A program made the position numbers and the translations under genes. This document shows, in pieces, positions 1 through 64,000 of a stretch of 64,000 nucleotides of DNA. A model generated the notes under the pieces. The model saw only the letters and a list, made by a program, of their open reading frames with translations. It was not told where the DNA came from and made no database searches. Source of the stretch: Blasia pusilla (lineage: Eukaryota); assembly GCA_050084515.1 (NCBI GenBank), contig CM114271.1, forward strand, positions 36,766,001 through 36,830,000. The letters are read 5' to 3'. Position 1 is the stretch's first letter. Each line of letters opens with the position of its first letter.

Positions 1-14406: not shown

Positions 14407-17400
14407 CTATTGTCTTGGACCTATGCCAAGACCCTTCAGATGTCGGTGAAGCTGATCTCCGCTCAAGGCTTTCGTGAAGATGTCTGTACGGTTATCCTCT
14501 GTTGGACAATAGACTAACTTCAAAACCTCTCTCTCGATCAATTCACGGACAAAGTGGTACTGGATCTCTATGTGCTTCGTACGAGCATGAAACACATGAT
14601 TATGTGCTATGGCAATGCAACTCTGATTGTCACACCACATTACAATAGCACTTTCAGGTGCTTCTCCTATGTCCTCCAATATCCATCTCAACCATACTAC
14701 TTCACAAGAAGCATAACAAGCCGCCTTGTACTCTACCTTGGTAGAAGAAAGGGCCACTGTAGGTTGCTTCTTGCTGACCCATGACACCACACCTGATCCT
14801 ACTAAGAAGCAATAACCCGAAATTGATCTTCCAGAATTTGAATCTCCTGCCCAATCCGAGTCACAAAAACCTGTCATTTCCGTCCCTGCTCCATAGGTAA
14901 TGTCGTACTCCATAGTGCCTTTGATGAACTCCAACACACGCATCCCTGCCTTCCAATGGTTCTCACGAGGCTTAGTTGAGAACCTACTCAACACTCCCAC
15001 AGCGAAGCTAATGTCTGGTCTACTGTTACACAAAAATATCAAACTGCCTACAAGCTTTTTGTACAACTTTTCATCTACCAATGGTGAAACATCCTCCATC
15101 GAGAGTTTCAACTCTACCTCCATTGGCGAGACCACTGCCTTACACTCGGTCATCCCGAATGCCTTCAAGATTTCTCTAGCATACTTCTGCTGAGAGAGAA
15201 AAATAGAATCTGACTGTTGCCAAATTTCCAGTCCTATAAAGTAGTGCAAAAGACCTAAATCTGACATTTCAAACTCAGATTTCAACACTCCCTTCATTTC
15301 CTCTATTTTCTTAATGTGGTCTCTTGTGATGATCAGATCATCCACATACAAGACTATCAACATATACATCCCATCTTCGCAAAACACATACAAATTTGCT
15401 TCTGAAGGACTCTTGATGAGACCCTTCTCTCGAAAGAATGTATCTATTCGTTGATACCATACCCTTGGGGCTTGCTTCAACCCATACAATGCTCGATGAA
15501 GTAAACAAACTTTCTCTTCTGATCCGGGCGTCTCAAAACCTGGTGGTTGAGAAACATATACCTCCTCCTTGAGACTCCCGTTCAGAAAAGCAGACTTCAC
15601 ATCCTATTGGTATACAGGCCAACGTCTTGTTCCTGCAACCGCTAGAACAATTCGAATGGTTGTCATCCTTGCAGTGGGAGCAAAAGTCTCATAGTAGTCA
15701 AAACCTTCGATTTGTGAGCATCCTTGTGTGACCAGCCTCGCTTTGAATTTATCCAATGTACCGTCCGACTTGTACTTGGTCTTGTACACCCACTTGGTGC
15801 GTATTATCTTCCTGTCCTTTGGCTTTTCAACCAAAGTCCAAGTTTCATTTCTCTGAATAGCGTCTATCTCCATCTGCATGGCCTCTCTCCATTGAGGATG
15901 AGCCAGGGCCTCATCCAAGCATGATGGCTCTTCCACCTTCAAGACCTCTGTCATCAGGGCCATGTTGACGAGATGTGCGGAAGCTCTATTATGCTCCTCT
16001 AGTCTCTTGGATCTCCTTGGATGTGTAACAACTTCATCAGTTGCTAGTGGATCCTTACCATCCAAGAGCTGCTTTATCCACTTAGGTATGCGACCGTAGT
16101 GGAAGAGCAAGGTTGCTCTTTGTAATCATCACCAAATTCTTCTTCTTGATGATTGGTGTAAACATTTGTGGTGTGCTTTGGTGGGTTATCTCTTCGTTTG
16201 ATGATAATGTGGACGGACCACGATATCCGCCACTTGACGAGGTGTTCTCGAACACCACATCACGACTCACAAGCATCTTCTTTTCCTCGGACACCAAAGG
16301 CGATAAGCTTTAGACTCATCATCTTTGTATCCCATAAAGATGCACTTCCTGCTCTTGGACTCCAGCTTGGTCTGGATGCTTCAGGAATATGTACAAAACA
16401 CTCACTACCAAAAGTCCTGAAATGTTGGGTGATGGTACCTTACCTCAAGTATGATTGATGAGGAGTCATGCCTTGCATTGACTTGGTAGCACTTCTATTT
16501 AGAATGTATACGGCAAGATAATACGACTTCACCCAAAATCCTTCATCAAACCTTTTGCTTTCATCATACATCTTGCCATCTCCACCACTGTACGGTTTCG
16601 ACGCTCAACAACTCCATTTTATTGTGATGTATGTGCCGTGGTTAGCTGTCCCTTGATTCCATGCTCTCCCAAATATTTGTTGAATTCTGTTGATAAGAAT
16701 TCTCCTCCTCGATCGGTGCCAAGCTTTTGTATCTTCTTTCCTGTCTCATTCTCAACCAGCTTGTGCCATACTTTAAATTTTCCAAAAGCACTTGCCTTAT
16801 CACGAAGGAAATACACCCACATCTTCCTACTATAATCGTCGATAACTAAAAAGAAGTAGGAAGAACCACCTAATGCCACTGTTCTCATTTTACCACAGAG
16901 GTCAGCATGTATCAACTCTAGAAGAGCCTTTGCCCTATTGCTGAACTCATGTGGAAATGGTTGTCGGTGTTGCTTGCCCATCATACAAGCTTCACAAGTA
17001 TCCGACACTCCAGAAATTGTTGGTAAATCAGCAACCATGCCAGATTTCTGCATCTGACTTAGTAAAGGAAAGCTTGGATGACCAAATCTTTCATGCCACA
17101 ACTTACTGCTACTAAGATCTGTTCCTACACTTGTCGTGAAAGCATATAACTCGTAGATATTTCCACGTCGTATACCTTCATCCACTACTTTCCCATTGGC
17201 ATCCTCAATGACTGCTCCCGTTTTCTTGAAACGAAATTCTAGGTCACGATCACATAATACTGCCACTGAAATCAAATTTCGCTTCAACTCTGGTACGTAC
17301 AGTACATCAATTAACTTCTTTTCATCTCCTTTTTGTGAGACTAAAGAAATTGTGCCTTTCCCTTCTACAGGGCATTTGCATTATTCCCAACAGTAACAAT

Positions 17401-18430
17401 GATGGGCTCTTGTAGAGGCTGTAAGGAGCTATACCAATCCTTATGATTGGTCATATGCCTAGATGCTCCACTATCGAGCATCCATGCATCTTCACTCTTT
17501 GACTTAGTGGAATATTTTGCCTGTGTGCAAAATCTTCAATTGCTACCCAAACATCTACTTCATGTTCTCCTAGTTCTACAGAATTTCGAGACTCCTTCTT
17601 AGGTCTTAAACAACCGTTCTTCTCATCCTGACTCCTCTTTCTACAATGTTTGATAAGATTAAATTTCCAAGGAAAGCCTTCAAATGATAAAAGCATTTGA
17701 AGGCTTTCCTTGGAAATTTCTTCTTGATATTTGAATTATAATCCTGATTTCTACCTCTCTATACGTTGGCAATAAATGTTGCATCACTTCCCTCTCTTGC
17801 TTTGAAGTGCATCTCGTCTTCTACCAACATTGCACTAAATTGTTCAAAAGTAAGCGGCGTGGGTCTTATTTGAGTATTCAATGCAGTGACCAAACTGTCA
17901 TAGCTTGGAGGCAAAATCCTTATGCATCGACGTGCCAAATCTTCGCTAGACTTTGAAATTCCTACAAAAGCCATATGATCTTGAAGATTCTTGATCCTTG
18001 TCAAAAATTGCTCCGCGCTTTCTCCTTCTGAAATTTTTTCGGACGTAAGCTGATTCTCCAGATTCTGAATCCGAATCTCATTCTCGTTTCATACTGATTC
18101 TTCAGAATGTTCCACGCCTTAGCAGCACTGGTTGTATGCTGAATGAGAGTCTTGACAGAATCAGTTACATTCGTGACAATCGCATATAGAGCATCAGCGT
18201 TTCTGCGTTTCCATGCCAGAAATACAACAGGATCGATATCCCCAGATGAAGATGAACATGCAGAACTCAAAGTAGTTTGTGGATTCGAATCGACCCCTGT
18301 GGCCGTCTCCCAGATCTCAAATGATTCAAGGACAATTCTCATTTTGAACTTCCACAATGTATAGTTAGACCCATCTAACTACCCTTCACCCAACGGAGGA
18401 GGGCGAGTAGGTACTGAAGAAGAAGTAGCC
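14407..18430 (-). pseudogene. Copia gag-pol polyprotein, fragmented by stops and frameshifts
   Basis: ORFs 18001-18357, 17759-18004, 16619-17287, 15604-16110 and 14407-15600 carry successive gag, IN, RT and RNaseH motifs. Confidence 0.93.
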
Positions 18431-18502
18431 ATCTCTCAAGATTTTCTGCAAACACAATAAATCGCAAGATAAAATATTGTAAAACCTATTGCTCTGATAC
18501 CA

Positions 18503-18919
18503 TGTGAGAAAACAGAAAGTGACGAAATCACTTAAATCTTTACACAACTTAGAGATACAAAGTGGCCTAGTTCGTCTGTGCACTCACAGTAGAGCTTCGA
18601 TGCAACCTGAACATGGAGATAACTCGACGTACGAGAATGCGCTACCGTTGTGGCTCCCGACTATTTCACTACTCGAGAAAACTAGGGTTTTTACCTATTT
18701 TTCTTCGTTTCTATTAATAGAAAAATATTGCATCAGGGTGCCCCGCACCCTGATGCAATATAGGGTTAGATAATCCTAGTACCGCTACTCCGTTAACCAC
18801 CTACGTCATATTACTATTACCCTTCGACGTCTAAGTCGGAACCATCAATCTAGGCTTCTCCTCATACAAGGGGCCCGATCAGATTAATGATGCTCAGAGG
18901 AGTAGATTTTGAGAATCCA
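18503..18919 (-). repeat. Copia LTR (5' LTR of element A; outer terminal trinucleotide missing)
   Basis: Adjacent to the PBS. The outer end reads GAGAATCCA-CTTTG instead of GAGAATCCAACA. Confidence 0.9.
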
Positions 18920-18990
18920 CTTTGTATGTCTTTACTCGTCTTGAATGATATGTTTCCTTCTGATTCTACTAACATGGATTTGGACAATCC

Positions 18991-21900
18991 TGTTGGATTC
19001 TCAACATCCACTCCTCTGAGCACCATTGATCTGATCGGCCCCCTTTTTATGAGGAGAAGCCTGGATCGATGGTTCCGACTTAGACGTCGAAGGAGTCATA
19101 GTAATATGACATAGGTGGTTTACGGAGTAGCGTTACTAGGTTTATCTAACCCTATATTGCATCAGGGTGCGGGGCAAAATTTTTCTATTAATAGAAACGA
19201 AGAAAAATAGGTAAAAACCCTAGTTTTCCCGAGTAGTCAAATAGTCGGGAGCCGCAGCGGTAGCGCATTTTCGTATGTCGAGTTATCTCCCAGTTCAGGT
19301 TCCATCGAAGCTCTTCTGTGAGCGCACGGACGGACTATGCCACTTTGTATCTCTAAGTTTTGTAAAGATTTCAGTGATTTTGTCACTTTTTGTTTTCTCA
19401 CATGGTATCAGAGTAGTAGGTTTTCCAGTATTTTGTATCTGGCGATCTAGTGTGTTTGCACAAAATCTTGAGAGATGGCTACTTCTTCGTTAGTTTGTGC
19501 TCGCCCTCCTCCGCTGGGTGAAGGGAAGTTAGATGGGTCTAACTATACGTTGTGGAAGTTCAAAATGAGAACTGTTCTCGAATCATTTGAGATCTGGGAA
19601 ACGGCCACAGGGGTCGATTCAAATCCACAAGCTAGTTTGAGTTCTGCATGTTCATCTTCATCTGGGGATATCGATCCTATTGTATTTTTGGCATGGAGAC
19701 GGAGAAACGCTGATGCTCTATATGTGATTGTCACAAATGTAACTGATTCTATCATGACTCTCATTCAACATACAACCACTACTGCTGAGGCGTGGAACAT
19801 TTTGAAGAATCAGTATGAGACGAGGAATAAGACTCTGATTCAGAATCTGGAGAATCAGCTTATGTCCGAGAAATTTTCAGAAGGAGAAAGCGCGGAGCAA
19901 TTTTTGACAAGGATCAAGAATCTTCAAGATCAGATGGCGTCCGTAGGAATTTCAAAATCTAGCGAAGATTTGGCACGTCGGTGCATAAGGATTTTGCCTC
20001 CAAGATATGATAGTTTGGTCACTGCACTGAATACTCAAATAAGACCCACGCCTCTTACTTTTGAAAAATTTAGTGCAATGTTGATAGAAGAGGAAATGCG
20101 CTTCAAAGCAAGAGAGGGAAGTGATGAAAGCATTTCGCCAACGCATGAGAGGTAGAAATCAGGATTACAGTTCAAATGTCAAGAAGAAATTTCCAAGAAA
20201 AACCTTCAAATGCTTTTATTGTGGTAAGCTAGGTCATCTTATCAAAGATTGTAGAAAGAGGAGTCAGGATGAGAAGAACGGTTGTTTAAGACCTAAGAAG
20301 GAGTCTCAAAAAAAGGAGATGAAAAGAAGTTAACTGATGTACTGTACATACCAGAGTTGAAGCGAAATTTAATTTCAGTAGCAGTATTATGTGATCGTGA
20401 CCTAGAAGTTCGTTTCAAGAAAACTGGAGCAGTCATTGAGGATGCCAATGGGAAAGTAGTGGGTAAAGGTATACGACGTGGTTATATCTACGAGTTGTAT
20501 ACTTTCACGACAAGTGTAGGTACAGATCTTAGTAGCAGTAAGTTGTGGCATAAGAGATTTGGTCACCTAAGCTTTCCCTTACTAAGTCAAATGCAGAAAT
20601 TTGGCATGGTTGTTGATTTACCACAATTTCTGGAGTGTCGGATACATGTAAAGCTTGTATGATGGGCAAGCAACACCGACAACCATTTCCACAAGAGTCC
20701 AGCAATAGAGCAAAGTCTCCTCTAGAGCTGATTCATGCTGACCTCTGTGGTAAAATGAGAACAATGGCATTATTGTTCATGCTGACCTCTGTGGTAAAAT
20801 GAGAACAATGGCATATTGTTCTAGTGGTTGCAGGAACAAGACGTTGGCATGTATACCAATACGATGTGAATTTTGCCTTTCTGAATAGGAGTCTCAAGGA
20901 GGAGATTTATGTATCTCAACCACCAGGTTTTGAGACACCCGGATCTGAAGAGAAAGTGTGTTTACTTCATCGAGCATTGTATGAGTTGAAGCAAGCCCCA
21001 AGGATATGGTATCAACGAATAGATACATTCTTCCGAGAGAAGGGTCTCATCAAGAGTCTTTCAGAAGAAAATTTGTATGTGTTTTGCGAAGATGGGATGT
21101 ATATGTTGACAATCCTATATGTGGATGATCTTATCATCACAAGAGACCACAGTAAGAAAATAGAGGAAATGAAGGTAGTGTTGAAATCTGCGTTTGAAAT
21201 GTCAGATTTAGGTCTTTTGCACTACTTTATAAGGCTGGAGATTTGGCAACAGTCAGATTCTTTTTTCTCTCTCAGAAAAAGTATGCTAGAGAAATCTTGA
21301 AGGCATTCGGGATGACCGAGTGTAAGGAAGTGGTCTCGCCAATGGAGGTAGAGTTGAAACTCTCGATGGAGGATGTTTCACCATTGGTAGATGAAAAGTT
21401 GTACAGAAAGCTTGTAGGCAGTTTGATATTTTTGTGTAACACTAGACCAGACATAAGCTTCGTTGTGGGAGTGTTGAGTAGGTTCTCGACTAAGCCTCGT
21501 GAGAACCATTGGAAGGCAGGGATGCATGTGTTGAAGTACATCAAAGGCAGTATCGAGTACGGCATCACCTATGGAGCAAGGACGAAAATGACAGGTTTTT
21601 GTGACTCGGATTGGGCAGGAGATTCAGATTCTCGAAGATCAGTTTCGGGTTATTGCTTCTTGGTAGAATCAAGTGTGGTGTCATGGGTCAGCAAGAAGCA
21701 ACCTACAGTGGCTCTTTCTTCTACCGAGGCAGAGTACAAGGAGGCTTGTTATGCTTCTTGTGAAGTAGTATGATTGAGATGGATATTGGAGGACATATGA
21801 GAAGCACCAAAAAGTGCTACTGTAATGTGGTGTGACAATCAGATTTGCATTGCCATAGCACATAATCTTGTGTTTCATGCTCGTACGAAGCACATAGAGA

Positions 21901-22485
21901 TCCAGTATCATTTTTTTCGAGAATTGATCGAGAGAGAGGTTTTGAAGTTAGTCTATTGTCCAACAAAGGATAATCGTGTAGACATCTTCACGAAAGCTTT
22001 GAGCGGAGATCAGCTTCACTGACATCTCAAGGGTCTTGGCATAGGTCAAAGATAGTAGTCCACATGAGAGTGGATATTGAGGGGGGTGTTGGATTCTCAA
22101 CATCCTCTCCTCTGAGTACTATTAATCTGATCAGCCCTCTTATATGAGGAGAAGCCTAGATTAATGGTTTCGACTTAGACGTCGAAGGATTCATAGTAAT
22201 ATGACGTAGGTGGTTTACGGAGTAACCGTACTAGGATTATCTAACCCTATATTAATTTCTTTGTTTCTATTAATAGAAATGAAGAAAAATAGGTAAAAAC
22301 CCTAGTTTTCTCGAGTAGTGAAATAGTCGGGAGCCGCAGCGGTAGCGCATTCTGGTATGTCGAGTTATCTTCATGTTCAGGTTTCATCGAAGCTCTTCTG
22401 TGAGCGCACGGACGGACTAGGCCACTTTGTATCTCTACGTTATGTAAATATTTCAGTGATTTCCTTTCATTTCAGTTTTCTCAGA
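18991..22485 (+). mobile_element. Ty1/copia LTR retrotransposon B, same family, internally deleted
   Basis: LTRs at 18991-19402 and 22087-22485. PBS TGGTATCAGAG at 19403-19413 and PPT just before 22087. Contains gag 19475-20155, zinc knuckle CFYCGKLGHLIKDC and RT/RNaseH 20824-22022. The protease region and the integrase core/RT start are deleted. Confidence 0.95.
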
Positions 22486-24243
22486 GAGGTGAAGAATCAA
22501 GGGTGGTGTGTAGAATCATATAAGCGAGGAGATGGATTGTCCAAATCCATATTAGTAGAATGAGAAGGAAGCATATTATTCAAGACGAGTAAAGACATAA
22601 TTATTGAAAGAAAGTATAATAATTATGGTTGTTCATCTACACTAGATTTAGATAGAGAGAATTAAGGTTAGGTAAAGGTGAATTTATGATTGAAAATCAC
22701 TTTAAGAAGAAGAAAAAAAAACGGAACTGGAGAAAAAAAAAGATAGGAGAAATAACCAATATGATATCTAAAGAAGTGGCTCAAGAATATGGATTTAGAA
22801 TGCCCTTAAGTGGATAGCAAAAGTGGGCAAGAGAGAAGTAGTGAGATAAAGTGTTGAAAGAGTTTACCTTAAAAAACGCAAGGAAGAAAAAATGGAAAAC
22901 CAAATTGTGTCCAAAAGCTAGTTTGCCAAGAAGATCGTTGATACGTCATAAGAAAGTAAAAAAAGAAATTGGAAACCACTACAACAGGGATAAGAGGAAA
23001 AAGTGAAAGCCCACCCAATGATGATTGAAATGAATGGATGGGGTTATAATGTTAGGCCTAACATTTGGCAAAGTATTGAGAAAGGCAAAAGGAAGGACCT
23101 GATTGAGTGCACTATAAAATGAGCAAAATGTATGAAATTGCATGTAGGGATCTATGAGTATATTCATAAGGAAGAGGTCCAAAGATCCCACGAATTTTGG
23201 CAAGCCCCATGATCACTGGTAAAAAGAAAGATCCAAAGTTCAAGAATGAGAAGTTGAAAAAATTGAGTCTTAGATTGAATGCATTAAAGTCAACAAAACA
23301 CTTGATGATCCCTCATGTTCTCTCCTCCTTTTCCTCATCACTCCCTAAAACATAGTATAGGTATGAATTCTTTTATTGTTCTAAATTGTCTCTATCATTC
23401 ATAAAAACAACACAAGTTTTCCTCTCCAAGAAATAATCCAAAGATCGATGAGAGGGAGAGAAGGTTTCAATTCCTCGCTAGTTTTCAAATGTCCAATTGA
23501 AGGCCTCAGGGTTTTTACCTGTTATATTTTTGGGTTTTATTTCATAAGATTAAGTTTTTAAAATTTACAATTACATATAAGGTAAGAGATACTTCATAAT
23601 TATTCTATGACTTTTTTATTTGGAGAAATTTTTTTTTTATTAAGTAAACTCTTTTCTTTCAACTGAAATCCTCGAGAAATCATTCAGTTTTCCATTTATT
23701 CATTATCACACATAAATTACAAACTTTTCCTCTTTTCTTTCTAAATGAAGTGATATGATACTTAAATTTTCTCTTTGGAATATCTTATATTATTTCTTAT
23801 GGAAGGAAAATAAGACGAGTCACTTATGAATATAATATTTCATAATTTCATATGGGAAAAAAACAAAAAATTAATTGATTAATTAAATTGGAAAGCATTC
23901 TTATTTTCAAAAAACAATACTATACATTATATTTTCTTTGAGAAAAGCGTCAACCCATTTACAAAATACATTCTTCACTTCAAAATTCCCAAAATCTTGA
24001 ATAATAGTTGGGATATGATTAGAATATACAAATATCAATTAAAATAGAATTATCATCATAACAAAATGACTATTGTTCAAATATGAAAGTACATTCATTT
24101 TAATTTACAAACTTTCATTCAATGGCTCTTCAATTTCTTGTGTTATTTAAGTTAGCATATTGTTACATGAAGTTATGTGTACGTAAAAAATCACTTCAGA
24201 AATTTCCAAACTGAATTTTTTAATCTTGAAAATGATGGATTAT

Positions 24244-24617
24244 TTCTTGGATATTCAACATCCACTTCTCATTATGCACCATCAATCTCTACGGCCAAAT
24301 TATATGAGGAGAAACCCAGATTGATGATCTTGACTTACACCTCAAAGAAGTCGTAATTATATGACGTTGGTGGTTTGTGGATTATAGTGGTAGTAGGATA
24401 TCTAATCCTAATTCACTCTGATGCAAATTTCTCCTGTAAAAGAATAGAAGAAAAGAAGTCAAGTGATCAAATAATCAAGGACGTCTGTGGTAGCATATTC
24501 TTGTATGTTGAGTTTTCTCCATGTCCAATTTCCATCAACAATCTATTATAAGCGTGTAGACAAACTAGGCCACTTTTTAGTGTCAAGATTTGTTACATAT
24601 TTTAGTGATATGTACAA
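24244..24617 (+). repeat. Old, diverged solo LTR of the same copia family
   Basis: Collinear similarity to 22087-22460 (e.g. TATATGAGGAGAAACCCAGATTGATG, ACTAGGCCACTTTT). No adjacent internal domain. Confidence 0.75.
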
Positions 24618-25831
24618 CTTAGCGTAGTTCTTTCCAATTTATCATGTTTATCACAATCTACATTTTCACAACAATTTCTACTCATGCTAATTTTTTTCTC
24701 TTGACATCTTCATTGAAAATATTCTGAATAAAAAAGAAAAAATATAGAATTATGTACAATTCCAGTTTCTAACTCTATAAATTTATCAAGATTTATCTTA
24801 ATCTCTTTTATTTTGATATTTAAATATTTTTAATCTAAAATTATTATTTTTTCTCTTCATGTTTCATAAAGTTTTAAACAAAAGCTGGAAGCCAATTTTT
24901 TTCAAGGAAATGAATAGAGTATAGTTGATTCTAAAATTCTGATTTTTAATCATGTTATGTAGCCAAGTAAATAATAATAAGGAATATTCCTACAATGCAT
25001 ATGCAATAATTTATGATTCAGGTATTATTGTATTAATATTTTTCCCATCTAGTTAGTTGGTCTTCTAAATAGGACCATTTAGTTGATCTTCTAAATTTGG
25101 AATTATTTCTTTTAGCATTCTCTTCTAAACTTGTTGGTGGTCTATGCATCAGTAATTTAAAATTACTTGCTACAAAGAATTTAAGTTGATGATAAAATAG
25201 AGTTTATTTCTAAGGTTTGAAATGTAAAAGGGCTCTGCATTGAATTGAATGAGTGGCACTAACTCAAAAATTCCATAACATGTCCTTAAACTTTAGCATC
25301 CTTTAAAGAAAAAAGTAAAACCTGCTTATTGAAAGGTTTTGGAGACAAGTGATCGATAGGGACTTATAATAATCCAAAATAAAGGGATACTGGAGAAAAG
25401 TTTTTCATAGAATACATCCAATTCATTAACTCTCGTATATTACTACAAAAAATTATATTATTACTACTATTACATAGTACTACATATATTGTTTTCATCA
25501 TTTACACGATGTATAAATTTAGAGACCATACTCTACTATAGAAACCAAACATACACATGAGCATATCTTAAATTATCTCCAATAGTATCTGGTAAAATGC
25601 AACCAGACTTTGAAGAATAGTTTGAAAAGTCTTGAAAGCAATAAAAAGTTATGGGAACTTTGTACACATGATTGCGACTCTTTAAGAATTTTCTACGTCC
25701 TTTTAAACTTTAAAAACTTGTCTCACCCTTTTAAAGTTTATTGTGAAGTCAATCAATTATTTATTATTTCATGGATTTTTTTATCTTTGCATTAGGATAT
25801 TTCGTTGCATGACATGTCATGCTTCCCCATT

Positions 25832-26248
25832 CAAGGTTGCACGGAAATTGACATGTCCATGTACAAGCCGCTCGTATACCGGCAACCCGTATCCAAGCGG
25901 CAAGCCTGCCCGTCAAGCCCATTACGCGGACCCAGGCTAGCCAAGCCTGCATCCATTTTGTAAACGACCTCCATCCCACAAAAGTTCGCGACATACCCGC
26001 AGGGCAGGCTGAGCCCCCATTTGGTGAGCCCAAGCATGTCTAGAGTCAGCACACGACACGATCAAGGTCTGCACATGGCGGGCTAAGAGGCCACAAGTGA
26101 GCTCGTGTCGGCCTTGTATGGGCTCGGCCAGACCGGGTCTATGCAATGGGTTTGGCGGGCTGAGGGACTGCGGATACTTAGGCCCGCGCACACATGTCCG
26201 TCCCTAAGACAAATAAAAGTCCGCGGACACAGACTTTGTGCGACCTTA
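25832..26248. mobile_element. hAT-like MITE
   Basis: TIRs CAAGGTTGCAC...GTGCGACCTTA. Flanks TCCCCATT/TGCCCATT match at 7/8. Confidence 0.8.
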
Positions 26249-27356
26249 TGCCCATTGCCATGTTTAGCTCTTAAGTTTAAACTTAAGGTTGATCATGGCT
26301 ATGATCATGATCATCTTAATGATTTTTCCCTTATATATATTTTTGGTAATATTAAAATTGTGTTACTTTCTTTAAGCATCTGACCTAAAAAACTCTATAG
26401 CATTGGTAATTAAAATTCTCGAATTTACCTTTGATTTAAACTCTCTTGCATATAAAATCAAGCCAAACCACTCTCACATTGAAGATATTACTATTTGGAA
26501 TATAAATCACATGCTCATTACTTGAGATATTATAAATCAGAATTAAAATTTTCATTTAAAACTTGTATTTTATGAAACTTCATTTTATAAATCTTTATCC
26601 ACCTATTCAACACCATAGAGTATAAAAATAAGTCAAATATTGAAAATAAATTTGCAAAAGTTAAAAAAAGATCATGCCTACACTATGCGATTGAATAAGT
26701 TGCAATAATTTTTCAAAACCAAATTTATACTTGATATGGAATGTATTTTCATCTTGTTCATGCAAATCTAATTATTTAAAGAGAAAAAATTTATTATGCA
26801 CTTGAGTTGATGTCGATTTAAGTGAATGTGACATAAATTATATGACCTTAAGTATTCTAACAGTTATATAGCATTTTTAGAAAATTACCATGATTGAGAA
26901 ATGAGTTAAATTATCTAATGGGAATAAATAAATAAATATCATAATTTATATGGAGAGGAATAAGTGGGCAAAATTTTATAAAAAAATTGACTTAAGTATG
27001 AGATTCTTACTCATACATTATTAAAAATAGAGATGATCAGTGGTCTCAACTTATATTTTATAGAATTACTTTCATAGAATTATAAAGAAAGAAAGTGAGT
27101 AAAGCTATTATTCGAGGTTGACTCATATCAATCTCCAATAGAAGATTATCAATGACTCTTAGATGACATAGATATATGCAGTAAAGAATTTTTGGAAATA
27201 AGTTGCTCTTCAATTAGGACATAAAATTTCCATCAAAGGGCATGACATATCATTTTTTAAAGATTAAGTAGCCTAGAAAACTAGTTATAGTAATATTATT
27301 ACTTTTATTATTACAACGTACACCTTTGATTTTTAAACTTCTCTCTCGTTAACATG

Positions 27357-27674
27357 TAAGGTTGCATGTGGATAAAGTTCGTATCCGTGGACTTATGTCC
27401 GTCGTATGGAAGGGCTTATCAATGTGAGCCCTACCTTCCTTTTCTTTCTTATCCCACCCACTTGCCTCCATGATCCGTACTTTCTCCTTTCTTCGGCCCC
27501 CACCCCCACTCCCTCCTCCCCTCACTACCTCAACACACTCGTGCCCTATCTTGGCTTCCATCATGAGCTATAAGTGTCAGCCCCACCTCTTGCAATCCAC
27601 ATCTCTCCACATGTCCAAACTTGTCCGTCCACGTCTGTTTTAGGGACAAACTTGTATGTTTTTGTGCAACATTG
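27357..27674. mobile_element. hAT-like MITE
   Basis: TAAGGTTGCA...TGCAACATTG. Flanks TTAACATG/ATAACATA match at 6/8. Homologous to 13550-13859 and 58330-58683. Confidence 0.78.
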
Positions 27675-30600
27675 ATAACATATAGCTTTTTTAGCCAGTT
27701 ATGTCTTGACAAGTGTTCTTGATAATTTAGAATTTTTTTTGGGATCAATGAAGTAAGAAATCGTATTTAGATAGATTTTGGTTCAATTAGGGATGTTCAA
27801 TACTAGTAGATAATCCAAGCATCGTACGACTACATATTGGTAAGTTAGATTTTCAGAGTATTTTTCGTGTTTCTTTATGATTTCTTTATGACTTGTGTTT
27901 ATTCTTCTTCTTCATTTTTCTTTTAATTCATTACCATTCTTTCGGAACTATTCTGTATCTCTAGAGAGTAATAAATCCAAGAATAATTGAATTTTAAAAA
28001 ATAATATTTTTATTTTTATTTTCCAATACATAAAACTATGGTTTATTGTTTTTAAAGAAATAGTAGGCATATTTACTATTATTTCTGAAGATCTAAAAAT
28101 TGGAAGACTCCTAGCTTTTCGACATGGGATATGTAGCATGCATTCATTCTATACTATAAAAACTACCATTTTTTTCATTAGAGGAGACTTAAAATTTTCT
28201 AACTAAAATATTCAAACCTCACTATTGTTTGCTTAAGAGGAGAATAATAACTATGAAATACCACAAATAGAAGTTAAAGAAAATTTAGTTACAAATTGCA
28301 AATAGATATTCCATCAAATTTAATTCTCTTAGATTTAATGGGTATGTGTGGATAATTTTATAATCTAATGAAAACAAAAAAAAGGCAAAAAAATCATAAG
28401 TAGTACTAATTATAATATATGTTAATATAAGGATTGGGAAGGAAGTATGAAAAGGTGCTTCATCTTCATGAATAGTGATCAAAATCAAGGTAGTTTGAGT
28501 TTAAGTATACTCCAAAATAGTTTTTGAATATTGAACAAGGTTCTAAGCCTTGGACTTGAGTTGAAAGTCATTATTTTACTCTTGTAAGTGCAAGGCGAGA
28601 TTTATGCTTGAAAAATTAAACTTTCTAGTTGAGAATGCCCTCTCATCATCTCAAATGTTTTCATACTCTATTACTTCATGTTTTATAGTTGAGCTGGAAA
28701 AAACTTCAAGGTGTGAAATTACCACGAAATTCCATGATACTAGTTAAAATGCTTGTGCTTAACACTAGCATCCCATCACTACATGTTGTAGAAAATTATC
28801 CACTTCTCAAAAAATTTACCTATAAAATACTTGTGTTTTTTAAATTAATCCGAACCATATAAAAGTTAATATTCCTCATTATTCCAATACAAGACTTTTA
28901 TTCTTTTAGAATAGTCTTTAAGAAGTAACCATATTCCAATTTTTAAATAGATTAGATTCTTAAGTGTATGTTCCATCATGCATAGCTCCTTGAAACTCAA
29001 TGATTCATTCTATTTCCTTTGCATAAGAGATTATATGACACATCATATTTCAAAAGAGACGCAGTTCTTTAAGAAGCAAATCTATATTATTATGGGAGAA
29101 CACCTTATTGATTTGCACGTAGTTTCACCCCGAAGCACTCTTGACCTTAAGCTTTCCAAGCGAAAGACTTAGATTGAGTCCCAAAGACTCAATTGATTAG
29201 GCGTATTGTTATAGGTTACAAAGAAGCCGCCAAACGCTAATCGTGTCGAGTCTCCCCAAGTGCATAGCATCTCATCAGGAAGCCTCTTACCCTTATATCC
29301 GAGCCTTAACCAATCTCCCCATATTACTCGCATAAATTGGAGCGTGTCAATTGATTCCTTAAAATGCGTCCCTTAGCTCAAACCTAAAACACAACCAAAC
29401 ACGCATCATGATTAGTTTTTGGTTTAAGGGTTTAAGCATGTAAAGAGGGAGAGTGTTCCCACCTATAGATACTTATGGGCTATCTGGCCCTTGATGTTGG
29501 CTTTCAACCCAAATGTGATTAGTGATACACAAACCAAAATTTAACTAGTTATCTATCATGATGGCTTGGTGGAGGTTTCTTACATCTTGTGGAATTATTG
29601 GCTTTCCAAACGCATGTTGGAGCTCAGACCCCCATTTCATGTGTGTCAATGCAAGCGCTCATCTTAATGCCCCGTTTGGCGTCTCATGGTTGTGTTGCCA
29701 CCGTTTACGTTTCATGACTAGCTAGTCTCATGGTATCTCACCCATCTTGATTACTCAGATGTTCCTTGCTTCTCGCCCTTGATTTGGCAGGTGGCTCCAA
29801 GATCTCAAACCTACCTTTCCTTGGCTTTGTCCTTGCAAGTAGATATGCCCCTTTGTCACCTTAGTCTAGTCATAAGACACGTGCGCGTCTCGCCTAGCGT
29901 TAGTCGTGCGGCTAGTTCAGTCGTCCTTCGTAGTCTTGTGACTAACTAGTCTAGGGGTCAACTTTGGTGGGTCACACCAAGGTCTTTCCTCCTTGGACCC
30001 ATGATCACGACTCGCCTCTCGAGTTCCCGCTAGTATGGACATTATAGACTTAGCTATTCACAATGCTTAATAAACTCACATTACACTTTGGCCAAGTTTT
30101 AGAGAGACTATAGTTCCTCCATAAGTTCCATAACGTATCATAACAATTAGATGGAAGATATTTTGATCTTTTAAAACCATCCATCATAAATTTCAATCCC
30201 TTCTCCATTTTCTCTTTAGTCACATACTTCCAATCATCTTTATATTCCTTAATGTCTAATTTTATTGCCATTATTTGTTGTTTTTGTTCTTACATAGTGT
30301 TTGTCTAAATATTTATACCCCTTCACCTTCATATATGGATGTCTCATCCCATTATTTCTCATTTTTCTTATCTTCGTCTATCTATCCTTGAGATCTAATC
30401 AGTTCAATCCATCCATGTATCCATCTCTTCATCTTCTTATATAATTTCTTCCCCACATAAGAAACTATTTTCCATTTGCCATGGTCTTGCACAAGGTTTA
30501 GTACAATAGTTGTGACCAAATATTTTGTATGTTTTTAAAAAATTTACATAATCTTTGGATTTTCAATTGATACATCGGAAAAAACTTACATGTGTCACAT

Positions 30601-31118
30601 CAATGATGGGATGGCCAAAAAAATTTGGGGATAGAAAATTTCAGAAGTTTTGCAAATTTTATTGAATATTTGGTTTATGCAAAATCTTGGTCTTATGGCT
30701 CTAAAGAAGTTAAGAGCCACAAGATTGTGGCATGACGACAACAAGTAGCTGAATTTTGTTGACTCTTGAGAGCTACGAGATAGGGACTACTAGTTCATCA
30801 CTAGAGCAAATTATTGTTGTTTTGAAGTTATCAATGGCTATTTTCTGACATATGCTCTTTTGCAAATGTTTGCAATGGTCAAAGCACAATATAAAAAACA
30901 AGATTTTGGGATTTTTTCCAGAAAATTTTTGGTCTACCGATTTTAGGATTTTTTCAAAAATATATTTAAAATGTGATATCCTAATGTATTTCTCACAAGA
31001 GAGCTCTCTTTGCATGCCGTGAGAGGTAGTTTTTAACTGTCTTTGTGGTCATACTAGGATGAATGCGTGACAATATTGACATGGTGATGGTGATCAATTT
31101 TTTTCCCTCATCGATGTT

Positions 31119-31290
31119 CCCCTTGGCCCGAGAGTCAACGCGGACCAAGATTCCAAGGCCCCTTGGCCGATGATTTGTCCCTCCCGCTCTTCTTCCGGGG
31201 AATGGTCCAGGCTTCCCTTCTTCTCGAGTCTCGGGCGGGCCGAGAGCCCAAGGCCCCTTGGCCCGAGAGTCGACGCGGACCGAGAGTGCT
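31119..31290. repeat. Local GC-rich imperfect direct repeats (CCCCTTGGCCCGAGAGTC(A/G)ACGCGGACC)
   Basis: The unit occurs near 31119-31147 and 31254-31281, with a partial copy near 31159. Confidence 0.7.
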
Positions 31291-31828
31291 CTCATAAGGT
31301 CCTCCGACGTTGAGGGTGATCCCAATATCGAATAACGTGGACACCCATATGTCACTCTTATCCTTGTTTATATCTGGATATGTTGGCTTGTCATCTGATT
31401 TCTTATCTTGCTCATCCAATGGCAAGGGCAGAGCAAGTCATTGGTGCAAATTTGGCATCTCTTGCAACACAGAGACCCCTTTTAAATCCTGGGCTTGTTG
31501 GCTAACAAGATGGACTATCTTCCCTATAACGTTAGTAACATCGCCATAGGGCATACTTTGGTGTAGGAATAAAAGTGATTATTATCTCTACCAAGAATAT
31601 TCCCTAACCTAATTTAAAGATATAAGAAATAGAAAAACATTCCTATGGCGTAACTTGTTAAATTATCTTGTTCTAATGTCTTAAGTATCTCATCCATTAA
31701 CACATATATATGCTCTGGCTTTCATATTGATGTTTGTACTAAGTGAATGGAAACTAATAGTACAACAAAGAGTATTCCATAACCAACTTTGAAGATCAAA
31801 TTCTTATTCTGACTACCTTCATTATCCC

Positions 31829-32517
31829 CAAGATTGCACAAAAATGGGCTCGTCCGCGGACATATCTTGCACATGTTCCAAAAGCGTGCCCCTGTACACC
31901 GGATGGACACACGCTTAAATTTTTTTATTTAAAAATAATCGTTTAAAAAACTCCTTAGACAAGCAGGGTCCTAGCTGCCCAGATGCACCTAGGATATGAG
32001 TTGAAGTTACGAGCAACATGCGGGCCAAGGTTGCACACGGACATGTCCATATCTGTGACTTATGTTCATAACCCGTCATCCATTCTTCCCACATGTTTTG
32101 AAGCCCGCAATGGCCGGCTGTAAGCCAACACTGGCGTGCAATGAGTGCTGGTTAGGTCTTGATCAGGGCTAGGAGAGGGCTTATAGCATGCACACCCATT
32201 CAATCCTTGCCCACCTCCCTTAATCCGAGCTCGCACCTATTCCCGCATCCCAAACCAATGTAGCCACTGGAGTATCAAAATACCTTGGTGGGAGACCATT
32301 GGGCATGTCCTTTTTCGTGCAACCTTGTGGGCCAAGAGGAAGGGAGGGAGGTGATGTGGTGTAGAATCGAGTGCGGGAATGCAAGCGAGGTATGCTTGGG
32401 TGTGGGATACAAGTGGTTGGGCCTAGACAGACTTCTATCCATTTGTAGACATAAGATTGACATAAGTATCCAAACGAACAAGTCCACGGTCATGGAATTT
32501 TTTTTTGTGCAACCTTG
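31829..32517. mobile_element. hAT-like MITE, longer or composite copy
   Basis: TIRs CAAGATTGCACAAAAA...TTTTTGTGCAACCTTG with an extra internal CAAGGTTGCAC near 32026. Flanks ATTATCCC/ATCGCCCC differ only by transitions. Confidence 0.75.
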
Positions 32518-34004
32518 ATCGCCCCTAAATATTCTAACATGTGCATTAAGGATACATCTACCATTTTCTAGATCCAGAAACCCATGTTTGCAGCGAGCAT
32601 ATTAATTTCCCTTCAAATGTACGGACGGATTTTTTTCTTTTTTCAGGAATGATAAAACCCTAAAAAATCCTTAGTTGATAACCCTCCCTTGTTTGAAACC
32701 CCCAACATACCCTCTCCCCATCTATTCGCACTTGGTGCAAAGATCTATTGATACCTCCTTCCATGATCCATCACTTCATTGATTCTGAGCCATTTATATC
32801 TCAATTTTTATTTTCTTTTACCACTTATTAATGTGTAGCCAAACTTTCCTTCATTCGTCACTTCTCATCATGATGTTTTCCAAGCTTAGAGACTAAATTT
32901 CAAGACTTTAATTTGAAAACTAATTGAAGGAATTCCAATGTATATCTCTTTCTTGAAATAAAATAATTCAATCTATAAGATTATTTAAAGAGATTAAAAT
33001 AGTTTCTTGTTATTTTATACTTAATTTGGATGGTTGAATTTAGTTTTTTTTATTATCTCACATTAATTTTGATGGATAAGATATTCAAGAATATTTTTGA
33101 TAATAATAATTAATTATAATAAAACAATCATATTGATTCTCAAATTAAAATTAAATGAAGAAATTAATCAAATCGAAAGGAATTCAATTTTCCTTTTTAC
33201 ATCCATGGGCTATCTTCCTAATTTATTGACATTATCTTTATAAAATGAAGAACTTAAAATATCTAACATTGGTTTAAGAAGGAGACTCCTCTTCAATTCA
33301 TTCTTTCTTTGGTATGCTATGATTTATGGTTTCTATTCATTCATTTCTTCCTTGATTTTTGTTGGGAAATAGTTTGATATTTTTGAACTATTTAGTTTAG
33401 AACTTCTATTTTGATTAGAAATTTCCTTAAATTGCTATAAACTATTGGTTTAGTTTCGTAACATTACAAATAAAAAGTATCATGACTAAGTAATGACCAT
33501 GTTACCATGTTGCATCGTCCACGGCAAAAAAAATATAGAAATTTAATTTTTACTTTTGGTGAATTATGCAGAGAATATGATAGTTCTCAGTAAATCCATG
33601 TCTATTCTCTCTCTCTCAGTGGCATGGTTGGGTTTAAACCCCAAAACTACAAGTCCCGACAAGCCTGGTATGTTGGGACGACATATTCTAAAGCAGTGCT
33701 CCTGGGTAGCTTATAATGAGTGAACCGCGTGCAAGCAATATAGCAATACTCTTTGTCGAGTTGCCCATTGCTGTAGTTGGAACCTGTAGTGAGCTTGCGA
33801 TGTCGTTCCCCTGGTTGGTAGGTGTGGATTAGTGTGTCCTGTAATCCATGTGACTTGTGACAGCTTGTGAGGACCCTTCTTTGGAGCTCTTCTTACTTAT
33901 GGACCGGGGTCGTTTATGCACGATGACTCTTACAACATCACAAGAATTATGTAACAATGAAGATTTTAAAATTTGAAAAATGAGGGCCGCATTCTATCTT
34001 AGTA

Positions 34005-34032
34005 CCCGTGCATTGCACCAGCACCTCACTAG
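34005..34032 (+). mobile_element. Probable Helitron 3' terminus
   Basis: CCCGTGCATTGCACCA hairpin followed about 10 nt later by CTAG and then T, the canonical Helitron 3' signature. The 5' end was not located. Confidence 0.5.
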
Positions 34033-35563
34033 TATTATGTAATTTCTTTTATTATTGATTGAAAAGCATTAACATTCCTTCGTTGAAGAAATGTGTACGA
34101 GTCAATGCCAACGCAAATAGGAGGATTCGGTCTCCGGAGCGCAATAACCGGCATCAAGCCATAGGGCTTCGCTGTGCGTGAACCTGAAGGCGGACGGAGT
34201 GCTACAACGGTGAGCGAATGGAATATGACAACGCCGGTTGTTGACCACGGAGCTGATTCACTGTGGCTACCTGTGTGAGACCGAATATAGGCGAGGTGGA
34301 CATGACGGTCGGCGCGATTCCCTTATTCGTCCCCTCAAGGAGACCAGGGGCGGAGGGAGGAATTGTGTAGGCTACGGTAGTACGGTTGGGTTCGAACTTC
34401 AGCTTGAATTCTCCGCAACAGGAAACGTCTTCCGCCTCCGGGTCGTCTCCAGCGCGTTTGTTTGGATGTCTAGGACTCTAGGGGCCCGTCGGGTTTGCGA
34501 GACAAGAGGAGGAGGAGGAGGAGGAGGAGGCGCTGAAACTGCGAACAAGCGGAAGTGGACTTACTGGGCGATAGCGAGATTGCCCAGTTAGCGGCGATGC
34601 GTGAGACGGTGAGAATCGCCGGGCCAGCCAGCGACCGCCAGCAATCGGGTAAAAGATCTGCGACGCGATAAAGCGCTGAAACGGATGATTTGTTGTGTTG
34701 TGGGTGGTAAAAAAGGCAAGGGCCCGAATTGGAACCGGAGTGCTATTGGATTCGGGGAGCTAGGATAGGAGGACGTGTTAGTTTATTTACAAAGGATGCC
34801 AGGAATTGTCATGTGGACGCTTGTCTGAGGTACACTCGCCTTGAATGGGGCTTCTGTCCCCCGTGAATGGGGGTTTTGGCCTCGCCGGCGGAGGACTCTA
34901 CGTTGCCGACTGAATGCCGAGTCCGCTCAGTTGTGTTTCTGCTGGGCTCTGCCCGGCCCGGCTTCCGTACTACGGATGTTGGAGTGGAGGGGCTTGCATG
35001 GTCATCTGGTATGGCGATGCATGGCCAAGCGTGATCGGGACCACATCTGGCTACATAATAGTCGGTCCGGCCCCTCTCATACATCCGCTTACGGCTTGGC
35101 TTGGCTTGTCCACCGTTGTCCCGCCTCGGCGTATCAGCACCACCGACACCATCGTCGCTCTTCCGCGCTCGCCTGTGTTGCGCCTGCTGCTGTTACGTAT
35201 TCCTCCTGCCGAGACCGCCGTTTTTCGGCGACTCGTCCTGCCACCGCCCTGCGCTTGCCTTCCTCTTCCCAGCGATTCTCGCGCGGTCGTCTGCTCAGGA
35301 GGCGAGTCGAGATCGTGTTGCGACTCGAGGGAAATCTCCTCGGTCGGGCGACTGGGAATTTGCTACGTTCTTTGTCGGGGGAATCCAAATTCGGAGAAGC
35401 ACGGTTTCTGAGCTAAGTGGAGCCGACCGAGTGTGGATAAACCTCTAATTCTTGGGCAGCGCCCGTCTAGTCGCTCATCCTACGACGCAGGAATTCGTTT
35501 CTCTCTGCTCAATATACTACTCTAAAGCTGGGGAACGAGGGTCTCCCACTGAGAGAGGAAGCG

Positions 35564-38756
<3,193 letters not shown>

Positions 38757-40012
38757 GTTAGCTGGCAAAGACAGATGTCCTGTTGGGGGCATGAAACACT
38801 TGCTACGATTATCCAGAATCAGTTGTAAAGAAATATTTTCTCTTCGATAGACTGCACTGGCCCGAAAATCAGCTTTACCATCCAGTGCTCTCCCATGTCT
38901 TGTCAACGACATAACGGTAGTGAAGGGGCGCTGTCTCTGGACTCGGACTTCAGCCGGCCACTCACTCAAGTGGTCTTTTTCACTCTCTTCAGTGCTCAGG
39001 ACACGTGCAACATTCGTAATAGAGGACTTCTTAAAAAGTATACAGCGCAACATCTAAAATTTTGTCATCGGCCTCGGCCCTCTCCACCTCGAGGAGTGGC
39101 GGTAGGTAGAAAATTGGCACGAATATCCGTAGGGTTAGCGGAAGTAGCGGCAGCCGGAAAGATTTACAAGATTTACAATTTTCTCTCAAGAAATTTGTCC
39201 CATGTTTTGCTAAATACTTATGTATTATTAACGGAATACTTAAGCGAGAACTTGTGTCTCGATGTCCACGACCATTTTCTGTTTTTCGTGTCCGGTCCAA
39301 AGGAAATTTTCTCGTTCTTCCATCCTCTCTTTCTCAATGTGTAAGCTGAGGCATGTCGTAACGAGGGTTGATGCTCCGTAAATTTTGAACATCTTCACAT
39401 CGAGAGTTTCTCTCGCCAATTTCCCTTATGCCACCTGGACGTCAAGCGAATTATCTCGGCCTGGAGCTAACCGAGAGGATAAAGGAAACCGAGACCGAGA
39501 CCCGGCAGAGGAAACCTCCAATTTCAATGATCTGTCTTTTTGGGCTGTCGACATATGTCCTATTGATCCAGCACCTTCCTGCGAAAGTATGGCGATGCTT
39601 CGTGAGTGAAAATGATGAAAGGGAATGGGAAAACACAAAACTTTAGCAAGCTCCGCTAGAAAGCATATCAAGAGGCGTGTTAGAAGATGGAGCAAATAGA
39701 ATCCGAACAGGTGGTTTTAGACTCCGAACCCTATACCGCACACCTAATAGAAATGATTTGGTTTGGAGAAATGTAATTGATATTAAAATCGGAGTGTCCC
39801 TCTCTAGACACTTGGCACTTTCAATCGATAAAATCCTCTGAACCAATAGGATGACACAAAATGATACTTCTAAAGTTTGAAAGGTAATTACGGAAGGGAA
39901 TCTGAACACTAGTTTTTGCGTAGGATAACGTGAAATTTTCATCATCAGCCGCATCCAAACTACCATCCCTAGCCACGGCTAACTACAACGGCGAGAAAAG
40001 ATATGTCAAAGC

Positions 40013-40133
40013 ATAGCAGCGAAAAAAATATGCTTGCCAGCTCCTTCAGCCCGCGAGTGTCAATCTGGAAAGATATATCACAGCAGAGCAGCGAAAAAAT
40101 GCTTGCCACCTCCGTCAGCTGACGAGTGTCAAT
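40013..40133. repeat. About 50-bp imperfect direct duplication
   Basis: AGCAGCGAAAAAA...TGCTTGCCA...GAGTGTCAAT occurs twice about 70 bp apart. Confidence 0.7.
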
Positions 40134-42225
40134 ACAGATTGCGGTCTTGCAAGGCCGTTACGAAAAACGGACGTGATTGAAGGTCGCCATGAGAACGCAG
40201 GAATGGATAGATGGAACTGTCATCCATCCATAGATGGGACCCGCGGCCTGGGACTGACAAAAGCGAAGGTGCCGCTTACTCTTTCGACTCCTTCTTAGAC
40301 CTCACTAACTTCAGATGAACACACGTGTTCTAAACGGGTCTAGCCAGCTGGTATTCTTGCCAGCTGTTCGCCCTTCAGGTAAAGCGTTACTCGTGTTTGC
40401 GAAGAACTCAGTAGGGAGTTGCAGTCCACTATTAATACCGATCTGTATACTATTAATATGATTTGGCTTCTTCGCTAAACCTAATTTTGTCGAGAGAATG
40501 ATATGTGTCATTATCTATTAGAATGGCTCGAGTTTGTCCCGAGGATGTGACGTGACAGTGAGTTGAATAAAATAATATTGCACCTACTGATACTTATGTT
40601 ATCAAAGTTTTAATTATGTACTCACAATTTTATGGAAATAAGAATTACCAACTTATTTTATTCTTAGAAACTCAGTATGCATGTTAAAATAAAAATCCTT
40701 TCCTTTTAAACTAGTGTGAATCCATCTAAATAAGGGATACCCTCACACAGTAGAAATGTACGACATACTTCATCTACTCTTCAAGAGTTAGCTCTTGGAG
40801 AAACAAATTGTTTTAGAGGGCCCATGGGGAACTAAAGGAATGTGGGAGCTCATAAGTTTCCCCATTGCATCGGCAATCCTTGGAAGGTCAGAGTTTGTAC
40901 GGACATCATATCTGCTAGATATGTTCTACTATTGAGAATAGGGGTACCATGGTAGACAAAATGACAATAGTCTCAAGATTGAGTGCACAATCATGGTGAC
41001 TTATATTTCATTCCCCCAACCTTTGTGTGTGGTCTCCCAATGACAACTTCCCTAGCGAGGTTATCCCAAAATTAGGTGTTGGCATTCATCTAAATGACTC
41101 TTTGCACATCCCACATCATCAACTTCTACCTTATCATCAAATCCGCTAATATCTTGTCTTGACCCGAATATTGGTTTTGCTATCAAAATAAGAGATAAAA
41201 GAACGTTTTGGACATCCTTTGAAATCCACGTGATGTCATTCATGTCAGGGTGAGACTTTAGGAATATAGCAATCCATAAAATATACTCATATACTATGTA
41301 TAGAACATACTAGACTGTAATAGGTACTTCCCTTTACAAATGGAGCAACCAATTCCTTTGCCATATTATAAAAGATGGTGGAAGAACCCTCTTTAGTTGG
41401 ATTACTACCATCGCTATCTCCTCCTCCTCCACCATAATCCTAAATCCTTTCATACATGTCTCCTTGGTACATATCCATATTCACAATAGAAGAAGACGTT
41501 CATAAAAAAATTTCCAAGTAGTAAGGGAGAATTTGACAACTTCTAACATCTATCTATAAAATAAGGTTAGGACCTAAAAAAAAAACCAATAAATTGTATA
41601 TCGCCTCTCTCTAGCCCGCTAACCCCAACCCATCTATAGGCATTGAAATTAGATCGCGAATCAAGTTGTGGAGGTCTTCAGTCTTTTGACCCTTACCCCA
41701 ACTTGGAAAACTGTCATCAAAAAATGTGTTATGTAAGTTTCTTATCAACATTTGTGCCAATGAGAGTCGTGCACGCAATAGACATCTCTCCCCTCGAGTA
41801 AGTAATGTGATAATCTCATTAGAGCATAAAGAAGAAGTTATGAAGAGAGTACAAAATTATTTTGGTTTTAAAGAAGAACTTAGCAATTTAAGTATTGAAG
41901 AAAACATTATGAAGAACTAAAATGAGAAGAAGCAGGAATTACTTCAATACGAAAAGAGTTGTAAGAGAAGATATTCGAAAATGGCATATGGGAGATAAAC
42001 AAGTCATGAAGAATTATGGGGGACACATAGGCTTTAAGAGATATAGCCTCCAAAAGAGCTCTTCAACGATTGTATGAGTGACAAAATCACATGATAGAAC
42101 TGTTGTAAGAGAGAGGAAGAAGTGCACTTTATTCAAAATTCATGAATGTTTTAGGGAAGAGAGACGGCAACAAGGTTAGTATTGAGAAAGATCTATTTGC
42201 CCAAGCACTCGAGCGTCATTGAAAT

Positions 42226-44571
42226 TGTAAAATTTCTTAGAATAGATCGACAAGCTTGTAGTAGATAACCTTGGAGGAAATTTGAGGACAACCTTAGGAC
42301 GTCAATAGTGATATGTTAAGGCCATGGATAACATGAGAGAGCAAGTTTCCCCTTTGTTTGAGCTCATTCGGGAAATATATAGAGCATTTTACTATTTTGG
42401 ATAAGTTATCGTTCTGAGTAGAGTTGACTTGCACTTTGGGAAGTGATCCTTGATCCCCTAAAGTACGTCAAGTTCCAAGGAGGTGATCTACGAGCATAGG
42501 TTACCATGGAGAGAGCTTGGGAGAGTGAAGGGGATATACCCAAGGAGAGAGATCTTTAAAGTTCATTCTCTCTCTTTTGAACCTCTTCGTACGAGATGGT
42601 GGATCCTCCTTGCCTTATGAGGAACCCAAGCCTCTCATTATGAGAGTGGTTTTGGTTTAACGAGATATATATATGCAAATCGTAGAGACATTTGAGAAAT
42701 TCTAATTACAATGAGAGAATAATAGATTGAGAGCTCTACAATACGGGAGCTCACAGGTATCTCCTTGTGTTTGCAAGTTTGAGACCTTTTCCTTTGTTCA
42801 ATGCCTCACAAGAGTGTTCACGGGAGCAGGAGCCATCCATTTGAGTGCTTTGTGTTGCAATTTTTCGGATAGGAAAATGGTGCGCGGAAGCGCTGTCCAA
42901 TTTTTGCTAGGAGTTGAGTATGAGGTTGGTATTCCCCATGTTGATGCTCTCGAGAGCACCTTGTAGCTTCCTTGATTTGGTTGGTACAAGTTGGCGATTT
43001 TTTTCAGAAATACTGCCAAATTTTGCGTAAGAGTGGAGTTCGCGACTCGATAGTCGCTACCATTTCAGATGGAAGGTTGAATGAAGAAAAAAGAGTTAAG
43101 AAAGGCAAAGATCAATAAGTTGTACACATTGTCAAAGAAACCGTGGACAAGTTCAACATTTAAGCACAAAGCTGTGACTATTTTCGTGGGGTTGCCACAG
43201 CCACCGTGTGAGGAAGAAGCAATCTGGAAATTTTTTGGTTAATTCTTTATGTAAGAAGTAGAAAAGTAAAATATTTTTTTTACCCTTGCGCAAAATCAAG
43301 GTCCTCTCCTCCATTTAGCAGTCATATATCGAGAGGAGTTGGCACCGCCCATGGGGAGTTTCTGCGCTTAGTTTTGATGCCTATAGGGATTGTTGCTGCC
43401 ATGGTCGCTGAAACCTACGTGTCTCCAGCCGTCCAACTCCTTCCGGAAAGTGAAGCCCACCAAAAGCGCCTTACCTCTTACATCCGGATTGCGTGGTGAT
43501 ATGATGATCCGTTTTGTCCATCCGCCACTAGCGGTCTGTCTGCTCGCGTCAACTAGTCTTAACGATCTAACCGAGCCCGGCTTGTGGCTCAGTTCAGCGC
43601 CTATGCACGAACCAACCACTGTACGTACCGAGCCATCAACATTTCCATTCATTGCCATCACCATTGCCGTTATTAATTGATGGTCGATGGTTGATTTCTT
43701 GATTTGGACGCTATCGTTCCTTTGCAACCGTTAGTGTTGGTATCGGCCCAGGGTTGACTAGTGATATTAGAGGATAGGTCCACCGATGGGGTCGAGTTAA
43801 GGGCTATAGTCTGAGATGTCTTGTGATTGGTAGCCCCCTCATAATGATCGAGTATCGTGCCATGACGCCCATAGCCAAAACGCGTCGTGTTGCTCGTGGT
43901 TGCATCATACCGTCTCAATCACGAAGCCGTACCATCTCTTGGGAGCAAAGTGTGTATCTCTAATGGCAATGGGGATGTCGTTGAATATCGCATTTCATCA
44001 CTGAGTGTCATGCATTTGTAGCCATTCAGGGCCGCTAGCGCCTCACCATATCACAGTACTTGCACCACACATCGAGGAGGTTTAAGCAAGGTCATCACAA
44101 GAGAGTACGACTTACTGACTTTAGGAACGACCAAGTTGGGGTTGAGGTTTGCATTTGTTGAGGAGGAGTGACACTGACATCGGTTTTCGGTTACTCATTT
44201 TAATCTTTTGTCTTGCACGTAAGAGGGGTTTCTCGATATTGGGTCGTTATTTGGGATATTGAGGTTTATCCAGATGTAGAGAGCATCATTGATGTATGTG
44301 GTTAGGGGACATAGATTTGATGGGGATGTCCAAGGTTGTATATATATTATGTCGATGAGATAATAGGAAAACAGTCAATTTTCTACACCACGCCGCTTAT
44401 TGCCGCACATTACACGTCTCATTGAGAGTGAGTGTTGCTATTTAGATTGAGTGATTGAGAGATTACTTGCAAGATTAAGATTGATTGTGTGAGAGGAGCA
44501 TAAGGATCATCAAGACGTCCTTTCAAGACTTTGAGAGTCGAGGTGGTGTGCTCAAGAGTAGCTCTAAAGCG
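42226..44571 (+). mobile_element. 5' part (long LTR-like region and leader up to gag) of a Ty3/gypsy copy that is interrupted at 44571
   Basis: Begins with TG. Homologous to the reverse complement of 52920-54775. Its end (GTAGCTCTAAAG) matches 2035-2046 just before gag and continues at 54788. Confidence 0.75.
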
Positions 44572-44617
44572 TGTCGTGCGCATACACATCGCTACACAAC
44601 ATACATCGTTGTCATCG

Positions 44618-45123
<506 letters not shown>

Positions 45124-45182
45124 GTCACCTTCTTGTCATCTATGTCACAAACACAACTCGGAATGTAGAACTACCTACTCTA

Positions 45183-45320
45183 TGTACATCTGGGACACAT
45201 CCATTGTCCTTGAGGAACCCTAGTGAGAGGTGGCGTCAAACATACCATATGCCATCCTCTCAAACATCCATCACAGACTACCATAGTGGCTGCACCATGG
45301 GCGGAACCACACAACATACA
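45183..45320 (-). pseudogene. PHD finger at the integrase C-terminus
   Basis: CMLC...CDGC...WHMVC...PPL..VP.G.WMCPRC is a complete C4HC3 PHD pattern. Confidence 0.92.
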
Positions 45321-45419
45321 CCGCAAGCCTGCAAGAACTATTGCTAAGCTCGGATCAACTATATCGTCAATGTTTGAAAGATGACGTGACGCACATGGTC
45401 CTTCCAAACCATACTATCG

Positions 45420-47380
45420 CGTCCCTCCAATAAGATAACACCGGATGGCAAAACCTCACGCACTCTCAAGATGGTGCGTCTTGCAGTCACATCCAACGTC
45501 ATGGAAGCCGTTTGCTGCAAGTAGACCTAGTCTCCCTGATGAAACCTTCGGATAGTAGGTTGATAACCACCTCCCCGAATAGTCGCATACCTCAACATAT
45601 CTTGATGTTGTGCAATCGCCAAGTTCTCAAACACCATGGGCATCACTCTCCGAAACAACTCAGCCCTCTGAGAACATGCTCGCATTCATACATCAAGGTC
45701 ATGAAGGTTCAACACCTCACCAACATCTTGACGAATGGCCGCAGGTAAATCTGGCTTTCGGACATAAAGCAACAAGTACGCTGAGAAAGACGATGTCGTA
45801 TAGTAAAATCACTTAGTGTGTAAATTCCTTCCTCGTTAAGTGTTAGATAGAGTTTTATTGATATTAAGTAAATTAGCTTAGGAAAAGGAAATTCCCATGT
45901 TTAAACCTCTTTTATACGAGCCCAACTTTAGGAAAAGAGGTAATAAATAAAAGATGACTTTTTAAAAGTAAAGTAGTGAGGTTGGTGCTTTAATGAAAAG
46001 AAAAATTAGTCTTGGTTGGTGGCTAGGTTAGTTGGGGTAATTTGGAAAATATGAAGTGGGTAAAAGAGGATATCTTGGAAGAGATAAGAGGAAATCTACT
46101 TGTGTCAAAATGTGATTGGCTAAGCCTTGAGAAAAGCCATGTGGCACAAGATAAGATTAGTTGTATTTCGTACTCTTGTGGATCACTTGTGAGTATATAA
46201 AAAGCAGGGACCTTCAAGGGTTCATCACCTTCTATTCCACATCTTGATTCTCTTGTGTCACTCTTGAGTGTATGGCTTTGGGATTGCCTGCTCTTCCAAT
46301 GAGACTGGATCACCCCTCTTGGGAGAGTAACTTGACCATGGTCTATTCTTCGAGAGGTTTCTAGAGTGTGGTGTGGGTGTGGAGATAAGAGGTTTGTCAT
46401 CTTAGAGGAGTTTAGTCATACTAAAATAGTGAATGTTTTGGCTTGTTACTTTCCCAATGAGAGTGGATTACCCCTCTTAGAAGAATAATTCCGCCAAAAC
46501 CCATCCTAGAGAAGAGTAGAAAATGTCTGTCAAGCATGGATAGGGGTGGAGCATGAGTTATGCCCGAATTTCCTTTCCTCAATCCATACCATATCAAGGA
46601 AGTCTTTGTACATAAGCATTCGTTTACTCGCTATTTAGTTTATCGTTTAGGCGTTCATGAACCAGGTCATTCAATCTCCAACTCCGGTGATCCTTCGTAT
46701 CGTCACATATGGAAGGACATGGGATTGTACTTTGTATGTCCTTATCAAGTGATTCATGGACGTCAATAGGCCTGCTCAAGTAGGGTTTAACACACCGTCT
46801 GCACAACTCGTTCCGCTAGTCCATCCGCCTCAGGATGATCTCGCGAAGTAGTGCAATGGTTGATCAATGCTTAATCACACAAGGCCTGAAACTCCCCTCG
46901 GAACTCTGTAGCCTGGTCTGTCAACACCTCAAGTGGTGCACAGTAATGACTCAACACTCGATCTATGAAGGCATATGCTACTCCCTCACTGGTTTTGTTA
47001 GGCAATGCAACCAACTCTATCCACTTTGAGAAGTGCTCGACCATCACCAACACATAACGACTATAGTGCTTCGTCAAAGGCAAAGGTCTTGTAAAATCCA
47101 AACTTCATGTATAACCTAAACCCATAATCGGAAGTGGATGCAAATCTGGAGTTGGATCATTGAACGATGCTTGGACTAGATCACACACCATGCATCTGGC
47201 ACCAAATTGTTGAACGTTAGTCTGCATGCCTCGCCACCAATACTGAATCTGGAGCAAGTTGTACGTGCGCTTCACTCCAAAATGACCCAACTCTTCGTGG
47301 GCATGACGCACCAAACGTGCTCTTTGCAAAGGATGAGGCACAACACCCACTCTACCATCCTCCCACACACGCAACACATG
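45420..47380 (-). pseudogene. Ty3/gypsy integrase, interrupted by an insertion
   Basis: HAHEELGH...CMVC zinc domain, DFTRPLP, VLTDQATEF and HPEADGLAERVVQTV. The C-terminal part resumes at about 45741. Confidence 0.9.
45745..46792. mobile_element. About 1.05-kb foreign non-coding insertion in the integrase, probably an LTR remnant of another family
   Basis: The integrase reading breaks at 46793 into TGTTAAACCC (on -) and resumes near 45741. The insert is AT-rich with a TATA-like TATATAAAAAG. No TSD found. Confidence 0.6.
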
Positions 47381-47407
47381 TGTGCCCTCCCACTGAAACC
47401 GTCTGGC

Positions 47408-48965
47408 TCACTGTAGGATCCGATCCCGCTGTCTAGCACCCACTGTGCTTGCAACGTTGCTAGTACGCACGTACTCCAAGACCACTCCATCGTCGTGAAA
47501 ATCTCGGCCACCTGTCGTCTCCTCACCGGCCTCTGGATCTAAGGACTTTCCATCAGACCTCGTCGTCGAAGTCTCAACAATCTGGCTCTCCAAAGCCAAC
47601 AAGCCCAAATAGGCTGACGCATACCATCTTGGCATCAACTCCTCATCACTCTCACCATGCCAACGAGCTCCTGTCGCATCTCGCTCACTTGGGCATGGGT
47701 TACGGCTCAAACCATCTGCATCCGGGTTGAGCATCCCAGGTCTATGCACCACTTGGAAGTCATACTCTTGCAACAAAAGAGCCCACCTCGCAAGCTTCCC
47801 TGTAAGCTTGTTGGACTCCATCAACCACTTAAGTGGCTGATGATCAATAATGATGGTAAAGGGATTGCTAAATAGATAACATCTAAAATGTGCGACAGTC
47901 CACACTGCAGCCAATCACTCACCCTCATACAAGCTTTACTTTGCCTCTGCAACGTTGTTCGAGCGATTAGCGTAAGCCACAACGACCTCTCTACCATCAT
48001 TGTCATGTTGGGTGAGCACGGCTCCAAGCCCCAACATGCTCCAATCGATATGCAACTGGAAAGGACGCCCCCTGATCAGTCTCCTCAATATGGGCGCGGA
48101 TGACAATATATCCTTGAGCATAAAAAATGCTCTCTCTTGCTCATTCCCCCAGTACCACTCTTGATCCACCTTGGTCATCAAGGTTAGCGCCTTCGGAATT
48201 GAACTGGAACCCTTGACGTACCTTCGATAGAAGTTCGCCAATCCCATGAATGCATAAACTTGACTCACATATGTAGGGTGTGGAATGTGTGAAATACCCT
48301 CTACCTTTGTCTATTGCACACCAAGGCCCCCTTGGTATATCATATGACCCAGGTACTCAATCTGTCCATAGAAGAACTTGCACTTGCCTTGATGTAGCTT
48401 GAGCCCATGTAACTACAATCGTCAAAACACCTCTTCTAGTTGTCGCTTATGCTTCTCAACCGTAGCGCTTAACACTATGATGTCATCAATATAACACCTA
48501 GCAAAACCCAGACATGCCAAGATCTTATCCATGACCCTCTGAAACTAATCCGGGGCGTTCTTTAACCTGAATGGTAAGAACCGCAATAGTACAAAAAATC
48601 CTTCCCGTGAGGATCCATGCCCCAAAATCAAAGTCTTCTACCTTTCCTCCAATCTGATAGGCAGCCGATGGTATCCGGCTCGCAAATCCAATGAAGTGAC
48701 GACCTTTGCATGCCCAATTGCATTAAAGATCTCCTCAAGGATGGGCATGGCATACCTATCGGACTTTGTCTGCCGATTGATAGGTCGGTAATCTCCACAC
48801 ATTCGCCTATCCGTCCAGTTGCCATGCACATCCTTCTTGGCGAGCATGACAATGGCAGATGCATACTCTCCATGCGACATCTTCACTAGTCCTACTCCAA
48901 CCAAGTCCTGGATCCTACTTTGAATTAGAGCCCTCTCCATGTCACTTTACCTGTAGGATTGTCGG
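47408..48965 (-). pseudogene. Ty3/gypsy reverse transcriptase and RNase H
   Basis: RMCGDYRPIN, LDLRAGYHRL, CYIDD, FMGLANFYRRYV, GLGAVLTQ, IDHQPLKWL and HRPGMLNPDADGLSR. Confidence 0.95.
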
Positions 48966-49417
48966 AAGATCGGCGTGCCACTCGACAACTCAATGCGGAT
49001 CCTTGGACCCTTCAGCATACCCAAATCATGCATACTAAATGCAAAACAACTCCTATAACTCCTAAGAAACTAGTGTATCCGGCCCCGCTCTCCTTTTGTC
49101 AATTTAGGGCCCATATCAGGCTCCCAAGTCTCCATCGTGACTACATTAGGACTCTCCGGCGCGGGTGTCGGTGGTTCCTATGGTGCAACCCCATCTCGGA
49201 CAAAAGAACTCTCAGCTCCACGTGCAGAACCCGGAACCACACTCGATGTTGTGACTATCATCTCCTAGCGTACCTACAAAACATCCCAAGAAGTCCAAGG
49301 GTGTCTCTCCCGATCATCCCTGGTGTGTTGATCTCCTTGGGTCTCACCCCTAGCCGCTGCCTCAACCGTCTCGGTAGGCATGGGGTAACAACGCAACAGC
49401 TGTGATATGTCGCATCC

Positions 49418-50376
49418 TCAAACAACTACTCCTAAGCTGAAAATCCATGTCAAGCAGTTCAGGTCCATCGCTTGACCCAAGACATGACGTTGTGATGCCT
49501 CTGATAGTGTCGATACTTCCGTCACTCCTGTGGGGAATCCCATCGCTCGCTCTTGCTCGTCGGCGTTGGGCTCCACCAACCTCTGTAATTGGTCATCCCA
49601 AACCAAGCCAGGTCTGACCTCCTTGAATGTATAGGAAGCGGGAAAACTCACCAATGTGGGAAAGGCTGCCCGTGGCCTGCCAATTCACTTGACCACAGTC
49701 AACGACGGTCGATCATCTAGCCTCACTGCTTGTGATCAATGGTCGGGATCCAATATAGATCCACCAACAAATCAGAGGGGCTCTCCACTCTCGCATATGC
49801 CCTATGTAACACCTCGTGTGATACCAAGTCGGTCCACCAAAGACGCGGGCGATGTGCTCGTGAACCCACACTCGCCATATCTAACAACACTGTCGGGCTG
49901 ATCCACGCGCGCACTTGATGTGCACTCGTCACCACACGGGACCTCGAATCGCCCAAAATTGGCACATTCTCCAAAATGTATATTGGAGAACGAGGCTGAT
50001 GCTCTTATAAATGCCGCAAGATCCGCATCATCTCCCAAAATAACCTGGACCGAGTGTCAGCAAACCCGCTACCTCATCCAACACTTGATTGGCCCTGACA
50101 TGCCCAACCAACAATGACCAAGTCTATGGTCTACCCGCTCCAAGTCCTGCACCCCCAACAATGAAATGTCCCTCGGTAGGGAACTCTAGTAACCCTGAAT
50201 GGCCGACACAGACAACAAATCGAGAAACAGAGGCGTAATAGCGCCACATGGTGAAATGAAGCGCGCCTCACAATATCATCAATCTCCACATACAGGTATT
50301 GCTGCACGCGCACTCTAGCGTGCAAAATAACAACTAACCCAATGTTGATCCCTCCAAAGAGATCCAACACCCGAAT
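49418..50376 (-). pseudogene. DNMT3-like C5 cytosine methyltransferase domain within the retrotransposon polyprotein
   Basis: Motif I IRVLDLFGGI, II YLYVEID, IV IDLVIVGWACQG (50092-50127), VI YILENVP, VIII RAHRPRLWWT, IX ERAMGFPTGVT and X RHVLGQAMD, all in canonical order. Contains stops and frameshifts. Confidence 0.92.
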
Positions 50377-50799
50377 ACTCTTCTCTTGGATGCACCACAC
50401 AATCGAGGTGATGTCCAAAGGGGTCATAGCAACACTCCTGCCTACTTGGGGTTCCTCTGACCCGTCACACTCTGGTGCAAATGTCTCGCTCCACACGATT
50501 TGCATATGTTCAGTGGCTAAGCGTCAAAGCTCCTCAATCGAGCCCCAAAGCGGCACCTCTCCTCCACGGACTCATGCGGCTACTATGACACTCCTCTGCA
50601 TAGAAATATCACAAACGGGAGTATCCTATGCATGGACATGTCTCTCAATCAAATCACTAGGCCAAGTGATGGCACTGCTAAATGGTGCTAAGGTCATCGT
50701 CTCTCCTTGCCATCGCTTGATCACTGCACCTGTGAATCAAACGGGTAATGAGCTAAGGCGCCCATCACCTGACTGCCATCCTAGTCTGTAGGACGATGA

Positions 50800-52700
50800 C
50801 TCCTCCTTGTAATCCTCAGAAAACCCCATCGGATATAACATTGCTCCACCAACCAAGACGTCGTAGGACTCTGCATCAGTCACTGTCGCCTTGGCTCGCA
50901 CCATAGACTCATCTCAAGGATGTCTCGGGCGAATCCTCACCACGACCTCATGTCAGGTGATATACTGTGTGGTACTCGCTGCTCCCAAGGATGTCTGCAT
51001 CCAAAATGGAAAATGCTCCACATCGGGTCTCGTCAAGCCCAATCCTCTCAATAATGCTTTCCCCAACATCAGGGGTTGCACTCCTAAATCCAACAAGACG
51101 CGTTGCGGACTAAAAGCTCTACCTTTGGGACTCACCAACAAGAAGACCTCTCCCTGATTATCCAGCAACACAACACCTGGAGAAACCATGGCACGCTCTA
51201 TCGCGGGTCTAGCGGGCATCTCCGCCATCCTAGCAGCCGCGGCCTGCCATGAATCTGACGTGGACAGCCCGAGCATCCGCTGCAAGGGCAAATCCATCAC
51301 CTCCTCTACAATCACCCATGAACGTGATGCAGGAACTTCAAATCCACGCTCACATAGCATAGCGGCTAGCCAAAAAACCTCGGCGGACGTACCTCCCAAC
51401 GTCATAACATCGGAAGCAGAAAATAAAGGAGCGCGGGACACAATGGTGACCACCCCCAACAACGTGCTCGACACATGCCAGCAATAGGAGTCATCGCACC
51501 CGCTTCTCCCATCGCCCTTTGTGCCTGCACACCAACAACATCACCAACTCTCCAAGAACTCTGATCATGACCCATCGATGGGGTCCTCATTGCCTCAGAC
51601 AACGTGAAAGACTGAGTCTATTTCCTTTTTTCCCCTTGATGTGGATCCAACTCTACGGTTGCTCCACGCATCACAACTGCGGGGGCCTCCATCTGGGCAA
51701 CCCCGCATATCCAACCAAGATCCTCCATATGATGTCGATGCCACGGATCCGGCATCATGTAATCTCAATGCCATAGCGGCAATCTGCTCTTGTAGCTGCT
51801 GTATCTGAGCAGCCATCCCAACCTCGCGCCCGGCGTCTTCCTTGATGCGTCTAGGTGGTGGGACTCTACCTCCTCCACGGGAAGCTCCACTACCCTGTCG
51901 GACAACTCCAGCTCCTCGTCCCCCAACGGGACCACCTGGTGTACGATCTCTAGCCCACGCGGACCAGCTACTCACTCTTGTGCCCTCACTTGTCCTCGAT
52001 CCGGACGTAACTCAGGGTGTAAACTGAAACACTTGACGCGTGTATGACCATACCTCTGAAAATAGTCACACTGATAACCTCTTGGTGCAACACCATCTCC
52101 TCCTCCATGCTAAGGCACACGTCCATAACCCTGACGAGTGCAATCGCATTGATGATGGGCTCCACCACATGACCAACAAGTAATTATAGGCGGCTGCTCC
52201 ATTGCCGCATATGAAGGCACATGTCTTTGTGGCACGGCCTCCCAATATCCTCCCTGAGCTCGCGGTGCCACAATCGACCTATCTCAGAGTCCACGTTGCT
52301 GCATTGGTGGTGGAGACAATCGTTACTGCTCTCGCCCACAACCCATGGTGGCTACTCTCTCCTCCGCCATGTTGCGCTCAATGTTCTTGGCGGTCCTAAA
52401 AACATCTCTCAACGTAGGGGAGTTGTTCATAAGGAGCACCCCCTCCCGCACCCGTGTCCGTAGGGTCCGGTCCAGCATCGCGTACCATGACTGGATAGCC
52501 TAAGCCTCTGTCATCCCCTGAGTGACGTTGATCAACCGACGCAAGCGAGTGTAAGCCTCACACAAACTCTCACCCGGGCGCCTCTAGAAGTCGTGTATGC
52601 TGTGCAACTTCTCCGTCCGTACCCCCTGGTAGATCGCCCTCAACTCAGCAAAGAACTCAACCACGAGGTTGAACCTGGGACGAACCCAATATCTGAAAAT
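50800..52700 (-). pseudogene. Ty3/gypsy gag and aspartic protease, degenerate
   Basis: Manual translation gives TCWSCGGAHHQCDC and QCDYFQRYGHTRVKC (zinc knuckles). RVLLDLGVQPL corresponds to VLLDSGAQPL in the 1389-5240 copy. Confidence 0.85.
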
Positions 52701-52703
52701 CCC

Positions 52704-54775
52704 TGTCACATCTTTTAGGATAGATCGGTGAGATCTAGTAGAGTGCCTTCGTGAGTAGTGGAGGACATGCTCAGTAGGTCAAGGATGACCTACTAAGGCC
52801 CCAGGAAACCTGGGCGAGCACCCCTTCGTTTCGGCCCATTTGGAGCCATATTGAAGAACTTACTATTTTAGGTAAGTATCATTTTGAGTATATGATCAAA
52901 TTTTTATTTTTGGTAGGTGGCCTTTGACCTCCTACATCAAGATAAAAGACCAGAATGGGTAACCTGACAATAATGTCGATGCCGCTCCTCGGCAACTGCA
53001 AATCTTGACCCCAACTCGGTCGTGAAGACAACTCCTCCAATCAGCAAGTCGTACTCCTCTCATACCGACATTGCTCAAACCTCCTTGATGTGCGGTGCTG
53101 GTCCAGCGGTTTGGTGTAGCACTGGAGGCACAAAACGGCTACAAACGGCACGGCACTCGGCGGCATACCCTCCTCAATCAGAAATTCACACGCTCTCCAC
53201 CTTAGTGAAAAATCCGCTCCACGATCAAGACGGTGCGGTGCAGCCATAAGCGGCACGACATGGCAATCGGTGGCGCGTTGCATCTACGAGCGTCACGGCA
53301 CGGTAGTCGATGATCATTGAGCGCCTACCAATCCCAATATAGCAACATGAAATGAAAACTCAAACACCATAACCCGAGGTCACCTTCCATCACTGATTGA
53401 TGACAAAACTACGATGACGGTGACGGCCAAACCAAAGTACGTGGTGGCGGCCCAAGTCAGAGAATCAACGGTGGTCATGGTAGACCCTTCACTCCATAAT
53501 GGCGGCAATGGCAACCAAAGGGTGGACAACAGCTGAACACGGCTCTTAGCAGCACTAGGCGATGGCAGCGGCCGACGGTGCATGGTGGACGATGGACCGT
53601 TGAAGGTGATGCTTGATCGTTGATGGTGATGCTTGACCATTGACGGTGACTGTTGACCAAAGATTGTGATGGTTGACCATTGATGGTGACAATGACGGCG
53701 ACGGCCGCCGCCGGCACGGCGGCTGGTAGGGTTTAAACAATTTAACCCTAAAAATCGCCTAGCAATGGTAGTTTTTCAAGATTGACCATAAATTTTTGCT
53801 CACAACTCCAAGTTGCGCACTATTTTTTGCTAAACGTGCACAGCTTCACGATCTACCATAATGTCAAAAATATTTGGAATTGGACATTCTAGTAGAAACA
53901 GTCAGGGATTGTCCTAAAGCCCAATGTCTCTTTCTCCTACACAAAATTTGGCTGCGCTTCCGCGCTGATTTCTCCCAACAAAAATGTAAAACATGTGAGA
54001 ACACAAATCAGCAAGCTACCCGGTGCTCTAGAGAGCACCGTCATGGGGCAATCCACCCCCATACTCAATCCCTATAAAAAATTGGATAGCGCTTCCGTGC
54101 GCCACTCTTCCACACAAAAAATCGGCAAAGGAAACATCACAAGTAAGCGGCTCTTGCTCGGGTGAGCACTCCCATGAACCTCTGAATAGGAAATACAATC
54201 CCCAACCTTCAAAACCACAGAGTGACCAGCAAGCTCCCCCATAAAGCTCTCTCGCTCACTCATTCTCTTTTTGTAAAATAAGATCCAATTTCTCTCACAA
54301 CACCATAGTTCTCACATGTGTGCACTCTCACATGTCTCTCTCAATGTCAAACCAAACCCACTCTCCTAATGAGAGGCTTGGGTAACACACACAAGGCAAA
54401 CAAGACCATAGCTCCGCCGCCTCATGCCAAAAGGCTCAACAAAGAGAGAATGAGCTCTCAAGCTCTTTCTCCTTGAGGTATACCCCTCCCCTCTCCCAAG
54501 CAAGCTCCATGGTAACCTATGCTCGCAAGTCACCTCCTTGGCTCTTGACCTGATGTAAGAGGTCAAGGAATACTTACCAAAAATAGAAATTTGATCATAT
54601 ACTCAAAATGGTATTTACCTAAAATAGTAGGTTTCTCAATATGGCTCCACATGAGCCGAAGGAGAGCAGCTTTCTCGGGGCCTCAGCAAGTCATCCTTGA
54701 CCTACTGAGCCTATCCACCACTACTCATGAAGGCGCTCTACTAGATCTCACCGATCTATACTAAAAGACGTGACC
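52704..54775. repeat. About 200-bp inverted repeat arms (52704-52918 and 54574-54775) flanking the LTR-like region
   Basis: TGTCACATCTTTTAGGATAGATCGGTGAGATCTAGTAGAG... is the reverse complement of ...CTCTACTAGATCTCACCGATCTATACTAAAAGACGTGACC. Similarity extends through TTTGAGTATATGATCAAATTT. Confidence 0.88.
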
Positions 54776-54787
54776 AGTGAGGTTTCA

Positions 54788-57080
54788 AGGGTCTCCATTT
54801 GAGGGACCGCCTTGATCTCCTTTTGTGTCGTCTTCAAATGAGGGGGAGGGCGTAGAGGAGTTTGTTAGTGCATCACATTGAGTGGTCCTATTGTTTGGGC
54901 ATACAAGATGGAAGACCGGGCTAGAAGACCGCGTAGGTTTTTGGGAGTAGTGGATACCATAGAGTTACACCACTTTAGTGCGGAGTTCAGGTGTTGGTGT
55001 GACTCACAGTGGGCCAAGAATACAACCTTTTCACAACATGGAACATAATGTTGCAACACCTAGAGGGCGCACTCATGGACAATATCAATCAATTTTCCCA
55101 AAGGTACGCACCCGAGATTGAGGCATGGAGATTCCACTATGATCCAAATTACGTGTCATGGACTCAGCCAATTCTAGAGGAGGAGGAGGAGGAGGAGGAG
55201 CTAGGGGAGGCTACTTCCTCTGCCACTAGTGAGGTTCAGGGAGGGGTGAGTCAGACTAGAGCAGTTGCATCATCCAATCAGGTTCGTCCCAGGTTCAACC
55301 CCGTGGTTGAGTTCTTCGTGGAGCTACGGATGAACTACCAAAGGAATGGACTAAGAAGTTGTGGATGCTCCACAACTTCTATAGGCACAAAAGAGAGAGT
55401 TTGCGGAAGACATTTACTCGCCTGCGTTGTCTGATTAGTATCACTTGGGGATGATAGAGGCCCATGTTGCTTTGTTTAGGCATGGTATAGGATGTTGGAA
55501 CAAGTCTTGCAAAAATGGGTGAGGGATGCAATATTCTTATGCGCACCTCACCTATATTGAAGGATGTATTTGAGATGGCATAGTGCATTAAGTGCAACGA
55601 AGTTAAGGATAGTGTAGCAGCCATGAGTCACATGCAAGAGCTGTCACAATTACTTGCATCACCAATGCAACAACGAGGATTTTGGGAGAGGAGTGTAGCA
55701 TTGCAAGCTCAAGGAGGTTATCATGAAAGTTACGTTGGTAAGCCCCATGCATACCCAGACAATTCAGGCAGTGGCGAGGAGCGAGATCCCGAGAGATCGA
55801 CATAGCAGGGATGATCACGAGTGACATCCTTGGACTTCTTGGGATGATTTGGAGGTAGGTCAAGAGATGGCATCCAAATGCATCGAGCATGGTACATAGT
55901 CCCACACACCGAGGAGGGGAGAGTTTAGAGTTTATGATAGGGGAGCAATGGGATTGCGCCATAGCAATCACGGATACCAAGGCCTAGAAGTCCTCCATCA
56001 ATCATGAAGGAGACTTGGGCGATCAACGCCAAATACATCATTTCCTTAGGAGTCAAAGGAATTTTTTTGCATTTAGTATGCATGATTTGGGTTAGCTAAA
56101 GGGTATAGGGATCAGCATTGAGTTGTCTAATGACATGCCGATCTTCCAAAGACCCTACAGAAACAATGATATTGAGAGGGCTCTAATTAAGAGTAGGAGT
56201 TGGGGTGGACTAGTGGAGATGTCCCATTGAGAGTATGCAGTTAGCATTGTCATGCCCGCCAAGAAGGATATGCATGGAAATTGGACGGATGAGCGGATGT
56301 GTGGAAACTACCAACCTATCAATCAGCATACAAAGTTTGATACATATGCTATGCCCACTCATGAGGAGATCTTTGATGTTATTAGGCATGCAAAGATCTT
56401 CAGTTTGTTTGGATCTCTGATCCGGATACCATCAATTGCTTATCAAATTGGAGGACATGCAAAAGATGGAATTTTGGGGCATCGATCCTCACAGAAAGGA
56501 TTTTTTGTACGAATGGCGGTTCTTACCATTTGGGTTAACGAATGCCTCAACAGAGTTTCATAGGGTTATGGATAGGATCTTGGGAGGCCTTGATTTTGCT
56601 AGGTGTTACATTGATGACGTCATAGTTTTAAGCACCCTGTTTGAGGAGCATGAGCGACATCTGGAGGAGATGTTTTGACCATTGAAGTTAAATGGGCAAA
56701 AGCTACATCCAAGAAAGTACAAGTTCTTCTACGACCAATTTGAGTACTTGGATCACACGATATATCCAAGTGGTCTTAGCATTCAGAAGAAAAAGTTAGA
56801 GGATATCTCGTGCATTTCACGCCCTATAGATGTGAGTCGAGTTCGTGCATTCATGGGATTGGAAAACTTCTATCAACTATACGTCAATATATTGTTGATA
56901 TCTAGATTGCAAAGACACTAACCTTGCAAACCAAGGTGGATCACGAGTAGCACTAAGAGGATGAGCTGGATAAATAATTTTAGTTGGTCAAGGACAAGTT
57001 GACGTCCGCATCCATAGTCAGAAGACCTATCAGGGGACATCATTTCTAATTGCATATAGATTGGAGTACGTTGGGGCATC
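54788..57080 (+). mobile_element. Continuation of the 42226 Ty3/gypsy copy: partial gag, internal deletion, RT and start of RNaseH region
   Basis: 54788-55700 is homologous to 2045-2930. ORFs 56252-56921 contain MCGNYQPIN, LPFGLTNA, CYIDD and RAFMGL. No protease or DNMT sequence is present. Confidence 0.88.
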
Positions 57081-58329
57081 TTTCATTATGATGCAAGCAA
57101 GATTTAGAAAGTGGATGATCTTGATATGTGGATCCAAGCATGTTCTCAACATGCTTGAATGAAGCTCACCGATATTCAACTATATCACATATACTTGAAT
57201 ATCAGTGAGCTTCATCAACACCGTGGAAAATTTTCTTACTTGAGGTGCATGACCACGCCAAAGGAGATAGTTGTGAAGACTAAATACGATTACTGGACTA
57301 TTGAACAAATCCACCAAGTCCTCCATTGCTGCGAGGTAGAAATACAGACTAAGCAGATTTTACCGTCTTCCGGACCGTCAAGTACTTCAGTACATTATTG
57401 TAACAATTTGACAATAAGGTACATAAGATTTTTATAGCTTCTTTTCTCAAGTTTTTGGACCACCAACGGACATAACCAACACAAAACCTTCAAATTTCAA
57501 GGCTATCTTTCAATCCTCTCCCTCTTTTAGCCTTTCAAAGAGCCTCCCAACGGTTAATCAAAAGGTAAGCATTGGCATATATGTCGAGGTCTTTTTCACG
57601 ACAGCGTGCACACTTCTACTTTTTATGTTTAGGGTCGACCAAAGCGAGACACTCGACCAAAGGGGAGAGGTAAATTTGGTGAAAAGAATCTGAAATCATT
57701 TTTCCAGTAAATTTTGTAAAGTAATTGAGACCAAAATAGGATAAAAGAACTGAGATATGAAAAGATCATTCCAATGCACTAAAGATCCAGTGAAACGCTT
57801 GAGCAGAGATTGAGAAACCACCTCCAAGCTATCAAAATGATTGTTGGGTTGAGGGCTACAAGAAATGGCCCAAGAGGACTTTCCCAAAAGATAGGGAGGG
57901 AGTGGAGTTCTCTCAAAATATATGAGGAGAAGGGTCTTCAAGGGAGTTTGGGATCCGAACCCCATTTTGGGGAACCTTAAGGATGAACCAAGGGCATAAG
58001 ATGGATTGAGAGGTTGGCTTCGGGTGTGAACATCATCCAAGTCCAAGGGGATAAATTATGGATATCAACGTTGGACCTTGATTCGTGACTCAAACATTGG
58101 GTTCCAACTAAAGACTCGTTGAAGATCCATTGGGAAATTGGGACCGCCACACGTGTTAACGTTGTTTTAGGTTCCTGGACTATGAAGGAAGTTTGTCCCA
58201 AATTTTGAATAACTTGCTTCTATTGGGGAGGAAGGGGTTAGATCGGTATCTTGTCCCACTTAGAACTATTGAGCTTAAAGGATAGACCGAGTTTAGAACT
58301 TGGGAGGGGCAAGACTGGTTGATCCAAAC

Positions 58330-64000: not shown

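Follow-up and report, generated by a model that had tools for sequence, protein, structure and literature searches.

A PHD finger ends the integrase of an abundant DNMT3-carrying Ty3 retrotransposon family in Blasia pusilla

Does a retrotransposon that encodes both a potential chromatin reader and a DNA methyltransferase use the one to direct the other? The question is raised by a 64,000-nucleotide stretch of the Blasia pusilla genome (here, the window), in which a PHD finger closes the pol region of an element on the minus strand. The original prediction was that this finger could specifically read histone H3 unmethylated at K4 and steer integration, and possibly the methyltransferase (DNMT), away from H3K4me3 chromatin, as the ADD domain does on animal DNMT3. 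We followed the finger from the window to its family in the genome and to its relatives across the green lineage.

Results

The PHD Finger and the Copy That Carries It

Translated from the minus strand, positions 45183–45320 give a C4HC3 finger with all eight zinc ligands and a glycine two residues before the histidine. It matches Pfam PF00628 with an E-value of 9.3e-12 and 45.2 bits, above the family cut-off of 24. The finger is the end of pol, directly after the C-terminal domain of the integrase and followed by a stop at 45180–45182, and the predicted intact PHD in the place of the chromodomain on a Ty3 integrase is thus borne out. In the window copy, the PHD lies in a 77-aa open frame that is not the frame of the integrase C-terminal domain (a helix and a beta barrel; 45383–45736, minus strand), the break falling near 45380. 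A finger out of frame throughout the family would have spoken against the prediction; instead, a single ORF joins the zinc finger and core of the integrase to the PHD in copies L031 (584 aa), L032 (449 aa), L033 (417 aa) and L034 (407 aa), and the integrase C-terminal domain shares the PHD frame in 20/20 copies chosen for long frames and in 15/20 chosen by PHD rank alone. An AlphaFold model of the integrase–PHD protein has a mean pLDDT of 81 and matches foamy virus and Ty3 integrases. The eight ligands are invariant across 61 aligned proteins, a set retrieved with a PHD-containing query. Six Blasia copies (L092, L094, L099, L104, L105 and L107) have tyrosine for the third cysteine, a possible hotspot of methylation and deamination. 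About 25 aa before the PHD, the integrase C-terminal domain has a Cys-x-Pro-Cys-His motif, near invariant in the 61 aligned proteins and possibly an extra metal site.

The remaining features of the copy, all on the minus strand, follow from its 5′ end. The terminal repeat A1 (54274–54774; ~514 bp in young copies) precedes the remaining part of a gag-like region (52413–52685), whose upstream part is disrupted by an inverted fragment at ~52703–53154. A putative aspartic protease with a single-lobe motif (50833–51216) has no Pfam match here and matches PF13650 in an intact relative, P0013. After it come a broken DNMT3-like C5 cytosine methyltransferase domain (49427–50313), an in-frame amber stop with its 3′ hexamer (49172–49180; one base off UAG-CAR-YYA in this copy), a decayed reverse transcriptase (RT; 48281–48997), a decayed RNase H (47756–48082; PF17917/PF17919), and the integrase zinc finger (PF17921) with the N-terminal part of the catalytic core (PF00665; 46793–47365). 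The integrase is broken by a 1-kb insertion of another repeat (45793–46792), which has an 82% match in copy L086. Downstream of the PHD, a purine-rich tract at 45000–45009, a putative polypurine tract, lies just before repeat B1 (44572–44998), which is swollen by (TG)n expansion and local duplication; the copy ends here, with A2 and B2 missing. Given the PHD frame break, the integrase insertion, the inverted fragment in gag and the 3′ end after the first B, the window copy is dead and truncated.

The surroundings hold other repeats. Within repeat B, ~245 bp of pure (CA)n (44620–44864) have grown from a short TG run; older fragments of the same family (66–77% identity), several of them on the plus strand, lie at 1580–5244, 42319–42979, 44071–44569 and 54779–57077; and two related copia elements (RVT_2, rve and GAG-pre-integrase), inverted to each other and 90–95% alike, lie at 13954–22463.

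An Abundant Family with Split Repeats

A search of the 390-Mb Blasia genome with the PHD gave 8,904 candidates, and all 150 that were scored are 85–100% identical to the query, ruling out chance or a lone host gene as the source of the finger. In a sample of 20 evenly placed 10-kb pieces (200 kb in total), the family makes up 8% of bases at an identity of at least 80% and 14% at 65% or more. For comparisons among copies, we took 20 with long PHD frames, 20 by PHD rank and 20 by DNMT rank. Most have the domain order gag, protease, DNMT, RT, RNase H, integrase, PHD. The predicted co-occurrence of DNMT and PHD in one element holds: the PHD lies downstream of the DNMT3-like domain, at a distance of 4.0–4.5 kb, in 17/20 copies chosen by DNMT, while two of the others are truncated and one has an insertion pushing the PHD beyond the stretch examined.

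The family element is ~10.2 kb long and has the plan A, interior, B-A-B, with A of ~514 bp and B of ~125 bp; this 3′ end rules out an ordinary LTR structure. The termini are imperfect inverted ends, and two bases separate B1 from A2 (L031/L071, L053/L080 and 13 other pairs). Twenty copies were tried for target-site duplications, of which three lacked the 5′ repeat and two had an unreadable end; the remaining 15/15, with both ends readable, have a 4-bp duplication identical on both sides. Repeats A1 and A2 are 84–99% alike in 17 copies, and in the same number, judged by eye, the bases after A1 never start with TGG as at a tRNA-type primer site. Copies with 99% identical A repeats (L053, L057 and L031) still show many frameshifts; some of these may be assembly errors, so that intact copies are possible. 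An insertion in copy L039 (3082–3558, minus strand) may be a fragment of plastid rps2. Taken together, the PHD is the usual C-terminal accessory domain of the integrase in a split-repeat, DNMT3-carrying Ty3 family.

A Conserved Amber Stop After the Methyltransferase

The methyltransferase is of the DNMT3 type: for copy L091, the best PDB match is DNMT3A with an E-value of 3e-11, compared with only 3e-4 for DRM2. Its catalytic domain is unrearranged, and the catalytic cysteine is kept in 42/46 copies and the glutamate of the ENV motif in 45/46. DNMT and RT share a reading frame, and yet a stop is fixed between them. A pattern search gave 52 matches in 50/61 sources, one of which was removed as spurious; TAG is present at 49/51 of the resulting DNMT–RT junctions and the context UAG-CAR-YYA at 46/51, and stops at every other position are confined to 26% of copies or fewer. 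In the available text of PMC4132726, UAG-CARYYA defines a readthrough class of plant viruses. From this context, we infer that ORF1 (Gag-protease-DNMT) would be the more abundant product and that readthrough would yield RT-RNaseH-integrase-PHD. The stop sits after the DNMT and not after gag, a position at which protease and DNMT would both be made at Gag levels.

There is a methionine shortly after the stop, and the RT-RNaseH-integrase-PHD part might possibly be made by separate initiation there rather than by readthrough. The family DNMT groups (support 0.966) with 13 database proteins that likewise end after the DNMT, and the nearest RT–integrase relatives of the family start just before RT. 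Either way of expression, readthrough or separate initiation, ties the PHD to the integrase and not to the DNMT. This result gives no support to an ADD-like covalent reader–writer in the family, the conserved stop dividing the DNMT from RT-integrase-PHD.

Relatives Across the Green Lineage

The pairing itself had been thought the notable part of the element, but it is not peculiar to it: among 199 proteins retrieved, a set biased by the queries, 136 carry DNMT and PHD in one chain, and 90 of these have recognisable catalytic Cys and ENx motifs under a strict pattern. The integrase–PHD query gave 253 matches, with PF00628 on all 120 long proteins listed, and the DNMT query gave 99. In 131 proteins, hereafter the algal type, a single ORF places the DNMT directly ahead of the integrase, at a median distance of 163 aa; named members come from Chlamydomonas, Volvox, Pleodorina, Tetrabaena, Haematococcus and Monoraphidium, and in several of these members the DNMT is degenerate. 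The volvocine and related members include six proteins, P0064 (Chlamydomonas reinhardtii), P0032, P0037, P0050, P0055 and P0092, whose DNMT-like segment, lying between RNase H and integrase, is degenerate and lacks the catalytic motifs; P0064 has an acidic PHD. Among the DNMT-before-integrase proteins with a recognised motif IV, 67/87 have Glu-Cys in it instead of Pro-Cys.

In an RT–integrase tree of 142 sequences (midpoint root, no outgroup), the Blasia family falls in a clade of 32 with a support of 0.996, and in this clade the DNMT, when in the chain, precedes RT. Integrase–PHD relatives are found in Marchantia, Calypogeia and Sphagnum; among the 120 of 164 relatives listed, the shorter named ones come from Marchantia polymorpha (79% and 83%), Calypogeia (77%), Sphagnum (66%) and Klebsormidium (53%). 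The last of these, at 53% identity, is the Klebsormidium nitens integrase P0299, whose gene model has no PHD; P0025, a 72% relative of P0299, is sister to the Blasia clade (0.983), and the tree contains no sequence labelled KnitGypsy. The upstream-type DNMTs do not form a single clade in the DNMT tree (midpoint root, no outgroup), so the DNMT may either have moved once or been captured twice.

Residues for Reading Histone H3

In PHD fingers that read H3K4me3, the cage tryptophan stands two residues before the histidine; the available text of PMC5415848 describes this conserved residue. Our survey covered 66 PHD matches (64 copies, two of them split in halves), of which 52 could be parsed with eight ligands and 14 could not. 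The cage position is glycine in 52/52 family copies, and tryptophan occurs there in 0/52 copies and 0/164 relatives, as predicted for this site. Reading of K4me3 is thereby excluded, but reading of unmethylated K4 is not thereby established. The predicted likeness to readers of unmodified H3 is also seen in the closest solved fingers, those of CHD4, PHF12, KDM5A/B PHD1, KAT6A/DPF, PHF21A, ATXR5, BAZ2, AIRE and UHRF1; no entry for ING, BPTF or TAF3 is among the best 60 of 86 PDB matches. Both the missing cage residue and these matches speak for the K4me0-specific reading with which we began.

A comparison with KDM5B PHD1, to which the family PHD aligns without gaps, brings out what has been kept and what has been lost. 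The residues of the H3 A1 pocket, equivalent to L325 (49/52 copies; Val in the window copy), P347 (51/52), G349 (52/52) and W351 (52/52), are retained, as is the aspartate for R2, equivalent to D328 (52/52). In contrast, the equivalent of E321 is Ala, Thr or Val in 52/52 copies, and an acid within four residues before the first cysteine, the site of D308, occurs in only 1/52. According to the accessible text of PMC4225485, D308 contacts K4 as its sensor and E321 contacts T3, and binding by KDM5B PHD1 is reduced ~6-fold by D308A, ~10-fold by E321A and 30-fold by D328A and abolished by W351A or L325A. An acidic wall in the loop that leads into the first strand, described for the BAZ2A-B class in the available text of PMC5415848, is found in 0/52 family copies and 0/10 nearest relatives, compared with 116/131 algal-type members; in a second set of proteins, it is present in 39/48 distant, 15/26 middle and 2/8 close relatives. 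The median charge of the PHD shifts likewise, from −5 in the algal type to +2.5 in the 10 nearest long relatives and +5 in the family (52 copies), and the acids are likewise lost in the closest relatives.

We conclude that the Blasia PHD no longer has the residues with which it would sense H3K4 methylation, and for this family the predicted specific reading of unmethylated K4 finds no support: the acids equivalent to D308 and E321 are gone together with the wall, and the domain is basic. The same missing contacts, together with the stop that parts writer from reader, make the K4me0-specific reading unlikely for Blasia, and they weaken the parallel to ADD. The reading fits the algal-type group better, where the wall is mostly kept and one ORF encodes the DNMT a short way ahead of the integrase.

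The charge shift, and the wall-loss trend repeated in the second protein set, point to another explanation, that the finger of the bryophyte clade was retuned and is now a basic module whose target would be DNA, the surface of the nucleosome or a host protein instead of the H3 tail. PHF12 PHD2, whose loop likewise has few acidic residues, ranks with the best-aligning fingers and has a non-histone scaffold role. The near invariance of the A1 pocket and the R2 aspartate suggests, on the contrary, that the finger still binds an N-terminal peptide, and we regard this explanation as rather doubtful. A basic PHD without two acidic contacts may bind the basic H3 tail poorly, and among human PHD fingers only 31/123 bound H3 in one screen (available text of PMC6979384). 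When the PHD region was modelled in complex with H3(1–36) from the Blasia genome, the prediction scored 0.27 and 0.26 relative to a mark of 0.34 and was counted neither way.

Selection and Transcription

For a measure of selection, we counted codon variants common to many copies separately from singletons. Shared variants are 28 synonymous to 4 nonsynonymous in the integrase core, 22/16 in RT, 26/10 and 17/12 in the DNMT (omega 0.12 and 0.22), and 5/3 in the PHD (omega 0.19, from 8 events only); the DNMT–RT linker has 2/13, and private variants have omega values of 0.46–1.54. The domains of the family are under purifying selection, the count for the PHD being small. The three nonsynonymous changes shared in the PHD (R/H, S/L and R/Q) look like recurrent CpG deamination.

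Two RNA-seq runs, from a species that is possibly not that of the Blasia assembly, each gave ~5,000 strand-biased reads over all of copy L053, the strand that means sense RNA in most stranded libraries being favoured about tenfold or more. Coverage climbs toward the PHD and stops at the end of the element, and two reads per run join the end of B to A with two bases between. Most reads are 90–95% alike to L053 and therefore derive from other copies or from a relative.

Insertion Sites

If the PHD were dispensable or merely structural, integration would be untargeted. Fifteen 5′ flanks compared with 100 random windows, a comparison of low power, are mostly repeat in 6/15 as against 32/100 cases, have a CpG observed/expected ratio of 0.57 as against 0.61 (p 0.56), and show no difference in nesting. 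Copies are dispersed along C1 and C2 of the genome (50 and 44 positions; KS p 0.10 and 0.08). Targeting to heterochromatin or centromeres left no sign in the 15 flanks or in the 50 + 44 positions, data of low power. The lack of a bias toward repeat-rich or CpG-poor DNA counts, with the same low power, against K4me0-specific steering, and the random-looking flanks fit an absence of targeting as well as broad tethering. Untargeted integration is also consistent with the dispersal of copies and with five relatives that have DNMT-RT-RH-INT and carry no PHD. We nevertheless consider a dispensable finger very improbable, with eight ligands invariant in the 61 proteins found by a PHD-containing query and shared PHD variants that are mainly synonymous.

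Discussion

Our preferred reading, in which we place middling confidence, is that the PHD tethers the intasome through the H3 N terminus with little discrimination at K4, while the DNMT would be a separate protein of the particle, probably acting on the element's own DNA. One sense transcript would yield abundant Gag-protease-DNMT, and occasional readthrough at UAG-CAR-YYA a long polyprotein whose cleavage would release RT-RNaseH and integrase-PHD. The PHD would anchor the intasome on nucleosomes, its A1 pocket and R2 aspartate gripping the free H3 N terminus and its positive charge, close to the DNA, aiding the tethering; methylation of K4 would be discriminated weakly or not at all, which would favour broad nucleosomal targets over one chromatin state. 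The finger probably helps to choose the landing place of new copies. The DNMT, the more abundant of the two products, would most likely act on the element's own cDNA or on the new insertion and, unlike DNMT3 with its ADD in animals, would not be steered in cis by the PHD.

The closest known system is KnitGypsy-Dnmt3 of Klebsormidium nitens, for which the available text of PMC5890265 describes a DNMT3-like domain in a Ty3 element with catalytic motifs and purifying selection, and the same DIRS-like split repeats of the plan A, ORFs, B-A-B. The RT-RH-INT domain set and order of that kind of element are present in the Blasia family, and the DNMT, placed there in the ORF of RT, is in Blasia in the same frame as RT and split from it by a stop in a readthrough context. 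As far as that text goes, KnitGypsy-Dnmt3 differs in having its DNMT in the Pol ORF and few copies, whereas the Blasia family has a conserved stop after the DNMT and makes up 8–14% of the sample; a PHD is unmentioned in its text and three supplementary files, Fig. 4c aside. Its DNMT had no activity in yeast, a result that the authors call inconclusive (PMC5890265, available text), and the element appears as 'Gypsy-DNMT3 of streptophytes' in the accessible part of bioRxiv 10.64898/2026.05.21.726589. The Blasia element works as KnitGypsy-Dnmt3 does, with a chromovirus-style reader added, and it likely belongs to the same lineage.

Other elements share one part or the other. According to the available text of PMC9940879, Gypsy-7a_cRei of Chlamydomonas reinhardtii is a Ty3 element whose Gag-Pol has a PHD, proposed to steer insertion, and which is found in intergenic DNA 2.6 times more often than by chance; no DNMT is described there, and we liken it by its description only, P0064 from the same species being the member of the clade. 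Chromoviruses also have a histone-reader domain at the C terminus of a Ty3 integrase (Gao 2008, as cited in the accessible text of PMC6673714), but theirs is a chromodomain, whereas the Blasia pol ends right after the PHD and has none. EpiLTRs combine a reader and a cytosine methyltransferase in one LTR element; as given in the available part of bioRxiv 10.64898/2026.05.21.726589, they differ in having a chromodomain, a DNMT4-related DNMT and an adenine methylase where Blasia has a PHD and a DNMT3-like domain, and no adenine methylase is among the Pfam matches of the Blasia element. Among single domains, the fingers of KDM5B PHD1 and BAZ2A-B share with the Blasia PHD the spacing, the A1 pocket, the R2 aspartate and the lack of a cage tryptophan (PMC4225485 and PMC5415848, available text), but the Blasia finger differs in lacking the K4 aspartate, the T3 glutamate and the acidic wall and in being net basic.

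Phygy of REXdb, a non-chromovirus Ty3 lineage of a bryophyte, resembles the family in its 4-bp duplication and in an interior filled by coding region; its size is 7.7–10.0 kb, compared with ~10.2 kb in Blasia, and no extra domain is given for it in the available text of PMC6317226. The same text gives Phygy a preference for NCGN targets, seen at 1/15 Blasia sites and at one more if deamination is allowed, and a tRNA-Trp primer binding site, which the Blasia family lacks, with no TGG start in 17 copies. Membership in Phygy is ruled out on target site and primer site.

How much of this is new? Three things are already in print separately: a DNMT3 in a Ty3 element, a PHD on a Ty3 polyprotein, and a reader and writer in one LTR element. 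PHD fingers in retrotransposons were reportedly described in 2003 and 2005, and they are termed widespread in the accessible text of PMC6673714. In the literature within reach, which mostly leaves out subscription papers, we found no paper that joins DNMT3 and PHD in this clade or reports the pair in bryophytes, nor one that describes the DNMT in two alternative positions, the amber stop in its readthrough context or the reversed charge of the PHD. Figures aside, 'PHD' is absent from the main text available for PMC5890265, PMC6317226, PMC7466625, PMC6338049 and PMC10508981, and in that of the 2026 preprint (bioRxiv 10.64898/2026.05.21.726589; figures and supplements aside) it occurs only in an acknowledgement; the accessible text of PMC11244446 has nothing further on the Blasia element. 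What our analysis adds most usefully is the breadth of occurrence in the green lineage, the stop in a readthrough context and the shift of the PHD from acidic to basic. A 2019 review described methylase-encoding transposons as absent from 'land plants, such as tracheophytes' (PMC6338049, available text), and why retrotransposons carry methylases is called an open question in the accessible text of PMC5890265.

Marchantia polymorpha and Chlamydomonas are models with chromatin maps. Close relatives of the element in both make the question of methylase carriage testable within this clade, where natural acidic and basic variants of the PHD can be compared. A broader picture, which we consider distinctly unlikely to hold in full, is that of an old Ty3 clade of chlorophytes, charophytes and bryophytes with its own reader–writer kit: the algal-type intasome, its PHD still with the acidic surface of a K4me0 reader, would itself select nucleosomes unmethylated at K4 and then methylate what it has inserted, the bryophyte branch would have put its DNMT before a leaky stop, for production in excess, and rewired the PHD to basic, and the DNMT3 of the element could write part of the host methylome. 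If this is true, the algal-type DNMT3-integrase-PHD would be a transposon's reinvention of ADD-DNMT3, and in Blasia, with a family that makes up 8–14% of the genome sample and has sense transcripts, an element-encoded DNMT3 could shape the methylome of its host.

Follow-up and report, generated by a model that had tools for sequence, protein, structure and literature searches.

The window analyzed here, a 64,000-nucleotide stretch of the Blasia pusilla genome, contains a decayed Ty3/gypsy retrotransposon (copy A) in which a DNMT3-type cytosine-5 methyltransferase domain lies between the protease (PR) and the reverse transcriptase (RT). Parts of further copies of the same family, and one host gene, are also present. 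The features are:

45180..52950, minus strand: copy A, a decayed Ty3/gypsy element with the order gag-CCHC-PR-DNMT-RT-RH-IN-PHD (Pfam on pieces; colinear tblastn with Marchantia and environmental polyproteins)
51573..52939, minus strand: copy A gag with CCHC knuckle (tblastn of P0005 residues 133-488; translations; blastn)
50800..51471, minus strand: copy A aspartic protease region (tblastn of P0005 residues 514 onward and of P0172)
49427..50427, minus strand: copy A DNMT3-type C5 methyltransferase domain, a pseudogene (PF00145 profile match; DNMT3A alignment; motif reading)
47369..49147, minus strand: copy A reverse transcriptase and RNase H (Pfam; tblastn of P0172)
46794..47506, minus strand: copy A integrase, zinc-binding and core domains (Pfam Integrase_H2C2 5.7e-16 and rve 2.2e-9; tblastn)
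45793..46793, no strand assigned: foreign repeat of about 1 kb within the copy A integrase, outside the family (DNA depth; RNA strand bias; loose read ends)
45383..45832, minus strand: copy A integrase C-terminal part (tblastn of P0195 residues 1460-1598 and of P0025)
45180..45413, minus strand: PHD finger at the C-terminal end of copy A Pol (Pfam PF00628, E 9.3e-12; tblastn of P0195 and P0025)
2057..5245, plus strand: copy B, gag-CCHC-PR-DNMT, broken off within the methyltransferase (blastn; tblastn; inverted-repeat pairs I11, I13, I18, I19 and I24)
690..1342, minus strand: copy E, a fragment reaching from the end of the protease into motif I of the methyltransferase, read as NLFGG (tblastn with P0005 residues 695-920)
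5240..5544, minus strand: copy F, a gag N-terminal fragment adjoining the copy B break (tblastn of P0005 residues 28-120)
54551..57109, plus strand: copy C, gag then RT-RH, head-to-head with copy A (blastn; tblastn)
35564..38753, plus strand: multi-exon host gene for thermospermine synthase (ACL5), context only (homology)

The preliminary description of this DNA had taken the element for Ty3/gypsy, and the PR-RT-RH-IN order of its Pol region (Pfam, tblastn), with a gag bearing a CCHC knuckle, indeed assigns it to that group (Metaviridae). The RT and RNase H gave Pfam matches to RVT_1 (E 0.0092, under the cut-off), RT_RNaseH_2 (4.9e-16) and RT_RNaseH (1.2e-14), and are 55% identical to P0172 over 593 columns (tblastn). 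The protease is identified by its homology to relatives in which the profile PF13650 passes: the copy A piece had no Pfam match and copy B only sub-threshold ones (E 0.08-0.2), while in the relative P0179 PF13650 is above threshold (26.2 bits vs 24.3), upstream of the DNMT domain. Its active-site motif is DLG in copy A; copy B and Marchantia have DSG. The N-terminal part of the copy A gag has a deletion of about 500 bp relative to copy C and Marchantia P0005. A repeat search found no direct LTR pair around copy A within the window. Segments of its flanks are repeated in inverted orientation, for which the possible origins are a pair of 2-kb (approximate length) inverted terminal repeats or nested head-to-head neighbors; because the copies are truncated and nested, native ends are not readable.

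A methyltransferase had already been proposed at 49418-50376, between protease and RT, and this placement is confirmed by a PF00145 match, an alignment to DNMT3A and colinear tblastn. On the minus strand, the motifs run from about 50379, where motif I (IRVLDLFGG) begins, to 49427, the end of the motif X region (LGQAMD..), and motifs I, IV (GWACQG), VI (ENV), VIII (RPRLWW), IX and X stand in colinear order. The readings include LDLFGG, GWACQG (catalytic Cys retained, Pro substituted; at about 50100, flanked by two stops), ILENV and RPR, in a frame interrupted by five stops and by frameshifts. The DNMT3 resemblance claimed for the motifs is borne out, but the letters quoted for them (IRVLSLFDGI, AHRARYFW, ERVFGFP, RLLGRSW) are those of human DNMT3A; against them in the alignments the window has IRVLDLFGGI, AHRPRLWW, ERAMGFP and VLGQAMD.

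Read through in a single frame from 50523 to 49723, with X at three stops (TAG, TGA, TAA), the copy A domain matches PF00145 significantly (E 4.7e-9, 36.5 bits against a cut-off of 22), thus passing the C5-methyltransferase profile check suggested earlier; none of its three uninterrupted ORF pieces matched Pfam at E<=0.1. Over motifs I to VIII the same read-through aligns with DNMT3A (residues 6-173, E 2.4e-8), and the best 29 of its 44 PDB sequence matches are DNMT3A, 3B or 3C. Among the separate pieces, piece 1 weakly matched 22 PDB sequences (21 of them DNMT3, best E 0.1) and piece 3 weakly matched 24 (23 DNMT3, best E 0.17); piece 2 had no PDB match. The motif IX-X part lies in a different frame and aligns to DNMT3A residues 235-275. 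Since the alignments run through residues 6-173 and then 235-275, the motif order is colinear with DNMT3A, unlike the permuted order of DRM, as had been claimed for this locus.

The intact Marchantia relative P0005 gave the same picture: 25 of its 27 PDB matches are DNMT3A/B/C, NtDRM appears only at E 0.0026, and no DNMT1 or CMT chain is among the matches listed. For the family member P0028 a structure was predicted (pLDDT 93.9), and in a Foldseek search of the PDB ranks 1-50 were all DNMT3A/B/C (best E 2.3e-20, TM 0.71/0.80). Judged by sequence and by the modeled fold of P0028, the domain is closest to DNMT3 among characterized methyltransferases. The mammalian enzymes DNMT3A/3B/3C are its nearest solved relatives by both measures, sharing the motif order and the short target-recognition region; they differ in being about 22-24% identical, and the family here lies inside a retrotransposon polyprotein and lacks PWWP and ADD. 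Neither the window pieces nor the scanned relatives yielded a PWWP or ADD reader domain; a PHD finger lies elsewhere in the element, after the integrase.

Contrary to the idea that the element carries its own enzyme, copy A encodes none. Five in-frame stops interrupt its methyltransferase, the frame shifts near 49757, and between motifs I and IV the reading frame disappears. The element as a whole has at least two frame breaks, a C-to-T decay signature and the 1-kb foreign insert, over which DNA depth is reduced and RNA strand bias reversed, with more than 1000 loose read ends at each border. Copy A is a dead element, and its methyltransferase a pseudogene without function. Stops common to copies A and B were considered as a sign of spreading while dead, and rejected as uninformative because a single C-to-T change can create each of them in a heavily decayed copy.

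The region around copy A is a patchwork of nested, truncated copies. Copies B and E, both decayed, have the methyltransferase domain at the same place as copy A. Copy B (70% identical to copy A over 2806 bp, blastn) retains motifs I to VI at 4819-5245, with PY for PC in motif IV, so that the catalytic Cys is lost. Copy C lacks the 2.85 kb that in copy A contain the CCHC, PR and DNMT parts (A 52245-49397); because the end of gag and the protease are missing along with the methyltransferase, it is a deletion derivative. On this evidence the family tolerates losing the methyltransferase domain, though in this case together with the protease. The neighboring ACL5 gene had been called land-plant-type, with the suggestion that this system reaches land plants; both points agree with its closest named relatives, which are liverwort proteins.

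The family is abundant and transcribed, the methyltransferase part included. With reads counted on 45150-54600 at >=80% likeness, 170,814 of 12,434,590 whole-genome reads (1.4%) fell on the element. DNA depth was about 1370-2160 over the DNMT bins vs about 2000-3550 over most RT/IN bins, or 50-70% of RT/IN depth. In three RNA sets, 7,072 of 10.13 million, 7,805 of 11.97 million and 7,695 of 11.05 million reads fell on it. The two strand categories, whose sense follows the usual library convention, uncalibrated, were roughly 5- to 100-fold apart over most of the coding sequence (depth 30-78 vs 1-8 over the DNMT bins), with the bias reversed near the 5' end (bin 52734-53049). This RNA may come from dead copies. 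Five entries of a sequencing-run index contain a share of 0.21-0.26 of the stretch; all are DNA or presumed DNA, and none of those listed is RNA.

The closest relatives of copy A are polyproteins of Marchantia polymorpha and Calypogeia fissa with identical domain order, and the same type of element is present in Closterium and Sphagnum. Of 79 matches in the relative search, 15 were M. polymorpha gene models; those checked (P0004, P0005, P0010, P0172) have gag-PR-DNMT(-RT) in a single frame, and P0049 and P0301 have the order CCHC-DNMT-RT-RH-IN. The Marchantia/Calypogeia hypothetical proteins Mp_4g09160 (P0005), MARPO_0091s0058 (P0172) and P0175 share the gag-CCHC-PR-DNMT-RT order of copy A, with 53-63% identity over the DNMT part and 55% over RT-RH; these gene models are open reading frames, whereas the window copies are broken. 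They are annotated simply as “hypothetical proteins,” their kind not being recognized, and a full-text literature search found no publication naming them.

The best 150 matches to the domain appear to be retroelement-borne or orphan. In a tree of 136 methyltransferase domains, built without reference DNMT1, CMT, DRM, DNMT5 or host plant DNMT3 sequences, copy A falls in an 11-member clade with seven Marchantia sequences, Calypogeia and two others (SH-aLRT 100). This is nested in a 43-member clade (SH-aLRT 100), 37 of whose members have the PR-DNMT-RT arrangement (type 1). The catalytic Cys is present in 37 of 38 type-1 and all 76 type-2 sequences, and the motif VI Glu in every one of both sets (38/38 and 76/76); in the PC motif, Glu takes the place of Pro in 10 of 38 and 35 of 76, respectively. 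Between copies A and B, the DNMT part has a dN/dS of 0.36 (bootstrap 0.22-0.67), compared with 0.48 in gag and 0.57 in PR; these values are to be read with dS near saturation, 110 of 500 bootstraps failed and a protein-guided codon pairing that biases toward low dN. The family very probably belongs to a streptophyte Gypsy-DNMT3 lineage found in Closterium, liverworts and Sphagnum, copy A grouping with the Marchantia and Calypogeia elements.

The preliminary description referred to a 2018 report of DNMT-bearing retrotransposons from dinoflagellates and Klebsormidium; that paper exists and bears the statement out. It describes KnitGypsy-Dnmt3 of Klebsormidium nitens, with a DNMT3-type domain in a Gypsy Pol (de Mendoza et al., 2018; PMC5890265). 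As here, the domain is non-rearranged and lies within the Pol ORF of a streptophyte Gypsy-type element; its catalytic residues are reported as conserved and purifying selection as acting on it (PMC5890265), and the family here has both features. The repeats of KnitGypsy-Dnmt3 are DIRS-like rather than LTRs, according to a figure legend (PMC5890265); here no direct LTR pair and inverted flank segments were seen. The differences are the host, a land plant here and an alga there; the abundance, about 1.4% of reads against few copies in Klebsormidium (PMC5890265); and the PHD finger at the end of Pol here. No Klebsormidium retroelement protein was among the named matches, and the comparison is by published description. 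The kind of element is thus already described, and the Blasia family is a new member, with open-frame homologues in the Marchantia annotation. The full-text literature yielded no report of a Gypsy-DNMT3 in liverworts or other land plants; the supplements of PMC5890265 and PMC12344493 may list bryophyte cases.

Two other groups carry comparable domains. SymbioDIRS-Dnmt3 of Symbiodinium likewise has a DNMT3-type domain in a retrotransposon Pol and is the only case with demonstrated de novo CG methylation; it differs in belonging to the DIRS type, having a tyrosine recombinase and residing in a dinoflagellate, and the authors regard its acquisition as independent (PMC5890265). Chlorophyte and environmental Ty3 polyproteins (including pol of Scenedesmus sp. 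PABB004 and of Hariotina reticulata) have a related domain at 30-40% identity and, as in copy A, a Ty3-type Pol with a PHD finger following the integrase. Their order is RT-RH-DNMT-IN-PHD, with the domain between RNase H and integrase, whereas here it lies between protease and RT. In the tree they stand outside the 43-member type-1 clade, 85 in one supported group and seven elsewhere.

Could the methyltransferase instead be a host DNMT3 gene or pseudogene, brought between retrotransposon fragments by nested insertion? The patchwork of nested, truncated copies and the domain's similarity to host-type DNMT3 would suit such an origin, but the gag-PR-DNMT junctions recur in copies B and E, and in the proteins checked from Marchantia, Calypogeia and environmental data they lie within one open frame; the domain has no intron-like structure, no PWWP or ADD was seen, and its read depth is in the thousands, as elsewhere in the element. 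A host gene at this position is very improbable. A related possibility is that a host fragment was captured once, by a single copy, and has no role in the family, as the absence of the domain from copy C might suggest. Against this, copy C also lacks the end of gag and the protease, as a deletion derivative would; the domain occurs at the same position in other family members (copies B and E, and the relatives) and reaches 50-70% of RT/IN depth; and its catalytic residues are conserved across a deep clade. The likelihood of such a one-off capture is likewise slight. The domain's identity, position and decay are established, it recurs in other copies, its catalytic residues are conserved across the family, and the family is abundant and transcribed; the copy A segment is very probably the pseudogenized DNMT3-type cytosine-5 methyltransferase of a dead copy of a high-copy Ty3/gypsy family with a PR-DNMT-RT-RH-IN-PHD Pol, belonging to the streptophyte Gypsy-DNMT3 lineage.

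In live members of this family, the methyltransferase would be translated within Gag-Pol, released by the protease and carried along with RT and IN, and could methylate new cDNA or a fresh insertion de novo; the PHD finger after the integrase might read the state of the histone H3 tail and direct integration, like the chromodomains of chromoviruses. As a whole this mechanism is tentative, and we think it somewhat more apt to fail than to hold: the processing and methylation of the element's own cDNA, proposed in the preliminary description, are something we infer rather than observe, and the only Gypsy-borne domain with a published test, that of Klebsormidium, gave no methylation in yeast, a result its authors judged inconclusive (PMC5890265). 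The domain may instead be kept for another role: it might act on RNA or on host DNA around the insertion, or tether the integration complex by binding DNA or chromatin. The yeast result for Klebsormidium points that way, as do the Pro-to-Glu changes in the PC motif and the RNA methylation that the same authors suggested for a LINE-borne domain (PMC5890265). CpG depletion had been considered as a mark of self-methylation and was rejected as not distinctive, with observed/expected ratios of 0.49-0.71 in the family copies and 0.56-0.60 in the adjoining copia elements, and its being no stronger than in copia also fits another role. On the other side, the family as a whole has kept the catalytic Cys, ENV, RxR and AdoMet motif, which fits an active enzyme better than a tether, and DIRS-borne DNMT3 (SymbioDIRS-Dnmt3) methylates CG de novo in yeast (PMC5890265). 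A role other than methylating the element's own cDNA is possible and, on balance, rather doubtful.

As for what this means more widely, it is conceivable, though we hold it to be unlikely as a whole, that Gypsy-DNMT3 is a streptophyte-wide lineage still live in land plants, making up about 1% of the DNA here, transcribed with its methyltransferase and having open frames in Marchantia polymorpha. The two domain positions, PR-DNMT-RT in streptophytes and RT-RH-DNMT-IN in chlorophytes, would then mark either two captures or one early reshuffling. For annotation, retroelement domains now filed as hypothetical proteins can inflate “DNMT3” gene counts in bryophyte genomes. An active enzyme would mean that a retrotransposon marks its own new copies with 5mC, and perhaps host DNA too, in a plant amenable to genetics, with the PHD finger after the integrase as a histone-reading arm of the same element. 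The question of what a retrotransposon-borne methyltransferase is for would move to a system with genetics and good methylome methods, Marchantia polymorpha.

Copy A, a decayed Ty3/gypsy element, carries a DNMT3-type cytosine methyltransferase domain (49427-50427) between its protease and reverse transcriptase (RT), much as the preliminary description had claimed for 49418-50376. Colinear tblastn alignment of the entire element with related polyproteins gives the order gag, CCHC, protease, methyltransferase, RT, RNase H, integrase and PHD finger. The element, other copies of its family and their surroundings lie as follows:

about 52950-45180, reverse strand: copy A, decayed Ty3/gypsy element (Pfam on ORF pieces and tblastn)
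45180-45413, reverse strand: PHD finger, C-terminal end of copy A Pol (Pfam E 9.3e-12)
2057-5245, forward strand: copy B, gag, protease and methyltransferase to motif VI, cut off there (70% identity to copy A, 2806 bp)
690-1342, reverse strand: copy E, end of protease to motif I (homology to the family)
54551-57109, forward strand: copy C, gag directly to the pre-RT linker, head-to-head with copy A (homology to copy A)
42433-44569, 52928-54581, 1454-2046 and 9211-10449, inverted orientation: flank segments a, b and c
35564-38753, forward strand: thermospermine synthase gene (ACL5), multi-exon (protein matches)

Single ORF pieces of copy A match Pfam RT_RNaseH_2 (E 4.9e-16), RT_RNaseH (E 1.2e-14), Integrase_H2C2 (E 5.7e-16) and rve (E 2.2e-9), with a weak RVT_1 match under the Pfam cut-off (E 0.0092). 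Its PHD finger occupies the site at the end of Pol where chromoviruses have a chromodomain. Pfam gives no match for the copy A protease piece and sub-threshold ones for that of copy B (E 0.08-0.2); the protease is called by homology to relatives that pass PF13650, such as P0179 (26.2 bits, cut-off 24.3, upstream of its methyltransferase). A foreign repeat of another kind, about 1 kb long, lies inside the integrase (45793-46793); by read mapping it has about one third of the element's DNA depth and an RNA strand bias contrary to that of the element, and over 1000 read ends come loose at each border. Adjoining the end of copy A is a (CA)n microsatellite, some 250 bp long (44600-44870), beside which an 81-bp segment is doubled 182 bp apart (44862-44941 and 45043-45123, 99% identical).

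None of the three ORF pieces of the interval first described (METHYLTRANSFERASE) matches Pfam singly, and their PDB matches are weak, nearly all of them DNMT3. The methyltransferase frame, 50523-49723, crosses three stops; once it is translated with X at the stops, the profile match is clear (PF00145, E 4.7e-9; 36.5 bits, cut-off 22). Motifs I to VIII of this read-through align with DNMT3A (E 2.4e-8), and DNMT3A/B/C make up the best 29 of its 44 PDB matches, M.HhaI being next at 0.019. The motif IX-X part, in a separate frame, matches residues 235-275 of DNMT3A. Motif IV has the sequence GWACQG, and VI, VIII, IX and X can also be made out; since the motif order is colinear with DNMT3A, the domain is not of the permuted DRM type. 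The domain first reported from reading alone is confirmed; the motif strings quoted with it belong to human DNMT3A, not to the window.

Compared with the intact Marchantia polymorpha protein P0005 (Mp_4g09160), copy A has five in-frame stops, a frameshift near 49757 and a loss of frame between motifs I and IV; in the window it does nothing. At 639 places at least 60% of DNA reads differ from it: at 386 of these, copy A shows A or T where the reads show G or C, against only 49 with the reverse pattern, a skew that marks C-to-T decay in copy A. At the frameshift site, 548 of 700 DNA reads are one base longer or shorter than copy A, which makes this lesion private to it. In the methyltransferase, two stop positions are common to copies A and B, one following SVG and one following RHL (regions 49723-50523, reverse strand, and 5019-5245, forward strand); P0005 has His and Gln there. 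These common stops may plausibly stem from parallel C-to-T decay; the same coincidence would also arise, conceivably, if the family had spread as an already dead element. Observed/expected CpG is 0.71 in copy A, 0.55 in B and 0.49 in C, compared with 0.56-0.60 in neighbouring copia elements and 0.90 in the ACL5 gene: a depletion ordinary for a silenced element.

The domain is not a one-off in copy A, the window having further copies of the same family. Copies B and E carry it after the protease, and copy C lacks the 2.85 kb that contain CCHC, protease and methyltransferase in copy A, and is therefore a deletion derivative; capture of a single host-gene fragment does not describe this family. 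Repeat comparison within the window found no direct LTR pair for copies A and B. Three flank segments (a, b, c) recur in inverted orientation, at 65-81% identity, on both sides of each, and a join between inverted segment a and gag is frequent in the reads, with 159 from DNA supporting it at 52939|54550. The segments may represent inverted terminal repeats or else nested neighbours set head-to-head; the former may be compared with the Klebsormidium element, said to have DIRS-like repeats (PMC5890265). Elsewhere in the window, two Ty1/copia copies (14379-18480, reverse strand; 19430-22090, forward strand) are inverted to each other and 91-95% alike; they contain long open frames (an RT/RNase H of 398 aa) and have LTR-like repeats at 13954-14184 and 18503-18733.

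Relatives of the domain are numerous. The copy A read-through retrieved 10 longer proteins at 37-49% identity, eight of them named Marchantia polymorpha; the methyltransferase region of P0005 retrieved 79, among them 15 with the name Marchantia polymorpha, one from Calypogeia fissa (77% against the query) and one from Sphagnum fallax (50%), besides entries for Haematococcus lacustris and Monoraphidium neglectum, and P0237 under the name of a bacterial metagenome bin. The remainder are unnamed environmental proteins, many with RT, RNase H, integrase and PHD in precomputed Pfam annotation. Marchantia proteins run gag-CCHC-protease-methyltransferase(-RT) in a single frame, and the full polyproteins P0049 and P0301 run CCHC-DNMT-RT-RH-IN. 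Searching 1.84 billion representatives without a profile yielded 1397 matches at E<=0.001 and 231 at E<=1e-10. Local phmmer sorted 236 fetched relatives by domain order into 58 of type 1 (PR-DNMT-RT), 88 of type 2 (RT-RH-DNMT-IN(-PHD)), 89 with the methyltransferase alone and one without a methyltransferase match; ten methyltransferase-only proteins had no PWWP or ADD domain. The PHD finger is present in 39 of the 88 type-2 proteins in the full RT-RH-DNMT-IN-PHD order, with 22 more partial forms, and in type 1 in P0235 alone, most type-1 gene models ending before the integrase.

A quick maximum-likelihood tree (LG+G4, SH-aLRT only, unrooted, without outgroup) was made of 136 methyltransferase domains: those of 135 proteins that cover the domain almost in full, and that of copy A, its breaks all read as X. 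Copy A groups with seven Marchantia rows, Calypogeia, P0002 and P0176 (11 rows, support 100), and this clade is nested in one of 43 that holds 37 type-1 rows, five unclassified ones and copy A (support 100). Four Closterium strains are among the cluster look-up names in this type-1 clade. It also holds two of the methyltransferase-only proteins: P0121, a single chain in which the C5 methyltransferase is joined by RVT_1 and by an adenine methyltransferase of Dam-like type, and P0048, with a copia-type gag beside its C5 methyltransferase. Type-2 rows lie outside, which suggests that the two domain positions reflect either two captures or one early reshuffling. The long-branched type-1 row P0235 lies outside as well. 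Named type-2 proteins are chlorophytes (Scenedesmus sp. PABB004 and Hariotina reticulata by cluster look-up); P0025, P0026, P0035, P0038 and P0214 exemplify the second position.

Catalytic residues are kept across rows just 30-40% identical: the motif IV Cys in 37 of 38 type-1 and 76 of 76 type-2 rows, the motif VI Glu in 38/38 and 76/76, and the motif VIII arginines in 37-38 of 38 and 75-76 of 76. Glu often replaces the "PC" Pro (10/38 and 35/76). Between copies A and B, with codons paired through P0005, a pairing that favours low dN, dN/dS is 0.36 over 139 codons of the methyltransferase, 0.48 in gag and 0.57 in the protease/linker part. The bootstrap range for the methyltransferase is 0.22-0.67; 110 of the 500 replicates failed, and synonymous sites are near saturation. 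These ratios weakly suggest selection on the methyltransferase. Affinity to DNMT3 recurs in the relatives: 25 of the 27 PDB matches of P0005 are DNMT3A/B/C (best 1.7e-8), followed by M.HaeIII (0.001) and tobacco DRM (0.0026), with no DNMT1 or chromomethylase chain among the 27. The predicted fold of P0028, a 325-aa member of the type-1 clade (25 aligned sequences, pLDDT 93.9, pTM 0.91), has DNMT3A/B/C as all of the best 50 Foldseek PDB matches listed (top E 2.3e-20, TM 0.71/0.80).

Raw reads of four runs, one whole-genome DNA and three RNA, all under the organism label of the DNA run that best matches the window, were mapped on 45150-54600 at a likeness of at least 80%. The region drew 170,814 of 12,434,590 DNA reads (1.4%), only 309 of them at least 99% alike to it; depth is about 1370-2160 in methyltransferase bins against about 2000-3550 in most RT/integrase bins. 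RNA reads number 7,072 of 10.13 million, 7,805 of 11.97 million and 7,695 of 11.05 million. Their strand categories are about 5- to 100-fold apart across most of the coding part (30-78 against 1-8 in depth in the methyltransferase bins), the dominant strand being sense by the usual library convention, uncalibrated here; the bias is reversed near the 5' end (bin 52734-53049). An RNA-only joint, 47938-49010, skips 1071 bases over the RT of copy A (8, 20 and 3 reads by RNA run, 0 in DNA), and its ends are not GT..AG on the strand of copy A.

For one ACL5 exon the best named matches are Riccia sorocarpa and Klebsormidium nitens (85% each), then Marchantia polymorpha and Calypogeia fissa (83%); across all exons liverwort proteins reach 59-61% and others 50-58%, none identical. 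An N-terminal extension is common to ACL5 and the Marchantia protein. Together, the ACL5 matches and the methyltransferase tree point to a land-plant host closest to liverworts.

What might such a domain do? Non-rearranged DNMT3 domains in a Gypsy Pol ORF are described for KnitGypsy-Dnmt3 of Klebsormidium nitens (de Mendoza et al. 2018, PMC5890265), with key residues conserved, Ka/Ks <0.2 and repeats in a DIRS-like arrangement. The same paper reports de novo CG methylation in yeast by DIRS-borne DNMT3 domains of Symbiodinium, and none by the Klebsormidium domain, a result its authors call inconclusive. In any live members, the methyltransferase would be made within Gag-Pol, released by the protease and left free to methylate new cDNA or a fresh insertion, while the PHD finger after the integrase would read a histone tail and steer integration. 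This joint scheme is tentative, and less likely than not as it stands. Use of the domain for something else, such as host DNA, RNA or tethering, is nearly as likely. The earlier interpretation is borne out in part: the DNMT3-type domain in a Ty3 element stands; the enzyme action is what we infer for live members.

KnitGypsy-Dnmt3 is cited as a streptophyte case in PMC12344493 and in bioRxiv 10.64898/2026.05.21.726589. Full-text literature searches, supplements aside (which may include cases), turned up no account of Gypsy-DNMT3 from a liverwort or any other land plant, nor did the Marchantia gene ids of these proteins come up. Gypsy-DNMT3 as such is already known; the family in the window is a further case that extends the kind to land plants, abundant and transcribed here and with open-frame relatives in Marchantia.
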